From NCBI GenBank assembly GCA_013388605.1, contig JACAEY010000068.1, positions 1 to 53,356 of the forward strand: a DNA stretch of 53,356 nucleotides, in the 5' to 3' direction. The stretch comes from Nitrospirota bacterium. GTDB lineage: Bacteria > Nitrospirota > Thermodesulfovibrionia > Thermodesulfovibrionales > SM23-35. The number at the start of each line of letters is the position of its first letter. Positions within the stretch are counted from its first letter, which is position 1. A model generated the notes under the pieces. The model ran no database searches, was not told the origin of the DNA, and saw nothing but the letters and a program-made list of their open reading frames with translations. This document shows, in pieces, positions 1 to 53,356 of this stretch. The translations under genes were made by a program, and so were the position numbers.

Positions 1-407
1 ACTTTATATTCAGAAACCACTTCAGACATTTTAGGGTCAAATCTTAATCCGCTTATGTCGTTAACCATTGATGCACCAACCTCGAGTGCCCTCTTTGCAA
101 CCTCTGATTTATAAGTATCTATTGAGATAGGTATCTTTATGTTTTTTGAAATTACTTCAATAACCGGGATCGTGCGTCTCAATTCTTCCTCTACAGAAAT
201 AGGGTCTGCGCCAGGTCTTGTTGACTCACCACCAATATCAATAATGTCAGCACCTTCTTCAGCAAGCTTGTATGCCTTTTGGATTGCAGATTGTTTATCA
301 AAATATAGACCTCCATCAGCAAAAGAATCTGGAGTTACATTCAGAATTCCCATAATATAGGTTTTCTTTGAGAAGTTTAATGAAAATTTTCCCCAGGCAA
401 GTTTCAT
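1..407 (-). CDS. folP: dihydropteroate synthase, N-terminal part (3' end lies beyond window start)
   Basis: Absent from the ORF track because it has no stop in the window. Minus-strand translation from the ATG at 405-407 reads MKLAWGKFSLNFSKKTYIMGILNVTPDSFADGGLYFD...EGADIIDIGGESTRPGA...SIDTYKSEVA. These are classic DHPS N-terminal motifs. The 139..360 + ORF is its antisense shadow. Confidence 0.85.
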   Translation of the reverse strand, partial: MKLAWGKFSLNFSKKTYIMGILNVTPDSFADGGLYFDKQSAIQKAYKLAEEGADIIDIGGESTRPGADPISVEEELRRTIPVIEVISKNIKIPISIDTYKSEVAKRALEVGASMVNDISGLRFDPKMSEVVSEYK

Positions 408-782
408 AATTAGAATATCTCAAGACCAAGATGCCCAAAATGTTCATCAAATGTGAGCGGCATACTTCGTAATCCTCTCTAATGTATCTTAATATACACT
501 ACTGAATTAATTTTGCAATACCATTAATGATATATGGGCGTAATCCATTTCTTGTATCATAACAAGAAGAATTTATTCAACATTGGAGAACTCTTGACGA
601 GTCCATATTACAAAGAGTACTAATACATATATATAATTGGAGATGGATTTATGAGATCAAAGCTGAATATTTAAAACAAATTTCTCAAGGTATTGTAATT
701 GCTTTATGCAAAGTATTTCTTACAACCAAGCCAAGTGCAGCTATAATATGGAAAAAAGGGGGACTGAAAAGTTTTCGGTAGG

Positions 783-1187
783 GTGGATATGTATAGCACA
801 AAAGAGATAGAAGAAAAACTGAGAAATCTTTGGAGAGAATTAAAGGCACAACAATTAAATAATGACCAACTCCGTTATTTTATCATGCTACTTGAGATCA
901 TCAAGACAGAAGCAGGAGAAAAACTTTTAGAGCAGAATCCTGCAGACTATGATCTGCGACACATCATTCTCTGGATTGATTCTTTAAGAGAAAAGGCTGC
1001 AAAAAAATTGCTTGAACAGAATCCGAAAAATTATGATCTCCGTTTTATTATGAGCCTGGTTGATGAATTCAAGGTTGAGGCTGGTAAAAGACTCTTAAAA
1101 CAAAACCCATCGGAGATGGAACTTCGCTGTATTATCAATAATGTCGAGTCCCTCAGGTCAGAGGCACAGAAGATGCTCAGAAAATAA
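783..1187 (+). CDS. small protein made of four ~28-aa tandem repeats, unknown function
   Basis: 134-aa ORF with a GTG at 783 or an ATG at 789. Repeat units are (E/A)(A)GxKLLxQNPxxY(D/E)LRxIIxxVxxL(R/K)xE, seen three times cleanly plus one degenerate unit. No family recognised. Confidence 0.45.
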   Translation: MDMYSTKEIEEKLRNLWRELKAQQLNNDQLRYFIMLLEIIKTEAGEKLLEQNPADYDLRHIILWIDSLREKAAKKLLEQNPKNYDLRFIMSLVDEFKVEAGKRLLKQNPSEMELRCIINNVESLRSEAQKMLRK

Positions 1188-1730
1188 AATGTTTTTCAGG
1201 CCTTTTCTTTCCACGAGTTTTTTCCATCTTTTATATACAAAGACCATTTCTATAAAGTCTTCCCTGAGGATAGGATCCTGAAGCCTTACATCATCTGTAA
1301 CAGGGATAAGTGGAAAATGTCTTATAAATGTGCCTCCAAATATACCAACCCCTTTGCTACCTGGTATACCCGTAGGTGTATAGACTTTAACTCCGCCGAT
1401 GCCTGAACTTGGAGACTTGCTCTTGAAGATAAATCCACAAAGGTTTTCATAAGCGAGTTCTTTTATTTTCTTTTCTGCCCATTTTAACATTCCTATAGTA
1501 TGATCAACTCCTGTATGAACAGTTACAAGTCGAGGTGTTTCAGGGTCACCAACTAAATGCATTTCCTCTCTTGGGACAGGTAGACCATATTCAACTTCAG
1601 GACAAACAGGGACCCACTCAAAATACATCCCAAGTGTTTCAGTAATATACCTATCTAATTTATGCCCTCCATCATAACGAACCTTCTCACCAAGAAGGCA
1701 TGAACTAATCCCAATCTTAATTTTTTTCAT
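1158..1730 (-). CDS. DUF523 family protein (YbbK/TudS-like), without a full DUF1722 half
   Basis: 190 aa. The N-terminus MKKIKIGISSCLLGEKVRYDGGHK...VPVCPEV is typical of DUF523. It ends on a TGA at 1158-1160 and overlaps the convergent repeat-protein ORF by 30 nt. Confidence 0.7.
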   Translation of the reverse strand: MKKIKIGISSCLLGEKVRYDGGHKLDRYITETLGMYFEWVPVCPEVEYGLPVPREEMHLVGDPETPRLVTVHTGVDHTIGMLKWAEKKIKELAYENLCGFIFKSKSPSSGIGGVKVYTPTGIPGSKGVGIFGGTFIRHFPLIPVTDDVRLQDPILREDFIEMVFVYKRWKKLVERKGLKNILFSEHLLCL

Positions 1731-1848
1731 TTCTTGTTTTCAAACTACTAACACATTTCTTTATTGCTCAACTCATGAAATTTTTTAAACTCAATAAGAT
1801 AAAAATAGTAACAATATAGCTAATTCATTCTAAGAGAAATGGGTTGTG

Positions 1849-3657
1849 CTAAACCTGAACAGTCCTTTTCGAGGTCACTTCCTGAATGAGTGCATCTATC
1901 TCACTGCCTTCGATGGTTTCTTTTTCAAGCAGAGTCTTTGCCAGAGTCTCAAGAAGGTCAAGATTTTCTGTAATAAGTTTCTTAGATGTATTGTATGCCT
2001 CAATCACAATCCTTTTAACCTCTTCATCTATCTCAATTGCTGTCTTTTCACTGTAATCCTTGTGCCTTGCTATCTCTTTCCCAAGAAATATATGCTCATC
2101 CTTTTTCCCGAATGTGAGGGGACCAAGTCTTTCAGACATTCCCCATTCAGTTACCATCTTTCTTGCAAGCTCTGTTGCCCGCTCAAGGTCATTACCAGCC
2201 CCTGTTGTCATATGCTTAAGGGCTATTTCTTCTGCTGCCCTTCCTCCAAGCAGTACACTAAGTGCCTTCATAAGATAGTCCCTGGAATAGGTATATCTGT
2301 CATCCATCGGTAACTGCTGTGTAACTCCGAGTGACATTCCTCTGGGTATGATACTTACCTTATGAATTGGATCAGTCCCGGGCGTTAGCTTTGCCACAAG
2401 TGCATGTCCTGCCTCATGGTATGCGGTGTTCTTTTTTTCTGTCTCACTTATAATCATGCTCTTTCTTTCTACACCCATCAACACTTTGTCTTTTGCAAAT
2501 TCGAAATCAGACATCTCAACCTTTGTTTTTGATTTTCTTGCTGCAAGAAGTGCTGCTTCATTAACAAGATTTGCAAGGTCAGCCCCTGAAAACCCAGGGG
2601 TTCCACGTGCTATCTGCTCTAGATTAACTTTTTCATCAAGTGGGATATTTCTTGTATGAACTTTAAGTATCTCAAGGCGTCCTTTTACATCTGGCTGGGG
2701 AACTACCACCTGCCTGTCAAACCTACCAGGTCTTAGGAGCGCTGGGTCAAGGACGTCAGGTCTGTTTGTTGCAGCAATGATTATGATTCCTTGGTTGGTC
2801 TCAAAGCCGTCCATCTCAACAAGGAGTTGGTTCAAAGTCTGTTCCCTTTCGTCATGTCCTCCACCAAGACCAGCACCTCTATGACGACCAACAGCATCAA
2901 GCTCATCAATAAAAATAATACATGGTGCGTTCTTCTTTGCCTGGTCAAAAAGGTCTCTAACTCTTGAGGCTCCAACCCCCACAAAGAGCTCAACAAAATC
3001 AGAGCCTGATATTGAAAAGAAGGGAACACCAGCCTCCCCCGCTATTGCCCTTGCAAGAAGTGTCTTCCCGGTACCCGGTGCACCCACCAAAAGTACACCT
3101 TTTGGAATCTTACCCCCGAGTTTCTGGAACTTTTGAGGTGCTTTGAGAAAATCGATAATTTCCTGAACCTCAGCCTTAGCTTCTTCAATTCCAGCAACAT
3201 CTGAAAAAGTTACCTTTACAGACTTTTCAGATGCCAATCGTGCTTTTGCCTTGCCAAAGGATAAAGCCCTATTTCCACCAGTCTGCATCTGACGCATAAA
3301 GAATATCCATATAACTGCGAGTAAAATGATCGGACCCCATGAGAAAAATAGATTCCAGTACCATGGATTCTGTTCAGTTGGCTTTACTGTAATCTTTACA
3401 TTTTGAGAACGTAAAATCTTTATGAGATCAGGATATTCAGGCACATGTGTCCTGAACTTCTTCCCATCTTTGAATTGCCCTGTTATATTGTTCTCTTTTA
3501 TAATGACATTTTCAACTTCACTATTCTCGAGTCGCGACATAAAATCAGAGAATATTATCTCTTCTCCTGTCTTCTTGGGGACGTTGACAAGATTAAAAAG
3601 AACAATGATCATTGCACCGATAAGGAGCCAAACTAATAAGCTTCTATATATATTCAA
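1849..3657 (-). CDS. ftsH: ATP-dependent zinc metalloprotease FtsH
   Basis: 602 aa with N-terminal TM segments, AAA Walker [12 protein letters not shown], and the zinc site HEAGHALV. Confidence 0.97.
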
Positions 3658-3689
3658 AATTCTTATTCCTCCAATACTATTTTACCACA

Positions 3690-4427
3690 CTAAAGACTAA
3701 CCATAACTCCACTTAGCTCTATTATTCCTTTCTGAATCTTTATAAGAGTATTAATACCCTCTTCAGCAAGACTGATGAGAGAATTTAATGTACCTTTTGA
3801 AAAAGGTGAACCTTCTGCTGTACCTTGAATTTCTACAAATCTACCACTACCGGTCATTACAACATTCATATCCACTGAGGCTATAGAATCTTCTAAATAG
3901 CATAGATCAAGTCTTGGTTCGCCATTTATAATTCCTACGCTTATTGCAGCTAAATAGTCTTTGAGTGGCGTCTTTTCTATAAGCCCATTTCTCAGAGCAT
4001 ATCTCAGAGCATCGGCAAGAGATATGAAAGACCCTGTTATCGCTGCTGTTCTTGTTCCTCCATCTGCTTGTATTACATCACAGTCTATCCATATTGTTCT
4101 CTCGCCAATACCTGATAGATCAACAACAGACCTGAGTGAACGTCCTATAAGTCTCTGTATTTCATGAGTCCTTCCTGTAATCTTACCTGTTGTAGATTCC
4201 CTTATAATTCTCGTTGAAGTTGCTCTCGGAAGCATCGAATATTCTGCTGTTATCCATCCCTTTTTCTGATCTTTCAGAAAAGGCGGAACTTTGTCCTCTA
4301 TTGTTGCTGTACATATCACCCTTGTGTTTCCCATTTCTATCATAACCGAACCTTCAGCAGTCTTTATAAAGTTTCTGTGTATCCTCACCTCGCGCATCTC
4401 GTTATTCTTTCTTCCATCTGGTCTCAT
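3690..4427 (-). CDS. rph: ribonuclease PH
   Basis: 245 aa. [14 protein letters not shown]..., [12 protein letters not shown] and the overall length are typical of RNase PH. Confidence 0.95.
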
Positions 4428-4474
4428 CTATTACCCAAATTTTAATTCAAACTCTCTTTAATTTTAACTGATTA

Positions 4475-5278
4475 TCAGAGTTTTATCATCTCTATGTGCT
4501 CTATGCTACTTCCTAAAAAGCGTTCACCTACTATTACAAATCTTTCAGGCAAATCAGTTACATAAAATTCTCTTAATGCACCGCCTTGATATCCCTTTTT
4601 TAAATCAGAAGTCTCCAGAATCTCCTTAATCTCTTTAGCAACCTCAACAGCAGAATCTATTAGTGTTACTTCTTTATCCATTACTTTTGAAATAACTCCT
4701 TTCAGTAAAGGATAATGGGTGCATCCAAGAACAAGAGTGTCTATGCCTATGTCCTTCATATCCAATAGATATTTCTCTGCAACCATGGTAGCTATTTCTC
4801 CCTCTACCCAACCTTCTTCAACTAAAGGCACGAACAGGGGGCAGGGAAGTTGGTAAACCTCTATATCTCTATCAACAGACTTAATTGACTTTTCATAAGA
4901 GCTACTTCTTATAGTTGCCTCTGTTCCTATCACTCCAACTCTCTTATTTCTTGTTGTTCTAACAGCAGCCTTTGCCCCTGGTTCAATTACACCGACAACT
5001 GGTATAGAAACAGTTCTTCTAATACTATCAAGACTGATAGAAGATGCTGTATTACATGCTACTACAAGGAGCTTTATATCTTTTGAATAAAGGAAATGGG
5101 TATTTTCGAGTGAGTATCTTATGACAGTCTCAGGAGAACGTATACCGTAAGGGACTCTCGCTGTATCTCCGAGATAAATAGTACTCTCATTTGGCATCTC
5201 TTTTATTATCTCCTTCAAAACAGTTAGCCCCCCTATCCCTGAATCAAAGACTCCAATAGGTCTGTATTTATTATCCAT
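4475..5278 (-). CDS. murI: glutamate racemase
   Basis: 267 aa with IGVFDSGIGGLTV, VVACNTAS and LGCTHYP motifs. Confidence 0.95.
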   Translation of the reverse strand: MDNKYRPIGVFDSGIGGLTVLKEIIKEMPNESTIYLGDTARVPYGIRSPETVIRYSLENTHFLYSKDIKLLVVACNTASSISLDSIRRTVSIPVVGVIEPGAKAAVRTTRNKRVGVIGTEATIRSSSYEKSIKSVDRDIEVYQLPCPLFVPLVEEGWVEGEIATMVAEKYLLDMKDIGIDTLVLGCTHYPLLKGVISKVMDKEVTLIDSAVEVAKEIKEILETSDLKKGYQGGALREFYVTDLPERFVIVGERFLGSSIEHIEMIKL

Positions 5279-5340
5279 TTACCCTAAGACCTTGAAACTT
5301 TATAATATATTTTTCAGATTAAAGAATTTAATCCTACTAT

Positions 5341-5940
5341 CTAATTGTTACTATCCTCTTTTTCAACCTTTGACTTAATTAAATCATATGAAACCAGACT
5401 TTTTAATGGATAAGAGAGGAAAAAATGTCCACCAAGTGTTTCAATCTCCCTACCTTCTATTAAAATCTTTATATCTTCTAAATCATTAAGATTAGATGTA
5501 AGACTATCATATAACCCTTTAAGAATAAGGTATTCTGTAAGAGCATCGCCCTGAAAATTTCTTCTAAACTCTTCAGAGAGGTCTATATACAGGATTCTGT
5601 CTGCATCCCTGTAAATACCAAGAACCTTTGCATTCTTTGGAATTTCAGATGAATGTGATATAGCAGGACCTTTGAGGAACTCTTCAACAACTTTTTGAGC
5701 AATCGCCATCTGGGTAGTCCTGACCTGCACCCCCTTTTCTTCTATCAAAAGACGATTCTCTACGGGGTAATAAATCTTCAGAAAAATAAGGTCTTCTGTC
5801 TTTGGTAGGATATCGATCCTTTCTTCTGAGACAGTAACTTCTTTTGAATAGGTCTTTGAGAAATATATATATCCTGCTGCCAGACCACCTACAAAAAGAA
5901 GTGCGAAAATTGATATAATTAAAAGTCTTCTCGAGCTCAT
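5341..5940 (-). CDS. GerMN domain-containing membrane-anchored protein
   Basis: 199 aa with an N-terminal TM/signal anchor and a GerMN-like core (..EEFLKGP....L.IYRD.D.ILYIDLS.EF..). It lies directly downstream of an amidase, a common arrangement. Confidence 0.6.
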   Translation of the reverse strand: MSSRRLLIISIFALLFVGGLAAGYIYFSKTYSKEVTVSEERIDILPKTEDLIFLKIYYPVENRLLIEEKGVQVRTTQMAIAQKVVEEFLKGPAISHSSEIPKNAKVLGIYRDADRILYIDLSEEFRRNFQGDALTEYLILKGLYDSLTSNLNDLEDIKILIEGREIETLGGHFFLSYPLKSLVSYDLIKSKVEKEDSNN

Positions 5941-5960
5941 TCCCTCAAATACCTTCTTAT

Positions 5961-6896
5961 TTATTGCCCATAGGATGCTATTCCATTTAAAATTGACTTT
6001 ATTAATCTTTCCCTCATAGTCTGGTCATAATTAACAAATCTTGGGGAGGGAAATTCTAATATGACAGCAGGCGCCCCAGCAGAATTGAGTATAGGAATAG
6101 GCATTTCTCTATAAATGACCTTTTTTTGAAACTCATTTTTTATAGCCATTCCTAAGCTGTCAGAAATGGCCTTGCTTTTATCTAAGAATTTTTTTTGCCT
6201 TGATGAGAGGCTATATACATCAAAGATTTCATCCATTACACCTTGTTTGAAACTCGCAGTATATATTACAAACTCCTCAGATACTGATGAGTGCAAACTC
6301 ATAAATATATCAGGATTTTTTTGATTGACAAACTTTATTCTATCAATAATCGATAAATATTGATCTACCTTTCGTGTGAGAAAGACTTTTTTCCCTCTCT
6401 TAGAAAGAAACGCATCAAGTTCCTTAACGAGATTTAAACTTATATCTTTTTCATTAGAATCCTCTGCAGTTATTCCAAAATCATAACCACCATGTCCTGC
6501 ATCAAAGACAAAAACCTTTGGAGCAATCATTAGTGATTTATTTTCACCCTTGTGAATATCAAAAACCAGCCTCGGTGGACTGGAAAGTCTGAGTAGCTTC
6601 ACTTCACCTTTTTCTTCAAGGTTTATCAAAAGGGATCTATCTTTTATCTCCATTTTAAAAGGAATCCCTTCTTTTGGCGAAAGATTGTAAGAACCTGGAA
6701 ATTCCAATCTTATATACGAAGGTGAAGTAATCACCTTTGTATTACTAATGAAAGACTCTTCAGCCTCAAAAACAATTCTCAAAGCTCCTTCCTGACTACT
6801 GAATTTCAGTAAAACATCCGTTTTTTTCTGGGCAATCAGGGATGTAGTTATAATCAAAAATATTAGTGAGGTAATAAATACTATTTTTCTATTCAA
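5961..6896 (-). CDS. N-acetylmuramoyl-L-alanine amidase (AMIN domain + Amidase_3)
   Basis: 311 aa with a TTG start and a signal peptide. AMIN-like N-terminal part, then the DAGHGGYDFG...SLHS amidase_3 motifs. Confidence 0.85.
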   Translation of the reverse strand: MNRKIVFITSLIFLIITTSLIAQKKTDVLLKFSSQEGALRIVFEAEESFISNTKVITSPSYIRLEFPGSYNLSPKEGIPFKMEIKDRSLLINLEEKGEVKLLRLSSPPRLVFDIHKGENKSLMIAPKVFVFDAGHGGYDFGITAEDSNEKDISLNLVKELDAFLSKRGKKVFLTRKVDQYLSIIDRIKFVNQKNPDIFMSLHSSVSEEFVIYTASFKQGVMDEIFDVYSLSSRQKKFLDKSKAISDSLGMAIKNEFQKKVIYREMPIPILNSAGAPAVILEFPSPRFVNYDQTMRERLIKSILNGIASYGQ

Positions 6897-7040
6897 AACC
6901 CATTACCTATCATTTCTGAATTGCTTTCAATATTATTTATTATTTAACTCAAATAATGTAGACATTACTAGAAAATTCATTTAACTCGATGGATTATTGG
7001 AAATATCTTTATTTGTCATATTCATGAAAATATTCCTTAA

Positions 7041-7181
7041 ACCCGAATTACGCAAGGCTCACTATAAAACCTTTGTAGCCGCAGGCTTTAGCCTGCGTTT
7101 TAAATCTCATAAAAGTGGTTTAAAGGTTGTATAAATCCACGCAACCTAAAGGTTGCGGCTACACCCTTGCATAATACGGGT
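7041..7181. repeat. MITE-like palindromic element, copy A
   Basis: About 140 nt, roughly 97% identical (4 mismatches in the core by eye) to the reverse complement of 16405..16545. Imperfect terminal inverted repeats are acccgaattacgcaagg and ccttgcataatacgggt. Two related subterminal hairpins are gtagccgcaggctttagcctgcg and cgcaacctaaaggttgcggctac. Confidence 0.8.
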
Positions 7182-7302
7182 TAAACTATCAATTAAAGGT
7201 ACACTAAGTATTGATCCCGATCTGATCGGGATTCACAGTCTTTATTATATTAATGCATTTTTAGGGTTAAGGACTTTAAGATTTTAAGAGAAAAATTCAA
7301 TA

Positions 7303-7648
7303 TGGTGGAGGCGGCGGGAATTGAACCCGCGTCCGAAAGTATGACCACCCAAATTTCTACATGTTTATTCTGCTTTTTCATCTCGGATAATGAACTGCCA
7401 GCAGAAGGGCTTTTCATTATCCAATCTCCATATTTCTTGCTTTAAGGAAAGGAGAAAATCCTTAAAGCCAGCCTGCTACCGACACTATCTCCAAGACACA
7501 GGCAATCTCGAAGTAGTGTGCTGCTTCAATTAAGCAGCGAGTGCCAGTTCGTTGTTGGCGCTTGTATATGTTTCCGCTTTTTTACGTGGTGACGGAGCCA
7601 CGACATGCTTTCTGAGCTTCATAACCTCCGTCGAGCCCTGTCGCCCCC
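7303..7648 (-). ncRNA. ssrA: tmRNA (SsrA), tag peptide (A)ANNELALAA
   Basis: The 5' end is GGGGGCGACAGGGCTCGACGG and the 3' end is GGACGCGGGTTCAATTCCCGCCGCCTCCACCA. The 7-bp acceptor stem has G3:U and is followed by an encoded CCA. The tag reading frame GCC AAC AAC GAA CTG GCA CTC GCT GCT TAA lies at 7559..7530. Total length is 346 nt. Confidence 0.93.
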
Positions 7649-8072
7649 TTTCTATTTCTCTCCTTGCTTCTCTTTCCTTTATAGCCTCTCTTTTCTCAAA
7701 GAGTCTTTTACCCTTAGCAAGACCTATCTCGAGTTTTGCTAATGAACCCTTAAAATATATTTTGAGTGGAATAAGGGTAAAACCTTTTTCAGCTGTCTTT
7801 CCCCTAAGTCTGTCTATCTCTTTCCTGTGTAGAAGGAGCTTTCGGGTCCTCAAAGGCTCATGATTCATGGTATTTGCATGACTGTAATGTCCAATATGAC
7901 AGTTAATAAGAAAAGCTTCATTTTTTTTAAAACCAACATAACTATCTTTTAGATTAGCCTTACCCTCCCTGAGAGATTTTACTTCTGTACCTAAAAGGGA
8001 AATACCAGCTTCGTATGTCTCCTGAATATGGTAATCATGATATGCCTTTCTATTTTGGCATACTATTTTCAT
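7530..8072 (-). CDS. smpB: SsrA-binding protein SmpB (ORF as it stands runs into ssrA)
   Basis: The SmpB core and basic tail are present ([46 protein letters not shown]). There is no in-frame stop before 7530, so the last 39 codons lie inside the tmRNA gene. The true C-terminus is uncertain. Confidence 0.85.
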
Positions 8073-8115
8073 TTTTTTATTTTACCATAAAAGCTATATG
8101 CCTTCCATTACCACC

Positions 8116-9513
8116 TTACTCATTAAAACCTTTGGTTTCATAATATTGAAGGTAAGAATTACTTAGATTTCTACCTACACAGAAATATTTATATCCTAAT
8201 TTTTTTAGTTTCTGGGGAACATATATGTTTCTTAGGTCGAAGAAGAAAGGTTCTGAAAGGAGCTTTTTCAGTCTTTCAAGCTCTAAGTTCCTGAACTGAT
8301 TCCATTCCGTCATGATAACGAGCGCATGAGCACCTTCTGCAGCTTCATAGGGATCTTTACAGAATTTTATCAACTTAGAACTTGAAGTAGAGAGAGCTGA
8401 ACCTTCACCAGATAACTTAATACTATTTAATAAAAGTTCTCTACTTTTAAATACCGGGTCATAAGCCCTGATCTTTGCCCCTTCTTTAAGTAATCTTCTA
8501 ATTATATAGATGGAAGGTGCATCACGAATATCATCTGTATTTGGTTTAAATGAGAGCCCCAGGATTGCAATAGTCTTGCCTTTTAGCCTTCCAATAGCAT
8601 CCTTTATCTTTTTTGCCATTGACTCCCGCTGTCTTTCATTTGCCCTGACTGCTGCATATATAATTCCAAGCTCCACATTATGTTCCTCAGCCATCTTTAA
8701 AAGTGCCTTTGTGTCTTTTGGAAGACAGGAACCACCATAGCCAGGCCCTGGGTGAAGAAACTTTGGACCTATCCTCTGATCAAGCCCCATGCCTTTTGCA
8801 ACCATATGGACATCAGCCCCTACTTTATCACAGAGATTTGATATCTCATTGATGAAAGAAATCTTTGTTGCAAGGAAAGAATTAGAAGCATACTTGATAA
8901 GTTCTGATGTCTCGATATTCGTAATTACGAAAGGGGTCTCGATAAGATAGAGTGGTTTATAAAGGTCTTTCATTATAGCAACAGCCTGCTGGCTGTCTGC
9001 GCCAATGACAACCCTATTTGGTCTCATGAAATCCTCTATTGCAGAGCCCTCCCTGAGAAATTCAGGGTTTGAGACTATATCAAAGTCAACCTTTTCATTG
9101 AGATGTCTTGATACAATCTTCCTTAGTCTGTCACCTGTTCCAACAGGCACAGTACTCTTTGTAACTATTACCTTATATTCTTTCATATTTACAGCTATCT
9201 CTTTTGCAACCTCTTCTATATAGCTAAGGTCTGCAGAACCATCTCCTCTTGGAGGTGTGCCAACAGAAATGAATAAAACAAGAGATGACCTTACTGCTTC
9301 AGCAATATCTGTTGTAAAGGTTAATCTCCCTTCTTTTATGTTTCTCTGGACAAGCTCTTCAAGACCTGGCTCATAGAAAGGAATTTTGCCCTGTTTCAAG
9401 GATTTTATTTTTTTTGTGTCTTTGTCTACACATGTGACAAATACTCCAAATTCTGCAAAACAGGCACCTGTTACAAGTCCAACATATCCTGTACCAATTA
9501 CTCCTATATGCAT
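8116..9513 (-). CDS. ugd: UDP-glucose 6-dehydrogenase
   Basis: 465 aa with the Rossmann motif IGTGYVGLVTGACFAEFG and the catalytic motif GGSCLPKD. Confidence 0.93.
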   Translation of the reverse strand: MHIGVIGTGYVGLVTGACFAEFGVFVTCVDKDTKKIKSLKQGKIPFYEPGLEELVQRNIKEGRLTFTTDIAEAVRSSLVLFISVGTPPRGDGSADLSYIEEVAKEIAVNMKEYKVIVTKSTVPVGTGDRLRKIVSRHLNEKVDFDIVSNPEFLREGSAIEDFMRPNRVVIGADSQQAVAIMKDLYKPLYLIETPFVITNIETSELIKYASNSFLATKISFINEISNLCDKVGADVHMVAKGMGLDQRIGPKFLHPGPGYGGSCLPKDTKALLKMAEEHNVELGIIYAAVRANERQRESMAKKIKDAIGRLKGKTIAILGLSFKPNTDDIRDAPSIYIIRRLLKEGAKIRAYDPVFKSRELLLNSIKLSGEGSALSTSSSKLIKFCKDPYEAAEGAHALVIMTEWNQFRNLELERLKKLLSEPFFFDLRNIYVPQKLKKLGYKYFCVGRNLSNSYLQYYETKGFNE

Positions 9514-10268
9514 GATTTACTCCTTATCATAATTTTATCTTCCCATATCTTGGTATATTTCGAGAATGTATAATAACTATAAAGAAGGGACAGTATCAAT
9601 CCATATTTACCATCAAGAAATCCTCTTCTAAAAATAAACATATTTAAAAACGTGAATAAAGGTCGAAGAGTAAATGAAAAAATATTAGGCATGAAATCCT
9701 TTTGGCCCATTTCTTTTGCTGATAGTGTAGAGTAATTCTCTAATTTTGATATGAATTCTGAGATAGACCTTGCTGTATAATGCTCCATCGGGTTCTTCAT
9801 ATACCCTAAACTCCCTCTGACTATTAACTTTTCATGAACTTCACGCTTTTGCATAAATGCGTTGTCTTTTTTAAAAAGTCTAAGTGTATAATCTGGCCAC
9901 CATCCACCGTGTTTTATCCATTTCCCGAGAAAAAAATTCTTTCGTGGTATATAAAAACCGTTGTGGTCTTTATTTTCTATTGAAGAAGATATCTCTGCTC
10001 TTAACTCTGGTGTAATCCTCTCATCAGCATCCAGTATCATAACCCACGGCATTGATGCTTTATCAATTCCTTTCTGTTTCTGCTTTGCATATCCCTCCCA
10101 TTCTTTCTGGAATACCTTATCGGTGTATTTTTTACATATATCAACAGTATGGTCTGTACTGAAAGAATCAATTACTATTATTTCAGAAAAATCCTTTATG
10201 CTCTCGAGTGCGTCTTGGATATTAAACTCTTCATCTTTTGTTACTATTACTGTAGAAACGGGGATCAA
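9504..10268 (-). CDS. family 2 glycosyltransferase (LPS-core type)
   Basis: 254 aa with VIVTKDEE...VIDSFSTD...LDADE motifs. Its stop overlaps the ugd start by 10 nt. Confidence 0.8.
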   Translation of the reverse strand: MIPVSTVIVTKDEEFNIQDALESIKDFSEIIVIDSFSTDHTVDICKKYTDKVFQKEWEGYAKQKQKGIDKASMPWVMILDADERITPELRAEISSSIENKDHNGFYIPRKNFFLGKWIKHGGWWPDYTLRLFKKDNAFMQKREVHEKLIVRGSLGYMKNPMEHYTARSISEFISKLENYSTLSAKEMGQKDFMPNIFSFTLRPLFTFLNMFIFRRGFLDGKYGLILSLLYSYYTFSKYTKIWEDKIMIRSKSCI

Positions 10269-10366
10269 TAATTCCCTCCAACCAAAAACTGAGATAGGTT
10301 TTACTTTTATGTATTGTTATGATAATTCTTTACCAACCTTTCCCTATCTAAGTATTATATTAATGT

Positions 10367-11092
10367 ATGATTATAATTCCAGCAATAGATTTGAAGGATG
10401 GGCAGTGCGTCAGACTTTTTCAGGGTAAAAGAGATGCTGTAACTAAGTATTCAAATGATCCTGCTGATACTGCAAAACAGTGGGAGTCCTGCGGAGCAGA
10501 ACTGCTCCACATAGTTGACCTTGATGGAGCTTTTACAGGAAGACCAAAAAACCTTGAAGCGATAATAAAGATAAGGAATGCAGTGAATATCCCGATACAG
10601 TTAGGGGGCGGAGTAAGGTCATTTGATATTATTAATAAAATCTTTTCAGCAGGTATAGATAGGGTAATCATCGGTACAGCAGCCATACAGGACCCTAAAT
10701 TTCTAAATCGTTCATGCAGTAAATATCATAACAGAATATTAGTCGGGATTGATGCAAAAGATGGGATGTTAGCTATAAAAGGATGGAAGGAAATTACAAC
10801 AGTCAAAGCAGTAGAACTTGCAAAGAGTTTAGAAATTGAAGGTATTGGAGGTATCGTATATACAGATATTACAAGGGATGGAACATTATCAGGACCGAAC
10901 ATCACTGCAATAAAGAATATAGTAGAGAATGTAAAAACCCCTGTGATCGCTGCTGGTGGAGTTTGTAACATAGAGGATATCAAAAAACTGGTGGAGATAA
11001 AAGGTCTCTGGGGGGTTATCACAGGCAAGGCAATTTATGAAGGGACACTTGACCTGAAAGAGGCAATAAAATTTGTAAAAAGTAATGCGTGA
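10367..11092 (+). CDS. hisA: ProFAR isomerase HisA
   Basis: 241 aa with IIPAIDLKDGQCVRL, QLGGGVRS and AAGGV motifs. Confidence 0.93.
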   Translation: MIIIPAIDLKDGQCVRLFQGKRDAVTKYSNDPADTAKQWESCGAELLHIVDLDGAFTGRPKNLEAIIKIRNAVNIPIQLGGGVRSFDIINKIFSAGIDRVIIGTAAIQDPKFLNRSCSKYHNRILVGIDAKDGMLAIKGWKEITTVKAVELAKSLEIEGIGGIVYTDITRDGTLSGPNITAIKNIVENVKTPVIAAGGVCNIEDIKKLVEIKGLWGVITGKAIYEGTLDLKEAIKFVKSNA

Positions 11093-11103
11093 AACGGGAC
11101 TAA

Positions 11104-12033
11104 ATGTTTGCTAAAAGAATAATTCCTTGTCTTGATGTAAAAGATGGTCGTGTTGTTAAAGGTGTAAGCTTTGTCAATCTGAGGGATGCAGGAGATCCTG
11201 TTGAAAATGCAAAGTTCTATGATGAGCAGGGAGCTGATGAGCTGATATTTTTAGATATTACCGCCTCTCATGAAAAGAGAAAGATAATTTTAGATGTTGT
11301 TATGAAGACAGCTGAAGAGGTTTTCATGCCCCTTACAGTTGGAGGAGGCATAAGAACACTTAATGATATAAGAGACCTTCTAAAGTCAGGATGCGACAAA
11401 GTCTCAATTAATACAGCTGCAGTGAAAGATCCATATTTTATAGCCAGAGCAGCAGAGAAATTTGGAACTCAGTGCATTGTGGTCGCAATTGATGCAAAAA
11501 GGACATATGGAAGTTTGCCTGATGCTACTGGTGAAAAGTGGTTTGATGACAAGGAGCTTAAAGAGGTCTGTCTAAAAATTCCCGAAAGAATACCCTATAA
11601 CCCTCCTCTGCATTCCCCCTTAGCAAGAGTGGATACAGATGGGTTAAAGATGGGAAGGGAGGATTTATCTGAGATTGAGAGGGGGGTATGGGCTATTTCA
11701 ACACATGGTGGTAGAAGAATTAAACTCATAGATGCTATTAAATGGGCAAAAAAAATAGAACAACTCGGAGCAGGTGAGATCATGCTAACAAGCATGGATA
11801 AAGATGGAACTAAAGATGGATATGATATTGAATTAACAAAAGCTGTCTCTGAGGCTGTAAGAATTCCTGTCATTGCCTCAGGTGGTGCAGGAAAACTTGA
11901 GCATTTATACGAAGCCCTCAAATATGGAAAGGCAGATGCGGTCCTTGCAGCATCTATATTTCATTACAGAGAATATACAATCAGAGAAGCAAAAGAATAT
12001 CTTAAATCAAGAGGGATTTCAGTCAGGTTATAA
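11104..12033 (+). CDS. hisF: imidazole glycerol phosphate synthase cyclase subunit HisF, with internal insertion
   Basis: 309 aa with [31 protein letters not shown] and [14 protein letters not shown] motifs. About 55 extra residues sit between AIDAKR and STHGG. Confidence 0.92.
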
Positions 12034-13071
12034 AAAGGATGATTTGATCCATTTCTTTGTTTTAGATGAGTTCTTTGCATGAGCTTTTAGTTCAATTCTT
12101 AGGTTTTCAATTATTTCATTAGTTGCAGGTGGAACCTTTAATACAAACCTATCATCTCCCTTTTTAATAGATACATCAACTTCAGAAAGGTTCTTTGCAT
12201 CAGAGTATCTAGCGCAGAGAGAAGCTGCAACTCTTAAAGCTTCATCTGTAACATCACCAAGTAATAATGCAGTCGGGCTTCCATATCCCTCAACCGTTAC
12301 AAGACAGCCATGATCTGATAAAGAACATATTTCCTCATTTTCATCCTTATCTCTTCCTATGATAATCTTACATGATGGAGAATATCTGAAATGTCTTCCT
12401 ATTCTCAAAAGCCTAATGTCTTCGAGATTTGACCCAGAGTTATAAGTAAAAAGGTCCTTCAGCCTGTATACATAATTAGGTTCTGTTAAAAGACACCCCC
12501 CTGCAGGTGCAGGATATTCTTTAAGAACAAATTCTTTAGCAAGTCTCATCTGAGGCTTTCTTGAACTACCCCTAAAGTCAAAGAGCATATCTCTGTCGAC
12601 AATTCCTCTAACTTCAGGAATGGTGATCCTCAAAAGTTTTGCACTTAATGGTCTCAGGACATAATCTTTTACTCCTGCCTCTTTGTCTATACAATAGAGG
12701 ATGTTTTTTCTCTGGCTCATGGGTCTCTGTCCAAGTACCTCCCCTGAAATAATAAAATCGGCCATAATGTCTTCCATAAAAGCCTTTGCTTCTTTTAACA
12801 TCAGTATCCTGCAATCAATACATGGGTTCATATTTTTCCCATATCCAAATTTGGGTTTTTTAACAATTTCTATAAATTTTTCTGAAAGGTCGATAAGTTT
12901 GACCTCAAAACCAAATTTCTCTGCAATAAGAAATAGAACTTCTAAAGAGAAAGTGTGTTCAAAGGGTGTGAGGAATTTTAATGCCTTTACCTCTATATTT
13001 TGTTTAAGAATTATAAGGATCGAGAGGGTGCTATCAAGACCATCTGAAAATAATGCCACTGCTTTTGCCAT
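12028..13071 (-). CDS. PP-loop ATP pyrophosphatase family protein (ThiI/MnmA-like, putative tRNA thiolation enzyme)
   Basis: 347 aa. The N-terminal motif ALFSDGLDS is a variant of SGGx[16 protein letters not shown]...[13 protein letters not shown] resembles thiouridine synthase families. The exact family is not resolved. Confidence 0.6.
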
Positions 13072-13210
13072 AATTTAAAATATAATCCCAGATAATGCAG
13101 ACATTGATAAATATAACGTAACACGTGTCCGTTGTCCGTGACCGTAAAGAAGCATAAAAGCATGTTATTTTAAAAATGCATATGGAGAATTACGTATATA
13201 GAATTCACCA

Positions 13211-14215
13211 TTATGAATAGCGAATAACAAATTTATCATGATTAACATTTAATGACTTCAATATCTCCTCGGTTGTTGCAACTGCAGTTCCAATCTTACC
13301 AACAACTATACCCGCAGCATGGTTGGCTATAACGGCAGCCTCTTCCATATTTGCACCAGAGACATAAGCAATGGTGAATGCTGCAATCACTGTATCTCCT
13401 GCACCAGTTACATCATACACATCTCTCGTAATTGTAGGAATGTGGGCAACTTTATCCCTTTCAAAGAGGGTCATCCCTTGTTCTCCTTTCGTAATAAGTA
13501 CCGCATCGCATAAGAGTTTCTTTAAAAGCTTCTTACCCGCAAGGATAAGTGATTTCTCATCCTCAATTACGATACCTGATGCAACAGAAGCCTCAGTAAG
13601 GTTAGGAGTGATAAGTGAAACATTTTTATATAGGTGAAAATGACCAACCTTTGGGTCAACAGATACAAAGACATTATGATTTTTTGAATTCTTAAGCACT
13701 TCTTTTATAAGTTCACGGGAGACAACGCCTTTCTTATAATCTGATATAATCACCGCATCGTGTTCATGTAATATACCTCGGATATATCCTAAGGTATCTT
13801 TAAGGACTTTACCTTCCAACTTTTTTTTATCTTCTTTGTCAAACCTAACGACCTGTTGATTATGGGCAATGACCCTCGTCTTGACAGTTGTGGGTCTTGA
13901 ACATCGAAAAATACCCTCACATTTTATCCCTTTCTTGTCGAGCAGATCTATGAGAACATCTCCTGCACGGTCAGCCCCTGTTACCCCAACGATCGTAGAA
14001 TGTCCGCCAAGTGCCATAATATTGTTTGCAACGTTTGCAGCACCTCCAAGGAGAAAGTCCTCATTTGTTACCTCAACAATAGGGACAGGGGCTTCTGGTG
14101 ATATCCTGTTAACCTTACCCCAGATGTAACGGTCGAGTATCAAATCTCCTATTATGAGTATCTTTTTCTTTTCAAATTCTTTCAGAATCTTCTTGTAATT
14201 TATATGAGACATCAT
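13211..14215 (-). CDS. rfaE1: D-glycero-beta-D-manno-heptose-7-phosphate kinase (RfaE domain I, PfkB family)
   Basis: 334 aa with ILIIGDLILDRYIWG...ISPEAPVP and DVTGAGDTVIAAF motifs. Confidence 0.85.
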   Translation of the reverse strand: MMSHINYKKILKEFEKKKILIIGDLILDRYIWGKVNRISPEAPVPIVEVTNEDFLLGGAANVANNIMALGGHSTIVGVTGADRAGDVLIDLLDKKGIKCEGIFRCSRPTTVKTRVIAHNQQVVRFDKEDKKKLEGKVLKDTLGYIRGILHEHDAVIISDYKKGVVSRELIKEVLKNSKNHNVFVSVDPKVGHFHLYKNVSLITPNLTEASVASGIVIEDEKSLILAGKKLLKKLLCDAVLITKGEQGMTLFERDKVAHIPTITRDVYDVTGAGDTVIAAFTIAYVSGANMEEAAVIANHAAGIVVGKIGTAVATTEEILKSLNVNHDKFVIRYS

Positions 14216-14300
14216 GAATATTTTATTCTCCTTCTTCTTTTGTTTTCAACTTACTGATTATTATGTCTAAATAATCTATATATTTTTAATCGTTCTTTAT

Positions 14301-15242
14301 TTATCTAAAGACTTTCATTACCAAAAATGATATCAGAAAAGCTAAAGATGGAGCTAATATCCAATTAAACAGGACTTTCTTAATTAGACTTATCCTTACC
14401 GTCTCAACCCCTTTCAATATTCCAACCCCACTGATTCCACCAATGATACAATATGTGGTTGACACGGGCATCCCTAAAAAAGTAAATAACAATACACAAC
14501 TGCCTGCTCCAAACTGGGCAGCAAAGCCTGAATATGGGTCTAAAGCTGTTATACCTTTTCCTACTGTCTCTATTACACGGTGGCTTAAGAGAACCGCTCC
14601 GAGGAACACAAATATTGCGCCCATTAGAAATGATGACATCATGCTTAGAAGCCCTGAGTGTATGACAGGACCCATAACTGTTGCGAGTTCATTTGCACCT
14701 GTGTTATATGCGATTAAAATTCCTCCTATAAGGAGGAGTATCCTAAGAATCTTTTCAATACTGAAAAAAGGCAATTTTGACAGAGTCCCTTCCATAATTT
14801 TATAAATTACAATAGAGTTGAGAGAGGCAATTAGAGGAGATATTGCCCAGGAAAAGGCAATTTCAGAAAGTGATAAAAAATTTATTTCAGCGCCAGAAGC
14901 AAAGCCAGAGCCAGTTAAGCTTCCTATTATTACCTGATGAGTTGAAAGGGGTAACCTTTTCCAGTTCGATAAGATAATTAAAAAAGCTGATACAGATAAA
15001 GATATGCTCAAGATAGAAAAATCTATGTTCAGAATATCCTTCCCAACTGTCTCCATAACCCTTTGACCCTGTAAGAATATTCCTATAAAAACAGAGACCC
15101 CGAATAAAAGCACCGCCTTCTTTAACTTTATTACACCTGAGCCTATACATATTCCAAGAGAATTAGAAGTATCATTTGAACCAATTCCAAATGCTATTAG
15201 AATGCAGGTTAAAAAAGAGATAAATTCTATCATGAAATGCAA
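14301..15242 (-). CDS. inorganic phosphate transporter, PiT family
   Basis: 313-aa polytopic protein carrying the GSNDTSNS PHO4 signature. Confidence 0.85.
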   Translation of the reverse strand: MHFMIEFISFLTCILIAFGIGSNDTSNSLGICIGSGVIKLKKAVLLFGVSVFIGIFLQGQRVMETVGKDILNIDFSILSISLSVSAFLIILSNWKRLPLSTHQVIIGSLTGSGFASGAEINFLSLSEIAFSWAISPLIASLNSIVIYKIMEGTLSKLPFFSIEKILRILLLIGGILIAYNTGANELATVMGPVIHSGLLSMMSSFLMGAIFVFLGAVLLSHRVIETVGKGITALDPYSGFAAQFGAGSCVLLFTFLGMPVSTTYCIIGGISGVGILKGVETVRISLIKKVLFNWILAPSLAFLISFLVMKVFR

Positions 15243-15262
15243 GAAACATTGAGAGCCATATT

Positions 15263-15895
15263 TTATCTCAGACTTACATTCATGATATAGAGGTAGTCAC
15301 TTGCATCTTCAATTATATCACTGATACGTGTCAGATAAGAGATAAAGTCTGAAAGTGTCTTTCCCTGCCAGAAGTCTTTTATCTCTCGTCTTCTCAGCTT
15401 CTTTATGAGATCTAATTTTATTTCATCAACCTTCTTTTCATAGATTCTGATGGCAAGGTTTTTCTCCTTTAAATCTTCCTTACGGAACAGTGCCTCAAAT
15501 GCAATTAAGAGCATATCACACATTTTCATGTTTATATCAGCAATTTTCGTACAATCTTCCTCCAAGTCCTTATCCACCTCTAAATTTATAAATTCAAATT
15601 CATTAGCAGCATCTTCAAGCACATCAAAGGCTTCATCTACAATCTCTACAAACCTGCAGATGTTTGGCCTGAGAAATGGCAAAAAGGCACCTTCATAAAT
15701 ATTTGAGATGATCTCTCTCCTTATAGTATCCCCTTCTCTTTCTAAGTCAGGGATACAAAGTACTCGATCTTTATCTCTGTCTTCAAGTGCCCTTTTAAAA
15801 CAGTCTGAAGCTGTGCAAAGTACTTTTATGTGCCTCTTTATATTTTCTATAACCTTCTGTTCTGTTTTCCCTCCTGAAAATACCTTTTCAAGCAA
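15263..15895 (-). CDS. DUF47 (PhoU-like) phosphate-transport accessory protein
   Basis: 210-aa helical protein immediately upstream of the PiT gene, the usual DUF47-PiT pairing. Confidence 0.7.
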   Translation of the reverse strand: MLEKVFSGGKTEQKVIENIKRHIKVLCTASDCFKRALEDRDKDRVLCIPDLEREGDTIRREIISNIYEGAFLPFLRPNICRFVEIVDEAFDVLEDAANEFEFINLEVDKDLEEDCTKIADINMKMCDMLLIAFEALFRKEDLKEKNLAIRIYEKKVDEIKLDLIKKLRRREIKDFWQGKTLSDFISYLTRISDIIEDASDYLYIMNVSLR

Positions 15896-16292
15896 TACGT
15901 CCTCCTTTTGCCCTTTCTATCAAGGTGGCAGCCATAAGGTCTAATAGCGAAACAACACCGATTATTTCCTTACCCTCATGGATAAATACCCTTGCAATAT
16001 TGAATTTATTCATTAAACTTATCACATGTTCTATCTCCATATCCTTATTGACACAAATAACTGGTTTCGATGCAATTACTTCCACACTTGTTTTACCCGG
16101 GTTAAGATTTTTACCAAGGACCTTAAAAACGATATCCCTCACAGTAACAACTCCATAGACATCTTTTTCATCCTTTGGTTTTACAAGTAAAGACCTGAGC
16201 CTTTTATCTACCATTTTTTCTATCGCATTATATACAGGGGCATCAGCCTCTACTGATTCTATCTTTTTAGTCATTATCTCCTCTATCTTCAT
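15888..16292 (-). CDS. CBS domain pair protein
   Basis: 134 aa with two CBS-like units (IMTKKIESV..., GVVTVRDI...; PVICVNKD..., IGVVSLLDL). Overlaps the DUF47 gene by 8 nt. Confidence 0.8.
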   Translation of the reverse strand: MKIEEIMTKKIESVEADAPVYNAIEKMVDKRLRSLLVKPKDEKDVYGVVTVRDIVFKVLGKNLNPGKTSVEVIASKPVICVNKDMEIEHVISLMNKFNIARVFIHEGKEIIGVVSLLDLMAATLIERAKGGRIA

Positions 16293-16404
16293 ATATTCCT
16301 CCTCCCAAATTTATAGTAGTTTAGCAAATCTAACTTTAATTGAATAGGAGTTTACATCAATACCTGAATTTTTTATAATCTTATATGACAAATAAGAATA
16401 TTTA

Positions 16405-16545
16405 TCCTATATTACGCAAGGGTGTAGCCGCAACCTTTAGGTTGCGTGGATTTATACAACCTTTAAACCACTTTTATGAGATTTAAAACGCATGCTAAAG
16501 CCTGCGGCTATAAGGGTTTTATAGTGAGCCTTGCGTAATTCGGGT
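16405..16545. repeat. MITE-like palindromic element, copy B (inverted relative to copy A)
   Basis: Reverse complement matches 7041..7181 (see copy A). It lies in the divergent intergenic region between the CBS gene and the Mth938-like gene. Confidence 0.8.
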
Positions 16546-16564
16546 TTATATATAGTGAAAAGCG

Positions 16565-16906
16565 ATGAAGGTTGAATATTACTCTTTTGGCACAATCACT
16601 ATTGATGGTAAGTCATATACTTCTGACGTTATAATCTATCCGAATAAGGTTGATTCTTCCTGGTGGAGAGAAAAGGGACATTCCCTTCACATTTCTGACC
16701 TTAAAAATATAATACCTGAAAATCCCGAAATACTTATCATAGGAACAGGTTTTTCAGGTGCAATGGTCGTCCCTGAAGAAACAGTTTCATATCTCAAATC
16801 AAAGGGCATTGATGTCCATATTGCCAGAACTGGTAAGGCTGTTGAGCTTTTTAATAAATTTCAGAAAGACAGAAAGACAATAGCTGCATTTCACTTAACC
16901 TGCTGA
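16565..16906 (+). CDS. Mth938-like (DUF498) domain protein
   Basis: 113 aa. FGTITIDGKSYTSDVIIYP...ILIIGTGFSG...SKGI.V....T..A.ELFN is typical of the family. Confidence 0.7.
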   Translation: MKVEYYSFGTITIDGKSYTSDVIIYPNKVDSSWWREKGHSLHISDLKNIIPENPEILIIGTGFSGAMVVPEETVSYLKSKGIDVHIARTGKAVELFNKFQKDRKTIAAFHLTC

Positions 16907-17569
16907 AAGTAACCTCTTAAATTCCTTAGAGACAAAATCTGCCCTTCTTAAGGGTTCTGGAACTCTGTATTTTTTTGCACAGGCAAGCGTGATATCAATA
17001 GAATTTTTGAGGTTAGTCCTGTGTCCCGGAGAGACAAAGAGTGGTCTGACACGATCTTTTGTCCTTAATACTACGCCAATAATCTTTCCTTTATGCCATA
17101 GATAAGACCAGCTTCCTTTTTTCTGTGCAGGTTCTTCATATTCACCTATCAGTCGTGATTTTGCACACCCTATAGTTGGGATGCCAAGAAGAATGCCAAT
17201 ATGTGTGGCTATACCCATTCTTGTTGGATGGGCAATTCCCTGTCCATCAAAGATTATGAGATCTGGTCTCTTCTTTAACCCACGGATTGCCCTGATAATA
17301 GCACGTCCTTCCCTGAAAGAAAGGAATCCTGGCACATAAGGGAAAAATTGTTTTGTTACTGAGATTGCCTCCTCTTTAAAAGTTAGTTCTGGATATGCAT
17401 AAAGGCATGCAACACCAATTACTAAATCACTTAAAAATGCTGCATCCACACCTGCAATTGTTTCCAGAGGTTCTCTTAGAGGGATTATTTCTATCTTCTT
17501 TCTCAGGATTTTCTGAATCTTCATTGCACCTTTGATGTCCCTTGGCCATCTCATAGATAAAGATAACAT
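16895..17569 (-). CDS. nfi: endonuclease V
   Basis: 224 aa with AGVDAAF and IFDGQGIAHPTRMGIATHIG motifs. The start may instead be an internal Met. Confidence 0.88.
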   Translation of the reverse strand: MLSLSMRWPRDIKGAMKIQKILRKKIEIIPLREPLETIAGVDAAFLSDLVIGVACLYAYPELTFKEEAISVTKQFFPYVPGFLSFREGRAIIRAIRGLKKRPDLIIFDGQGIAHPTRMGIATHIGILLGIPTIGCAKSRLIGEYEEPAQKKGSWSYLWHKGKIIGVVLRTKDRVRPLFVSPGHRTNLKNSIDITLACAKKYRVPEPLRRADFVSKEFKRLLSAG

Positions 17570-17591
17570 ACATTTATGTTAAAATTTTTCA

Positions 17592-18485
17592 ATGGATATA
17601 CATCAATTAAAGGTATTTACATCAGTTTTCAAAAACAGGAGCTTCTCAAAGGCATCAGAAGAACTTAACCTTACACAGCCAACCATAAGTGACCACATAA
17701 AGACACTTGAAGAAGAGCTTGATTGCAGACTCTTTGACAGGCTTGGAAGGATAATCATACCAACAAAAGAGGCAGAGGCTTTATATACCCATGCGATGGA
17801 AATTATAGAAAAAGCTAATATAACAAAAGACATAATCGGAAGATTTAAAAAAGAACTTACAGGAGAATTAGTTATTGGGGCAAGTACTATACCTGGCACA
17901 TATCTGATGCCTTCTCTAATAGCTACATTTCAGAGAAAACACCCCTCTGTTTCTTTCCAGATATTCATATCTGATTCAAAGGATATAGGTGAGAAGGTAC
18001 TGAAACACAAGATTCTTTTAGGAGTCGTTGGCACAAAATTTATTAATGGGGATATAAATCACATTCCCTTTGTCGAAGATGAATTAATTGTGGTATCTTC
18101 TCCCTCTTTGATTAAGAGCGACACGATAACTTTAAAAGATTTAATAAAGTTTCCAATGATACTAAGGGAAGAAGGTTCTGGAACAAGAAGAGAGCTTGAA
18201 AAGATCTTAGATTCAAAAGGTGTTACACTGGAAGATATTAAAATCGCTGGTGTATTTGGTTCAACAGATGCAGTAAAACAGGCTGTTAAAGCAGGACTTG
18301 GATTTTCAGTGCTATCAAAATTATCAGTAATTGATGAGTTAAAACATAAGATAGTTAAAGAGATCAAACTTACAGATATTCAGATGAAGAGGAAATTCTA
18401 TATAGTTATTCACAAAAAAAGAACCCTCCCACTTTTATATAGCAACTTTTTGGAACACCTTAAGGCTGAATCAAAAAAGATATAA
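17592..18485 (+). CDS. LysR-family transcriptional regulator, selenium-cluster associated by position
   Basis: 297 aa with the N-terminal wHTH FSKASEELNLTQPTISDHIKTLEEEL and a LysR substrate-binding fold. It lies 305 nt upstream of yedE, co-oriented. Confidence 0.85.
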   Translation: MDIHQLKVFTSVFKNRSFSKASEELNLTQPTISDHIKTLEEELDCRLFDRLGRIIIPTKEAEALYTHAMEIIEKANITKDIIGRFKKELTGELVIGASTIPGTYLMPSLIATFQRKHPSVSFQIFISDSKDIGEKVLKHKILLGVVGTKFINGDINHIPFVEDELIVVSSPSLIKSDTITLKDLIKFPMILREEGSGTRRELEKILDSKGVTLEDIKIAGVFGSTDAVKQAVKAGLGFSVLSKLSVIDELKHKIVKEIKLTDIQMKRKFYIVIHKKRTLPLLYSNFLEHLKAESKKI

Positions 18486-18554
18486 AAGTAAAAATCATTA
18501 TTTCGAAATATGCAACTGAATCGATTATACCTATCTCTCATGTTTTAGTGCTTT

Positions 18555-18660
18555 TTACTCAACTTATCTATAATTGCCTTTTTATTATTTTTAGAAAGCA
18601 AAAATCTATAAATTAAGTTATTACCATAGATATAATCAATTTGATTTATAGTTTTTTATT
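18555..18660 (+). repeat. 106-bp direct repeat R1 (shared upstream module of the yedE operon)
   Basis: ttactcaacttatctataattgcctttttattatttttagaaagcaaaaatctataaattaagttattaccatagatataatcaatttgatttatagttttttatt recurs at 21794..21900, differing by one substitution and one extra t. It contains a TATAAT hexamer and nested inverted repeats (ATCTAT-N16-ATAGAT and CTATAAAT...ATTTATAG). Confidence 0.9.
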
Positions 18661-18790
18661 ATTTATTATTTAAATATAGACAAAAAATTCTGAAATTTAA
18701 AATTAATTCATAATTTATAAGGAATTTATTTAAAACGAAAATATATAAAGTCTACTTATTTTACAAACACAAACATTAAAGGGGTTCTGA

Positions 18791-19882
18791 ATGGGCGTTA
18801 AGAATTTTTTTGGAACTTGCTTGGGTATTGTTCTGGTAGGTATTTTCATAGGTACTTTTGCTGCCTTACTTCAAAAATCGGGAAACCCAGCAAATATGGG
18901 TATTTGTGTCGCCTGTTTTGAAAGAGACATAGCAGGGGCTCTTGGGATACATAGGGCAGCTGTTGTCCAGTATATAAGACCTGAAATCATAGGTTTTGTC
19001 TTTGGCTCCTTAATTGCTGCATATGCTTTTAAGGAGTTTAGACCAAGGGTTGGTTCAGCCCCTATTGTCCGATTCGTTTTAGGATTTTTTGCAATGAGCG
19101 GTGCTCTTGTTTTTTTGGGTTGCCCGTGGCGTGCATTCCTCAGACTTGCAGGCGGAGATGGCAATGCCATCCTTGGTATTGCAGGGCTTGCTACTGGTGT
19201 AGCTGTAGGCGTTATCTTCTTAAAGAATGGATACAGTCTGGGAAGAAATCAAAAAACATTCACTTCAGTAGGCTGGATACTACCCCTTATCATGGCGAGT
19301 CTCTTTGCATTTCTGATCATTGCTCCCTTGATGGGCGATGGTGGTCAATCAGGTCCTATATTTTTCAGTGAAAATGGGCCTGGCTCAATGCATGCTCCTA
19401 TTGCAGTTTCTTTAATTGTTGGACTTCTTATAGGTTTCCTTGCACAGAGGACTCGATTTTGCACAATGGGTGCAATCAGGGATATTCTATTAATTAGAAA
19501 TTTTCATCTGGCAAGTGGAGTATTTGCTCTTTTAATTGCCGCCTTTATAACAAATCTCATATTAGGCCAATTTAAATTAGGATTTGCAGGTCAGCCGGTT
19601 GCCCATACCAACCACATCTGGAATTTTCTTGGAATGTCTTTAACGGGTCTCGCCTCTGCTCTTGCAGGAGGTTGTCCGGGTAGGCAATTATTCTTAGCAG
19701 GAGAGGGAGATGGTGATGCTGCTATATTTGTGCTTGGCATGATCTTTGGTGCCGGCTTTTCACATAATTTCTCACTTGCAAGCACTCCGGCTGGAATTGG
19801 TTTTTACGGGCCTCATGCTGTAATTATTGGAATCCTTGTATGCTTTTTTATAGGACTTACTATGCGAGAAAAAATAAAGTAA
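18791..19882 (+). CDS. yedE: YedE-family putative selenium/sulfur-compound transporter
   Basis: 363-aa polytopic protein with paired Cys-containing motifs (MGICVACFERD, RFCTMGAIRD, GGCPGRQ). A TusA-like gene follows it. Confidence 0.8.
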   Translation: MGVKNFFGTCLGIVLVGIFIGTFAALLQKSGNPANMGICVACFERDIAGALGIHRAAVVQYIRPEIIGFVFGSLIAAYAFKEFRPRVGSAPIVRFVLGFFAMSGALVFLGCPWRAFLRLAGGDGNAILGIAGLATGVAVGVIFLKNGYSLGRNQKTFTSVGWILPLIMASLFAFLIIAPLMGDGGQSGPIFFSENGPGSMHAPIAVSLIVGLLIGFLAQRTRFCTMGAIRDILLIRNFHLASGVFALLIAAFITNLILGQFKLGFAGQPVAHTNHIWNFLGMSLTGLASALAGGCPGRQLFLAGEGDGDAAIFVLGMIFGAGFSHNFSLASTPAGIGFYGPHAVIIGILVCFFIGLTMREKIK

Positions 19883-19891
19883 GAAGGTTTT

Positions 19892-20113
19892 ATGGGTGAA
19901 CAAGTTGACGCAAGAGGGCTTTCATGTCCCCAGCCAGTTATATTGACACATAATAAGATGAAGGTGCTTAGGAAAGGTGTCTTTGAGGTGCTGGTTGATA
20001 CTGATACTTCACGTGAAAATATAAGTCGCCTTGCAAAAAATGAAGGCTGGGAAATTATAGATACTAAAAAAACAGAGGATTCAGGATACATCCTGACTCT
20101 TAGGAAAGAATAA
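19892..20113 (+). CDS. TusA/SirA-like sulfur(selenium) carrier protein
   Basis: 73 aa with the DARGLSCPQP (CPxP) motif. Confidence 0.85.
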   Translation: MGEQVDARGLSCPQPVILTHNKMKVLRKGVFEVLVDTDTSRENISRLAKNEGWEIIDTKKTEDSGYILTLRKE

Positions 20114-20115
20114 AT

Positions 20116-20646
20116 TTGCCCTTAATTAAATCTAAAAAAGAAGAAAAAAAACCCGATAGAGGGTTCCTGGTATTTCACAATACGAGTGATGTAATTAGAG
20201 CAGAAAAGATCTTGAAAAAAGAGGGATTTAAAATCCGAGTTATGGGACCTCCTCCAGAGCATCGCAGGGGATGCGATCTTGTTATTGAATTCCCTTTAAT
20301 CGAACAACTTAATATTCTAAGGATTCTTGAGAAGAAAAGTACCCCACCAATTGATGCAGTTCCTGTAGATAATCCCCTACTCAAACCAATAGAAATTGTT
20401 AAAACCAAAGATTTTGGGAAATATATAATGGTAAGAGCAGCAAACATGAAAATGACCGTAGAAAAAAGTACTTTGAAAATTGTTAATATTTCTGGAGGTG
20501 GTTGTCCTGATGTACCTTATCTGGCTGAGAAGCTAATTGGGAAAACCCTTAAAGAGGCACCTGAACCAAAGCAGATTGGACATACTCTTTGTGCTTATGC
20601 TTTACATATAGCTTATGAGGAGATGACAAAGAGATGCTTGCTTTGA
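20116..20646 (+). CDS. DUF3343 domain protein with Cys-containing C-terminal extension (IscU/NifU-like signature)
   Basis: 176 aa with a TTG start 2 nt after the upstream stop. The N-terminal half GFLVFHNTSDVIRAEKILKKEGFKIRVMGPPPEHRRGCDLVIEF matches the DUF3343 pattern. The C-terminal half carries ISGGGCPDVPYLAEKLIGKTLKEA...GHTLCAYALHIA. Confidence 0.65.
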   Translation: MPLIKSKKEEKKPDRGFLVFHNTSDVIRAEKILKKEGFKIRVMGPPPEHRRGCDLVIEFPLIEQLNILRILEKKSTPPIDAVPVDNPLLKPIEIVKTKDFGKYIMVRAANMKMTVEKSTLKIVNISGGGCPDVPYLAEKLIGKTLKEAPEPKQIGHTLCAYALHIAYEEMTKRCLL

Positions 20647-21530
20647 TTGGTACAATCCCTTATGACGGCTTTCCCATTCTTTCAGGAGAAATTTCTGTTA
20701 AAAACAGTAATATTTTAATTGGGGAAAAGTCTTTTCAGATTAAGAGAGGGTTTAAAGCCATGATAGGTGCTGCATCAATAGTTTGCAAAGAGCTGAGTCT
20801 TTTTCCTCCAACAGCATTTACTGCAGGGGATATTGGGCTAGGTGATGGCAGCAAAAGACTCTATGAACATCTGAGGAATCAACTTAGTGGAATTCAAGTT
20901 TCAGTCCTAACCTTTCACTATCTTATGCCTGATATATTCTGGCATGATCAGATCATTAAAGCTATTGAAGAGATGTCAAAAAAGCCTATACTTATTGCAG
21001 ATGCAGGATTTATGTATGTAGCCAAGATGAGTGGTTTTGCACCTTTTTATGATCTTTTTACACCAGATATAGGAGAACTTGCTTTTTTAGCTGATGAGTT
21101 AGCTCCTCATCCTTTTTACACAAGAGGTTTTATCTGTCATGAAGAAAATAACGTCCCATCCTTAATCTCAAGGGCATATAAAAGTGAAAACGCCTCAAAG
21201 TTTTTGATAGTAAAAGGGGAAAATGACTACATATGCAGTAATGGAGAAATAATAGCTATTATTAAAGAACCTAATGTAGAGACATTAGAACCCATAGGAG
21301 GGACTGGTGATACTTTAACGGGCATTGTATCAGCACTTGTATATAGTGGTTATGCCATTGAGGACGCAGCAGTAATGGCTGCAATAATTAACCGCCTGGC
21401 AGGAGAGCTTGCTAATCCTTCGCCAAGTACACAGGTTTCAGAAATAATTTCATACATACCAAAGGCACTCTCTATTGTTCTGAAAAGTTTAGATAAAAAG
21501 AATAATGAAATTCATGTTAAAGGAAATTAA
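20634..21530 (+). CDS. ribokinase-fold protein, YjeF_C/NnrD-like (function unknown)
   Basis: 298 aa. PILIADAGFMY...FTPDIGELAFL...LIVKGENDYI...PIGGTGDTLTGIVSAL...AA..A...AG follows the order of motifs in ADP/ATP-dependent NAD(P)HX dehydratase-type kinases. Overlaps the upstream gene by 13 nt. Confidence 0.6.
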   Translation: MLALIGTIPYDGFPILSGEISVKNSNILIGEKSFQIKRGFKAMIGAASIVCKELSLFPPTAFTAGDIGLGDGSKRLYEHLRNQLSGIQVSVLTFHYLMPDIFWHDQIIKAIEEMSKKPILIADAGFMYVAKMSGFAPFYDLFTPDIGELAFLADELAPHPFYTRGFICHEENNVPSLISRAYKSENASKFLIVKGENDYICSNGEIIAIIKEPNVETLEPIGGTGDTLTGIVSALVYSGYAIEDAAVMAAIINRLAGELANPSPSTQVSEIISYIPKALSIVLKSLDKKNNEIHVKGN

Positions 21531-21720
21531 CCTAACTGAAAAAGTAAAGGCCTCCGGTTGAGCGGCTAAACTAAGCCTAGGGACTGAGCGAGGTTATGGC
21601 AGATTTGCTGTAATAAAGCACCCAAACTTCACAATAGTTTATGAGACTTCCGATGATGCTGGAGCCTATAAGCTGGGTTCAAGACTCTTAAATGAGGCAT
21701 TAGCCCTTATGTATGTGCTG
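21506..21720 (+). pseudogene. decayed 5' fragment of a selD gene retaining the in-frame TGA
   Basis: Frame A from the ATG at 21506 gives MKFMLKEINLTEK, then a TAA. Frame A-1 from 21541 gives KVKASG-TGA(21559-21561)-AAKLSLG...KHPNFTIVYETSDDAGAYKLG. Compare intact SelD: MKVKNSVKLSEKVRAAG-TGA-ASKISPL...KHPDLLVGIETSDDAGVYRL. There is a 1-nt frameshift near 21541, and no similarity after about 21720. Confidence 0.75.
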
Positions 21721-21793
21721 TCTAAGTCAGGGAAGGTTAATTTTTTCAAGATGCTTAAAACAGCCATAACATGTTTCCAGAAGAAACATCTTG

Positions 21794-21900
21794 TTACTCA
21801 ACTTATCTATAATTGCCTTTTTATTATTTTTAAAAAGCAAAAATCTATAAATTAAGTTATTACCATAGATATAATCAATTTGATTTATAGTTTTTTTATT
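21794..21900 (+). repeat. 106-bp direct repeat R2 (shared upstream module of selD)
   Basis: Near-identical copy of 18555..18660. Weaker similarity continues to the start codons. The yedE leader reads ttttacaaacac...taaaggggttctgaATG and the selD leader reads ttttacaaatat...taaagagaaggggttcttacttaaATG. Confidence 0.9.
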
Positions 21901-21991
21901 TTTTAAAATTATAAAAAATGGGTGGAAAAATTGTAGAAATACCTTTTACAAATATCGGTTCTAAATTTAAAGAGAAGGGGTTCTTACTTAA

Positions 21992-23041
21992 ATGAAAGTG
22001 AAAAACTCAGTAAAATTATCTGAAAAGGTTCGCGCTGCTGGTTGAGCTTCAAAAATAAGTCCGTTGGACTTAACAGAGATTCTCAACTGCCTTACTTTCG
22101 ATAAACATCCTGATCTCCTTGTAGGTATAGAGACGTCGGATGATGCAGGCGTATATCGTCTCACACCTGAAATAGCACTCATACAGACACTGGATTTCTT
22201 CACCCCGATTGTCAATGATCCTTATGATTTTGGAAGAATAGCAGCGACAAATGCATTCAGTGATGTCTATGCAATGGGCGGAAAACCTCTCACTGCGATG
22301 AATATTGTATGTTTCCCAATAAAAGAACTCGACAAAGATACTCTACGTGCTATCCTTCAAGGAGGGCTTGAGGTAATCCATAAAGCAGGTGCGGTTATGG
22401 TAGGGGGTCATAGTGTTGAGGACCGTGAGCTGAAATATGGTCTTTCAGTTACGGGCATTGTTCACCCTGATAAAATCTTGACTAATGCAGGTGCAAAACC
22501 GGGCGATCTATTGATTCTAACAAAACCTCTTGGAACAGGTATCTTATCAACTGCTTTAAAAGGTGGAAAACTAAATGAAAAACAGACTTGTAACCTTACA
22601 GAATTGATGGCTACATTAAATAAAGATGCTGCTGAGGTGATGACCGATATAGGAGTTAATGCATGCACTGATATCACTGGTTTTGGACTTCTCGGTCATG
22701 CCTTAGAAATTGCAAAGGCAAGTAATGTCAGTATCCGTATTTATTCAGATAAGGTCCCTGTAATTTCTGATGCCATAGAATTTGCATCTATGGGAATGAT
22801 ACCTGAAGGTAGCCATTTGAACCAGAAATTTTGTCGTCAATACCTTGATATTTCTCCTGAATTAGACCCAATCACAGGAGATATTCTCGCCGACGCACAG
22901 ACCTCAGGTGGTCTCTTGATATCTGTTCCCGAGGAAAAGTCTAAACAACTTTTAAATGGGCTTATTGAACGAAAAACACCTGCTGCAAAAGTAATAGGGG
23001 AGGTTTTCAGCGAACCGAAAGGGGTTATACAGATAAGGTGA
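21992..23041 (+). CDS. selD: selenide, water dikinase SelD, selenocysteine-containing (UGA at 22043-22045)
   Basis: The track ORF 22064..23041 extends in frame upstream through a single TGA to the ATG at 21992, which is preceded by aagggg. The N-terminus MKVKNSVKLSEKVRAAG-U-ASKISPLDL places U where SelD has its catalytic Cys/Sec, three residues before the conserved Lys. The rest is typical SelD (ETSDDAGVY, FFTPIV, GGHSVED). Confidence 0.88.
22056..22072 (+). promoter_or_regulatory. SECIS-like hairpin downstream of the selD UGA
   Basis: taagtcc-gtt-ggactta forms a 7-bp stem with a GUU loop. It starts 10-11 nt after the UGA, the spacing expected for bacterial SECIS elements. Confidence 0.5.
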
Positions 23042-23078
23042 TAATTTTGTTTACCTGACCATGAAGGAGTTAAATACG

Positions 23079-23669
23079 ATGATCGTTGATGCAAGAGGAT
23101 ATGGATGTCCAAAGCCTGTTCTCATGGCGGAAGAGGCATTATCAAAAATAACAGAAGGCGGGATAGAAATACTCGTTGATAACGAGGCATCTGCAAATAA
23201 TCTTAAGAGGTTTGCAGCAAAGAACAATTTCTATTCAGATGTAATTAAAGAAGAAAATTTCTGGTGTGTCAGGATTGTCAAAGGATATGTCTGTGAGATA
23301 CCTGCGGAGGAGTACAAAGAAAAGAAACCTGGTAAAGACTTATTTCTTGTCATTGCTACAGATACAATAGGCAAAGAGGAAGAACTTGGCAGAATACTTA
23401 TGAAGGCATACTTTGAGACAATGAAAGCATATAAAGAGCTACCAGATGCAATATTCTTTTTGAACACAGGGGTGAAAATTACTACAGTAGATAATGAAAT
23501 ACTTCCAATAATCAAAGAAATTGAAGAAATGGGAGTAGAAATCTTTACCTGTGGCACATGCCTTAAGTTCTTTAATCTCGAATCAGAACTTAAGGTTGGG
23601 TTCAGGGGAACAACAAATCATCTTGTAGAAGGTATTAAAGAGTTTAAAAAGACTGTATGGGTTGGATAA
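23079..23669 (+). CDS. yedF: YedF-type selenium metabolism protein (TusA-like N-domain + DsrE-like C-domain)
   Basis: MIVDARGYGCPKPVLMA (CPxP), then a DsrE-like half ending in TCGTCLKF. AAGGAG lies 9 nt upstream of the ATG at 23079. An alternative in-frame ATG is at 23061. Confidence 0.8.
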   Translation: MIVDARGYGCPKPVLMAEEALSKITEGGIEILVDNEASANNLKRFAAKNNFYSDVIKEENFWCVRIVKGYVCEIPAEEYKEKKPGKDLFLVIATDTIGKEEELGRILMKAYFETMKAYKELPDAIFFLNTGVKITTVDNEILPIIKEIEEMGVEIFTCGTCLKFFNLESELKVGFRGTTNHLVEGIKEFKKTVWVG

Positions 23670-24007
23670 TTTCTTAACGTGGTTATCTATCCTTTGCCAA
23701 ATATATGACACAGTTTTTTATCAGATATGAGAGATTTCAAAAAGAAAGGAAAAGCTCGACATTAACTTTTTCAAAAAGGCTTGATAGTTATCCAGGGCAA
23801 TTTTAGTCTGATTAATTTTGATTTTTCCATTATGTGATTTTCTTTCTCTGTCACCGACACCATCCAGAATTATTAAGATACAGCGCATAACATTGTATAA
23901 CATTTTGGAGATATTATTTCTAACCGATATAAATGGTATATTCAAAATGATTTTTGCAATTAAGAAAAGAACACAAAAATTCTATTATTTTCATATATAA
24001 TTTTTTT

Positions 24008-25045
24008 GTGACTATCCGTGAACAGACAGAAGAGATTGAGAGCAGGACCCTTCATCCAAAGGCATGTCTGAGTTCACATAGTAAGGGAAGAACTAAGCCA
24101 GAGAAGGAAGGAGAGATAAGGACATGTTTTCAAAGAGATAGGGATAGGATTATTCATTCCAAGTCATTCAGAAGACTGAAACATAAGACACAGGTATTCC
24201 TTGCACCCAAGGGAGACCATTACAGAACAAGACTTACTCATGTACTTGAGGTATCACAGATTGCAAGGACTATAGCGAGGGCTTTGAGGTTGAATGAGGA
24301 TTTAACCGAGGCAATTGCATTAGGACATGACTTAGGACATACTCCTTTTGGACATGCTGGAGAAGCAATCCTTAGGGAGATACATCCCGGAGGGTTTGAC
24401 CACTATAAGCAGAGCCTGAGGGTTGTTGATTTCCTTGAGAAGAATGGTGAGGGCCTCAATCTTACACATGAAGTAAGAGATGGGATTGTTAAACACTCAA
24501 AGGGTAAAGGTCTTATCATTCCGGAATCAAAATCAGATTTAGCAGATACTCTCGAGGGGCAGGTAGTTCGTGTCTCAGACATCATTGCATATGTCAATCA
24601 TGATCTTGATGATGCATTGAGGGCAGGTGTAATTAAAAGGTCAGATATTCCGAAAAAGATTGTAAAAGTACTCGGTGACAGACATTCAAAAAGAATAGAT
24701 ACAATGGTAAAAGACTTTATATACCAGTCTTTGAAGACCGATCTTGATAGGCTCAGAATGAGCGAAGGAATTTTATCAGCAATATATTCACTCAGGGATT
24801 TTCTCTTTGAGCGGGTATATGAGAGTGAAAAGATAATTATGGAATTCAAAAAAGCAAAAAAGGTTCTGCAGGATTTATATAATTATTATTTAGAACATGT
24901 TAGCGAGGTATTTTCAGTTATACCAAAAGAAGAAAAATCAGATAAGCATCGGCTTGTCTGCGACTTTATTGCAGGAATGACAGATAGATTCGCGCTCATG
25001 ACTTATGAGAAACTGTTTTCCCCCAAGCAATGGGAAGTACTCTGA
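24008..25045 (+). CDS. dGTPase-like HD-domain triphosphohydrolase
   Basis: [24 protein letters not shown] and [12 protein letters not shown] motifs. The start is uncertain. I chose the GTG at 24008 (VTIREQTEE...), while the track ORF begins at the TTG at 23954. Confidence 0.85.
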
Positions 25046-25173
25046 TTGAATCACCAATAAACAAATCCCAATAACAAATGACCAAATTTCGAACTTTTTA
25101 CTGTTTGGAAATTGATAATTGGTAATTGGAATTTATTGATGTTTGGGATTTGGTTATTGATGCTTATAGATTT

Positions 25174-25200
25174 TTGATAAGCTTCCGCGTATGGTAAAAT
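25174..25200 (+). promoter_or_regulatory. candidate sigma70-type promoter of the GTPase gene
   Basis: TTGATA, a 15-nt spacer, then tgGTAAAAT (extended -10-like). The -10 ends only 6 nt before the ATG at 25207, and there is no Shine-Dalgarno sequence. The spacer is short, so this is tentative. Confidence 0.3.
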
Positions 25201-25206
25201 TTATTT

Positions 25207-26220
25207 ATGCCAGCCAATCTTCCACCAGAGTATTTTGAGGCAGAAAAAAGATTTAGACAGGCATCAACACCTGCAGAGAAGATATTTGCCCTTGAAGAAC
25301 TTATTGCAACAGTTCCTAAACATAAAGGGACGGATAGATTAAGAGGTGACTTACGGAGAAAACTCTCCCAGCTTAAGAGAGAGGCTGAGATAGCAAGACG
25401 TTCAAAAAAGGGGGGCAAAAGTTATCTTTATGTAGTTGAGAAAGAAGGCGCTGCCCAGGTTGCGTTTGTTGGATTTGCTAACTCAGGTAAGTCCTCTCTC
25501 CTTGCAGGTTTGACTAATGCTAATCCTGTTATCGCAGAGTATCCTATCTCAACTATTATCCCCCTTCCTGGCATGATGCCGTTTGAGGATATACAGATTC
25601 AACTTGTAGATTTACCACCTGTGGGAAACGAATCAACCGATGGATGGGTATCAGGAATTCTGAGAACAGCAGATGCCTTTCTCATTATTCTTGACCTTAC
25701 AGAAGACCCAGATGTCCAGGCAGACCTACTCATAGAACAAATGAGAAAATGGAACATAACAATCATAAATAATTCTTCTTTTGTCAACTCCGAACTATCC
25801 AGTCAAAGACAGACTTTTACTTTATTCAAGAGGGCGCTTTTTGTTGGGAACAAAAATGATCTACCTTTTACAAAAGAAAACTATATAAGACTAAAGGAAA
25901 GATTTGCTAATCTCTATCCATGTATTTCGGTCTCTGCCCTAAAAAAAGAAAATCTTGAGGAACTTAAAAGGGAAATATTCAGCATTACAGGAATTATCAG
26001 GGTTTACTCTAAACCCCCTGGGAAGGAACCAGATTTTTCAATTCCTTTCACAATTCCAGCTGGTTCCACTGTGTTAGACCTCGCTGAATCAATCCACAAA
26101 GATTTTGTTCATAACTTAAGATATGCAAGAATCTGGGGTTCTGCAAAATTTGACGGTCAGCGTGTTGAAAAAAATTATGTTCTAAAAGATAAAGATATTG
26201 TGGAATTTCATGTCTCTTAA
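25207..26220 (+). CDS. OBG/DRG-family GTP-binding protein with C-terminal TGS domain
   Basis: 337 aa with a basic helical N-terminus, G1 motif [15 protein letters not shown]-type G4 (GNKNDL) and a TGS-like C-terminus ([14 protein letters not shown]...[12 protein letters not shown]). Confidence 0.8.
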
Positions 26221-28625
26221 TCTTTCTCAACAACCTTCGCAATACTAACAACCTTGTCTTCTCCTTCAACATCCATTAATCTTACACCCTGTGTGTTTCT
26301 TCCATGAAGCGAAATCTCTTTTGCCAAAGTCCTTATAATCTTCCCTGAGCTTGTTATCATCACAACCTCATCTTCATCTCTGACCTGCATGAGACCGACC
26401 GCCTTCCCCCCCTTCTCTGTCACCTTAATTGAAATAACCCCTTTTCCACCTCTACTCTGAACCGGATAGTCTTCAATCTTTGAACGTTTGCCAAGACCTC
26501 TTTCTGTAACTGTCAGGATTGATGTTTTTTCCTCTGCCACTTCAGCAGAAACGACTTCGTCCCCTTCCCTGAGTCTAATCCCCCTTACACCTTTTGCGGT
26601 CCTCCCCGTATCACGAACATCCTCTTCATTAAATCTTATTGAAAGACCGTTTCTTGTTCCAATAATAAGGTCACTTTTACCATCTGTCTTTCTAACTGCA
26701 ATAAGTTCATCACCTTCATCAAGGGTAATTGCAATTATTCCTTTTCCCCGAGGATTACCATATTCTTCAAGTGCGGTCTTTTTAACTACACCTTTCTTGG
26801 TAAACATAACAAGAAAGCCTTCTTTGAATTGTCGAACGGGGAGTGCTGTAGTGATCCTCTCGCCTTCTGTTAGGGTAAGTAAATTTACAAGGGGTTTACC
26901 CCGAGTAGCCCTACCTGCCTCGGGTATCTGAAATGCCTTAAGCCAGTAAAGACGCCCAAGGTTTGAAAAGAAGAGCATATAATCATGTGTAGCACCTACG
27001 AAAAGCTGTTCAACAAAGTCCTCTTCTTTCGTCTCCATCCCTACAAGGCCCTTCCCCCCCCTTCTCTGACTCCTGTATATACTTAAAGGGTTTCTTTTTA
27101 TATATCCATAATGAGAGAGGGTAATCACCATCTCCTCATCCATTATGAGGTCTTCTATTGTAATCTCTTTGGTCTCAGAGGTAATCTCTGTTCTCCTTTC
27201 ATCAGCATATTTCTTTTTAATCTCTAATAGTTCCTCTTTGATAATATTTGAAATGAGGGACTCACTTCCAAGTATCGCCCTCAGCCTCTCTATCTCTTTT
27301 AGAGTATCACCAAATTCCCTAACAATCTTTTCCCTCTCAAGACCTGTTAGTCTCTGTAGTTTCATATCGAGGATTGCCTGGGCTTGTATCTCTGAGAAAG
27401 GATAATTATTCATCAAAGAAGTCTTTGCTTCTTCAGGTGTCCGTGATTGTTTTATGAGTGTAATTATATCATCGAGGTGGTCGAGAGCTATTTTCAGTCC
27501 TTCTAATATATGTAACCTTTCTTCAGCCTTTCTGAGCTCAAACCGCGTTCTTCTAAGGACTACTTCTCTTCTATGCTGTAAGAAATAGTTCAGTAGTCTT
27601 TTAAGTCCTAATACACGCGGCTGACCATTCACAAGTGTTAACATAATAATTCCAAAGGTGCTTTCCATCTGGGTATGTTTGTAAAGATTATTCAGGATTA
27701 CTTCTGCAATCTCACCTCTTTTAAGTTCGAGCACAATTCTTATTCCATCTCTATCAGATTCATCCCTTATTTCTGATATACCGACAATTTTCTTTTCCCT
27801 TACAAGCTCAGCAATCTTTTCTATTAACTTTGCTTTATTAATCTGGTAAGGAAGTTCTGTAATAATGACATTTTCATCGCCTCTATGTTCTCTTTCTATC
27901 CTTGCCTTGGCTCTAACTTTAATAAGACCTTTTCCTTCGTTATATGCTTGAATTATTCCCTCAGTACCATGTACTATGCCTCCCGTTGGAAAATCAGGAC
28001 CTTTTATGACTGTCAAAAGGTCTTTAATTCTAACCTCAGGGTTTTCAATCAACATAATAAGACCATCAACTATCTCTCCCAAATTGTGAGGTGGTATATT
28101 TGTTGCCATTCCAACAGCTATGCCCGAAGAGCCATTTATGATGAGATTGGGTATTCTTGAAGGGAGAACAACAGGTTCTTCTGTCGTCTCATCGAAATTT
28201 GGGACAAAATCTACTGTCTCTTTGTCTATGTCAGCAAGAAGCTCCTCTGCAATGGCTGCAAGCCTTGCCTCTGTATATCTGTAAGCTGCTGGAGGGTCAC
28301 CATCTACGGAACCGAAATTTCCCTGGCCATCTATGAGTGGATACCGCATATTAAAATCCTGTGCAAGCCTTACAAGCGCATCATATACTGCTGTATCACC
28401 ATGAGGATGGTATTTCTTTAAAACCTCACCCACAACACCTGCGCATTTAGAAAATTTCCTTCCAGGAAGAAGACCCTCTCTGAACATTGCATAGAGGATT
28501 CTTCTCTGAACAGGTTTTAGACCATCTCTTACCTCAGGAAGCGCCCTTCCTATTATTACGCTCATAGCATAATCAAGATAAGAACCCTTCATCTCTTCTT
28601 CTATACTTATCTGTATCTGAGCCAT
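26217..28625 (-). CDS. gyrA: DNA gyrase subunit A
   Basis: 802 aa with [12 protein letters not shown] and the [10 protein letters not shown] active-site Tyr region, plus C-terminal beta-pinwheel repeats. Confidence 0.97.
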
Positions 28626-28706
28626 CTTATTCCTTCTGTTCTTAAAATTTAGATTGTTATTTTAACATATTGCATTTCTCTTAGACTTAAAAATATAATT
28701 TACAAA

Positions 28707-30242
28707 GTGTTATCAAGGGTTCTTAGTGCAAGTATCATAGGGATCGATGCCCATATAGTTGAAGTTGAGGTAGATATTACCTCAAGGGGACTACCACATT
28801 TCTCGATGGTTGGACTACCCGACACCGCTGTCAAGGAATCGAAAGATAGGGTGAGGGCTGCTCTAAAGAATATTGGATTTTCTTTCCCTCTAAAACAGTT
28901 AACTGTTAATCTCGCACCTGCTGATTTGAAGAAAGAAGGTTCATCCTTTGATCTACCTATTGCAATCGGAATAATCAGCGCTGAAGGTATAATAAGTTCT
29001 GATTTCGCAAATGCTTTTCTCTTTACAGGAGAACTCTCTCTTGACGGAAGGATTAAGCCTGTTAGAGGAGCTCTCTCTATGGCTTTAAAGGCAAAAGAAC
29101 TCGGTCTTAAAGGGCTCATCCTTCCAGAAGAAAATGCACCAGAGGCTGCAGTTGTTCAGGGTATACCTGTTTTTGGATTAAAAAGTCTACCAGAGGTCAT
29201 TGATTTCCTAAGTGGTGGTAAATTTCAGAAAGCTTTTGAAGTAAATCTCAACAAAGCGATGGAGGAAAACTCAATTTATGAGGATGACTTTTTTGAGGTA
29301 AAGGGGCAGGAACATGCGAAGAGGGCACTCGAGGTTGGTGCATCAGGTGCTCACAATGTGTTGATGATAGGACCTCCTGGATCAGGAAAGACCATGCTTG
29401 CAAAGAGGCTCCCTACAATTCTCCCTTCCATGACATTTGATGAAGCATTGGAGACAACAAGGATTCACAGTGTTGTAGGTCTCCTCAGGGAAGGACAACC
29501 TCTCCTCGCAACAAGACCTTTCAGATCTCCACATCACACAATCTCAGATGTAGCATTGGTTGGAGGTGGACAGATACCAAAACCAGGAGAAGTCAGCCTT
29601 TCTCATAATGGAGTGCTATTTTTAGATGAACTGCCTGAATTTAAAAGGAATGTGCTTGAGGTTCTCAGACAACCACTTGAAAATGGTGAGGTTACTGTAT
29701 CAAGAGCAGTTGCATCAATAACCTATCCTGCCTCGTTTATGCTCGTTGCCGCAATGAATCCCTGCCCATGTGGTTATCTTGGGGACAGCAGACACCAGTG
29801 TATGTGTACACCTTCACAGATACACCGTTACAGACACAGGGTCTCAGGACCTCTTCTTGACAGGATAGATATACACATAGAGGTTCCAGCAGTACCTTAT
29901 AAAGACCTTTCCACTGAATATTCTGGTGAGAAGTCAGTTGAGATTAGAAAAAGAGTTATTTCTGCAAGGGCAATCCAGCTTGAACGTTTTAAGGATGAAA
30001 AGAAGATATATTCTAATGGTCAGATGAAGACAAGACATATAAAGAAATATTGTAAGCTAAAGTCAGATGCACAAACACTTCTTGATACAGCTATGCAAAA
30101 ACTTGGTCTTAGTGCAAGGGCATATACAAGGATATTGAAATTATCACGCACTATTGCTGACCTTGAGGCATCAGAAGATATCCAATCTCATCACATCTCA
30201 GAAGCTATTCAATACAGGACACTCGATAGAGGAATGTTTTAA
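28707..30242 (+). CDS. comM: YifB/ComM family Mg-chelatase-like ATPase
   Basis: 511 aa with a GTG start, a Lon-protease-like N-domain, Walker A GPPGSGKTMLA, and the Cys cluster NPCPCGY...C.C. Confidence 0.9.
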   Translation: MLSRVLSASIIGIDAHIVEVEVDITSRGLPHFSMVGLPDTAVKESKDRVRAALKNIGFSFPLKQLTVNLAPADLKKEGSSFDLPIAIGIISAEGIISSDFANAFLFTGELSLDGRIKPVRGALSMALKAKELGLKGLILPEENAPEAAVVQGIPVFGLKSLPEVIDFLSGGKFQKAFEVNLNKAMEENSIYEDDFFEVKGQEHAKRALEVGASGAHNVLMIGPPGSGKTMLAKRLPTILPSMTFDEALETTRIHSVVGLLREGQPLLATRPFRSPHHTISDVALVGGGQIPKPGEVSLSHNGVLFLDELPEFKRNVLEVLRQPLENGEVTVSRAVASITYPASFMLVAAMNPCPCGYLGDSRHQCMCTPSQIHRYRHRVSGPLLDRIDIHIEVPAVPYKDLSTEYSGEKSVEIRKRVISARAIQLERFKDEKKIYSNGQMKTRHIKKYCKLKSDAQTLLDTAMQKLGLSARAYTRILKLSRTIADLEASEDIQSHHISEAIQYRTLDRGMF

Positions 30243-30259
30243 AGTTATTTTTATAATTA

Positions 30260-31033
30260 ATGAAAACGGTTAATATAAAAGCCTTGATAAGTGATCTTCA
30301 AGATTTCTATCTCCTCTCATTTCATGGACTTTTAGGGATTATCAGAAAACCTTTTTACCTAAAAGATGCTATAGAGCAGATGGATTATTCAGGAGCTGGT
30401 TCATCGCTCATCATTTTTCTCGTCTCTCTGTTCATTGGAATGGCTCTTTCACTCCAGTTGTCTGCTGAATTATCAATCCTCGGGTTTAAAATGTATACAG
30501 GAAGAGTTGTTGGAATGGCAGTAATAAGAGAGATAGGACCTGTAACTGCTGCCCTTATATATGCAGGCAGAGTTGGTAGTGGTATGGCATCAGAGCTCGG
30601 CTCAATGATTCTTGGTCATCAGGTAGACATCCTCAGGGTCTTTGGTGTAGACCCAATAAAAAAACTCGTAACACCAAGGATTATAAGCTCTCTGATAATG
30701 CTACCAGCTCTCACAATTATTGGTGATGTTGTAGCCATCATTGGAGGTTACTATATAGCGGTCTTTGTAAGCCATCAGAGTGGGACATATTACTGGAGTT
30801 CTATTCGAGATATCCTGACTTTTGAGAATGTCTTTTCAGGCTCTATTAAACCCTTCCTTTTTGGTTATCTCATAGCATGTATAAGCTGTTATATGGGGCT
30901 TTCAACAAAAGGCGGCGCTATCGGACTAAGGAGATCAACAACACGTGCCGTTGTATTATCAATGATAGTAATTATAGTTTCTGATTTTATTCTTACAAGA
31001 ATATTATTATATATTCTTGGATTTTCAGTATGA
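30260..31033 (+). CDS. mlaE: MlaE-family ABC transporter permease
   Basis: 257-aa polytopic protein with REIGPVTAALIYAGRVGS, typical of MlaE/Ttg2B. Confidence 0.88.
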   Translation: MKTVNIKALISDLQDFYLLSFHGLLGIIRKPFYLKDAIEQMDYSGAGSSLIIFLVSLFIGMALSLQLSAELSILGFKMYTGRVVGMAVIREIGPVTAALIYAGRVGSGMASELGSMILGHQVDILRVFGVDPIKKLVTPRIISSLIMLPALTIIGDVVAIIGGYYIAVFVSHQSGTYYWSSIRDILTFENVFSGSIKPFLFGYLIACISCYMGLSTKGGAIGLRRSTTRAVVLSMIVIIVSDFILTRILLYILGFSV

Positions 31034-31773
31034 TTGTCTTTGATAAGGTCGGCTTTTCATATGGAACAAATCAAGTCCTGAGGGATATGAGTTTCTCTAT
31101 AGATGTTAATGAGAAGGTAGCAATCCTTGGCGGAAGTGGAGAGGGGAAGACCACTATCCTGAAACTTATAGTAGGACTTATCAGACCAGATTCAGGAAAA
31201 ATAATAATTGATGGAGAAGATATTACAAATAAAACAGAGTATGAACTCAGGGATATAAGGTTAAAATTCAGCATAGTCTTTCAGGAAGGCGCACTGTTTG
31301 ATTCACTCAATGTCAAAGAAAATGTAGCATTCTGCTTAAGGGAATATAATAAAATATCTGAAGAGGAGATCGATAAAAAAGTAAGGGATCTGCTGAGGAT
31401 AGTAGGGGTAGAAGAAGCGATCGAATTGATGCCAGAAGAACTTAGCGGTGGCATGCATAGGAGGGTATCTATTGCAAGGTCACTTGCTGCATCCAAACCA
31501 AAGATGTTTCTTTATGATGAACCTACATCTGGGCTTGACCCCATAAATGCAGACAACATATGTAGACTTATTCTTGAATTATCTAAGAATGGTACAGGCT
31601 TTATAATAGTTACCCATAAAGTATTTGATGCAATGAAAGTAGCAGAAAGATATATGTTTCTTAAAGATGGAATGTTATTGTTTGATGGAGATAAGGAAGG
31701 GCTTGTACATACAAATATCAATGAGATCCAGTCTTTTATAGAGGAGGTCCGTTTTAAATATGAGCCAAAATAA
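31030..31773 (+). CDS. mlaF: MlaF-type ABC transporter ATP-binding protein
   Basis: Walker A GGSGEGKTT, signature LSGGMHRRVSIA, Walker B FLYDEP. ATGA overlap with mlaE. Confidence 0.9.
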   Translation: MIVFDKVGFSYGTNQVLRDMSFSIDVNEKVAILGGSGEGKTTILKLIVGLIRPDSGKIIIDGEDITNKTEYELRDIRLKFSIVFQEGALFDSLNVKENVAFCLREYNKISEEEIDKKVRDLLRIVGVEEAIELMPEELSGGMHRRVSIARSLAASKPKMFLYDEPTSGLDPINADNICRLILELSKNGTGFIIVTHKVFDAMKVAERYMFLKDGMLLFDGDKEGLVHTNINEIQSFIEEVRFKYEPK

Positions 31774-31783
31774 ATAGGAGGAT

Positions 31784-32848
31784 TTGATGTTTGATATTAA
31801 GAAACAGCTCTTTTGGTCGAAGCTAAAAGTTGGTATTGTCATTACTCTTGCTATCTCAATACTTTTTCTCACTGTATTCTTCGCAGGAAGTATTGAGAGG
31901 TTACTATCTCCAAAGGTTGAGATAAAGGCACAGATTCAGAATGTAAAGGGACTGAGAAGAGGTGCCCCTGTGTGGATATCAGGCATCGAGGTAGGCTCTG
32001 TAAAAGATATAAACCTTCATCCTGAATATGGAACTATAGTTACAATATCTATAAATAAGGATGCCTTGAAATTTCTAAGAAAGGATGCTGAAGCGAGTGT
32101 CCTGACAATGGGCTTACTCGGAGACAAATACATTGAGCTCAGCAATGGTTCTCCTGGGGCGGAGCCAATTAGAGCGAACGATATAATCAAAGGATCTGCA
32201 CAGATTGAGCTACAGGATGTAGTAGAGACCAGTGCTTCCTCTATAGAAAAGATGTCAGACTTCATAAACAAATTGGAGAATCTTGTTGCAAGGGTAGAGA
32301 AGGGCGAAGGGACGATCGCTAAATTCCTGACAGACCCTTCTATCTATAACAACCTCGAAGAGACAACTAAATCCCTTTCCACTATATTAAGGGATATGGA
32401 GACCGGACATGGAACCCTTAGAATGCTATTAAAGGACCCTTCTCTTTATAACAAATTAGTCACAGCCACCACAGCCCTTGAAGAGATCAGTAGAAAAATA
32501 AATGAGAGTCAGGGTACTGTTAAAAAACTTATAGAGGACCCTTCTCTTTACAATAGGGTTTTATCTGCTGCATCATCTATGGATGATTTCAGCAAAAGAT
32601 TGACAGAGGGTCAAGGTACACTGAGAAGACTCGCTGAAGAACCTGATTTATATGAAAATTTAAACAAAGTCTCAAAGCAGCTCTCTTCACTACTCGAGAA
32701 GATAGAAACAGGCAAAGGAGTCGCTGGAGATTTGATTAATGATGAGAAACTGGCTAATGATTTGAAAGAAACCATTTTAGAACTTAGAGAATTAACTAAG
32801 GATATGAAAGAAAACCCAAAGAAATATTTCAAATTTAGCCTCTTCTGA
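31784..32848 (+). CDS. mlaD: MlaD/MCE-domain protein with repeated helical C-terminus
   Basis: 354 aa with an N-terminal TM anchor and an MCE core (GLRRGAPVWISGIEVGSV). Five ~35-aa repeats follow (GxGTxxxLxxDPSLYNxL...). Confidence 0.85.
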   Translation: MMFDIKKQLFWSKLKVGIVITLAISILFLTVFFAGSIERLLSPKVEIKAQIQNVKGLRRGAPVWISGIEVGSVKDINLHPEYGTIVTISINKDALKFLRKDAEASVLTMGLLGDKYIELSNGSPGAEPIRANDIIKGSAQIELQDVVETSASSIEKMSDFINKLENLVARVEKGEGTIAKFLTDPSIYNNLEETTKSLSTILRDMETGHGTLRMLLKDPSLYNKLVTATTALEEISRKINESQGTVKKLIEDPSLYNRVLSAASSMDDFSKRLTEGQGTLRRLAEEPDLYENLNKVSKQLSSLLEKIETGKGVAGDLINDEKLANDLKETILELRELTKDMKENPKKYFKFSLF

Positions 32849-32873
32849 GGAGTTATTAGACAATGAGATTGAT

Positions 32874-34205
32874 ATGACATTTTTATTTAGAGGTCTTCTT
32901 GGTCTTCTATCTATCATTTTTCCTCTCCTGGTCTTCTTTCCCTCTACCTCTCTCCCTGAGGATTCCTTAAAAACACTCACCATCTCTGAAGGGTTAAGGA
33001 TAGCAACAGATAACAACCGTATAATAAAGATTGCATCTATTAATAAAGAACTCGCCTCTGCAGATATAATAATTGCAAGATCAAAATTTCTTCCTAATAT
33101 AAATGGTTCGCTAAGGCAGACTTTTCTATCCCACCAGCCCGCTGCCCTTTTCGGACCCGAGAAAGTATTTATATCACAAAAAGAGTATCTTTCATATGGA
33201 ATAAATCTATATCAAACAATATATGATTTTGGAGCTAATATATCCCGATATGAGGCATCAAAAACCTATCTTGATGTTACCAGTATCGATATTAAGAGAA
33301 TAAGAAATATTGTTTCCCTCGATTTTATCAAAAGATATTTTGATCTCCTTGAAACAGAAAAGATGATAGAGGTAGCAAATAAAGAGGTTGAAAGGTTTGA
33401 ATCACACCTAAGGGTCGCACAGATTCTTTATGCGGAAGGTTCTATTACAAAAAATGACCTGCTTCAGGCCGAGGTAATGCTATCTGATGCAAGACAAAGA
33501 CTACTTACATTACAAAATATGAGGTTTATAAATGTGTCGCGTATTAATTCTATCCTTGCCAGACCATTAAATGAAGATTTTCAGGTTGTTGATATACCAC
33601 TAAATACCTCTGAAAATATTGAGCTTGAAAAGGCTTGGGAGATCGCTGTGAAAGAAAGGGGTGAAATTAAGATTGTTGAAAATCAATTAAAAATTATTGA
33701 CCTTGAGGAGAAGGCAATTAGATCTGAATACTATCCAAAACTCTTTGCACAGGGAGGATATAATTTTACAGAAAACCGCTATCTATTTCCCGAAGGAAAC
33801 TGGTCCCTTATTTTTGGTCTTGACATAAATCTATTCAATGGCTGGAGCACAAAGGCAGAGGTATCAAAAGTTAAACAGAAGAGGAAACAGCTACTTGAGG
33901 AAAAAAGGGAAATTATAGATGACATAAGGCTCGAGGTTGAAAAGAGTTATCTCGACTTGAAAAACGCTTTAGAAAAGATTCTTGTTACAAAAGGTGCTGT
34001 TAACCAGGCAGAGGAAAATTTGAGAATCAACAAGATAAAATATGAGGAAGGAATTGGCACATCAACTGATGTTATTGATGCAATTACATTACTTACACTT
34101 GCTGAGACAAACTACTGTAAAGCATTATATGATTTTAAACGTGCTCAGGCTGAACTCAGATACTCAACAGGGGTGGAACTTGCTTCTGCTTATTCCTATC
34201 AGTGA
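32874..34205 (+). CDS. TolC-family outer membrane efflux protein
   Basis: 443 aa with a signal peptide and two OEP repeats (YLPxxxG..., ...AQAELRYSTG). Confidence 0.85.
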   Translation: MTFLFRGLLGLLSIIFPLLVFFPSTSLPEDSLKTLTISEGLRIATDNNRIIKIASINKELASADIIIARSKFLPNINGSLRQTFLSHQPAALFGPEKVFISQKEYLSYGINLYQTIYDFGANISRYEASKTYLDVTSIDIKRIRNIVSLDFIKRYFDLLETEKMIEVANKEVERFESHLRVAQILYAEGSITKNDLLQAEVMLSDARQRLLTLQNMRFINVSRINSILARPLNEDFQVVDIPLNTSENIELEKAWEIAVKERGEIKIVENQLKIIDLEEKAIRSEYYPKLFAQGGYNFTENRYLFPEGNWSLIFGLDINLFNGWSTKAEVSKVKQKRKQLLEEKREIIDDIRLEVEKSYLDLKNALEKILVTKGAVNQAEENLRINKIKYEEGIGTSTDVIDAITLLTLAETNYCKALYDFKRAQAELRYSTGVELASAYSYQ

Positions 34206-34211
34206 GGCATT

Positions 34212-35333
34212 GTGGAAGAATTAAAAAAAGGGGATCAGGAAACATCTCCAGATATCAGAAATCGAAAAAGGAAGAAATTTGCCTTCATAATTCTCGGCTC
34301 CCTTTTAATAATAGGAGCATTAATAATCTTTTTTTATTTAAGATACAAGGCAACACATATTACAACAGATGACGCCTTTATTGAAGGCACTATATATACA
34401 ATAGCATCAAAAGTCTCGGGCACAATCAAAGATGTTTATGTAAAAGATAATCAGTTCGTCAGAGAAAATGAAATACTCCTTGAGATAGACCCTGTTGATT
34501 ATGATGTGAAGGTCCAAGAGGTTCTTTCAAGACTTAATGCAGAGAAGTCAAAACTATTTGAGATCGAAGCAAAGATAGAGACATTAAAGAAACAACTTTT
34601 AGAGCTCCGGAGAAATATAGAGGTTGCGAAGGCAAATCTTGAGCTTCAAGAGGCAAACCTCAAACAGGCAGAAACCGACTTTAAGAGGGCAGAAAATCTA
34701 TTTAAGAAAGAGGCTATATCAAAAGAAAGATTCGAAAAGGCAACGACAGACTATCAAGTAGCTGTTGCAAAAGCAAAGGCTACATCTGAACAACTTCAGC
34801 ATGCTAAGTTATTTCTGGAAACCCAGAATGCGGTTATAAAACAGGCAGAGGCATCAAAGGTATCTCAGCTTTCAATCATAAAACAGAATGAGGCTTTACT
34901 AAAGGCAGCCGAACTCAATTATGGATATACAAAGGTCCACTCACCATCGGATGGTTATGTAACTAAAAAATCTGTAGAAAAAGGGAATCAGATACATGCT
35001 GGTCAGCCATTGATGGCAATTGTTCCACTTAATGATATATGGATAGTTGCAAATTATAAGGAGACCCAGCTCGAGAAGGTTAGACCAGGGCAAAAAGTAA
35101 AGATAAAGGTCGATACATATCCTGGCAAAACTTTCAAAGGCAAAGTAGAAAGTATTATGGCTGGAACAGGTGCTGTATTCTCACTTTTCCCACCAGAAAA
35201 TGCTACAGGAAGCTATGTAAAAGTTGTTCAGAGAATACCGGTTAAGATATTGCTTGATGAAGACACAGATCCTGAGCATGTCTTACGCATAGGAATGTCT
35301 GTTGTACCAACGATTATTGTTAGAGATGAATAA
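34212..35333 (+). CDS. HlyD/EmrA-family membrane fusion protein
   Basis: 373 aa with a GTG start, a single TM, TTDDAFIEG, a long coiled coil, and IPVKILLD near the C-terminus. Confidence 0.88.
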   Translation: MEELKKGDQETSPDIRNRKRKKFAFIILGSLLIIGALIIFFYLRYKATHITTDDAFIEGTIYTIASKVSGTIKDVYVKDNQFVRENEILLEIDPVDYDVKVQEVLSRLNAEKSKLFEIEAKIETLKKQLLELRRNIEVAKANLELQEANLKQAETDFKRAENLFKKEAISKERFEKATTDYQVAVAKAKATSEQLQHAKLFLETQNAVIKQAEASKVSQLSIIKQNEALLKAAELNYGYTKVHSPSDGYVTKKSVEKGNQIHAGQPLMAIVPLNDIWIVANYKETQLEKVRPGQKVKIKVDTYPGKTFKGKVESIMAGTGAVFSLFPPENATGSYVKVVQRIPVKILLDEDTDPEHVLRIGMSVVPTIIVRDE

Positions 35334-36855
35334 ATGGCTAATTACAGTTACTGTAATGCTACCAACCCTTATAGAGATAATGGATATGACTGCTGTGAAT
35401 GTTGCACTTGGTCATATCAGGGGAAGCCTTTCTGCAGGCATTGATGAATCCACATGGGCAATAACATCATATCTCGTTTCAAATGCAGTAATAATTCCGC
35501 TATCAGGATGGTTGAGCAGGTTTTTCGGAAGAAAAAAATATCTAATCATATCTGTAACACTATTCACTGTCAGTTCTTTTCTCTGCGGCTCAGCATGGAG
35601 CCTTAATAGTCTTGTATTTTTCAGGGTTCTTCAGGGAATAGGCGGCGGAGCACTCCAGCCCATATCCCAGGCAATACTTCTCGAGACATTTCCACCCCAA
35701 CAGCGAGGTATGGCAATGGCAATCTTCGGGATAGGAATTATGTTTGGTCCAATTATGGGACCCCTTCTTGGAGGTCTGATTACTGATAATTGGTCATGGC
35801 ACTGGGTATTCTTCATAAACATCCCTATTGGAATAGTTTCAGTATTAATGACCATTTTTTTTATATTTGACCCGCCATATATGAAACGCATGAAGATGAA
35901 GATTGATTATTTGGGACTTATATTCCTTACACTTGGTGTTGGATGTCTTCAGGTAGTCCTTGATAAAGGACAAAGAGAGGAGTGGTTCTCATCAAGTTTT
36001 ATTGTGTGGCTTAGCATCATATCCAGTGTCTCTCTTTTGCTATTTATAATCAGGGAGTTTTTTACAGAAGAGCCTGTCATAAATCTAAAGACTTTTAAAG
36101 ACCTCTCTTTCAGCATGGGTTGCATTGTGATGTTCTGTGTCTTTTTCAATCTCTTTGGAAGTATTATTCTACAACCTATCTATGTTCAGACATTAATGGG
36201 TTATACTGCCACGCTTGCAGGGGTGGTTCTTGCACCAGGGGGTATTGCATCAATGTTCACAATGCAGATTGTTGGAAGGCTCATTAATAGGATTAATCCA
36301 AAAGCCTTCTTAATCATAGGGATTATAGTCTGTTCATATGCAACATACCTCATGTCTAAGTTTAACCTTTATGCTGATTTTTATTCTATCGCGCTACCAC
36401 GGATTATTCTCGGCATTGGTATGGGTTTGACAGTCATACCATTAATAACAATTGCATTTTCAACCATAAAGAAAGAGGAGATGGCAAATGCAACAGCCAT
36501 CTATAATTTCCTGAGAAACTTGGGAGGGAGCTTTGGTGTCGCATTTGTGACAACGATGCTTTCAAGACGCGCACAGTTTCATCAATCGCACCTTGTCGAA
36601 CACCTGACACCTTTTAATACCCCCTATCAGATTATTACACAGCATAGTGCACAGATACTTGAGCTCAGGGGGTTTGAGAGTTTCCTTTCCGAATATGCAG
36701 GTCTTAATGCAGTCTATAAAGAGCTCCTCAGACAGTCTTCAATGCTCTCATTTAATGATACCTTCTACCTAACCAGTATTATTCTGATAGCTATTCTTCC
36801 CCTTGCTTTCCTTATGAAAAGATCAAAAGAATTATCACCACAAAAATTCCACTAA
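35326..36855 (+). CDS. DHA2 (EmrB/QacA) family MFS efflux transporter
   Basis: 14-TM-type MFS with LDMTAVNVALGHI and RVLQGIGGGAL motifs. I chose the ATG at 35326 (MNKWLITV...), which overlaps the HlyD stop by 8 nt. The track ORF starts at 35302. Confidence 0.88.
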   Translation: MNKWLITVTVMLPTLIEIMDMTAVNVALGHIRGSLSAGIDESTWAITSYLVSNAVIIPLSGWLSRFFGRKKYLIISVTLFTVSSFLCGSAWSLNSLVFFRVLQGIGGGALQPISQAILLETFPPQQRGMAMAIFGIGIMFGPIMGPLLGGLITDNWSWHWVFFINIPIGIVSVLMTIFFIFDPPYMKRMKMKIDYLGLIFLTLGVGCLQVVLDKGQREEWFSSSFIVWLSIISSVSLLLFIIREFFTEEPVINLKTFKDLSFSMGCIVMFCVFFNLFGSIILQPIYVQTLMGYTATLAGVVLAPGGIASMFTMQIVGRLINRINPKAFLIIGIIVCSYATYLMSKFNLYADFYSIALPRIILGIGMGLTVIPLITIAFSTIKKEEMANATAIYNFLRNLGGSFGVAFVTTMLSRRAQFHQSHLVEHLTPFNTPYQIITQHSAQILELRGFESFLSEYAGLNAVYKELLRQSSMLSFNDTFYLTSIILIAILPLAFLMKRSKELSPQKFH

Positions 36856-36886
36856 TTTACGTTTAATTCCCTTCTCAGACTAAGAA

Positions 36887-36917
36887 GGGCTTGTTTCGAG
36901 TTTCTCGAAACAAGCCC
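36887..36917. terminator. bidirectional intrinsic terminator between the efflux operon and fdhB
   Basis: gggcttgtttcgag-ttt-ctcgaaacaagccc forms a perfect 14-bp stem, followed by ttt on the + strand. An overlapping alternative hairpin cccttct...agaaggg lies at 36869..36889. Confidence 0.7.
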
Positions 36918-36937
36918 TTTGATAAGTTTTATCTGAT

Positions 36938-37669
36938 TTATCCCACGAAGCTTGGTAATTTCATCAGAGGACGGACCAATCTCTTAATAGCTGCAACCAT
37001 TGTAATTCCTAAACCATTCTCTGCTGCATATTTCCAATATTTTTGTGGATCATCAATTACAAGGAATATTGTTCTTACAGAATCTGCATTAAGTAGCTGT
37101 GCCTTTGGATAAACAGCCTTGAGCTCATTTAGCTTCTTTTTGGCCATATCAAGCATCCTCTCACGGTCACCAAAGTTCATTGCGCCTGTAGGGCAGGCCT
37201 TCACACAGGCTGGTAAAAGCCCCTCCCTGATTCGGTTAATGCACATATTGCACTTTGCCATTATCTGGGTTTTCTCATCCCACCGTGGAATATCCCACGG
37301 ACAGGACTCCCTTATCTTCTTAAAATCTTCCTGCTTTACTTTTATCTTTGGATCATAAAGCACAGCGCCTGTTTCTTCACAGCGCGTGATAGCTTTAGAA
37401 CCTAATGAGATGGCTGTGTACATACATGGTGGTTCGAGACAGTGCCTGCACTGGTCTGTAAAAAAATACCAGTTAGGTTTCCCATTTACCTCTACCTCAC
37501 TGAACCTGACAACCTTCCATGTATTAAAAGACAGGTCTTCAGGGTTTTGATGATTTCCGCGCTGATATGTTTTTGTTCCTTTCAGGTTCCACCATGCCTT
37601 GTCTGCTATCTGGCATCCTCTACAAGCAGTGCATCTAGATGTATCTATGAAAAAGGATTTCCCTGCCAT
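36938..37669 (-). CDS. fdhB: formate dehydrogenase iron-sulfur (beta) subunit
   Basis: 243 aa with ferredoxin-type Cys clusters (CTACRGC, CRHCLEPPC, CNMCINR, CVKACP), immediately downstream of fdhA. Confidence 0.85.
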   Translation of the reverse strand: MAGKSFFIDTSRCTACRGCQIADKAWWNLKGTKTYQRGNHQNPEDLSFNTWKVVRFSEVEVNGKPNWYFFTDQCRHCLEPPCMYTAISLGSKAITRCEETGAVLYDPKIKVKQEDFKKIRESCPWDIPRWDEKTQIMAKCNMCINRIREGLLPACVKACPTGAMNFGDRERMLDMAKKKLNELKAVYPKAQLLNADSVRTIFLVIDDPQKYWKYAAENGLGITMVAAIKRLVRPLMKLPSFVG

Positions 37670-37674
37670 TTACA

Positions 37675-40600
37675 TCACCTCCCTTTACCTTTTGCAGGTA
37701 GTTTTTCTACATTGACCAGAAATGCCTTATATTCTGGGATTGCAGTATTAGCATCACCAATAGTGGGAGTGAGAAGATTAGCACTTTCCCCTTCATCCTT
37801 TGGTACAAGCCATCCATAATGAAACGTCATCCCTACCTCATGTATCGTCAGACCGGCAACTTTAAGGGGTTTCCAGCGCTTGGTAACCATGGCTACTGCT
37901 TCCACTTTTCCTCTCGGAGATGAAACTAAAACACGATCTCCGTTTTTGATTCCCCTGAGCTCAGCAAGCTCCTCGCTCAACTCAACATACATCTGGGGCT
38001 CTGTCTCCAAAAGCCAGGGCTGGTATCTGGTCATCAAACCCGTCTGCCAGTGTTCTGTAACCCTATATGTCGTTGCAACAAACGGGTATCTTGGATCACA
38101 AGTGGTGAATTTATAATCCTTGAAGAGAGCTGTTGTAGGGTTAATCCTCTGTGAAGAGAGTGGGTTCTTTTCAATCGGGCATTCCAGTGGTTCATAATGT
38201 TCAGGAAATGGCCCGTCAGCCATACCAGGACCAAAGATTGAGGCTACTCCATCAGGCTTCATTATAAAAGGTAATTTCCCTCCTTCAAGACCCATTGGAG
38301 GTGCGGGCCCATCCGGCACATCTCCAACCCATTTCTTCTCTGTTGCATCCCATTTTATAACTGCTCTCTTTGTATCTAAGGGATTCCCTTGTAAATCAAC
38401 AGAGGCACGGTTATAAATGATTCTGCGATTAACAGGCCAAGCCCAGGCCCACTTTGGAAATATGTTTGCCGTAGCAAGTGGGGTCTTATCCCTTCTTGCC
38501 ATCATGTTACCAGCCTCAGTGTAGCTACCAGAGTATATCCAGTTACCACTGGATGTACGGCCATCAGCAAGGAGAAACAGAAAAGATGGAACCAGTGTTC
38601 CTTTCTTGTAAGCTTTCTTATCAAATGGATGTTCTGGTATATCCTCAAGGAAGTAACCATTGATATCCTTTGCAACCAGATGAAAATCAACCTTTCCTGC
38701 TTTTTCATAGTCCCATTTAAGTTTTAGAATCGGATCAGGAAATGCACCCTTTTCCTTCTCATAAAGAGCTTTCACTTCCATATAAATTTCATGGATTATC
38801 TGGCCATCAGATTTTGATCCACCAATTGGGTCTATAGCCTTGTAACGCCACTGTGCTGTTCGAGCGCTATCTGATAAACTTCCTTCTTTTTCAACATAAC
38901 TACAGGATGGGAGCAGAAAGACTTCTGTTTTAACCTCCTTCGGCTCCATCCCTGGACCCTTCCAGAAGTTTGTTGTCTCACTCTCAAAGATATCAACTGC
39001 AACCATCCAATCCAGTTTTGAAAGTGCCTCCCTTGACCGATTTGCATTAGGGAGGCTACAAGCAGGGTTCATACCAAGGCAGATGAAACCAGAGAACTTC
39101 TCTTTAAGTATTTCATCGAACATAAATAGAAATGAGGCATTCTGGCCATCATCTAACTTTGGCAACCATTGATAACCGAATCCGTTTTCTTTTGTTGCAT
39201 TCTCGCCATACATGGACTTTAGAAAACTCACAATATACTTTGGTCTGTTTCCCCACCAGTTTACGCTCCGAGGTTCTGCTGTCTTGGGAGTATTCTTTTC
39301 ATTATAATTCTCGAGACTGACATCGGAGGACCTGGGGGATGGATTGTACCCTGGTAGAATATGAAAAAGTAGTGCATGATCTGATATACCTTGAACATTA
39401 GATTCACCTCTGAGGGCGTTCACGCCACCTCCGGCTAACCCCATGTTGCCGAGAAGCAATTGAACAATAGATGCTGCACGGATGTTCTGAGTGCCCACAG
39501 TATGCTGTGTCCAGCCCATTGCATAAAGAACCGTCCCAACCTTGTCAGGTTTGCATGTTGCAGCATAGGCTTCATAAACTTTAATCAGATCTTCCTTTGG
39601 CGTCCCTGTAATATTTGAAATAGTATCTAAGTCATAGCGTGAATAAAATTTTTTCATGAGCTGATAAACACACCGCTCGTTCTGAAGAGATGGATCTTTC
39701 TTAGGAATTCCTTTCTCGTCCTTTTCAAAAGCCCAAAAAGATTTATCGTATGACCTCTTTTCTGGATTATATCCTGAGAAAAGTCCATCTTTAAAATCAT
39801 ATTTTGGATTAACAATAAAGGAAGCATTGGTATTATTAATAACATAGTCTTTCTGAATAAGGTCTTTCTCAAGGATATAATTGATCATACCACCAAGAAA
39901 TGCGATATCCGTCCCTGAGCGAAGAGGCGCATAAATATCTGCTTTGGCTGATGTCCGAGTAAACCTCGGATCAACATGTATTATTTTCCCTCCCATGTCT
40001 TTTGCCCTGAGAATCCATTTCATTGCTACGGGATGGTTTTCTGCAGGATTGCTCCCACAGATTAAAACACAGTCGCTGACACCTATATCTGTCCAGCTAT
40101 TGGTCATTGCCCCGCGACCAAACGACTCTGCCAGAGCCGCTACAGTGGGGCTGTGTCAGAGACGCGCCTCGAATTCTATATAGACTATGCCAAGAGAACG
40201 AAGAAATTTCTGATAAAGCCAGCCTTCTTCATTATTAATATGGGCACTACCTATTGCGGCTATGCCGTTACAACGATTAACCACCTCTCCTTTAGCATTT
40301 TTCTCAACAAAGCTCTTATCTCTGCTCTTTTTAATCCTCTTCGCAATTTCCTTCAGTGCCCACTCCCAGGACTTTTTCTCCCATTTAGAACTATATGGTG
40401 CACGATACATGACATTCTTAAGCCGCTTTGTATTGGTAACCAATCCATAAGTAGATGCACCTTTGGCACAAAGAGAGCCCTCGCTTGTTGGATGATCAGG
40501 ATCGCCTTCGATATTGATAACCTTTCCTCCGCTTGTATGAACAATCTGTCCGCAACCTACTGAACAGTAACAACAAATGGATGTCGTCTCCTTTGCATCT

Positions 40601-40731
40601 TTGATCCTGAGCTCAGCAGCATAAGACTGAACAGGGGTTAGGTCAAGTCCAAGCTGGCTTAAGGCTACCCCTGCTACAGTAGCCCCGGAAATCTTAATAA
40701 AATCCCTTCTTGTAATCTTCATAAGCTTCAA
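37675..40731 (-). CDS. fdhA: formate dehydrogenase catalytic (alpha) subunit, selenocysteine-containing (UGA at 40156-40158), Tat-exported
   Basis: Track ORFs 40156..40731 and 37675..40107 are one gene in a single frame. The junction reads IEFEARL-U-HSPTVAALAESFGRGAMTNSW, the conserved Sec site of FdnG/FdhA. Tat signal is ITRRDFIK. The N-terminal 4Fe-4S motif is CCYCSVGCG. Total length is 1018 codons. Confidence 0.92.
40123..40139 (-). promoter_or_regulatory. SECIS-like hairpin downstream of the fdhA UGA
   Basis: The mRNA sequence cggcucu-ggc-agagucg forms a 7-bp stem including one G-U pair, with a GGC loop. It begins 16 nt after the UGA. Confidence 0.45.
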
Positions 40732-41014
40732 CCCCCTTTCTTAAAGAGTAAAGATTAAAAACATACCTCCTTTCTTTTTGATTTTGATTAAAAATAGTTT
40801 AAGATTAGTAAATATTGACAGGTCATATTGATGGTCTAAATTAAAATACATAGACCTCTTTTGAGAATTTATACTATACCTGAATATTAATGTCAAGTTT
40901 AAAATTTCATTTATTGTTTATAAACATTCTTTACTCAATAGGTTTATAATATAATTGCTTCACATTATAATTTTTTGTGATTCAAAAAAATAAATTACAT
41001 TAGTGGGGGATAAC

Positions 41015-41665
41015 ATGAAATTTTTTATTGATACTGCGAACATTGAAGAAATAAAAAATGCATGGTCTCTTGGTGTTATAGATGGTGTAACAACAAATCC
41101 ATCTCTTATATCAAAAGAAGGAAGAGAGGCTGTATCATTACTAAAAGAAATTTGCAGTATCGTTAATGGTCCTGTGAGCGCTGAAGCAGTGAGCATGAAT
41201 TATGATGAGATAGTAAAGGAGGCTGAGTTTTTATCTAAGATTCATGAAAATATCGTTGTAAAAATTCCTATGACAGAGGATGGATTGAAGGCGGTTAAAA
41301 GGCTTTCATCGGTTGGTATCAAGACAAATGTAACCCTTATCTTCTCTCCGACTCAGGCATTGCTTGCTGCAAAGTCCGGTGCTACATATGTGAGCCCCTT
41401 TGTCGGAAGACTTGATGACATCAGTCATTATGGAATGGTTATAGTCAATGATATTGTCGATATATTTGAAAACTATATGTTTAAAACAGAGATAATTGTA
41501 GCAAGTATAAGAAATCCCCTCCATGTGCTGGAGGCTGCAAAGATGGGTGCACATGTTGCAACTATCCCTTATTCTGTTATAATACAAATAATTAAACATC
41601 CTCTCACTGATATAGGCATCGAGAGGTTTTTAAAAGATTGGGAAAAAGTTCCTAAGAAACATTGA
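41015..41665 (+). CDS. tal: short-type transaldolase / fructose-6-phosphate aldolase
   Basis: [13 protein letters not shown]...GVTTNPSL...VKIP motifs. GGGGGA precedes the ATG at 41015. The track ORF starts at a GTG at 41003. Confidence 0.9.
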
Positions 41666-41723
41666 TGAACAGAGATATCGGTGTTCATTTATAAAAGTAT
41701 GCAAACATTTGAGAGAATAGAAA

Positions 41724-41933
41724 ATGCCAATATACGAATATAAATGCAGCAACTGTAGTGAAGATTTCGAGAAGCTCATCTTCGGAAATCAGAAAGTTAG
41801 ATGTCCAAAATGTAATTCTGAGGATATAAAAAAGAAATTTTCTGTCTTTTCAGCCTCAGGCACTGAGAAACCGCTTGCTGGTACTTCTGGCTGTACATCC
41901 TGCACCAAGAGTACCTGTAGTTCTTGTAACTAA
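41724..41933 (+). CDS. FmdB-family zinc-ribbon protein
   Basis: 69 aa with MPIYEYKCSNC...CPKC and a Cys-rich tail. Confidence 0.8.
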   Translation: MPIYEYKCSNCSEDFEKLIFGNQKVRCPKCNSEDIKKKFSVFSASGTEKPLAGTSGCTSCTKSTCSSCN

Positions 41934-41939
41934 AGTACT

Positions 41940-42359
41940 TCATTCAGGCTGTTTAAAGGGGTTCTCCCTCATTACACGGCTGAGCCTTAAGGGCTTGCCT
42001 TCCATCACAAAGATAGTCAATCCTCTGTCTTCTATTTTTTTGCCCTTCACACTCCATATACCACTCCACGTAAGATTCAGATATACAGTTGAATCCTCTA
42101 TCTCAACTTTTCTTGGGGAAAAAGTCAACTCTGCATTGTCAAAACTCTTCATTACTTCAATAATCTCTCTATATCCATCCTTTGTAGAGTTTCTCTGAAT
42201 AGTTATACGATCATTTTTAATATAGGCATTTTTTATAACCTCAGCGAGTTTAAATGCCTCCTGAGCAATTCTTGCCTCTTCAGAAACAGGTTTAATTTCC
42301 TTCTTTCCACAAGAAGAAAGGATTAATAATATAATTAAACTGCATAATATATTTCGCAT
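41940..42359 (-). CDS. putative lipoprotein, unknown function
   Basis: Starting at the internal Met gives MRNILCSLIILLILSSCGKKE, a signal peptide with lipobox LSSC. That start avoids overlap with the gyrB 3' end. The track ORF extends to 42467. Confidence 0.5.
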   Translation of the reverse strand: MRNILCSLIILLILSSCGKKEIKPVSEEARIAQEAFKLAEVIKNAYIKNDRITIQRNSTKDGYREIIEVMKSFDNAELTFSPRKVEIEDSTVYLNLTWSGIWSVKGKKIEDRGLTIFVMEGKPLRLSRVMRENPFKQPE

Positions 42360-42372
42360 AATGCTAACCGAC

Positions 42373-44769
<2,397 letters not shown>

Positions 44770-46020
44770 TTATATTCTCATTGGCATTATTACGCATTTA
44801 TAATTCTCATCTTCCTCTCTGCCTGAGGCGGGGCAAAGGAGAGTAGAACTTAGCGGATCCTGTATCTCGAGCATAACATTCTCTGAGTTGATAGCGCTAA
44901 GGGCTTCTATGAGATATCTCGCATTGAACCCTATACTCAAGTCCACTCCACCTGAGGAAGATGATGTGGACAAGATTGCGAGCTCTTCTTTTGCCTCACC
45001 AATATCTGGATTGGATGATAAAATCGTAAGAATATTATCCCCGAAATCAATCCTGACAGCATTTGCCCTTTCCCTTGACATAACAGATACCCTGCGTAAA
45101 GCCTTTATAAAGGCTTCTCTATTCAATGATATCTTTATTTCATTTGATAGAGGTATTACCTGCTCGTAATTAGGATATGTCCCCTCTATAAGCCTTGTGA
45201 GAAACTTTATTCCTGATACATTAAGAAGAATATAGTTTTTGCCTATATAAATTTTTACCTCTTCCTCTTCCTCCCTATTCAGTCCGCCTGAGGAGGATAA
45301 AAATCTCCTTATTTCAGAAAGTGCCTTTTTAGGAACAATCATCTTCCTTTCTGTATACTGTGGAATGGTTTCTGCCTTCGCACTCCGCACAAAACATAAC
45401 GCTTTTATGAGTGCGAGTCTATGTCCATCTGTTCCAACAACAGTAAGTATGTGCTGCATTCTATGTTCTGCGTCATGCTTACTGCCGTTCTTTTCTGCCA
45501 GTCCGCTTAAGGCAGTCACATGAAAAAGTAGACCATTTAGGGTATATCTGGTATCACTTTCTCCAGCAGAATAAATCGTCTTTTCAATCATTTCATGTAA
45601 TTGTGAAGATGCTATATCTATCTCTTCTATCTCCTCTCCTTCTATGCCTGAGGTGGGTGATAACTCTGGCCATACTGGAAATTCATTTGGGGGCAGGCAT
45701 GCTAACCTAAAATTACTATTCCCTGCTATGACTTTTATCCACTGCTCATCAATACTTTCAAAAAATAAATCTCCTTCAATTTCTCTAACGATCTCAAACA
45801 ACTTCCTTGCAGGAATACATATCTTTCCTTCTTCTTTAAGTTCTATATCTATAGGTTCCTTTAAAGCTGTCTCAAGATCTGTTGCAATTATATAAGAATC
45901 TTTTTTTTCAGCGGATAGAAGAAAGTGGCTTAATATAGGCATTGTGTTTTTTTTCTCAACAATGTTCTGTATGTTAGATAGCTTTTCCTGCATTTCTTGT
46001 TTTGTAACACTGAATTTCAT
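44770..46020 (-). CDS. dnaN: DNA polymerase III beta sliding clamp
   Basis: 416 aa, positioned between dnaA and gyrB. The N-terminus MKFSVTKQEM...PILSHFLL and the C-terminus CVIMPMRI are typical. Confidence 0.92.
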   Translation of the reverse strand: MKFSVTKQEMQEKLSNIQNIVEKKNTMPILSHFLLSAEKKDSYIIATDLETALKEPIDIELKEEGKICIPARKLFEIVREIEGDLFFESIDEQWIKVIAGNSNFRLACLPPNEFPVWPELSPTSGIEGEEIEEIDIASSQLHEMIEKTIYSAGESDTRYTLNGLLFHVTALSGLAEKNGSKHDAEHRMQHILTVVGTDGHRLALIKALCFVRSAKAETIPQYTERKMIVPKKALSEIRRFLSSSGGLNREEEEEVKIYIGKNYILLNVSGIKFLTRLIEGTYPNYEQVIPLSNEIKISLNREAFIKALRRVSVMSRERANAVRIDFGDNILTILSSNPDIGEAKEELAILSTSSSSGGVDLSIGFNARYLIEALSAINSENVMLEIQDPLSSTLLCPASGREEDENYKCVIMPMRI

Positions 46021-46180
46021 ATCTCCTCCTCATTAAAGCCTATTAAAAACATTAATTTATAACCTTATACATTGCTTTTTTAGGTAATGAACATAAACCT
46101 CAGGTGGATCAAAATCACATAATATGCTTTTAAATGAGTTAATATTTAAGTTCCATTATATTTTTTAATGTATTAAATTT

Positions 46181-47515
46181 TTATGGTTTTGCCTTACGCA
46201 TAAGGTTATCTATCAATCTATTAAATGTCTCATCTTTTGACCGTTTTTCTTCTACCTGCTTACATGCATAAATAACAGTTGCATGGTCTTTGCCACCAAA
46301 TGCTTTTCCTATATCACTTAATGACATTTCTGTAAGTTTCTTAGTGATATACATAGCTATCTGTCTCGGAAGTGCTACTTCTTTTGTTCGTTTCTTCGCT
46401 TTTATATCGGCTACTTTAAGTCCGAAGTAGTCACAGACAATCTTCTGAATAGTTTCCCATGTTATAGGCTTTTCATCCTCCTCAATAATATCTTTAAGTA
46501 TACTTTTAGCCATATCGCTGTCAATAGGTCTACCAGTTAGTGAAGCCTGAGCCCCAAGACGTATAAGGCAACCTTCCAATTCCCTTATATTAGACCTTAT
46601 TTTGGATGCGAGATAATATGCAACCTCATCTGGTAAATTTATTCTTTCACTTTCAGCTTTTTTAAGTAATATTGCTATCTTTGTTTCTATCTCTGGGGGT
46701 TGTATATCTGCAATTAACCCCATGCTAAATCTTGACCGTAGTCTGTCAGTAACTGCTGTTATCTCTTTTGGTGGTCTATCACTCGAAACAACTATCTGTC
46801 TTTGTCTTTCATATAAGGTATTAAATGTATGAAAGAATTCTTCTTGAGTTGCTGTTTTGTTTGCTATAAATTGGATATCATCGAGAAGAAGGACATCAAG
46901 GTTTCTGTATCTTTCTTTAAATTCTCCCATCTTGTCATGTCTTAAAGCTGATACAACTTCATTAGTAAATTGTTCAGATGAAACATATAGAACAGATAAG
47001 TTTGGGTTTTTATCAATAACTGCATTTCCTACAGCGCTTATTAAATGGGTCTTTCCAAGACCGACACCACCATATATAAATAAAGGATTATATATTTTTC
47101 CTATAGTTTCTGAAACAGATTTTGCTGCAGCCTGTGCAAACTGGTTGCTTGGACCAACAACAAAGTTTTCAAATGTATATTTAGGATTAATATAAATGCC
47201 TTTATGCGCAAGTAGTTTTCTTCTACTCTCTATCTCCATATTTATTCTTTCAGATTCAAAATCTATCTTTTCCTCAGTTATCTTATAATTTACATTTATA
47301 TGGGTTCCTAAAACACTTCCTATTGACTCAGAAATCAGATCGGGATAATTGTCTTCTATCCAGTCTTTAAAGAATCTATTTGGAATGTCTATTATTGCCT
47401 CCTGACCTTTTATTTGTAAAATTCTTATAGGTATGAACCATAGCTCTGTTACACTTTTTCCGACCTTATTCTCTATTTTTTTGAGGCTACTTTGCCACAA
47501 TTCTTCTAAATACAT
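46181..47515 (-). CDS. dnaA: chromosomal replication initiator DnaA
   Basis: 444 aa with Walker A GGVGLGKTHL, box VII, and the C-terminal DNA-binding signature (GGKDHATVIYA). Confidence 0.97.
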   Translation of the reverse strand: MYLEELWQSSLKKIENKVGKSVTELWFIPIRILQIKGQEAIIDIPNRFFKDWIEDNYPDLISESIGSVLGTHINVNYKITEEKIDFESERINMEIESRRKLLAHKGIYINPKYTFENFVVGPSNQFAQAAAKSVSETIGKIYNPLFIYGGVGLGKTHLISAVGNAVIDKNPNLSVLYVSSEQFTNEVVSALRHDKMGEFKERYRNLDVLLLDDIQFIANKTATQEEFFHTFNTLYERQRQIVVSSDRPPKEITAVTDRLRSRFSMGLIADIQPPEIETKIAILLKKAESERINLPDEVAYYLASKIRSNIRELEGCLIRLGAQASLTGRPIDSDMAKSILKDIIEEDEKPITWETIQKIVCDYFGLKVADIKAKKRTKEVALPRQIAMYITKKLTEMSLSDIGKAFGGKDHATVIYACKQVEEKRSKDETFNRLIDNLMRKAKP

Positions 47516-47789
47516 TTTAATTTACTAACATTTTATTAACAATTGTTGATAACTTATTATTGGAAGGTTTGTAATTATAATCAATGTCAGTATTAATACC
47601 AAGAAAATGTTATTTTCGTATTCATTATATTGTTACAAATTAAACCAACATAAAAATGTCAAAAATGATTAACATATTTAAACATCTTTCAAACACATTT
47701 AAATTACTCTAACTATAACAAAAAACTACTTTTTAACAAATAAACATCAATCTTATACTACTACTAAACTTTTTTTTATTTTTTAAGAG
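47516..47789. other. candidate replication origin region (AT-rich dnaA upstream spacer)
   Basis: A 274-bp non-coding, very AT-rich spacer directly upstream of dnaA. I found only one near-consensus DnaA box by eye (tgttgataa at 47544..47552, one mismatch to TGTGGATAA). Confidence 0.35.
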
Positions 47790-48906
47790 TTATAGAATCC
47801 TCTTTCTTACATTCCTTTTAAGATACGCCTTTATAAATCTATCTATATCTCCATCAAGAACTGCATCTACATTGCCTGTTTCTATACCTGTTCTATGATC
47901 TTTTACAACCCTATATGGATGTAATATATATGACCTTATCTGGCTACCCCAAGCAATGTCTTTTTTATCGCCAATTATATTCTCCATCTTCTTTTCTTGT
48001 TCCTTCACCCTTATGTCATATAAGCGAGACCTTAATACCTTCATAGCAATAGCCTTATTTTTATGCTGAGATCGTTCATTTTGGCAACTAACAACGATAC
48101 CTGTGGGAATATGAGTTAGCCTAACCGCAGAAGATGTTTTATTCACATGTTGACCTCCTGCACCTGAAGCCCTGAATGTTTCTATCTTTATATCATTATC
48201 TTTTATCTCTATATTAATATCTTCTTCTACCTCTGGGTATACAAGAATAGCGACAAAAGATGTATGTCTCCTTTTACCTGCATCAAAAGGGGATATTCTT
48301 ACAAGCCTGTGAACACCTGCTTCTGCTTTTAGGTAACCATATGCAAAAGGACCCGCAAATGTTATGGTAGCACTCTTTATACCTGCCTCATCTCCGGGCT
48401 GAAGTTCAACAACCTGAGTATTGAATTTATGTCTTTCAGCCCATCGCAAGTACATTCTCATAAGCATTTGTGCCCAGTCCTGACTTTCGATTCCACCGGC
48501 TCCGGGATGGATTGTTAGAATAGCATTATTCTTATCAAGCTCTTCTGATAGGAGGTTTTGAATCTCCAATAAATCTATCTCTGATCTTAAATCATTAAAT
48601 TCCTTTTGAAAATCTGCCAAAAATAGGGAACCGCTTTCTTCTTCAAGTATCCCTATAGATTCCTCAAGATAAGATATTTTGTTACACAGTGATTCATATT
48701 TAAAAACTATATCCTCAAGACGCGATTTTTTCTTAAGAAGTTCCTTCGTCTTTTCAGGAGATGACCATACCTTCTCACTAATAAGCTCTTTTTCTATTTT
48801 TTCAATCTCCCCTTTTAAGTTATGGACATCAAAGATAACCTCTTATAGACTCAACCTTACTTTTTAGAAAAGAGAGTTCCTTCTTGATTTCTTCTTGTAT
48901 AAGCAT
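47790..48906 (-). CDS. prfB: peptide chain release factor 2, requires programmed +1 frameshift
   Basis: Frame 0 runs from the ATG at 48906: [25 protein letters not shown], then TGA at 48831..48829. The +1 frame continues [16 protein letters not shown]... into the 276-aa track ORF. SPF (RISPFD) and GGQ ([10 protein letters not shown]) motifs are present. Confidence 0.93.
48829..48843 (-). promoter_or_regulatory. prfB +1 frameshift site
   Basis: The mRNA reads AGA GGU UAU CUU UGA U. This has a CUU-UGA slippery/stop context with an upstream SD-like AGAGGU, matching the classical RF2 autoregulatory site. Confidence 0.85.
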
Positions 48907-48921
48907 ATTTCCTACTTCTCC

Positions 48922-50475
48922 TTAATATATCTTTCTTATCTTACCAAATGTATCGGCCAAAAAGATGATTGAAATAACGATACATATGTATGAAAAGATG
49001 TCTCCATATTTAGAATAAAAAGTAATTTTTTGATCTGTCATTAAATCCATTGTGATGACAGCATATTCAAAAAGACCAGTTTTTGATAATATCCTGCCAT
49101 TACTATCTACGAAACCCGATATTCCTGTATTTGCTGCTCTTAATAAGGGCTTCCTATTTTCTACTGAACGGAAGACGGACATCGTAAAATGCTGGTATGG
49201 TCCAGATGTCCTTCCAAACCAAGCATCATTAGTTATATTTACCATAAAGTCGCCACCTTTTATAAAAAATTTTCTAACAAGCCCCGGGAATATCATCTCA
49301 TAACATATAAGAGTTGCAAATTCCTTTGAATTAATTTTTGCTTTCAAGTGCTGATTTCCTTGAATATAGTCCCCAATACCGAAAACAAGTTTATCTATAA
49401 AAAAAAGCAGTTTTCTAAGAGGAATATACTCTCCAAAAGGAACTAAATGTATTTTATCATAAGTATATGATACTATTCCATTTCTATCAATAAGTAAAGC
49501 ACTATTAGATAGATAAAACCTCCCCTTTTCTTTTGCTTTTATAAGGATACTGCCAAACAGTAGAGGTGTATTAATCTGACTTTGAAAGTCAAAAAGCTGT
49601 TCTGTATAATCTTTGTCACTTCCGAAGTAAAAAGGGACCGATGTCTCTGGCCATATAATTATGGAAGGAGATGACTGAAAGGCCTTAAGAGTCAGGTTTT
49701 TATATGTATTAAAGACCTCCCGTTGATAAGAAGGCTCCCATTTTTTGTCTTGCTCGATATTTCCTTGAATTATACTTGCTCTTATTGGTTCACCCTCTCT
49801 CTTTTCTTTTAGCCTCCACTGCCCGTAAATCAATGAGGAAATAATGAGTACAAAAAGTATCACCAACCCTATTATCGTCTTTGAAAGGGGCAAAAGGGGC
49901 ATATCTCTGAGACGCTTTCTTACTATGATAACTTCTGTAATTGCATTATTAAATGCAACAACAAGAAAAGAAACACCATAGATGCCTGTAATATCTGAAA
50001 TTTGAATTATGTGTAGAAACTTATATTGTGTATAACCAATGATTGACCATGGAAAGCCGGTGAATAAATATGAGCGTAAAAACTCAAGAGCTATCCATAA
50101 AAAAGGTGCAAAGAAGAGGTTTTGGAAATTTGAATTTCTATTATGCAGTGCAAATAAAGACGCAAATAACCCTGTGTAAAGACTGAGATATAGGCATAGT
50201 AAAAAGACTATGGCGATACTGATAATAAAAGGTAAACCCCCGTAATGGTTAATTGAATGATAGATCCAGTATTGTGTTCCAAAAAAATAGGGGAGGCCCA
50301 AAAAGATACCTATAAAAAAGGCTTCTTTCGGGCGTTTGTTATAAAGAGATAGTAGAAAAGGAACTAACGCAACCCATGCAATATAATAAAAATCTATTCT
50401 CGGATAGCAAAGAACAAGAAGAATCCCGGACAGAAATGCGGGAGAATATATTTTTAATTTATTCGTAAAATTCAT
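48922..50475 (-). CDS. lnt: apolipoprotein N-acyltransferase
   Basis: 517 aa with a polytopic N-terminal half and a CN-hydrolase C-terminal half (IIWPE, LICYE). Confidence 0.88.
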   Translation of the reverse strand: MNFTNKLKIYSPAFLSGILLVLCYPRIDFYYIAWVALVPFLLSLYNKRPKEAFFIGIFLGLPYFFGTQYWIYHSINHYGGLPFIISIAIVFLLCLYLSLYTGLFASLFALHNRNSNFQNLFFAPFLWIALEFLRSYLFTGFPWSIIGYTQYKFLHIIQISDITGIYGVSFLVVAFNNAITEVIIVRKRLRDMPLLPLSKTIIGLVILFVLIISSLIYGQWRLKEKREGEPIRASIIQGNIEQDKKWEPSYQREVFNTYKNLTLKAFQSSPSIIIWPETSVPFYFGSDKDYTEQLFDFQSQINTPLLFGSILIKAKEKGRFYLSNSALLIDRNGIVSYTYDKIHLVPFGEYIPLRKLLFFIDKLVFGIGDYIQGNQHLKAKINSKEFATLICYEMIFPGLVRKFFIKGGDFMVNITNDAWFGRTSGPYQHFTMSVFRSVENRKPLLRAANTGISGFVDSNGRILSKTGLFEYAVITMDLMTDQKITFYSKYGDIFSYICIVISIIFLADTFGKIRKIY

Positions 50476-50704
50476 ATCTGCTACATTTTGTAAATTTTAG
50501 TATAAAAATATACTGGTCAGTATTTTACCCATTAGTATATAAACTCAGCAAATCTGAGGAGTAGGTTAGGGGTAATTTGAGACAAACGATGCGTAAAAAG
50601 CTTAGGACAATCCAAAATTATTAAATTCATGATATTTTATATTTATTGAAAATCATAGAAAAGTAAAATAAAATAATCTTATAAACTTCCTTTTAAAAAC
50701 AAAA

Positions 50705-52723
50705 ATGGGAAAAGAAAAATGCTGGGAATTTTTTAGATGTGGAAAAGAGGTTTGCCCAGCATATAAGTCTCGTAACCTCAGGTGCTGGCTTTTTACAGGA
50801 ACACTTTGTCGAGATTCATTTCAAGAAAAATTCATAGAAAAAATAGAAATGTGTATTGATTGTGAGATATTTAATAGAAATTTAGATGTTCCAAGCATGA
50901 GAAATACTTGCGAAATTTTTAATGATCAATTAAAGGAGTATAGACGAATTGTTGACGAGAGAGATAGAGAGCTGGAAAATATCGGTATAGAATTATCAAT
51001 TGGATTATCCGAAGTTTTTGAGGCACTAAAAATGATTTCCGAAGGTGATCCTTTAGTCAGAGTACCTGAAACTTCAAACATAGAATTGATTAGTAAACTG
51101 AAACATCTGGTTAACTTAACAGCACAGAATATTGAAGAAATTGTTGAACTATCCCATGAATTTGCCATCGGTCTTGCTGAACATTTTGATGTATTGCATA
51201 GGGTTTCAAGGGCTGACCTCAATGCGCGTGTTTCTGATAATTCAAATAATGAACTTTTAAAAGCACTGGGAAGGGTAACAAACCAGATGATAGCGAGTGT
51301 ATCCAGAGAAATCAACGAGCGTAGGAAGGCAGAAGAAGAACTTCGCCAGAGTGAAAGAAAGTACAGGGTATTGATTGAAAACCTACCACAAAAGATATTT
51401 CTTAAGGATAGAAATAGTGCATATATTTCATGTAATGAAAATTATGCCAGAGACCTGGGCATAAGCCCCCAGGAAGTCATCGGGAGGAATGATTACGATT
51501 TTTTCACAAAAGAGATAGCAGATAAAAATTTAGAGGAAGACAGAAGAACCATGGAATTAGGAAGGGCGGAGGAGATAGAGGATAAATACATAATTGATGG
51601 CGAAGAAAGGTTTATAAAGATGATCAAGATACCGGTCAAAGACGAAGAAGGAAAAATTATCGGGGTCCAGGGAATTTCCTGGGATATAACCAGTCGAAAA
51701 AAGGCAGAGGAGGCACTGCGGGCTTCTGAAGAAAAATATAGAGTTGTTTTCGAGACCACTGGAACAGCTATCATTATAGTTGAAGACGATATGATATCCA
51801 TGGTAAATACAGAATTCGAAAAGCTATCAGGTTATTCTAAAGAAGAAGTTGAAGGCAAAAAAAGCTGGAGAGAATTCATAATAAAAGAGGATTTAGAGAG
51901 AATAGATAAATATTATATCTTATATAAGATTGACCCACATTTTGTTCCAGATACATATGAAGTTAGAGCTTGTGATAGATATGGAAATATTAAAAATATT
52001 TTTATGAGAATCGCTTTAATACCTAATACAAAGAAGATGGTAGTATCTCTTTTAGATATTACAGAACATAAGAAGGCGGAGGAAAAACTCAGGATATCTT
52101 TTAAGGAAAAAGGAATACTTTTGAGAGAGGTTCACCATAGGACAAAAAACAACCTTCAGGTGATTTTGAGTTTACTCGACCTCCAGTCTCTAACCATAGG
52201 TGATAGAAAGATGTTGGGAGCCATAAAAGATATTCAGAATAGAATTAGATCAATCTCTATGGTACATGAGAAGCTCTATCAATCAAAGGATTTATCAAAT
52301 GTGAATCTAAAAGATTATGTTCAAGAACTTGCAGATGCGCTTTTGAAAAGCTACGAAGGGAGCAAACACAGAATATCTTTAATACTAGATATTGATAATA
52401 TTTTCATATCTCTTGATACTATTACCACATGCGGTTTGATTATAAACGAATTGTTATCAAATTCATTAAAATATGCCTTCCCGAATAATAGAAAAGGCAA
52501 GATCAAATTAGCACTTCGTAAAATTGGCAGAGAGGGAATAGAACTTCAGTTCAGCGATAATGGCATTGGCTTACCCGAGGGTTTAGATTTCAAAAATACA
52601 AAATCACTCGGACTGAAGCTTGTACAATGGTTAGCAGAGGATCAATTAGATGGAGAAATAATATTGAATAAGGAAGAAGGGACAGAGTTTTTAATAAAAT
52701 TTAGGGAACTAACAAGAAAGTAA
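50705..52723 (+). CDS. cytoplasmic sensor histidine kinase: Cys/Trp-rich two-CW N-domain, two PAS domains, HisKA_2-type kinase
   Basis: 672 aa. The N-terminus is KCWEFFRCGKEVCPAYKSRNLRCWLFTGTLC...CIDC. Two PAS S-box units are each preceded by RKKAEEALR-type linkers. The H-box is EVHHRTKNNLQVILSLLDLQ, followed by an HATPase_c domain. Confidence 0.85.
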   Translation: MGKEKCWEFFRCGKEVCPAYKSRNLRCWLFTGTLCRDSFQEKFIEKIEMCIDCEIFNRNLDVPSMRNTCEIFNDQLKEYRRIVDERDRELENIGIELSIGLSEVFEALKMISEGDPLVRVPETSNIELISKLKHLVNLTAQNIEEIVELSHEFAIGLAEHFDVLHRVSRADLNARVSDNSNNELLKALGRVTNQMIASVSREINERRKAEEELRQSERKYRVLIENLPQKIFLKDRNSAYISCNENYARDLGISPQEVIGRNDYDFFTKEIADKNLEEDRRTMELGRAEEIEDKYIIDGEERFIKMIKIPVKDEEGKIIGVQGISWDITSRKKAEEALRASEEKYRVVFETTGTAIIIVEDDMISMVNTEFEKLSGYSKEEVEGKKSWREFIIKEDLERIDKYYILYKIDPHFVPDTYEVRACDRYGNIKNIFMRIALIPNTKKMVVSLLDITEHKKAEEKLRISFKEKGILLREVHHRTKNNLQVILSLLDLQSLTIGDRKMLGAIKDIQNRIRSISMVHEKLYQSKDLSNVNLKDYVQELADALLKSYEGSKHRISLILDIDNIFISLDTITTCGLIINELLSNSLKYAFPNNRKGKIKLALRKIGREGIELQFSDNGIGLPEGLDFKNTKSLGLKLVQWLAEDQLDGEIILNKEEGTEFLIKFRELTRK

Positions 52724-52735
52724 TGAAAATTGGAA

Positions 52736-53161
52736 ATGAGAAAACGAAGGGATATTGCAAAGACAAAAATCTTAATCGTTGAAGACGAAATTATTACTGC
52801 CATGAGTTTGAAACAACTCTTTGAACATTGGGGTTTAGGAAAATGTAAACAGGCATCTTCAGGAAGGGAGGCGTTCGAGAAAATGATAAGCGAAAAGCCT
52901 GATATTGTGCTTATAGATATTCACCTTAAAGGAGAAATAAACGGAATCGAGACAGCCAGACAATTACAAGCAAATTCTCGAGTGCCTATTATTTTTATAA
53001 CGGGATATTCTGATGAGGAGACGATAAAAAAAGCAGATAAAATAAAACCGGTCGCTTATTTTGTAAAACCCTTAGATTTTTATAAATTAAGATCTACTAT
53101 AGAATCGGTTGTAAGTAAGAAAAAAAGGAATCTGAAACAAAAAAAGAGTAGTAATCTGTAA
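52736..53161 (+). CDS. single-domain response regulator (receiver)
   Basis: KILIVEDE, DIVLIDIHL (phospho-acceptor Asp) and VAYFVKP motifs. I chose the ATG at 52736; the track ORF starts at the TTG at 52730. Confidence 0.85.
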   Translation: MRKRRDIAKTKILIVEDEIITAMSLKQLFEHWGLGKCKQASSGREAFEKMISEKPDIVLIDIHLKGEINGIETARQLQANSRVPIIFITGYSDEETIKKADKIKPVAYFVKPLDFYKLRSTIESVVSKKKRNLKQKKSSNL

Positions 53162-53356
53162 AGGTATATTCAAAAAGTCTCTTTGTAGCCTCTCTACTTA
53201 AATACTCAATTAAGGGAATATCGTTGCTGTCCAAAATATTCTATATAATTCTATGCTAAGTTGAGCGATTATTTAGTAAAAACCTTAATTAATCAAACCA
53301 TTTTGAGAAAAGTGTAATCACCTAACAAGTGTCATTGTCCGACTTGATCGGACAAT

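Follow-up and report, generated by a model that had tools for sequence, protein, structure and literature searches.

What happens to an smpB message that has no stop codon of its own and runs directly into ssrA, the tmRNA gene, is the question raised by a locus of an uncultivated Nitrospirota bacterium (contig JACAEY010000068.1, GCA_013388605.1). The whole stretch of DNA analysed, 53,356 nt, is referred to below as the window. The ORF listing gave a single minus-strand ORF of 180 aa at 7530..8072 (-), which family models identified as SmpB, with the match confined to residues 2-142 in both Pfam and NCBIfam. Pfam PF01668 scored 207.4 bits against a cut-off of 27 (1.1e-61), and the NCBIfam equivalogs (TIGR00086 / PRK05422) scored 212.5 and 194.2 bits against cut-offs of 130 and 119 (2.3e-63). 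The canonical-homologous part, comprising the beta-barrel core and most of the basic C-terminal tail, was delimited by Pfam/NCBIfam and dN/dS to codons 1-141 (7650..8072, minus strand). On the same strand, both ARAGORN and Rfam RF00023 placed a one-piece tmRNA of 346 nt at 7303..7648 (-). RF00023 was matched full-length (model 1-374) at 205.8 bits, with a gathering score of 47 (E=3.6e-84). This tmRNA has the acceptor stem (GGGGGCG/CGCCUCC with G3:U) and the T-arm, its tag ORF runs from a resume codon to a stop, and its CCA end is encoded.

The two genes overlapped by 119 nt on the same strand. The original prediction held that smpB lacks its own stop and crosses the tmRNA 5' end at 7648, and the coordinates of the ORF agreed with those of ARAGORN and Rfam on this point; as also predicted, smpB was seen in the sequence to continue 119 nt into ssrA, to share the frame of the tag and to terminate at the tag UAA. 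Codon 142 (AGG, Arg; 7647..7649, minus strand) straddles tmRNA +1, with its A at position -1 and its GG at +1 and +2, and the sequence together with the 5' end placed by ARAGORN and Rfam predicts an RNase P site between 7649 and 7648. This codon is followed by 38 further sense codons and a stop that lie wholly within the tmRNA (7530..7646, minus strand) and in the tag frame. Past R142 the ORF continues as tmRNA-encoded GRQGST..., there are zero stops before tmRNA +1, and the canonical tail end of the order (R-A-M-K-S-R, then an own stop codon) is absent. The ORF terminates at the tag UAA (7532-7530). The tag reading frame, from the resume codon GCC to this UAA, was assigned by ARAGORN to tmRNA nt 90-119 (7530..7559, minus strand) and encodes ANNELALAA*; the C-terminus of the 180-aa ORF is identical to the organism's own tmRNA tag.

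The nearest proteins and loci came from uncultivated Nitrospirota / Thermodesulfovibrionales, in which the gene order glycosyltransferase, UDP-glucose dehydrogenase, smpB, ssrA, amidase, Germane-domain protein and glutamate racemase is kept. Across 80 species-representative genomes, smpB was nearly always directly upstream of ssrA, and the spacer after the canonical smpB stop measured 1 to ~600 nt (median ~60 nt). The SmpB of canonical relatives has 146-150 aa and ends ...EREAKREIERAMKSR*. Compared with these relatives, the window has lost the last ~5 smpB codons (..AMKSR, ~15 nt), the stop codon and the entire spacer. A sequencing or assembly indel that deleted a genuine smpB stop codon would find its sole support in the general error rate of metagenome assemblies, and we consider it extremely improbable. 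A one-base error is ruled out because some five codons, the stop codon and the whole spacer are all missing. Moreover, the exact 180-aa protein of the window recurs in separate Logan assemblies, and the fusion was found in at least 15 independent assemblies or contigs of related Thermodesulfovibrionales, from different projects (ENA, JGI, NCBI and Logan), which share the junction at 74-96% identity. An indel restoring an smpB stop upstream of 7648, named by the original prediction as its possible undoing, is contradicted by these same contigs.

Four junction types were observed among the fused loci. The window type, ..EIE-A/GGGGGCGA (the slash standing at tmRNA +1), was also found in L012 (a GTDB genome), P0001/L081, P0003/L082/L083/L089, L087, L088 and L090. 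The second type, ..EIARAM-C/GG (P0005/L084-86 and P0006), joins the tmRNA three codons later in the same frame, a difference of 9 nt between the two frame-0 types. The other two, ..ARAIK/GGG in L032 and ..ERVVK/GGG in L091, lie in another frame; they add nine extra residues and stop at a UGA, tmRNA nt 28-30. The corresponding UGA of the window (7619..7621, minus strand), located from the sequence and these relatives, would serve as a stop after a +1 shift. In all four types, SmpB-homologous codons abut tmRNA +1 exactly, with zero leftover spacer. A metagenome pattern scan (tmRNA start at most 34 nt from an IKE[KR]E motif), which is not a census, yielded three contigs including L090 and L091, and a protein search with the tmRNA-encoded extension returned only 7 short ORFs within tmRNA genes, missing the known fused proteins. 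Public gene callers have placed short ORFs (26-68 aa, P0121-P0127) in the tag frame inside the tmRNA genes of relatives.

Because most relatives keep a normal smpB stop 1-600 nt upstream of the tmRNA, the fusion is, judged from these loci, lineage-specific but recurrent. Some relatives are nearly fused, with a gap between smpB stop and tmRNA +1 of 1 nt (L016, L022) or 10-15 nt (L029, L077, L068); in these five, RNase P cleavage would leave the stop at the extreme 3' end of the message, which would come near to a tmRNA substrate.

The origin of the fusions was assessed with a UGDH+SmpB tree (300 bootstraps) and an independent tmRNA tree, both of them neighbour-joining trees of short sequences. 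In the UGDH+SmpB tree, monophyly of the window-type fusions was recovered in 0/300 bootstraps; unfused L020 nested with the window group (86%), and unfused L044 grouped with L012/L082 (81%). The tmRNA tree joined the window to L020 (94%) and L032 to unfused L062 (100%). The spacer of L020 (..CATTACGGnAnGTC/GGGGG) is homologous to the spacers of L001 and L003, which argues that the spacer is ancestral and the fusions recurrent. A single origin of the window-type junction was rejected on the bootstrap result, the concordant tmRNA tree and this spacer homology. The four junction types beside unfused sisters suggest that stop codon and spacer have been lost repeatedly, and we conclude from the sequence comparison that at least four independent losses, probably more, took place; recombination of the smpB-ssrA locus between lineages may alternatively account for the tree pattern. 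As to how the deletions arose, a 6-nt repeat, GGGCGA, shared by the smpB R-A-M codons and the tmRNA 5' end was considered and rejected, as a deletion through it leaves 3/5 of the acceptor-stem G's. At most, GGG microhomology fits as the deletion mechanism.

Compared with the other fused lineages, the smpB core gave dN/dS values of 0.05-0.10, with dS reaching ~2. By this measure the gene is under strong purifying selection; it is therefore taken to be functional, and the fused state to be old and compatible with function. In the SmpB alignment, G121-K-R-L-F125-E-K-R128 was invariant and shows the basic-tail pattern in which G-K-[KR] is followed by an aromatic residue and then by [DE]-K-R (E. 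coli G132, H136, D137KR), the E. coli SmpB number being the window number + 11. The encoded SmpB 1-141 thus keeps the equivalents of G132, an aromatic residue at 136 and K138/R139 in E. coli numbering. It is cut at E. coli-equivalent residue 152/153 and lacks the equivalents of I154-M155 in E. coli SmpB. The roles of the tail residues G132, H136 and D137KR are described in PMC3895274 and PMC4151336. According to the former, E. coli SmpB truncated after residue 153 suffers only a ~fourfold loss of GTPase activation and keeps partial activity; with larger tail truncations, in vivo tagging is reported to be lost altogether (PMC4151336). Read in frame 0, the acceptor strand of the tmRNA gives GRKGS, and this aligns with the AMKSR/AMKGK at the end of canonical tails. 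An AlphaFold2 model of the 180-aa protein, from a 20-sequence alignment, reached a mean pLDDT of 49, with the tail and extension below 50.

What the fused lineages conserve is that no stop precedes tmRNA +1, and the endpoint within the tmRNA varies: the tag stop, nt 39-41, nt ~64-66, an inserted hairpin and frame-1 nt 28-30 were all seen. In five lineages (window, P0001, P0003/L012, P0005 and P0006), no stop interrupts the frame before the tag stop. The ALAA ending was lost in L088, where CGTTAA brings a stop after ..SPR (163 aa), in L087, where a hairpin insertion in PK1 gives 169 aa, and in L090/P0131/P0132, where CAG has become TAG (154 aa) in sequences >96% identical to L082; L032 and L091 are fused in another frame. 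The comparison of relatives called for by the original prediction thus bore out a missing stop common to the fused lineages, and did not bear out frame identity with the tag. The L087 insertion (~40 nt) separates CACCACG from the GCGG strand at about nt 60-105 of the tmRNA (locus ~1460-1505) and forms a perfect 12-bp hairpin, CTCCAAAAAGTC-GGAT-GACTTTTTGGAG; the L087 tmRNA is no longer called by ARAGORN, and its contig ends soon after.

Among unfused tmRNAs of the same geometry, the tag frame was open from +1 to the tag stop in 28/38 (74%), compared with 35/72 over all tmRNAs, and the other two frames of the same-geometry set had stops at nt 28 and nt 65. Given a fusion, the chance of a tag-frame read to the tag stop is therefore ~1/3 (frame) x 0.74 = ~0.25, and the few percent originally estimated was too low. 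What is improbable is losing the stop codon and spacer, not ending on the tag stop. Across the six frame-0 lineages, the variable sites at the three codon positions numbered 5/7/8 in the overlap and 28/24/102 in the smpB core; because the third-position bias is absent, the overlap is, to judge from these sites, evolving as RNA. The nt-39 UAG variant occurs in unfused tmRNAs too. Selection for an open tag frame was considered and rejected, the closed fraction being alike in fused (3/~7-10) and unfused (10/38) tmRNAs. These comparisons indicate that the tag-stop ending is an unselected by-product, and the free variation of the endpoint argues that the read-through product, or at least its C-terminus, is not seen by selection.

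These data bear directly on the possibility that a hard-wired degron is what selection has favoured, with a 180-aa SmpB ending in ANNELALAA whose free level ClpXP-type proteases would keep low. The five lineages open to the tag stop, the in-frame 9-nt difference between the two frame-0 junctions and the alignment of GRKGS with the canonical tail end are what this explanation would expect. However, the ALAA ending has been lost by three different routes in L088 (CGTTAA), L087 (hairpin insertion) and L090/P0131/P0132 (CAG to TAG), L032 and L091 are fused in another frame, the overlap shows no third-position bias, and the tag frame is open anyway in 74% of same-geometry unfused tmRNAs. We consider a selected degron very unlikely, and the encoded ALAA degron of the original prediction's second scenario is not supported as a conserved or selected feature.

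The promoter architecture was then considered. An extended -10 element, TGGTAAAAT, lies at 8079..8087 (-) and is the sole TGnTAnnnT between 7290 and 8200 on the minus strand; its last T is 7 nt upstream of the smpB ATG, and no Shine-Dalgarno sequence precedes this ATG in the window. In 63/83 distinct Thermodesulfovibrionales loci, 4-10 nt separate the end of an extended -10 (TGnTAnnnT) from the smpB start codon; these loci differ in their upstream gene and have no Shine-Dalgarno sequence. The element occupies the same place in L081, L087, L088, L020, L032, L062, L016 and others. Because the element is so near the ATG, is kept in 63/83 loci and is not accompanied by a Shine-Dalgarno sequence, it suggests a leaderless smpB-ssrA transcript starting at or beside the first base of the ATG; across the order Thermodesulfovibrionales, smpB mRNAs appear to be leaderless. 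A second extended -10 was sought in the last 30 nt before tmRNA +1 and was found 3-16 nt upstream of +1 in at least 16/62 unfused relatives (L009, L037, L049, L013, L077, L007, L010, L057, L058 and others; e.g. TGTTATAAT), where it resembles a promoter dedicated to ssrA, from which the pre-tmRNA would have a very short leader. Just upstream of the tmRNA, this element was absent in the window and in the fusion-bearing sub-clade (L020, L044, L001/3, L066, L062).

The terminator scan found no terminator between smpB and ssrA in the window. Generic sigma-70 and terminator scanning gave matches no commoner than in shuffled sequence and missed the extended -10 box. A weak sigma-70-like site within smpB, at 7781..7754, belongs to a class no commoner than in shuffled sequence and may be an ssrA promoter. 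On the 3' side of the tmRNA, three short inverted repeats lie at ~7225-7246, 7139-7154 and 7080-7097, and no hairpin followed by a T-run was found on the minus strand of window 7080-7250. Neither an independent ssrA promoter nor an smpB terminator, which the original prediction had counted in combination as evidence against itself, was detected by the sequence scans of the locus. Because no separate ssrA promoter or terminator was found, the pre-tmRNA appears to have the smpB mRNA as its 5' leader. We infer that, in loci whose ssrA lacks a separate promoter, the stop codon is the only element contained in the spacer.

The 5' end of tmRNA is processed by RNase P (PMC3985003). We lean towards the explanation that this maturation makes the smpB mRNA non-stop, so that SmpB synthesis becomes a substrate of the system that SmpB itself serves. 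According to this model, smpB and ssrA would be co-transcribed from one promoter, RNase P would cut between 7649 and 7648, and every cut would leave a stop-less smpB message ending ...GAA-A, 1 nt past codon 141. Ribosomes would stall at the message 3' end after Glu141, giving a non-stop complex that is a substrate of tmRNA-SmpB; nascent SmpB would receive the ANNELALAA tag, and the smpB mRNA would be discarded. SmpB output would then fall when trans-translation capacity is high, and would possibly rise when capacity is limiting. Since RNase P needs the acceptor stem, cutting would have to wait for the 3' strand, 340 nt downstream, and early ribosomes would cross the junction before cleavage. 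In the window lineage these ribosomes would stop at the tag UAA, because the fusion is in the tag frame and this frame is open in most related tmRNAs, and would produce the 180-aa SmpB ..ALAA. The logic of the two scenarios of the original prediction, a non-stop mRNA if the transcript is cleaved and SmpB ..ALAA if it is not, holds for this sequence; the ALAA ending of the second is not conserved. Completion of a stop codon by 3' adenylation, as in mitochondrial tRNA punctuation, was considered and rejected, as the cleaved ends ..GAA A, ..AUG C and ..AUA AAA cannot become UAA.

Several points weigh against the self-targeting model. In the window lineage both routes would give ssrA-tagged SmpB; stable SmpB would therefore require that some chains are released untagged, that proteolysis is incomplete, or that tmRNA or the ribosome protects the protein. 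The site at 7781..7754 could be an ssrA promoter. SmpB 1-141 lacks the I154-M155 equivalents, and a released 141-aa SmpB may not be fully active. Finally, the recurrence of the fusion could reflect mutational ease and tolerance without regulatory benefit. The last point leads to a rival which we regard as rather unlikely, namely neutral compaction, in which the stop codon and spacer are dispensable in a co-transcribed unit, functional SmpB is made mainly by ribosomes that translate the unprocessed precursor and end at any stop present within the tmRNA, and the non-stop message is tolerated waste without feedback. It accords with the free variation of the ORF endpoints (tag stop, nt 39-41, ~64-66, hairpin, frame-1 nt 28-30), with early stops that are neither rarer nor commoner than in unfused tmRNAs (10/38 closed), and with spacers that are already short in the order (median ~60 nt, minimum 1 nt). 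The R-A codons (AGG GCN) also share GGG with tmRNA +1..+3, which makes the deletion ends ambiguous and possibly microhomology-driven. However, RNase P cleavage would still create a non-stop smpB mRNA, the read-through product of the window bears its own ssrA tag and should be destabilised, and four junction types that abut +1 exactly are unexpected of random deletions.

A more far-reaching version of the self-targeting model, which we think improbable, would have the mature C-terminus of SmpB in the fused lineages always templated by tmRNA, by read-through in cis or by self-tagging in trans. One leaderless transcript would then yield one tmRNA and self-limited SmpB, a 1:1 stoichiometry would be hard-wired, and the fusions would have recurred because such coupling was selected. 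As a variant, slippage on the obligatory G5 run at the junction may give a second, degron-free isoform, ..GG(D/E)RARRxL, like that of the frame-1 lineages.

The neighbourhood of the locus holds further genes of interest. FtsH at 1849-3657 (-) and RNase PH at 3690-4427 (-) are encoded on the strand of ssrA, a few kb downstream of it. In E. coli, ssrA-tagged proteins are among the substrates of the FtsH protease, and RNase PH acts as a 3' exonuclease when the ends of tRNA/tmRNA mature; the nearness of the two genes to ssrA may be coincidental synteny. In a protein encoded at 12028-13071 (-), a ThiI-like PP-loop region is joined to an NFACT-R_2 RNA-binding domain (PF18297, 1.9e-22); other links of the NFACT family are to ribosome quality control.

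An smpB/ssrA overlap is already known from Carsonella ruddii (Mao et al. 2009, cited in Hudson, Lau & Williams 2014, PMC4131195), where tmRNA maturation is predicted to make the smpB mRNA a non-stop substrate of its own product and so to create feedback. The original prediction had taken the idea of a non-stop smpB mRNA with self-feedback to be undescribed, and in this respect it was anticipated. As presented in PMC4131195, the Carsonella locus involves the same two genes in the same orientation, with the smpB CDS extending beyond tmRNA +1; unlike the window, it belongs to an extremely reduced endosymbiont, the overlap occurs in only half of the strains, and neither the central loop nor any of the C-terminal tail is left in its SmpB, whereas the window SmpB keeps most of the tail. 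The same paper reports no overlap beyond Carsonella among ~2000 genomes in 2014. Unlike Carsonella, the Nitrospirota concerned are free-living, their SmpB has a dN/dS of ~0.06, the fusion has several origins, and some lineages read in the tag frame to the tag stop. Within a limited search of the published literature, an smpB/ssrA overlap was not found for Nitrospirota or any free-living bacterium. The overlap leading to a non-stop smpB mRNA, together with the feedback idea, is thus known; what is new here is its presence in free-living hosts with an intact, constrained system, its recurrent origin, the putative single-promoter link and the incidental read to the tag stop.

Other systems share parts of this arrangement. 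E. coli ArfA is made from a truncated non-stop mRNA, cleaved by RNase III or terminated (Garza-Sanchez 2011 and Chadani 2011, reviewed in PMC8012679). By inference, smpB would resemble it as the gene of a rescue factor whose mRNA is stop-less after processing and whose yield is governed by trans-translation. ArfA, however, is a backup factor that is turned on when tmRNA fails, whereas SmpB is a component of the primary system, and the nuclease would be RNase P acting on tmRNA structure here in place of RNase III acting on a hairpin. Helicobacter ftsW/tRNA-Ile, listed in Table 4 of PMC4131195, is a same-orientation CDS running into a tRNA gene, for which a non-stop mRNA is expected. Unlike such CDS/tRNA overlaps, the partner in the window is the rescue RNA itself, and the overlap includes its messenger part. 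Canonical smpB-ssrA loci (E. coli and most Thermodesulfovibrionales) have the same order and orientation and orthologous tmRNA and SmpB, and the upstream extended -10 box of the window is common to the canonical Thermodesulfovibrionales relatives. They differ from the window in their ..AMKSR* end, their spacer of 1-600 nt and, in some clades, a putative dedicated extended -10 ssrA promoter.

In current annotation, fused ORFs of 180-183 aa are called 'SsrA-binding protein' although their last 38 codons are tmRNA, and the overlap has gone unnoticed. The degenerate SmpB of Carsonella allows the self-feedback proposal made there to be dismissed as genome decay. Repeated fusion in free-living bacteria, whose SmpB is highly constrained and whose tmRNA is intact, is compatible with a fully working rescue system. 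The locus is small (~800 bp) and could be transplanted into E. coli. It offers a natural test of whether trans-translation sets the level of its own protein component, of how RNase P processing and translation would compete on one transcript, and of how far the end of the SmpB tail is dispensable.

Follow-up and report, generated by a model that had tools for sequence, protein, structure and literature searches.

In the TsuA/TsuB (YeeE/YeeD) system, a membrane protein of the YeeE/YedE fold is followed by a small TusA-like CPxP protein that receives the imported chalcogen. The yedE-tusA-dsrEFH type II (YTD) clusters of Desulfobacterota and Nitrospirota also open with yedE-tusA and continue with small carriers, namely, one dsrE-like and two DsrF/H-like genes, encoding sulfur transferases tied to DsrAB (PMC13293266). 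For selenium, comparative genomics has predicted a metabolic gene set of YedE, YedF, DUF3343, and LysR_Se, in which DUF3343 is a protein of 80 to 100 amino acids that forms no selenium-specific subfamily; a kinase-fold partner is not mentioned there (Lin et al. 2015, PMC5322559). The Nitrospirota locus described here (Table 1), located in a window that is the whole 53,356-nt stretch of DNA analyzed, is like that set in its families, its linkage to selD and Sec decoding, and the proposed roles of transporter, redox carrier, and regulator; it differs in that its DUF3343 protein bears an additional Cys-rich domain, DUF8182, and is locked to an enzyme of the ribokinase superfamily. With TsuA/TsuB it shares a YedE-fold importer followed by a TusA-like CPxP carrier, whereas no DUF8182 carrier or kinase-fold partner is known from that system, and the YedE protein found here fails the TsuA models. 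Compared with YTD, DUF3343+DUF8182 and the Carb_kinase-like enzyme stand in the downstream positions, and the ties are to selD, yedF, and LysR_Se.

Table 1. Features of the selenium locus and of fdhA in the window
Feature	Coordinates	Strand	Supporting match or signal
LysR_Se, selenium-metabolism-associated LysR-family regulator	17592..18485	+	NCBIfam NF040786, Pfam HTH_1 + LysR_substrate
103-nt repeat copy 1, yedE upstream region	18555..18657	+	Candidate promoter/operator
YedE-family putative selenium transporter	18791..19882	+	TIGR04112
TusA-like carrier, 73 aa, CPxP cysteine (GLSCPQP)	19892..20113	+	PF01206
Two-domain cysteine carrier DUF3343+DUF8182	20116..20646 (TTG start)	+	PF11823 + PF26554
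Kinase-like protein, ribokinase superfamily, divergent Carb_kinase (NnrD/ThiM branch)	20634..21530	+	PF01256
selD 5' remnant	21505..21687	+	SelD similarity, in-frame TGA 21559-21561
103-nt repeat copy 2, 96 nt upstream of intact selD start	21794..21896	+	Repeat match
Intact selD (selenophosphate synthetase), selenoprotein	21992..23041	+	TIGR00476, Sec TGA 22043-22045
YedF: TusA-like N-terminal and DsrE-like C-terminal domains	23061..23669	+	TIGR03527, PF01206, PF02635
fdhA	40731..37675	-	In-frame TGA 40156-40158

All eight features of the block that an earlier sequence-only reading had named were recovered where it had placed them, on the + strand, and Pfam and NCBIfam profile searches bore out its gene identifications. 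The regulator matches LysR_Sec_metab (NF040786) at 306.1 bits (equivalog cutoff, 250), YedE matches seleno_YedE (TIGR04112) at 491.7 bits over residues 13 to 355 of 363 (cutoff, 200), and YedF matches TIGR03527 at 192.1 bits (cutoff, 110), with PF01206 at aa 8 to 74 and PF02635 at aa 114 to 181; the TusA-like protein scores 64 bits on PF01206. An assignment of YedE as a TsuA/YeeE thiosulfate transporter was rejected, as it reached 44.4 bits on NF052577 (cutoff, 400) and 33.0 bits on NF041049 (cutoff, 645). The ORF coordinates likewise reproduced the reported junctions: the DUF3343 start lies 2 nt past the TusA-like stop, and the carrier and kinase-like ORFs overlap by 13 nt. The YedE-TusA and selD-yedF gaps are 9 and 19 nt. 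Both genes described as UGA decoded, selD and fdhA, do contain an in-frame TGA, that of fdhA in the context EARL-U-HSPTV. The reported lack of Sec-decoding genes was also borne out within the window, where ARAGORN and Rfam found no tRNA gene of any kind, and thus no tRNA-Sec, and where neither selA nor selB was among the large ORFs scanned. The gene block is a real selenium-handling cluster.

The intact selD scores 371 bits on TIGR00476 (cutoff, 125), is 72 to 74% identical to the selD genes of two related loci (L008 and L048), and encodes a glycine-rich loop with Sec and then Lys (AAG-U-ASK, with U encoded by TGA). A candidate SECIS-like hairpin of 7 bp at 22056-22072 (-12.1 kcal/mol; z, -2.0) starts 13 nt after this UGA, a bacterial SECIS stem-loop being expected to begin about 11 to 15 nt after the codon; the Rfam scan of the window reported no SECIS family. 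The selD remnant named in the sequence-only reading proved genuine. Its ORF starts at an ATG (21505) inside the 3' end of the kinase-like gene and reads MKFMLKEINLTEKVKASG-TGA(21559)-AAKLS...YETSDDAGAYKL, with no hairpin at the SECIS position after the TGA. It is 57% identical to residues 17 to 70 of a relative's SelD (E = 5e-15), where the likeness to SelD ends, and its N terminus matches the type of selD that lies beside the kinase gene in the nearest relatives (L006 and L007). The remnant is a 54-codon 5' piece of an ancestral selD that once overlapped the kinase gene and lay directly behind it.

Two copies of a 103-nt repeat, identical at 102 of 103 nt, lie upstream from yedE and from the intact selD. 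Each contains a palindromic box, TCTATAAAT-N12-ATAGAT, at 18605-18631 in copy 1 and at 21844-21870 in copy 2. The box also occurs upstream from yedF/yedE/selD operons in L006, L048, and L040; an exact-pattern search retrieved it in just 3 of 85 related loci. Promoter and terminator scans gave nothing above chance, so the operon boundaries are drawn from the repeat and the remnant only. Because unit 1 ends in a decayed selD and a separate repeat copy precedes the intact selD-yedF pair, the locus probably comprises two units under the same control. The proposal that these genes form one block thus stands with regard to co-orientation and junctions but not as a single continuous, cotranscribed operon. 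Unit 1 would consist of yedE, the tusA-like gene, the carrier gene, and the kinase-like gene, and unit 2 of selD(Sec) and yedF, with the LysR_Se regulator gene upstream. The original selD probably lay immediately behind the kinase gene, an arrangement seen in the closest relatives, and decayed to 54 codons, its place being taken by a selD-yedF pair of another subtype carrying a copied yedE control region.

Relatives of the kinase-like protein are present in at least 563 species genomes of Nitrospirota and Desulfobacterota. The order YedE-TusA-carrier-kinase is colinear in 62 of the 64 loci with room for it, far above chance. The carrier adjoins the kinase-like gene in 80 of 82 loci, and the stop/start overlap of the two measures 4 to 16 nt in 69 of 71 loci, 49 of which have exactly 13 nt. 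Moreover, 5 of 119 DUF8182 cluster representatives are Se_S_carrier-DUF8182-Carb_kinase fusions of 514 to 588 aa, one of which (P0250) covers the kinase-like protein from end to end in the alignment, with 43% identity. When three fusion loci were looked up, a called TusA gene was directly upstream in two, one of which had YedE as well, and the third, on a 2.3-kb contig, had just an unannotated 73-aa ORF upstream. Adjacency, conserved overlap, and fusion mark the carrier and its kinase-like neighbor as an obligate pair. It had been suggested that a lack of co-occurrence with yedE or selD would count against a role of these two middle genes in the cluster; the colinearity with yedE speaks for them, and selD is also found far more often than by chance: of 68 loci with room, 18 have it immediately behind the kinase-like gene, and 33 of 82 (about 40%) have it no more than 10 kb away, a roughly 80-fold enrichment over a random single-copy baseline that we ourselves estimate at about 0.5%. 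YedF and LysR are each present in about 16 related loci. That the pair belongs to the selenium module is well supported. On the other side, sulfur trafficking draws on the same YedE, TusA, and DUF3343 folds, and the module is found in lineages of sulfur-metabolizing anaerobes.

The carrier combines Se_S_carrier/DUF3343 (PF11823; aa 16 to 78; 71.7 bits versus a gathering threshold of 25) with DUF8182 (about aa 85 to 176), the latter assigned through the precomputed PF26554 match of a cluster representative 100% identical to it (P0121); the same precomputed match is present in 120 of the 120 homologs listed. The subfamily is narrow and YedE linked, with 119 DUF8182 clusters in 1.84 billion representatives. 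Its predicted structure (pLDDT, 82) has no significant match to any solved fold. Four cysteines are nearly invariant among relatives, C53 (78/79), C130 in SGGGCPDVPY (81/81), C159 (81/81), and C174 (76/78); C174 and H156 are not retained in the fused versions. Invariant cysteines sit in the carrier, TusA (Cys12, 70/70 relatives), and YedF, whereas the family alignment of the kinase-like protein contains none.

NnrD, an ADP/ATP-dependent NAD(P)HX dehydratase, and ThiM, hydroxyethylthiazole kinase, belong to the ribokinase-like superfamily; enzymes of this branch transfer a phosphoryl group to a hydroxyl, and NnrD then carries out an elimination. The kinase-like protein matches Carb_kinase (PF01256) at 45.7 bits against a gathering threshold of 27, over aa 116 to 276 only (profile positions 92 to 241). 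It was rejected as NnrD (TIGR00196, aligned to just the C-terminal half, 45.4 versus 129.85 bits; NF007856, 16 versus 703) and as ThiM (NF006830, 27.4 bits versus an equivalog cutoff of 180). Its structure model matches THI20, PfkB, RbsK, NnrD, and PdxK in Foldseek (E = 8e-6 to 1e-3), although low-confidence model segments keep the TM scores at only about 0.4, and a PDB sequence search aligned its C-terminal half around GGTGD with ThiM weakly (E = 1e-4) and with NnrD structures marginally (E = 0.015 to 0.07). By sequence and predicted structure, the protein is thus a member of the ribokinase-like superfamily. With NnrD and ThiM it shares the fold and the C-terminal nucleotide/anion-hole motifs (KG... 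and GGTGDxLxG with the catalytic Asp); it differs in its N-terminal half, an invariant insert (APHPFYTRGF), its pairing or fusion with a cysteine carrier, and its subcutoff scores for both. Where NnrD has TPHxGE, this family has TPDxGE, and the catalytic position is Asp (GTGD), while ThiM has Cys. In the family alignment (A1), GGTGD, TPDxGE, and APHPFYTRG are invariant, and D226 (the Asp of GGTGD), H95, and H159 are each kept in 82 of 82 loci. The protein keeps the motifs with which the NnrD/ThiM branch transfers phosphoryl groups; its function is inferred. Public records call its homologs "NAD(P)H-hydrate dehydratase" or "sugar kinase," and we found no paper linking either this family or DUF8182 to selenium.

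The kinase-fold protein might instead sense nucleotides or act as a scaffold, gating or stabilizing its partner, either the carrier or YedE, and take no part in selenium catalysis. No substrate can be named for it, and the substrate site is unreadable because the most conserved segment, aa 141 to 171, was modeled with low confidence; that this segment is modeled as disordered would suit a partner interface, and a structural role would account for the fusion to the carrier just as an enzymatic one would. The KG motif, TPDxGE, and GGTGD with D226, however, make up a full phosphoryl-transfer motif set that all 82 loci and every fusion keep unchanged, which a noncatalytic role would hardly explain, and we regard this possibility as unlikely.

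We give somewhat less credence still to the idea that the yedE-tusA-carrier-kinase core traffics sulfur, for instance by importing it from thiosulfate or polysulfide in the manner of TsuA/TsuB or of YTD/DsrEFH type II, with the proximity of selD being secondary. The YeeE/YedE, TusA, and DUF3343 families are used for sulfur and selenium alike, and Lin et al. saw no selenium-specific DUF3343 branch (PMC5322559); the module occurs in sulfate reducers and in Nitrospirota, which also bear YedE-TusA sulfur clusters, and selD is missing from the 10 kb around about half of the related loci. Yet YedE scores 492 bits on TIGR04112, against 33 to 44 on TsuA models with cutoffs of 400 to 645, and Pfam found no DsrE-family match in genes 4 and 5 (carrier and kinase-like), so that the cluster is not YTD. 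The enrichment of selD nearby over the estimated baseline, the recurrence of YedF and LysR_Sec_metab, and, in this genome, the duplication of the yedE control region before selD-yedF also point away from sulfur. That the kinase-like gene is an ordinary NnrD housekeeping repair enzyme lying beside selenium genes by accident is very improbable: the public names and the above-threshold Carb_kinase domain are in its favor, but TIGR00196 gives 45 bits versus 130 over the C-terminal half only, adjacency to the carrier (80 of 82 loci) comes with a conserved overlap and, in five protein clusters, with fusion, and motifs such as APHPFYTRG, read from the kinase-like family alignment alone, are specific to the family.

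We therefore consider it rather probable, with some reserve, that this is a locus for selenium acquisition and activation, with two units under shared control and a carrier-kinase step before SelD. As a whole, the uptake-to-activation relay feeding SelD that the initial reading had suggested can reasonably be inferred from the conserved cysteines and the gene neighborhood; its single steps can only be proposed. YedE would bring in a selenium species, which the TusA-like cysteine might trap as a perselenide or selenotrisulfide and hand to C53, C130, and C159 of the DUF3343+DUF8182 carrier. The bound kinase-fold enzyme could then use ATP or ADP, by phosphorylation or by an NnrD-like phosphorylation-elimination, either to make capture irreversible or to release selenium in a form usable by SelD. 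SelD would make selenophosphate for Sec-tRNA synthesis and thereby for selenoproteins such as SelD itself and FdhA, and LysR_Se may bind the palindromic box, coregulating both units. A fixed and sometimes fused pair behind a putative importer thus represents a new, testable candidate step on the way of selenium to selenophosphate synthetase.

Comparison with related loci from other genomes placed a DUF3343+DUF8182 protein (hereafter the carrier) and the divergent ribokinase-fold protein encoded next to it (the kinase-like protein) in the seleno-YedE module, and demonstrated at the sequence level their physical coupling, their linkage to selD, yedF and LysR_Se, and a control element common to the two units; the two unnamed genes are very likely to be part of selenium trafficking. 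The seven co-oriented ORFs in 17592-23669 lie exactly where the sequence-only reading had put them, the 2-nt gap between the TusA-like and DUF3343 genes and the 13-nt overlap between the DUF3343 and kinase-like genes are likewise exact, and curated profile models identified most of the cluster's genes when each protein was checked. The single co-oriented block described by that reading stands as to shared orientation but not as one operon, since a 103-nt repeat and a selD remnant separate two units, yedE-TusA-like-carrier-kinase-like and selD-yedF.

Coordinates of features in the window and, under L numbers, in related loci from other genomes
Feature	Coordinates	Strand	Profile score or remark
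LysR-family regulator	17592-18485	+	NF040786 LysR_Sec_metab, 306 bits (cut-off 250)
103-nt direct repeat, first copy	18555-18657		upstream of yedE
YedE	18791-19882	+	TIGR04112, 492 bits (cut-off 200)
TusA-like protein, 73 aa	19892-20113	+	PF01206, 64 bits
DUF3343 fusion (carrier), 176 aa	20116-20646	+	PF11823, aa 16-78 only, 71.7 bits (cut-off 25)
Kinase-like protein, 298 aa	20634-21530	+	PF01256 Carb_kinase, 45.7 bits (cut-off 27)
selD remnant	21505-21687	+	own ATG (21505) inside kinase-like 3' end; 26-nt overlap with kinase stop
103-nt direct repeat, second copy	21794-21896		between remnant and intact selD
SelD	21992-23041	+	TIGR00476, 371 bits (cut-off 125); ATG 21992
SelD in-frame TGA	22043-22045	+	context AAG-U-ASK
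YedF	23061-23669	+	TIGR03527, 192 bits (cut-off 110)
Formate dehydrogenase operon	36938-40731	-	fdhA split by in-frame TGA (Sec)
FdhB-like iron-sulfur subunit	36938-37669	-
fdhA in-frame TGA	40156-40158	-	within EARL-U-HSPTV
tmRNA gene	7303-7648	-	tag peptide ANNELALAA
dnaA, dnaN, gyrB	42373-47515	-
gyrA	26217-28625		further off
Most AT-rich kilobase	47001-48000		GC 0.286
Carrier-kinase fusion, L086	753-2393
Carrier-kinase fusion, L087	224-1990
Carrier-kinase fusion, L088	8001-9743
Box, L006	7041-7064		yedF-yedE operon
Box, L048	8052-8075		yedE
Box, L040	6657-6680		selD
DUF1858-like protein, L041	4586-4816
DUF1858-like protein, L022	5738-5968
DUF1858-like protein, L026	10901-11092
Module flanks, L001	about 1100-4700 and 9075-9914

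The kinase-like family is present in at least 563 genomes (each GTDB species being represented by one genome in the scan), the best 80 loci of which come from Nitrospirota (Thermodesulfovibrionales) and many Desulfobacterota orders; homologues of both proteins number thousands in metagenomes, on shared contigs. Co-occurrence of the middle genes with yedE, looked for in these relatives, was found as a colinear YedE-TusA-carrier-kinase order on one strand in 62 of the 64 loci whose upstream sequence is long enough; of the other two, one lacks TusA and one has an insertion. The conserved overlap of carrier stop and kinase start argues for translational coupling: it measures 13 nt in 49 of 71 loci and lies between 4 and 16 nt in 69 of them. 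Natural single-polypeptide fusions are strong evidence that carrier and kinase-like protein act together as a single physical unit. A DUF8182-only profile matched just 119 clusters among 1.84 billion cluster representatives, which marks the family as narrow, and five of these (P0250, P0254, P0273, P0276, and P0288) are polypeptides of 514 to 588 aa that join Se_S_carrier (DUF3343), DUF8182, a linker, and a full-length kinase-like domain. A called TusA gene lies directly upstream of the fusion in two of the three loci looked up (L086 and L088, the latter also with YedE); the third, L087, is a 2.3-kb contig with just an unannotated 73-aa ORF upstream.

The carrier has cysteines that are retained almost without exception: the DUF3343 cysteine C53 (78/79 relatives), C130 in the motif SGGGCPDVPY, whose CPxxP context resembles TusA (81/81), C159 in GHTLC (81/81), and C174, three residues from the C-terminus (76/78). 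The fusions keep C53, C130, and C159 but neither the C-terminal C174 nor H156. No Sec-for-Cys variant of the carrier, TusA, or kinase was present in 82 loci. The AlphaFold model of the carrier (pLDDT 82) has a ferredoxin-like N-domain and a C-domain of beta-meander and helices; PDB sequence and fold searches returned nothing significant, only generic ferredoxin-like, ACT, and PII matches at E>1e-3. The kinase-like protein is without an invariant cysteine. It keeps the motifs GDxGxGxGS, FHY, ADAGxMYxAKMSG, YDLFTPDxGE, KGxxDY, and GGTGDTLTG, along with the family-specific APHPFYTRGF, and its D226 is invariant in all 82 loci. Its model (pLDDT 71.5) matches the ribokinase superfamily (ThiD/THI20, PfkB, RbsK, NnrD, and PdxK, E 8e-6 to 1e-3), and in sequence comparison its C-terminal half gives a weak match to ThiM (E 1e-4) and only marginal ones to NnrD structures (E 0.015 to 0.07), aligned around the anion-hole motif. 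Residues 141 to 171, the most conserved stretch, are modeled with low confidence and would fit a lid or partner interface. The protein has the look of a functional phosphoryl-transfer enzyme that belongs to the NnrD/ThiM branch and acts on a new substrate; a noncatalytic, nucleotide-sensing partner is possible but rather unlikely, given that the catalytic motifs are invariant.

When all ORFs of 82 non-redundant loci were clustered, selD was found within 10 kb, at any position, in 33 loci and immediately downstream in 18 of the 68 with room, and YedF and LysR each in about 16 of the 82. Such large selD enrichment near the module, together with a YedE that passes the selenium model and fails those for the thiosulfate transporter TsuA, makes it improbable that the core is a sulfur-trafficking module, the main rival reading, even though its folds are common to sulfur trafficking and its hosts are sulfur anaerobes. 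Nor is this the yedE-tusA-dsrEFH (YTD) type II sulfur cluster (PMC13293266), an identity rejected because the carrier and kinase-like genes are without DsrE domains and are not DsrEFH. Right after the kinase, about 30 of the 82 loci encode a DUF1858/ScdA_N-like protein (about 75 aa, CxCC motif), which is absent from the window and could represent a redox-active fifth component of the selenium module. A small DUF8180 protein was dropped as a member, being in only 4 distinct loci. On the nearest long contig, L001/L009, the genes bordering the module encode BcrAD_BadFG-type activases, an HGD-D (2-hydroxyglutaryl-CoA dehydratase-like) subunit, and a Fer4/CCG protein.

Public records name homologues of the kinase-like protein 'NAD(P)H-hydrate dehydratase' or 'sugar kinase', but a housekeeping NnrD is very improbable in view of the scores, far below both equivalog cut-offs (45 bits against 130 for NnrD, 27 against 180 for ThiM), the fixed adjacency to the carrier, and the fusions; these names probably represent systematic misannotation of the family.

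The 103-nt repeat, missed by the sequence-only reading, occurs in just two copies in the window, identical at 102 of 103 positions. It contains a palindromic box, TCTATAAAT-N12-ATAGAT, which recurs as CTATARAT-N12-ATAG just upstream of three operons in L006, L048, and L040, where the surrounding sequence is only about 75% conserved. The repeat is probably a duplicated promoter/operator of the module, copied in front of selD-yedF, and its box is possibly a LysR_Se site. With the yedE upstream region thus copied, the locus probably comprises two units under identical control. Promoter and terminator consensus scans gave counts at chance level and hence were not used.

The selD remnant proved to be real. 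Its ORF reads MKFMLKEINLTEKVKASG-TGA-AAKLS...IKHPN...YETSDDAGAYKL and aligns with residues 17 to 70 of L006 SelD (57% identity, E 5e-15), beyond which all resemblance is lost. At the N-terminus it has the 'NLTEKVRASGUAAKLSPGDL' sequence type, which in L006 and L007, the closest Nitrospirota relatives, belongs to the SelD encoded directly 3' of the kinase gene, and no hairpin was found at its SECIS position; these features together identify it as a decayed piece of an ancestral kinase-adjacent selD. The intact selD, 72 to 74% identical to selD of L008 and L048, instead has the 'GUASKISP' sequence type, and this difference in subtype suggests that the selD-yedF pair replaced the original selD. 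Two other readings of the remnant were rejected: a functional Sec-containing leader peptide, given the missing hairpin, a middle scrambled relative to SelD, and an unrelated 3' part; and a product of recent tandem duplication of the intact selD, given the other SelD subtype of its N-terminal protein sequence. At the DNA level, the remnant and the 5' end of intact selD are only about 55% alike, as estimated by eye.

As previously read, selD and fdhA both contain an in-frame TGA; in intact selD, a 7-bp hairpin begins 13 nt 3' of it. ARAGORN and Rfam detected no tRNA gene, tRNA-Sec included, in the whole window, and selA and selB were not found among the large ORFs scanned, in agreement with the earlier statement that all three are missing. 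The host therefore appears to decode Sec with the remaining machinery elsewhere in its genome. The tmRNA gene is the sole structured RNA that these two programs detected and the sole Rfam match; known riboswitches and leaders were not found. The chromosomal origin of replication probably lies within the window: dnaA, dnaN, gyrB, and gyrA are present, the most AT-rich kilobase starts inside the final ~500 nt of the dnaA ORF and runs upstream, and the cumulative GC skew changes direction near 50 kb.

YedE, YedF, LysR_Se, a SirA/TusA-like protein, and DUF3343 were published as selenium-linked genes in 2015 (PMC5322559), where DUF3343 was taken as an 80- to 100-aa protein, a selenium-specific subfamily was not found, and the kinase-fold partner is unmentioned. 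In contrast to that gene set, DUF3343 here carries DUF8182 and pairs with a kinase-fold enzyme. Among the top-10 selD-overlapping genes listed by Kayrouz and Seyedsayamdost are DUF3343, YedF, and LysR but not the kinase family, and a 2022 review adds nothing further on the pair. A literature search found no paper mentioning DUF8182 or DUF8180, and in Pfam DUF8182 has the status of a domain of unknown function. The cluster's known genes are ordinary, and the DUF3343+DUF8182/kinase pair appears to be an undescribed, widespread extension of a known type of system, defining a selenium-linked DUF3343 subfamily that earlier work had failed to find.

The sequence-only reading had proposed an uptake-to-activation relay feeding SelD; the association is strong, and the relay itself is what we infer. 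YedE would import a selenium species, the TusA-like cysteine would capture it and hand it to the carrier cysteines, and the attached kinase-fold enzyme would use ATP/ADP phosphorylation or phosphorylation-elimination to trap or release selenium for SelD. Thiol/disulfide chemistry would come from YedF and, in other genomes, also from the DUF1858-like protein, and LysR_Se would set expression of both units. A specific catalytic role of the kinase in this trapping or release is a tentative proposal, with odds somewhat short of even. A shade less likely is that the pair performs a new nucleotide-dependent step of selenium assimilation, the kinase acting on a carrier-held selenium species or on a hydroxyl that selenium then displaces, by analogy with phosphorylation-elimination by NnrD; candidate hydroxyls would be, for example, the carrier's invariant Ser126 or Thr157, which adjoin its cysteines, or a small molecule.

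A long-standing question is how cells pick trace selenium from an excess of sulfur and hand its reduced form to selenophosphate synthetase. To our knowledge, no chemistry has been assigned to any of the known candidates (YedE, YedF, and DUF3343), all of which are passive carriers. The locus and its relatives add what is, by sequence, the first enzyme-like, nucleotide-using component, tied physically to a cysteine carrier. They offer concrete targets for testing, namely C53, C130, C159, D226, and the candidate operator, and grounds for annotation pipelines to drop the present names of the kinase-like family. Comparative genomics thereby yields a testable lead on selenium delivery to SelD. Should the pair indeed perform the nucleotide-dependent step outlined above, it would be the missing, specific path by which reduced selenium reaches SelD across a large anaerobe group, or might even lead to a new selenium-containing product.

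What the first reader, a model, noticed from the sequence alone, without database searches (positions are those of the whole stretch)
18555..21991. Near-identical 106-bp module plus diverged leader duplicated upstream of yedE and selD, adjacent to the LysR gene
Seen: 18555..18660 and 21794..21900 differ by one substitution and one extra t. The flanking DNA is much more diverged. Weaker collinear similarity continues to both start codons (ttttacaaa...taaag..ggggttct..ATG).

The module contains a TATAAT hexamer and nested dyads (ATCTAT-N16-ATAGAT and CTATAAAT...ATTTATAG). These resemble LysR-type T-N11-A/dyad operators.

Inference: the two selenium transcription units may share a promoter/operator (or 5' leader RNA element), probably read by the neighbouring LysR regulator. 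The 98% identity against a diverged background points to selection or gene conversion. A selenium-responsive cis element of this kind is not established.
Basis: partly seen in the sequence, partly recalled or inferred. Interest (0 to 1): 0.6.

Follow-up and report, generated by a model that had tools for sequence, protein, structure and literature searches.

The report
Shared selenium-regulon promoter and operator
The two near-identical 106-bp stretches are copies of a promoter with a built-in regulator binding site that recurs in front of selenium genes in this bacterial order and two other phyla, nearly always beside one LysR-type regulator gene, so they give that predicted selenium regulator a concrete, testable DNA target.

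Summary
Window 18555-18660 and 21794-21900 differ by one substitution (G18594/A21833) and one extra T. They are the only two full copies in the 1.68-Mb genome.

The conserved part is a 46-bp core, CTAT-N16-ATAG-N7-C(A/T)AT-N7-ATAG, at 18606-18651 and 21845-21890. A -35-like TTGATT lies inside it and a -10-like hexamer follows 17-18 nt later.

The same core occurs in many Thermodesulfovibrionales genomes, and in Desulfobulbaceae and one Planctomycetales MAG. It always points at a downstream selenium-linked gene: yedE, selD, yedF, selB, fdnG, a mauE-rhodanese pair, an HGD-D/activase pair, or a selC-like tRNA. It often sits within a few hundred bp of the selenium-associated LysR gene (NF040786). 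In this window that gene is 17592-18485.

The fixed-length, sequence-variable spacer, the lack of covariation and a predicted start site downstream of the core all argue for a DNA operator, not an RNA leader.

The 98% identity is best explained by recent gene conversion or duplication on top of selection. The weak "collinear leader similarity" is not significant. The selD leader is instead a 25-codon remnant of a deleted mauE gene.

Binding, start sites and selenium response remain untested. I found no published bacterial LysR_Se operator; earlier notes of this scan reported a similar module in another genome.

The parts
17592..18485 (+). LysR_Se gene (selenium metabolism-associated LysR-family regulator), candidate reader of the operator
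   Evidence: NCBIfam NF040786 at 306 bits (cut-off 250) and Pfam HTH_1 + LysR_substrate. Orthologues at 60-76% identity sit next to the motif in many relatives.
18555..18660 (+). Module copy a (near-identical tract) upstream of yedE
18606..18651 (+). Conserved operator core a: CTAT (18606-09), N16, ATAG (18626-29), N7, CAAT (18637-40), N7, ATAG (18648-51)
   Evidence: Exact pattern match. Consensus of 40 non-redundant sites.
18641..18669 (+). Predicted sigma-70-type promoter a: -35 TTGATT (18641-46), 17-nt spacer, -10 TATTAT (18664-69). Predicted start near 18676-18678, giving a 5' UTR of about 113-115 nt.
   Evidence: Promoter scan. Start position inferred from relatives, where leaderless ATGs or a tRNA 5' end lie 24-32 nt after the last ATAG. 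Not mapped.
18791..21530 (+). Operon a: yedE (18791-19882), tusA/yedF-like (19892-20113), Se_S_carrier/DUF3343 (20116-20646), Carb_kinase-like (20634-21530)
   Evidence: Pfam and NCBIfam: TIGR04112 seleno_YedE at 492 bits.
21514..21700 (+). Decayed N-terminal remnant of an operon-type selD that keeps its in-frame TGA. It lies between operon a and module b.
   Evidence: Translation. G009:C30 keeps an intact yedE...selD operon whose selD is 71% identical to the window's selD.
21794..21900 (+). Module copy b (near-identical tract) upstream of selD
   Evidence: Its 5' flank and module are orthologous to the mauE promoter of the same-genus genome G001 (74% over 205 nt).
21845..21890 (+). Conserved operator core b: CTAT (21845-48), N16, ATAG (21865-68), N7, CAAT (21876-79), N7, ATAG (21887-90)
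21880..21909 (+). Predicted promoter b: -35 TTGATT (21880-85), 18-nt spacer, -10 TAAAAT (21904-09). Predicted start near 21916-21918.
   Evidence: Promoter scan. Start position inferred as for copy a.
21918..21995 (+). 25-codon remnant of the head of a mauE-like gene (MGGKIVEIPFTNIGSKFKEKGFLLK*). Its TGA overlaps the selD ATG (ATGA). Probably a leaderless mini-ORF.
   Evidence: Homology to the mauE 5' ends of G001 and G009: 0/1000 shuffles reach the score. BLAST alignment.
21992..23669 (+). Operon b: selD (21992-23041, Sec codon TGA 22043-22045) and yedF (23061-23669)
   Evidence: TIGR03527 selenium_YedF at 192 bits.

Best explanation
Each module is an activator-type promoter with an embedded operator for the neighbouring selenium-associated LysR regulator (LysR_Se).

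**Architecture.** Four phased tetranucleotide half-sites, CTAT-N16-ATAG-N7-C(A/T)AT-N7-ATAG, span about -70 to -25. Their start-to-start spacing is 20, 11 and 11 bp, so they lie on one face of the helix. The last dyad overlaps a -35-like TTGATT, and a -10-like hexamer follows 17-18 nt later.

**Proposed action.** A LysR_Se tetramer bound here would set transcription of the yedE operon and of selD-yedF according to selenium status. It would do so as part of a wider regulon.

**Shown.** The repeat, the conserved motif and its fixed geometry, its orientation towards selenium genes, its adjacency to LysR_Se genes, and the absence of RNA covariation.

**Inferred.** The start site (from leaderless ATGs and tRNA 5' ends in relatives), binding by LysR_Se, and response to selenium. 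The sign of regulation and the effector are unknown.

**Why the copies are 98% identical.** A recent gene conversion or duplication copied the selD-type module (b, at the orthologous position) over the yedE promoter (a).
For: **1. Conservation.**
- BLAST with the yedE upstream region finds the core at 76-86% identity in other genera of the family.
- The exact pattern occurs in 13 of 57 family genomes (18 sites); the reversed control gives 0.
- A sequence-only model hits 41 of 57 family genomes at E<=0.01. It also hits six other families of the order.
- Across 185,579 species genomes the exact pattern occurs in only 43 stretches. About 35 are Nitrospirota. The rest include Desulfobulbaceae/Deltaproteobacteria MAGs and a Planctomycetales MAG.

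**2. Selenium association.** Genes downstream, in the motif's orientation:
- mauE + rhodanese (21 sites)
- yedE (8), yedF (7), selB (6), and selD in the window
- HGD-D-family protein + BcrAD-type ATPase (7)
- a Sec-truncated fdnG, and tRNA-Sec-like genes

**3. Link to LysR_Se.**
- The best-scoring NF040786 paralogue lies 37-460 bp from a motif in at least 11 family genomes and in 5 of 5 tested genomes of other families.
- It is divergent at 53 bp in two Desulfobacterota MAGs.
- The gene driven by the motif differs among these loci, so the adjacency is not simply inherited synteny.
- Motif-adjacent LysRs share QPT(I/V)S(D/E/N)HI in the recognition helix. The non-adjacent paralogue has QPAVSLQI.

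**4. DNA, not RNA.**
- The N16 spacer keeps its length but not its sequence.
- There is no covariation for either helix and no Rfam match.
- The hairpin is specific to this genome (z -3.7 here; +0.5 to -2.75 with differing folds in relatives).

**5. Promoter geometry.**
- TTGATT-17-TATTAT and TTGATT-18-TAAAAT are picked up by the scan.
- In relatives, ATGs without a Shine-Dalgarno sequence lie 24-32 nt after the last ATAG.
- tRNA 5' ends lie 25-30 nt after it in 7 of 9 loci. Both place +1 about 26 nt after the core.
- The span of about -70 to -25 and the T-N11-A-type dyads match the 50-60 bp RBS+ABS layout of LysR-type regulators (PMC8407307).

**6. Conversion.**
- The 5' 45 nt of the module are not conserved outside the genus, yet differ at only one base between a and b.
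- Copy b is only 74% identical to its orthologue in same-genus G001, and its homology there extends beyond the a/b boundary on both sides.
- Copy a carries the TTATAG-type 3' end. yedE promoters of other genera carry CATATTG.
Against: - No binding, footprint, start-site or expression data exist.
- NF040786 members are present in all 57 family genomes with 2-5 paralogues each. Presence/absence therefore gives no discrimination, and the responsible paralogue is inferred from adjacency only.
- Many LysR_Se orthologue loci show no detectable motif nearby. G009's intact yedE operon also lacks a recognisable one.
- The pattern and models were built from the hits themselves, so the invariance of the core is partly ascertainment.
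- Promoter-like hexamers are not enriched over shuffles in this AT-rich region (13 found against 11.3 expected).
- CTAT-N16-ATAG is not a canonical LysR-type box.
- Downstream genes were assigned by naive ORF calling on MAG contigs.
Confidence: 0.75

Rival explanations
1. The module is a conserved promoter/operator of the selenium regulon, but it is read by a regulator other than the adjacent LysR_Se. That could be the second LysR_Se paralogue or an unrelated factor. The adjacency would then reflect clustering of selenium genes only.
For: Every genome has 2-5 NF040786 paralogues. Many motif sites are far from any lysR gene. The N16 half-site spacing is atypical for LysR-type regulators.
Against: The motif lies within 37-460 bp of the same orthologue group in more than 16 genomes of at least 5 families, and in Desulfobacterota, with different target genes. 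Divergent arrangements 44-100 bp from the lysR start are typical for LysR-type regulators. ATAG-N7-CTAT is a T-N11-A-type box. The recognition helix is conserved among adjacent LysRs.
Confidence: 0.12
2. The module acts as RNA. It would be either a structured 5' leader or riboswitch-like element of the two operons, or a weak intrinsic terminator (AU hairpin plus U-run) for the upstream genes, lysR and the kinase-like gene.
For: In this genome the core folds into a long hairpin (-12.4 kcal/mol, z -3.7) followed by a T-run. The module often lies just downstream of lysR on the same strand.
Against: There is no covariation and no Rfam match. In 8 relatives the folds differ and are unremarkable. 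The terminator scan finds nothing there and the stem has a single G-C pair. The core also occurs far from lysR. It ends only about 25 nt before leaderless ATGs or tRNA 5' ends, so it lies upstream of the inferred start.
Confidence: 0.06
3. The repeat is only a recent segmental duplication or a small mobile repeat with no regulatory role. Its identity would reflect youth alone.
For: The 5' 45 nt are not conserved outside the genus yet are nearly identical between the copies. The region shows rearrangement scars: a selD remnant and a mauE remnant.
Against: There are only two copies, with no terminal repeats or target duplications. The 46-bp core is conserved across families and phyla in the same orientation before selenium genes.
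Confidence: 0.04

Closest known systems
Operators of LysR-type transcriptional regulators (RBS + ABS layout, T-N11-A box; for example BenM/CatM sites ATAC-N7-GTAT, from my own knowledge; general description in PMC8407307)
   Same: The conserved region of about 50 bp runs from about -70 to the -35. It contains 15-bp dyads with 4-bp arms and a 7-bp spacer (ATAG-N7-CTAT, which holds T-N11-A). The last dyad overlaps the -35. The regulator gene is adjacent or divergent. In some relatives a further CTAT lies over the -10 region, like an ABS-10 or 'site 3'.
   Different: The most upstream half-site is 20 bp rather than 11 bp from the next (CTAT-N16-ATAG). The best dyad is centred near -43 rather than -65. 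Binding has not been shown. lysR is more often upstream on the same strand than divergent.
LysR_Se / HrsM (Lin et al. 2015, PMC5322559; archaeal HrsM of Methanococcus, cited in PMC11097638 and PMC9312934)
   Same: The window's regulator is a member of this family (NF040786 above its cut-off). The family was predicted from gene neighbourhood to regulate selenium genes. Archaeal HrsM binds the frc-vhc intergenic region. yedE mRNA rises on selenium starvation in M. maripaludis (PMC11097638).
   Different: I found no bacterial binding site, regulon or target promoter described in the papers I could search. Here a specific operator and a target set are proposed. HrsM acts as a repressor of Cys-isoform genes, whereas these targets are selenium uptake and activation genes.
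   Same: It reaches the same kind of conclusion: a promoter-plus-operator module before selD and a selC-like tRNA-Cys, present in several phyla.
   Different: It is an AI note, not a publication. Its sequence was not shown to me and a sequence look-up found no look-alike, so I cannot say the motifs are the same.

Membership tests
LysR-type regulator-controlled promoter (RBS + ABS operator) | Dyad-symmetric LTTR box(es) containing T-N11-A | tested here: met
   ATAG-N7-C(A/T)AT and C(A/T)AT-N7-ATAG at 18626-18651 and 21865-21890, conserved in 40 non-redundant sites.
LysR-type regulator-controlled promoter (RBS + ABS operator) | Protected or conserved region of about 50-60 bp from about -65/-70 to the -35/-10 of the target promoter | tested here: inconclusive
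   The 46-bp core plus an A-tract spans about -75 to -25 relative to a start site. That start is only inferred, from leaderless ATGs and tRNA 5' ends in relatives. No mapped start exists.
LysR-type regulator-controlled promoter (RBS + ABS operator) | Cognate LTTR gene adjacent to, and often divergent from, the regulated promoter | tested here: met
   lysR ends at 18485, 120 bp before core a. The same adjacency is seen in at least 16 other genomes, and it is divergent in G015, G064, G022 and two Desulfobacterota MAGs.
LysR-type regulator-controlled promoter (RBS + ABS operator) | Specific binding of the LTTR protein, modulated by an effector | not testable with these tools
   Needs EMSA, footprinting or DAP-seq.
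LysR_Se (NCBIfam NF040786, selenium metabolism-associated LysR) | Score above the curated cut-off of the equivalog model, plus a selenium gene neighbourhood | tested here: met
   306.1 bits against a cut-off of 250. Followed by yedE...selD-yedF.
Riboswitch or structured 5' leader RNA | Conserved secondary structure supported by covariation | tested here: not met
   Covariation is no better than shuffles for both candidate helices. Folds differ among relatives. No Rfam match at E<=1.
Intrinsic terminator | G+C-rich stem-loop directly followed by a U-run | tested here: not met
   A U-run is present, but the stem is A-U apart from one C-G pair, the scan does not call it, and the hairpin is not conserved.
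Intergenic repeat or MITE | Many dispersed copies with terminal inverted repeats or target duplications | tested here: not met
   Two copies plus one weak partial site in 1.68 Mb.

The most novel reading that the evidence does not exclude
The module is the operator of a bacterial selenium regulon governed by LysR_Se and conserved across phyla. Its targets would define the cell's selenium acquisition and activation set. Besides yedE, yedF, selD and selB, that set includes genes not so far tied to selenium: a MauE-family membrane protein paired with a periplasmic rhodanese, an HGD-D-family (double-cubane-type) protein with its BcrAD-type ATPase, TonB-system and porin genes, and the selC-like tRNA-Cys.
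Probability: 0.6. Interest if true: 0.72.

Novelty: new member of a known kind. Interest (0 to 1): 0.6.

Why it matters
How bacteria sense selenium and control its uptake and activation is largely unknown. LysR_Se was predicted in 2015 from gene neighbourhood alone, and I found no described DNA target or regulon for it in bacteria.

A defined 46-bp operator with fixed geometry makes the regulator directly testable by EMSA, DAP-seq and reporter fusions. It also allows the regulon to be read from genomes.

That reading already nominates new selenium-linked genes: mauE-rhodanese, an HGD-D/activase pair, TonB-dependent uptake, and a selC-like tRNA-Cys. In addition, it predicts leaderless or near-leaderless transcripts from these promoters.

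For this genome it explains how two adjacent selenium operons are co-regulated after a rearrangement that deleted mauE-rhodanese and one selD copy.

Tried and rejected
- **Rfam.** A scan of 16000-24000 at E<=1 gave nothing.
- **RNA structure.** Two candidate helices showed no covariation (my first attempt was off by one column). Folds of 8 relatives were not conserved.
- **Terminator reading.** Not called by the scan.
- **Leader similarity between a and b.** Not significant. Leader a against the mauE 5' ends is only suggestive: 22/1000 shuffles against G009 and 121/1000 against G001.
- **Phylogenetic profile of LysR_Se against the motif.** Uninformative, because all 57 genomes carry the family.
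- **G009's yedE operon.** I looked for a motif upstream and found only a degenerate resemblance.
- **Own genome.** It lacks mauE and rhodanese. Its fdnG (window about 40159-40722, minus strand) has no motif.
- **Earlier findings by sequence.** The look-up returned nothing.
- **Likely artefacts among the global hits.** The Marivirga match looks like chance inside coding DNA. The 'Edwardsbacteria' match is identical to the G015 site and is probably a mis-binned contig.


Full report
**1. The observation**

Reading the window, the repeat finder and a pairwise alignment confirm the repeat. Positions 18555-18660 and 21794-21900 are identical except for G18594 against A21833 and a T-run of six against seven.

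The upstream flanks are unrelated: local alignment does no better than shuffles, 993/2000. A search of the whole 1.68-Mb assembly (97% complete) finds only these two copies. nhmmer adds one weak, truncated site on contig C136. The module is therefore not a dispersed repeat.

- The alignment score is reached by 310/2000 dinucleotide shuffles.
- Three or more shared 9-mers occur in 419/5000 shuffles.

**2. Surroundings**

| Coordinates | Gene | Evidence |
|---|---|---|
| 17592-18485 | LysR-family regulator | NCBIfam NF040786 'selenium metabolism-associated LysR', 306 bits against a cut-off of 250 |
| 18791-19882 | yedE | |
| 19892-20113 | tusA/yedF-like | |
| 20116-20646 | Se_S_carrier (DUF3343) | |
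| 20634-21530 | Carb_kinase-like | |
| 21992-23041 | selD, Sec codon at 22043-22045 | |
| 23061-23669 | yedF | |

NF040786 corresponds to the LysR_Se family that Lin et al. 2015 predicted from gene neighbourhood (PMC5322559). Module a precedes the yedE operon and module b precedes selD-yedF.

Between the two units lies a decayed selD N-terminus that still carries its TGA (21514 to about 21700). By the titles of related records, the genome is an uncultured member of the Thermodesulfovibrionales in the Nitrospirota.

**3. The module is conserved elsewhere, and only part of it**

BLAST of the yedE upstream region against 40 relatives hit the 3' two-thirds of the module at 76-86% identity in other genera. 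Aligned copies share AAAAAT-CTAT-N16-ATAG-N7-C(A/T)AT-TTGA(A/C/T)T-TATAG.

- The exact pattern occurs in 13 of 57 genomes of the family (18 sites). The reversed control gives none.
- A sequence-only covariance model hits 41 of 57 at E<=0.01. It also hits six other families of the order.
- Across one genome for each of 185,579 species, a slightly relaxed exact pattern occurs in only 43 stretches. About 35 are Nitrospirota. Four or five are Desulfobulbaceae/Deltaproteobacteria MAGs and one is a Planctomycetales MAG.
- A consensus from 40 non-redundant sites shows information concentrated in CTAT, tATAGA, CTATTTGA and TTATaG. The N16 spacer keeps its length but not its sequence.

**4. What lies downstream of the motif**

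In every case the motif points towards the downstream gene. Clustering the first genes downstream and annotating representatives gives:

| Downstream gene(s) | Sites |
|---|---|
| MauE-family membrane protein + periplasmic rhodanese | 21 |
| yedE | 8 |
| yedF | 7 |
| HGD-D-family protein + BcrAD/BadFG-type ATPase | 7 |
| selB | 6 |
| selD | the window |
| Single cases: Sec-truncated fdnG, HdrD-like proteins, a CCG-VTT(DedA) fusion, a TonB-dependent receptor, a porin, a radical-SAM protein | one each |

In other families of the order, the motif is followed 25-30 nt later by a tRNA-Sec-like gene in 7 of 9 loci. Rfam RF01852 scores these at 32-61 bits. ARAGORN calls four of them tRNA-Cys(GCA) of 90-99 nt. 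The association with selenium metabolism is therefore strong.

**5. Which regulator**

NF040786 members occur in all 57 family genomes with 2-5 paralogues each, so presence and absence are uninformative. Position is informative.

- The best-scoring paralogue group, to which the window's gene belongs, lies 37-460 bp from a motif in at least 11 family genomes.
- About 21 of 80 orthologue loci fetched independently have a motif close by. Most are 20-250 bp after the stop on the same strand; some are divergent.
- All five genomes tested from other families show the adjacency.
- In two Desulfobacterota MAGs the motif is divergent, 53 bp from the lysR start.
- The gene driven by the adjacent motif varies: yedE, mauE, selB, fdnG, hdrD-like or the tRNA. 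The adjacency is thus not just inherited synteny of one operon.
- Motif-adjacent LysRs from three phyla share QPT(I/V)S(D/E/N)HI in the recognition helix. The window genome's second paralogue reads QPAVSLQI. This is a small sample and only suggestive.

**6. DNA site, not RNA**

- Neither candidate helix (CTATAAAT/ATTTATAG or CTAT/ATAG) shows covariation beyond shuffles.
- Rfam finds nothing.
- The long A-U hairpin predicted here (-12.4 kcal/mol, z -3.7) is not reproduced in eight relatives. Their folds differ and have z from +0.5 to -2.75.
- The terminator scan does not call it.

**7. Promoter geometry**

The conserved TTGA(A/C/T)T is a -35-like hexamer. The consensus scan pairs it with TATTAT (18664-18669, spacer 17) and TAAAAT (21904-21909, spacer 18). 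Such hexamers are common in this AT-rich DNA (13 found against 11.3 expected), so the scan alone proves little.

The stronger argument comes from relatives.
- mauE start codons without a Shine-Dalgarno sequence lie 24-32 nt after the last ATAG in several genera.
- tRNA 5' ends lie 25-30 nt after it.

Both place +1 about 26 nt after the core. The core then spans about -70 to -25. Four half-sites have start-to-start spacings of 20, 11 and 11 bp, on one helical face, and the last dyad lies over the -35. ATAG-N7-CTAT and CTAT-N7-ATAG are T-N11-A-type boxes. The 50-60 bp RBS+ABS layout from about -65 to the -35/-10 is the textbook arrangement for LysR-type regulators (PMC8407307).

Some relatives (yedE- and tRNA-type sites) carry a fifth CTAT 11 bp further on, over the -10 region.

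It is spacer sequence of the central dyad.

**8. Why the two copies are 98% identical**

- The 5' 45 nt of the module (18555 to about 18600) are not conserved in other genera.
- Copy b aligns with the mauE promoter of the same-genus genome G001 at only 74% over 205 nt. That homology runs past both ends of the a/b identity. Copy b is therefore at the ancestral position, and the a/b identity is far younger than the genus.
- Copy a has the TTATAG-type 3' end, whereas yedE promoters in other genera end in CATATTG.

The simplest reading is a recent gene conversion or duplication that wrote the b-type module over the yedE promoter, with purifying selection acting on the 46-bp core.

**9. History of the locus**

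- In G001 the operon is motif-mauE-rhodanese-selD, presumably followed by yedF, which I did not confirm there.
- In G009 the same unit carries a truncated selD, while a separate intact yedE...selD operon exists.
- In the window genome mauE and rhodanese are absent.

The selD 'leader' (21918-21995) is a 25-codon remnant of the mauE head, MGGKIVEIPFTNIGSKFKEKGFLLK*. Its homology to the mauE 5' ends of G001 and G009 is reached by 0/1000 shuffles. Its TGA overlaps the selD ATG (ATGA). Its own ATG lies 9 nt after the -10, so the transcript is probably leaderless and selD may be translationally coupled to this mini-ORF.

Leader a shows only weak similarity to mauE heads (22/1000 against G009 and 121/1000 against G001). 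The operon-type selD survives only as the remnant at 21514-21700.

**10. Comparison with what is known, and limits**

The literature I could search predicts LysR_Se (PMC5322559, PMC9312934). It also documents archaeal HrsM binding the frc-vhc intergenic region and yedE induction on selenium starvation in M. maripaludis (PMC11097638). It describes no bacterial operator or regulon.

Earlier AI notes of this scan reported a comparable LysR_Se promoter-operator module in another genome, and a selC-like tRNA-Cys sharing it. I could not compare sequences. My own results independently agree with both points.

Nothing here shows binding, the start sites, the effector or the sign of regulation. Models were built from their own hits, targets were called with a naive ORF finder on MAG contigs, and many LysR_Se loci lack a detectable site.

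**Verdict**

The finding is a real and functionally coherent cis-element. It is most likely (about 0.75) the operator-promoter of LysR_Se. It is a new member of a known kind, of moderate to high interest because it makes the bacterial selenium regulator and its regulon directly testable.

Noticed in passing
window 21918-21995: A 25-codon ORF (MGGKIVEIPFTNIGSKFKEKGFLLK*) is the remnant head of a deleted mauE-like gene. Its stop overlaps the selD start (ATGA) and its ATG lies 9 nt after the predicted -10. This suggests a leaderless mini-ORF translationally coupled to selD.
   Followed up: yes
window 21514-21700: A decayed N-terminal fragment of a second, operon-type selD keeps the in-frame TGA (...KASG-U-AAKLS...ETSDDAGAYK). 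G009:C30 still has the intact yedE...selD operon. The window's full selD belongs to the other lineage (83-87% to the truncated copy on G009:C8, 71% to the G009:C30 copy).
   Followed up: partly
L182-L195 (other families of the order; for example G030:C1:1469781-1469980): lysR_Se, then the motif, then a tRNA-Sec-like gene 25-30 nt later (Rfam RF01852; ARAGORN calls four of them tRNA-Cys GCA, 90-99 nt), followed in at least three of these loci (L182, L185, L195) by a YeeE/YedE-like transporter. This resembles the selC-like tRNA-Cys class.
   Followed up: partly
relatives, for example L023 8112-9165 (G009:C8) and L047, L050, L054: The commonest gene pair behind the motif is a MauE-family membrane protein plus a signal-peptide rhodanese related to the N-terminus of selenoprotein TsoB (NF045694). 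Neither is an established selenium gene. The window genome lacks both.
   Followed up: partly
relatives L076, L077, L092, L093, L222, L209: An HGD-D-family protein (431 aa) with a BcrAD/BadFG-type ATPase (about 248 aa) recurs behind the motif in Nitrospirota, Desulfobulbaceae and a Planctomycetales MAG. It is a candidate ATP-driven reductase of the selenium regulon.
   Followed up: no
own genome contig C136:9871-9916 (L085 1566-1625): A weak, shortened copy of the motif (the spacing between the 5' CTAT and the CAAT is 6 nt too short) lies 102 nt upstream of a TonB-family gene (C136:10019-10882). In G007 a full motif precedes a TonB-dependent receptor, and in G006 a weak one precedes an Alginate_exp-type porin.
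   Followed up: partly
G049 contigs C9, C10, C11 (L030, L041, L045): Three nearly identical copies of motif + mauE lie on three contigs. One mauE is frameshifted and one neighbouring lysR carries stop codons (2 TGA, 4 TAA). This is either segmental duplication or strain heterogeneity in the MAG.
   Followed up: no
G004:C154:6562-6736 (L024): Two motif copies lie back to back on opposite strands, 17 bp apart. They drive an HdrD-like gene and selB in one direction and a yedF-remnant/yedE unit in the other.
   Followed up: no
window about 40159-40722 (minus strand): An fdnG-type formate dehydrogenase N-terminus (82% to the G064 gene that carries a motif) has no detectable motif upstream in this genome.
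   Followed up: partly

What the first reader, a model, noticed from the sequence alone, without database searches (positions are those of the whole stretch)
20116..21530. Translationally coupled DUF3343-IscU-like fusion and YjeF_C/ribokinase-fold protein: candidate new selenium-handling step
Seen: the 176-aa protein has a DUF3343 N-half with the conserved GC motif. Its C-half has the pattern ISGGGCPDVPYLAEKLIGKTLKEA...GHTLCAYALHIA. This parallels the IscU/NifU scaffold signature (GCGSAIASSS...GKSLDEA...HCSILAEDA), but the first scaffold Cys appears to be missing.

The next gene overlaps it by 13 nt. It has the motif order of ADP/ATP-dependent NAD(P)HX dehydratase-type ribokinase-fold enzymes (GGTGDTLTG). 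Its 3' end overlaps the start codon of the decayed selD copy, so it was probably once coupled directly to selD.

Inference: the pair could be a Cys-based Se (or S) carrier plus a nucleotide-dependent enzyme acting upstream of selenophosphate synthesis. I know of no such activity assigned to this fold.
Basis: inference. Interest (0 to 1): 0.62.

Follow-up and report, generated by a model that had tools for sequence, protein, structure and literature searches.

The report
Conserved selenium-operon carrier–kinase gene pair
Two overlapping genes, a cysteine-bearing carrier protein (DUF3343 fused to the uncharacterised domain DUF8182) and a divergent ribokinase-fold enzyme mislabelled as NAD(P)HX dehydratase, form a conserved and sometimes fused pair inside the YedE/TusA selenium operon of anaerobic bacteria and methanogens, which suggests an undescribed ATP-dependent step in supplying selenium to the cell.

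Summary
A 176-aa protein (20116-20646) carries a DUF3343/Se_S_carrier domain with the GC motif (Cys53), plus a C-half that Pfam now lists as DUF8182. It overlaps a 298-aa ribokinase-fold gene (20634-21530, GGTGDTLTG) by 13 nt. That gene's end overlaps a roughly 160-nt relic of a selD 5' end.

The pair is a real functional unit:
- the stop/start overlap is kept in 74 of 78 related loci;
- YedE lies upstream in 62 of 62 loci and TusA in 60 of 62;
- the pair was adjacent or fused in all 10 divergent contexts checked, including a Methanococcus-type archaeon;
- five natural single-chain fusions exist.

The kinase-like protein is not an ordinary NnrD: it scores 45 bits against a cut-off of 130 and is about equally distant from PfkB, ThiD, PdxK, ThiM and NnrD structures.

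The selenium link rests on the seleno_YedE family, a LysR_Sec_metab regulator, frequent selD adjacency, and published induction of the M. maripaludis DUF3343 gene under selenium starvation.

The IscU-like claim is weak.

The chemistry remains unknown. I found no paper describing the pair.

The parts
17592..18485 (+). LysR-family regulator of the selenium-metabolism-associated subfamily
   Evidence: NCBIfam NF040786 LysR_Sec_metab, 306 bits against a cut-off of 250
18791..19882 (+). YedE-family membrane protein (putative selenium transporter); first gene of the cassette
   Evidence: TIGR04112 seleno_YedE, 491.7 bits against a cut-off of 200. Upstream of the pair in 62 of 62 loci with enough DNA.
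19892..20113 (+). 73-aa TusA-like single-cysteine protein (GLSCPQP)
   Evidence: PF01206 TusA, 64 bits. Present in 60 of 62 loci.
20116..20646 (+). 176-aa carrier protein: DUF3343/Se_S_carrier (residues 16-78, Cys53) plus DUF8182 (residues about 92-176; family-wide invariants K112, N124, SGGGC130PD, C159)
   Evidence: PF11823, 71.7 bits. PF26554 DUF8182 from precomputed Pfam hits. Alignments A2 and A4. AF2 model at pLDDT 84 with two domains.
20634..21530 (+). 298-aa divergent ribokinase-fold enzyme (GGTGD226 anion-hole/base motif; family-specific FTPDxGELAFLAD and APHPFYTRGF motifs); overlaps the carrier gene by 13 nt
   Evidence: PF01256, 45.7 bits, C-terminal part only. TIGR00196 at 45 bits, far below its 129.85 cut-off. 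AF2 pLDDT 89, pTM 0.90. Foldseek places it in the ribokinase-like superfamily. 65 invariant columns in 55 homologues.
21514..21675 (+). Relic of a selD 5' end (about 54 codons including the Sec TGA at 21559-21561); overlaps the kinase stop by 17 nt
   Evidence: Direct reading. Alignment to the live selD 5' end. No SECIS-like hairpin, z +0.6. Present in independent metagenome contigs.
21992..23041 (+). Live selD (selenophosphate synthetase) with in-frame TGA (Sec) at 22043-22045 and a SECIS-like hairpin at 22056-22072
   Evidence: TIGR00476 selD, 371 bits for the part after the TGA. Hairpin z -2.6.
23061..23669 (+). YedF (TusA plus DsrE-like) selenium metabolism protein
   Evidence: TIGR03527 selenium_YedF, 192 bits against a cut-off of 110

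Best explanation
The two genes encode the cytoplasmic half of a dedicated selenium acquisition and relay cassette: YedE, TusA, the DUF3343-DUF8182 carrier, and the ribokinase-fold enzyme.

**Shown**
- The carrier and the enzyme are translationally coupled.
- They are always adjacent, and sometimes one polypeptide.
- They sit behind a seleno_YedE channel and a TusA-like protein.
- selD, YedF and a LysR_Sec_metab regulator are often next to them.

**Inferred**
- By analogy with TsuA/TsuB (YeeE/YeeD) thiosulfate uptake, which I recall from memory, YedE admits a selenium species and the TusA cysteine captures it.
- The selenium then passes to the carrier's three conserved thiols: Cys53 in the DUF3343 domain, and Cys130 in the glycine-rich SGGGCPD loop plus Cys159 in DUF8182. 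It is held there as a perselenide or selenotrisulfide.
- The ribokinase-fold partner keeps the nucleotide/anion-hole motif GGTGD but has a family-specific N-terminal substrate half. It uses ATP or ADP on the carrier-bound selenium intermediate.
- My preferred specific guess is phosphoryl activation of a Se-OH or oxyanion intermediate, making it a leaving group in the way NnrD activates a hydroxyl. Reduced selenium would then be released to SelD at sub-micromolar supply.

I hold the general role (selenium trafficking between uptake and SelD) with moderate confidence. I hold the specific chemistry with low confidence, about 0.15.
For: **Coupling and co-occurrence**
- 74 of 78 related loci keep the stop/start overlap, 53 of them with the same 13 nt. 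YedE is upstream in 62 of 62 loci and TusA in 60 of 62.
- In all 10 divergent DUF8182 contexts looked up, the carrier gene is followed by, or fused to, the Carb_kinase-like gene.
- Five single-chain DUF3343-DUF8182-kinase proteins exist.
- An exhaustive search found DUF8182 in only 104 clusters at 50% identity. Those of roughly full length are mostly about 170-230 aa; many shorter entries look like fragments. Of the 10 representatives scanned against Pfam, seven carry DUF3343, as do all ten carrier proteins looked up in their contigs.

**Selenium link**
- The membrane partner is TIGR04112 seleno_YedE here (491 bits). That model is also the best-scoring family for the membrane partner in the distant loci, whole or split.
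- LysR_Sec_metab lies upstream.
- selD is within the locus in 27 of 60 loci with at least 2 kb downstream, and directly downstream in 19. The window itself has a live Sec-selD, a selD relic and YedF.
- In M. maripaludis JJ, the DUF3343 gene next to split yedE (MMJJ_12990) rises 4.9-fold under selenium depletion. The yedE halves rise about 40-fold (PMC11097638 supplement). The same gene order, with the kinase-like gene, is seen in locus L094.
- Transcript contigs from a hot-spring metatranscriptome cover yedE, tusA, the carrier gene, selD and yedF.

**Enzyme competence**
- The model is confident (pLDDT 89) and has a ribokinase-like fold.
- GGTGD and many charged residues are invariant.
Against: - There is no biochemical or genetic datum on either protein, and the substrate of the kinase-like enzyme is unknown.
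- About half of the loci have no selD within 10 kb.
- Lin et al. 2015 found no selenium-specific DUF3343 clade and found homologues in SelD-lacking organisms.
- Host lineages (Thermodesulfovibrionia, Desulfobacterota) are sulfur cyclers in which YedE/TusA cassettes also serve sulfur metabolism.
- Deleting yedE in M. maripaludis gave no clear selenium-uptake phenotype. The presumed kinase gene, MMJJ_12980, is not in the selenium-regulated list.
- One variant locus uses an ArsP/SaoE-type permease instead of YedE.
- Whole-genome co-occurrence with the selenium trait could not be computed here.
Confidence: 0.55

Rival explanations
1. The module handles sulfur, not selenium. The cassette would import and relay thiosulfate or sulfane sulfur, like TsuA/TsuB or the YTD cluster of sulfur disproportionators. 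The carrier would hold persulfide, and the kinase-like enzyme would act on a sulfur intermediate.
For: - The YedE/TusA architecture is shared with the YTD cluster and with TsuAB (TsuA models give weak secondary hits).
- DUF3343 is not selenium-specific.
- Hosts are sulfate reducers or sulfur disproportionators.
- selD is absent from about half of the loci.
Against: - The YedE here scores 491 bits on the selenium-linked equivalog TIGR04112 and under 45 bits on the TsuA models.
- The LysR_Sec_metab regulator, selD and YedF are adjacent.
- The archaeal homologue is induced by selenium depletion.
- The pair occurs in Methanococcus-type archaea, which use Sec.
- The hypothetical proteins of the YTD cluster are DsrEFH-type, not this pair.
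Confidence: 0.2
2. The DUF8182 domain is a degenerate IscU/NifU-type scaffold. It would assemble or sense a metal or Fe-S(e) centre on Cys130, Cys159 and Asp132, with Cys53 supplied by the DUF3343 domain. The kinase-like partner would act as a nucleotide-dependent release factor.
For: - hhalign of a 36-sequence DUF8182 profile against a 12-sequence IscU/NifU/SufU profile gives its best alignment in the predicted register. Cys130 aligns with IscU Cys63, GKxLxEA with GKSLDEA, and Cys159 with Cys106. Score 18.4, P=0.014. Only 3 of 300 column shuffles reach that score.
- The order of secondary-structure elements in the AF2 model (three or four strands, a helix after the GC, a long final helix starting at the second Cys) matches the IscU layout as I recall it.
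Against: - hhalign probability is only 3%.
- No NifU_N, IscU or SufU hit appeared at E<=10 in the PDB or Pfam HMM searches.
- Foldseek's top 50 hits contain no IscU.
- The first IscU Cys/Asp pair is replaced by AAN. His156 and Cys174 are not conserved family-wide.
- A weak competing similarity to the FKBP26 IF domain appears in 17 of 36 members.
Confidence: 0.15
3. The kinase-like gene is an ordinary NAD(P)HX dehydratase (NnrD) for metabolite repair that merely happens to lie in this operon.
For: - The Pfam PF01256 hit is above its gathering score (45.7 against 27).
- GenBank names it NAD(P)H-hydrate dehydratase.
- The GGxGDxLxG motif is present.
Against: - TIGR00196 scores 45 bits against a cut-off of 129.85. 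The bifunctional Nnr model scores 16 bits against 703.
- Only the C-terminal nucleotide-binding part aligns with NnrD.
- ThiM scores better than TM0922 in the PDB search.
- Foldseek ranks Pfk-2 and ThiD ahead of NnrD, all at TM about 0.5.
- The protein has an N-terminal beta-hairpin insertion and family-specific invariant motifs.
- It is obligately coupled to, or fused with, the carrier.
Confidence: 0.04
4. The pair makes or recycles a small selenium-containing metabolite or cofactor. The kinase would phosphorylate a hydroxylated small molecule, as ThiM, ThiD and PdxK do. The carrier would donate selenium to it. The pair would not feed SelD.
For: - The nearest structural relatives are small-molecule kinases.
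- Many invariant polar residues suggest a defined small substrate.
- The cassette often lacks an adjacent selD.
Against: No other biosynthetic genes recur in the neighbourhood. The only frequent neighbours are YedE, TusA, selD, LysR and an ABC ATPase.
Confidence: 0.08

Closest known systems
DUF3343 / Se_S_carrier proteins (PF11823) proposed as selenium chaperones (Lin et al. 2015, PMC5322559)
   Same: The N-terminal domain is a bona fide member (71.7 bits) with the conserved single Cys. It has the same genomic association with YedE, YedF and SelD.
   Different: Typical members are stand-alone proteins of 80-100 aa. Here the domain is fused to DUF8182, which adds two further conserved Cys, and is obligately paired with a ribokinase-fold enzyme. 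The 2015 paper does not mention that partner (0 hits for YjeF or carbohydrate; the single 'kinase' hit refers to PSTK).
YTD gene cluster (YedE-TusA-DsrE plus two conserved hypothetical proteins) of sulfur-disproportionating bacteria
   Same: It has the same front end, a YedE-family membrane protein followed by a small TusA. It has the same host phyla. It is also a relay cassette with accessory proteins of initially unknown function.
   Different: The accessory proteins of YTD form a DsrEFH type II sulfurtransferase (PMC13490349, citing Plum-Jensen 2026). Here they are DUF3343-DUF8182 and a ribokinase-fold enzyme. The YedE belongs to the selenium-linked TIGR04112 family, and selD, YedF and LysR_Sec_metab are neighbours.
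TsuA/TsuB (YeeE/YeeD) thiosulfate uptake pair
   Same: It is a YeeE/YedE-family channel plus a TusA-like cytoplasmic cysteine protein encoded next to it. It provides the mechanistic analogy for the first hand-off.
   Different: The TsuA models score only 33-44 bits against cut-offs of 400-645. TsuAB has no kinase-like or DUF3343 component. Its role in thiosulfate uptake is recalled from the literature and was not tested here.
NnrD / YjeF_C ADP/ATP-dependent NAD(P)HX dehydratase (PF01256, TIGR00196)
   Same: It shares the ribokinase-like fold, the C-terminal GGxGDxLxG motif and a TPxxGE-like motif (FTPDIGE). This supports the idea that the enzyme activates a hydroxyl with a nucleotide phosphate.
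   Different: The protein scores far below the equivalog cut-off. Its N-terminal substrate half is unrelated at sequence level. It has an extra beta-hairpin insertion and no YjeF_N partner. Its genomic context is a selenium operon.
IscU/NifU/SufU Fe-S scaffold and sulfur acceptor
   Same: There is a possible shared layout: a beta-sheet, then Gly-Cys capping a helix, a GKxLxEA turn, and a second Cys capping the last helix. It also serves as a cysteine-based acceptor of a chalcogen from a transferase.
   Different: Similarity is not statistically secure (hhalign probability 3%). The first Cys/Asp pair is absent and one helix is missing. There is no cysteine desulfurase partner in the cassette.
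SelD (selenophosphate synthetase) N-terminal glycine-rich Sec/Cys loop
   Same: In both, a Cys sits in a glycine-rich loop (SGGGC here, GxG(U/C) in SelD) next to a nucleotide-dependent active site. This suggests that the carrier loop could enter the kinase active site.
   Different: The fold family is entirely different (PurM-like against ribokinase-like plus DUF8182). The resemblance is a motif-level analogy from my own knowledge and was not tested.

Membership tests
Se_S_carrier / DUF3343 (PF11823) | Significant match to the Pfam model above its gathering score | tested here: met
   71.7 bits against a cut-off of 25, residues 16-78
Se_S_carrier / DUF3343 (PF11823) | Single highly conserved Cys (GC motif) | tested here: met
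   Cys53 is invariant in 55 homologues. It is also present in the divergent representatives printed, except the degenerate P0320.
DUF8182 (PF26554) | Match to the Pfam model | tested here: met
   Precomputed Pfam hits list PF26554 for the window's protein cluster and for all homologues. The model is absent from the local Pfam copy, so no score could be recomputed.
IscU / NifU_N scaffold (PF01592) | Detectable sequence-profile similarity to NifU_N/IscU | tested here: not met
   No NifU_N hit at E<=10 in Pfam for 36 members. No IscU or SufU chain at E<=10 in PDB. hhalign gives P=0.014 and 3% probability, although in the expected register.
IscU / NifU_N scaffold (PF01592) | Three cluster-ligand cysteines plus the Asp next to the first Cys (E. 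coli C37, D39, C63, C106) | tested here: not met
   Only two positions align with Cys (C130, C159). The first Cys/Asp position is A108-A109-N110.
IscU / NifU_N scaffold (PF01592) | IscU three-dimensional fold | tested here: inconclusive
   The order of secondary-structure elements in the AF2 model is compatible. Foldseek on the two-domain model lists no IscU in its top 50.
NnrD / YjeF_C NAD(P)HX dehydratase (TIGR00196, PF01256) | Score above the curated equivalog cut-off over the full domain | tested here: not met
   TIGR00196 scores 45.4 bits against 129.85. PRK10565 scores 16 bits against 703. The Pfam hit is above its gathering score but covers only profile positions 92-241.
NnrD / YjeF_C NAD(P)HX dehydratase (TIGR00196, PF01256) | Closest structural neighbours are NnrD structures | tested here: not met
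   The Foldseek top hits are Pfk-2 and ThiD. NnrD entries (2ax3, 3rss, 1kyh, 2r3b) rank 9th or lower at similar TM values of 0.50-0.55.
NnrD / YjeF_C NAD(P)HX dehydratase (TIGR00196, PF01256) | NAD(P)HX dehydratase activity | not testable with these tools
   This needs an enzyme assay.
Ribokinase-like superfamily | Ribokinase-like alpha/beta fold with a C-terminal GxGD anion-hole/catalytic-base motif | tested here: met
   AF2 pLDDT 89 and pTM 0.90. 97 PDB matches at E<=1e-3; the 50 listed are all ribokinase-like proteins. GGTGD226 is invariant.
YTD gene cluster (sulfur disproportionation marker) | YedE plus TusA plus DsrE-like plus two hypothetical proteins that form DsrEFH type II | tested here: not met
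   There is no DsrE-like gene between TusA and the pair. The two accessory proteins are DUF3343-DUF8182 and Carb_kinase-like. The composition of YTD is taken from PMC8780430 and PMC13490349.
Selenium-trait-associated gene set (YedE, YedF, LysR_Se, SelD neighbourhood) | Physical linkage to curated selenium-metabolism families | tested here: met
   seleno_YedE, LysR_Sec_metab, selD and YedF are all in the window. YedE is upstream in 62 of 62 loci and selD is in 27 of 60. seleno_YedE is the membrane partner in distant loci.
Selenium-trait-associated gene set (YedE, YedF, LysR_Se, SelD neighbourhood) | Genome-wide co-occurrence with selD (phylogenetic profile) | not tested
Whole genomes could not be queried.

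The most novel reading that the evidence does not exclude
The ribokinase-fold enzyme carries out chemistry not known for this fold. It would transfer phosphoryl from a nucleotide onto selenium held on the carrier's Cys130 loop, either a perselenide or a selenite adduct. That would make a protein-bound or free activated selenium donor, possibly selenophosphate itself. If so, the cassette would be a second, carrier-dependent route to activated selenium that runs alongside SelD, or upstream of it as a high-affinity front end. It would also explain cassettes with no selD nearby.
Probability: 0.08. Interest if true: 0.9.

Novelty: new variant of a known kind. Interest (0 to 1): 0.62.

Why it matters
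How cells obtain selenium and hand it to selenophosphate synthetase at nanomolar supply is an open question. No dedicated selenium transporter or delivery chain has been proven in any organism, as PMC11097638 states explicitly.

This cassette offers a concrete and widespread candidate. The cassette occurs in both Bacteria and a Methanococcus-type archaeon. It has four defined parts, and two of them have never been discussed in the searchable literature.

It also corrects a systematic misannotation ('NAD(P)H-hydrate dehydratase' or 'sugar kinase'). It gives DUF8182 a testable role. The nucleotide-dependent partner implies an energy-requiring step in selenium (or sulfur) trafficking that current models lack.

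M. maripaludis has the genes, a selenium reporter strain and markerless deletion tools, so the hypothesis can be tested directly.

Tried and rejected
1. **IscU homology by HMM.** The full-length profile and the DUF8182-only profile against PDB at E<=10, and 36 members against Pfam at E<=10, gave no IscU/NifU hit.
   - hhalign against a single IscU sequence gave P=0.09. Against a 12-sequence profile built from plasmid-borne IscU/NifU/SufU genes and locus L030 it gave P=0.014.
   - I keep this only as a weak rival.
2. **Foldseek of the two-domain AF2 model.** It returned only ACT/PII-like hits driven by the DUF3343 domain.
3. **Identity with the YTD cluster.** Rejected, because the hypothetical proteins of YTD are DsrEFH-type.
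4. **Ordinary NnrD.** Rejected on score, alignment coverage, structural neighbours and genomic context.
5. **Literature.** Searches for DUF8182, and for selenophosphate+YedE+TusA+kinase, returned nothing. The M. maripaludis RB-TnSeq preprint contains nothing on these genes.
6. **RNA elements and signals.** Rfam found no riboswitch or other RNA element in the operon; its only hit in the window is a tmRNA elsewhere. Promoter-like sites were no more frequent than in shuffles; terminator-like sites were about twice as frequent (9 against 4.0, sd 2.0), but none lies at a gene boundary on the coding strand within the cassette.
7. **Metatranscriptome.** It is too small to show co-transcription of the pair. 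Contigs cover the carrier gene but not the kinase gene.
8. **Weak side hits.** The FKBP26_IF similarity (17 of 36 members, all below the curated cut-off) and a BMC-like N-terminus in one fragment were noted and not pursued.
Full report
**1. The observation**

The region reads as the first-stage reader described it.
- A 176-aa ORF (20116-20646, TTG start behind an AGGAAAGA Shine-Dalgarno sequence) is followed by a 298-aa ORF (20634-21530). The second ORF's ATG lies 13 nt before the first ORF's TGA.
- The first protein matches Pfam PF11823 (Se_S_carrier, formerly DUF3343) at 71.7 bits over residues 16-78, with the RGC53D motif.
- Its C-half carries ISGGGC130PD, GKTLKEA and GHTLC159.
- The second protein hits PF01256 (Carb_kinase / NAD(P)HX dehydratase) at 45.7 bits and has GGTGDTLTG at residues 222-230.
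- Its TAA stop (21528-21530) lies inside a selD-like 5' fragment that begins at ATG 21514. The fragment keeps the Sec codon (TGA at 21559-21561) and stays recognisably SelD through ...ETSDDAGAYKL at about 21675. After that it diverges.
- The live selD follows at 21992-23041. It has its own in-frame TGA at 22043-22045 and a SECIS-like hairpin (z -2.6). The relic has no such hairpin (z +0.6).

**2. The surrounding locus**

The whole locus is a selenium cluster:
- LysR_Sec_metab, 306 bits against a cut-off of 250;
- seleno_YedE (TIGR04112), 492 bits against 200;
- a 73-aa TusA-like protein;
- the two genes in question;
- the selD relic and the live Sec-selD;
- YedF (TIGR03527), 192 bits against 110.

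**3. The carrier protein**
- AlphaFold2 on a 55-sequence alignment gives two domains joined by a low-confidence linker at residues 87-91. Overall pLDDT is 84 and pTM is 0.49.
- The N-domain has a beta-alpha-beta-beta-alpha-beta order. Its Foldseek hits are ACT and PII-like proteins, all weak.
- The C-half is catalogued in a newer Pfam release as PF26554, DUF8182.
- An exhaustive phmmer search of 1.84 billion representative proteins with the C-half alone found only 104 clusters. The roughly full-length ones are mostly about 170-230 aa; many shorter entries look like fragments. Seven of the 10 representatives scanned against Pfam carry DUF3343, as do all ten carrier proteins looked up in their contigs.
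- Across 36 diverse members, the invariant positions are K112, N124, S126-G-G-G-C130-P-D132 and C159.
- His156 and Cys174 are invariant only among close relatives and vary in the wider family.
- The conserved thiols of the whole protein are therefore Cys53, Cys130 and Cys159.

**4. Is DUF8182 IscU-like?**

Evidence against:
- HMM searches against PDB sequences, with the full-length profile and with the domain-only profile, both at E<=10, gave no IscU, NifU or SufU match.
- 36 members scanned against Pfam at E<=10 gave no NifU_N match.
- The only recurrent weak Pfam hit was the FKBP26 IF domain, in 17 of 36 members. The best E-value was 2.7e-4, below that family's cut-off.

Evidence for:
- I built a 12-sequence IscU/NifU/SufU profile. 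My recalled E. coli IscU sequence was verified as identical to PDB 2l4x_A. The other sequences came from plasmid records and locus L030.
NMK aligns with VMK, GGGC130 with YGC63, GKxLxEA with GKSLDEA, and C159 with C106.
- The score is 18.4 with P=0.014, but the probability is only 3%. Three of 300 column-shuffled profiles score as high.
- The order of secondary-structure elements in the model is compatible with IscU as I recall it: strands at 103-108, 111-116 and 121-127; a helix from 133; a final helix from 158.

Verdict: the resemblance is slightly better than chance and positionally coherent, but it does not establish homology or fold identity. The first IscU Cys/Asp pair is absent.

**5. 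The kinase-like protein**
- The AF2 model is confident, with pLDDT 89 and pTM 0.90.
- Foldseek finds 97 PDB matches at E<=1e-3; the 50 listed are all ribokinase-like proteins. None stands out. Pfk-2, ThiD, Thi20, TM0922 (Nnr), pseudouridine kinase, EF1790, PdxK, ribokinase, YxkO and ThiM all fall at E from 5e-7 to 5e-5 and TM about 0.5-0.55.
- At the sequence level, only the C-terminal nucleotide-binding third aligns to known families. ThiM (1.4e-4) scores ahead of TM0922 (4.6e-3).
- The NnrD equivalog TIGR00196 scores 45 bits against a cut-off of 129.85.
- The model has a three-strand beta insertion after the first strand, at residues 16-35.
- 65 columns are invariant among 55 homologues that are 52-78% identical to the window protein. 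These include the family-specific motifs ADAGxMYxAKMSG, FTPDxGELAFLAD and APHPFYTRGF, and no cysteine.
- It is therefore a distinct family within the ribokinase-like superfamily. It appears catalytically competent because GGTGD is retained. It is not an ordinary NnrD.

**6. The pair is a functional unit**

*Close relatives*
The best 80 loci come from Nitrospirota/Thermodesulfovibrionales and many Desulfobacterota lineages.
- In 62 of 62 loci with enough upstream DNA the order is YedE, then TusA (60 of 62), then carrier, then kinase.
- In 74 of 78 loci the carrier stop overlaps the kinase start, and in 53 the overlap is the same 13 nt.
- Clustering of all neighbouring ORFs shows only these four genes as universal. 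The next most frequent are selD (30 loci), a LysR regulator (15) and an ABC ATPase (15).

*Divergent relatives*
- Contexts were looked up for ten carrier proteins. Nine of them are 36-59% identical in the C-half.
- Every one has the Carb_kinase-like gene immediately downstream or fused.
- The membrane partner is again seleno_YedE, whole or split in two genes, in seven of the eleven loci returned.
- The other four differ: one locus has a TrsS-like radical SAM gene plus an ArsP/SaoE-type permease instead, one has neither, and two contigs are too short to tell.

*Fusions*
- Five representative proteins (514-588 aa) are single chains of DUF3343, DUF8182 and Carb_kinase.

**7. Selenium or sulfur?**

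The architecture resembles sulfur relay cassettes.
- The YTD cluster of sulfur disproportionators is YedE-TusA-DsrE plus two hypothetical proteins. Those proteins are now reported to form a DsrEFH type II complex (PMC8780430, PMC9751629, PMC13490349). They are not this pair.

Evidence for selenium:
- The YedE belongs to the selenium-linked equivalog family, and the TsuA thiosulfate models score under 45 bits.
- The LysR_Sec_metab regulator lies upstream.
- selD lies within the locus in 27 of 60 loci that have at least 2 kb downstream, and directly downstream in 19.
- One distant locus (L094, assembly GCA_017875395.1) looks archaeal and Methanococcus-like. It has a low G+C content and an archaeal-type ribosomal protein operon. 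It reads TctA, OB-fold protein, split YedE, carrier, kinase.
- That is the same order as M. maripaludis JJ genes MMJJ_13030 to MMJJ_12990.
[quoted passage not shown] The two yedE halves rise about 40-fold (PMC11097638 supplement).
- The L094 proteins are 44% (carrier) and 38% (kinase) identical to the window's proteins.

Evidence against selenium:
- DUF3343 has no selenium-specific clade (PMC5322559).
- About half the loci lack a nearby selD.
- Deleting yedE in M. maripaludis gave no clear phenotype.
- The presumed kinase gene, MMJJ_12980, is not in the regulated list.

**8. Expression and reality of the locus**
- Two hot-spring metagenome runs contain the locus at 92-95% of sampled words. One contiguous 3196-nt contig spans yedE through the selD relic, so the relic is not an assembly artefact.
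- A small metatranscriptome from the same study has contigs on yedE, tusA, the carrier gene (20308-20499), selD and yedF. It has none on the kinase gene. The run is tiny and may contain DNA.
- No Rfam element lies in the operon, and no terminator-like site lies at a gene boundary on the coding strand within the cassette.

**9. Proposed mechanism**

Shown:
- A four-gene cassette in which a three-thiol carrier and a ribokinase-fold enzyme are coupled or fused, placed behind a YedE channel and a TusA protein.

Inferred:
- YedE and TusA capture an incoming selenium species, by analogy with TsuA/TsuB, which I recall from the literature.
- The carrier holds the selenium on Cys53, Cys130 and Cys159 as a perselenide or selenotrisulfide.
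- The enzyme spends ATP or ADP on the carrier-bound intermediate.
- My preferred guess is phosphoryl activation of a Se-OH or oxyanion group as a leaving group, in the NnrD manner. Reduced selenium would then reach SelD, whose free-selenide Km is far above physiological levels (this point also comes from my own knowledge).
- The glycine-rich SGGGC loop recalls the Gly-rich Sec/Cys loop of SelD. It is a natural candidate to enter the kinase active site.
- None of this chemistry is tested.

**10. Novelty**
- Already known: the DUF3343-selenium link from 2015, and the YedE, YedF and LysR_Se families.
- Not found in the literature: the DUF8182 domain's role, the obligate ribokinase-fold partner, their fusion, and the four-gene cassette as a unit.
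- Databases name the enzyme 'NAD(P)H-hydrate dehydratase' or 'sugar kinase', which is probably wrong.
- I rate this a new variant of a known kind of system (YedE/TusA chalcogen-relay cassettes). There is a modest chance that it hides new chemistry.

Noticed in passing
window 21992-23041: The live selD encodes selenocysteine. It has an in-frame TGA at 22043-22045, followed 10 nt later by a 7-bp hairpin (22056-22072, z -2.6). ORF callers therefore truncate it to 22064-23041.
   Followed up: partly
window 21514-21990: A selD 5' relic of about 54 codons, with its own TGA, is followed by about 300 nt of AT-rich DNA that carries a promoter-like site (21880-21909) in front of the live selD. The layout suggests that an old kinase-selD junction was disrupted and replaced.
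   Followed up: partly
window 21720-21930: In the hot-spring metagenomes, contigs break at 21823 and 21873. Word depth doubles across 21720-21930. One contig runs on into different sequence after 21900. These point to strain-level structural variation, or a repeat, between the relic and the live selD.
   Followed up: no
window 23060-23073: Metagenome contigs show a compensating +1/-1 indel pair at the start of yedF (a G inserted after 23060, one base missing at 23073). This is a population variant in the first codons of YedF.
   Followed up: no
L098:22-3490: This is a variant context. The carrier and kinase pair follows a TrsS-like radical SAM (seleno)protein homologue (367 bits, cut-off 490) and an ArsP/SaoE-type permease instead of YedE/TusA.
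   Followed up: partly
L094:5648-8645 (assembly GCA_017875395.1) and L096, L101: In archaeal and some other distant loci, YedE is split into two genes of about 150-170 aa. No small TusA gene lies between YedE and the carrier. In L094 a 185-nt gap replaces the carrier-kinase overlap.
   Followed up: partly
P0277, P0274, P0268 (representatives): Odd DUF8182 fusions or fragments were seen. One has a BMC-domain-like N-terminus (Pfam BMC, E 6.8e-6). One is fused to a GCV_T folate-binding domain. One has a transporter-like hydrophobic N-terminus. They may be assembly chimeras.
   Followed up: no
DUF8182 beta-region, window 20404-20499: A weak similarity to the FKBP26/SlyD IF (insert-in-flap) domain recurs in 17 of 36 family members, always below the curated cut-off. 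It is an alternative fold hint to IscU.
   Followed up: no
window 7303-7648 (-): A tmRNA gene (Rfam RF00023, 205.8 bits).
   Followed up: no
L001-L080, about 4 kb downstream of the kinase gene: An ABC-transporter ATPase that looks PstB-like from its sequence recurs on the opposite strand in 15 loci. SelB appears in 4 loci. This is probably clade synteny rather than part of the cassette.
   Followed up: no
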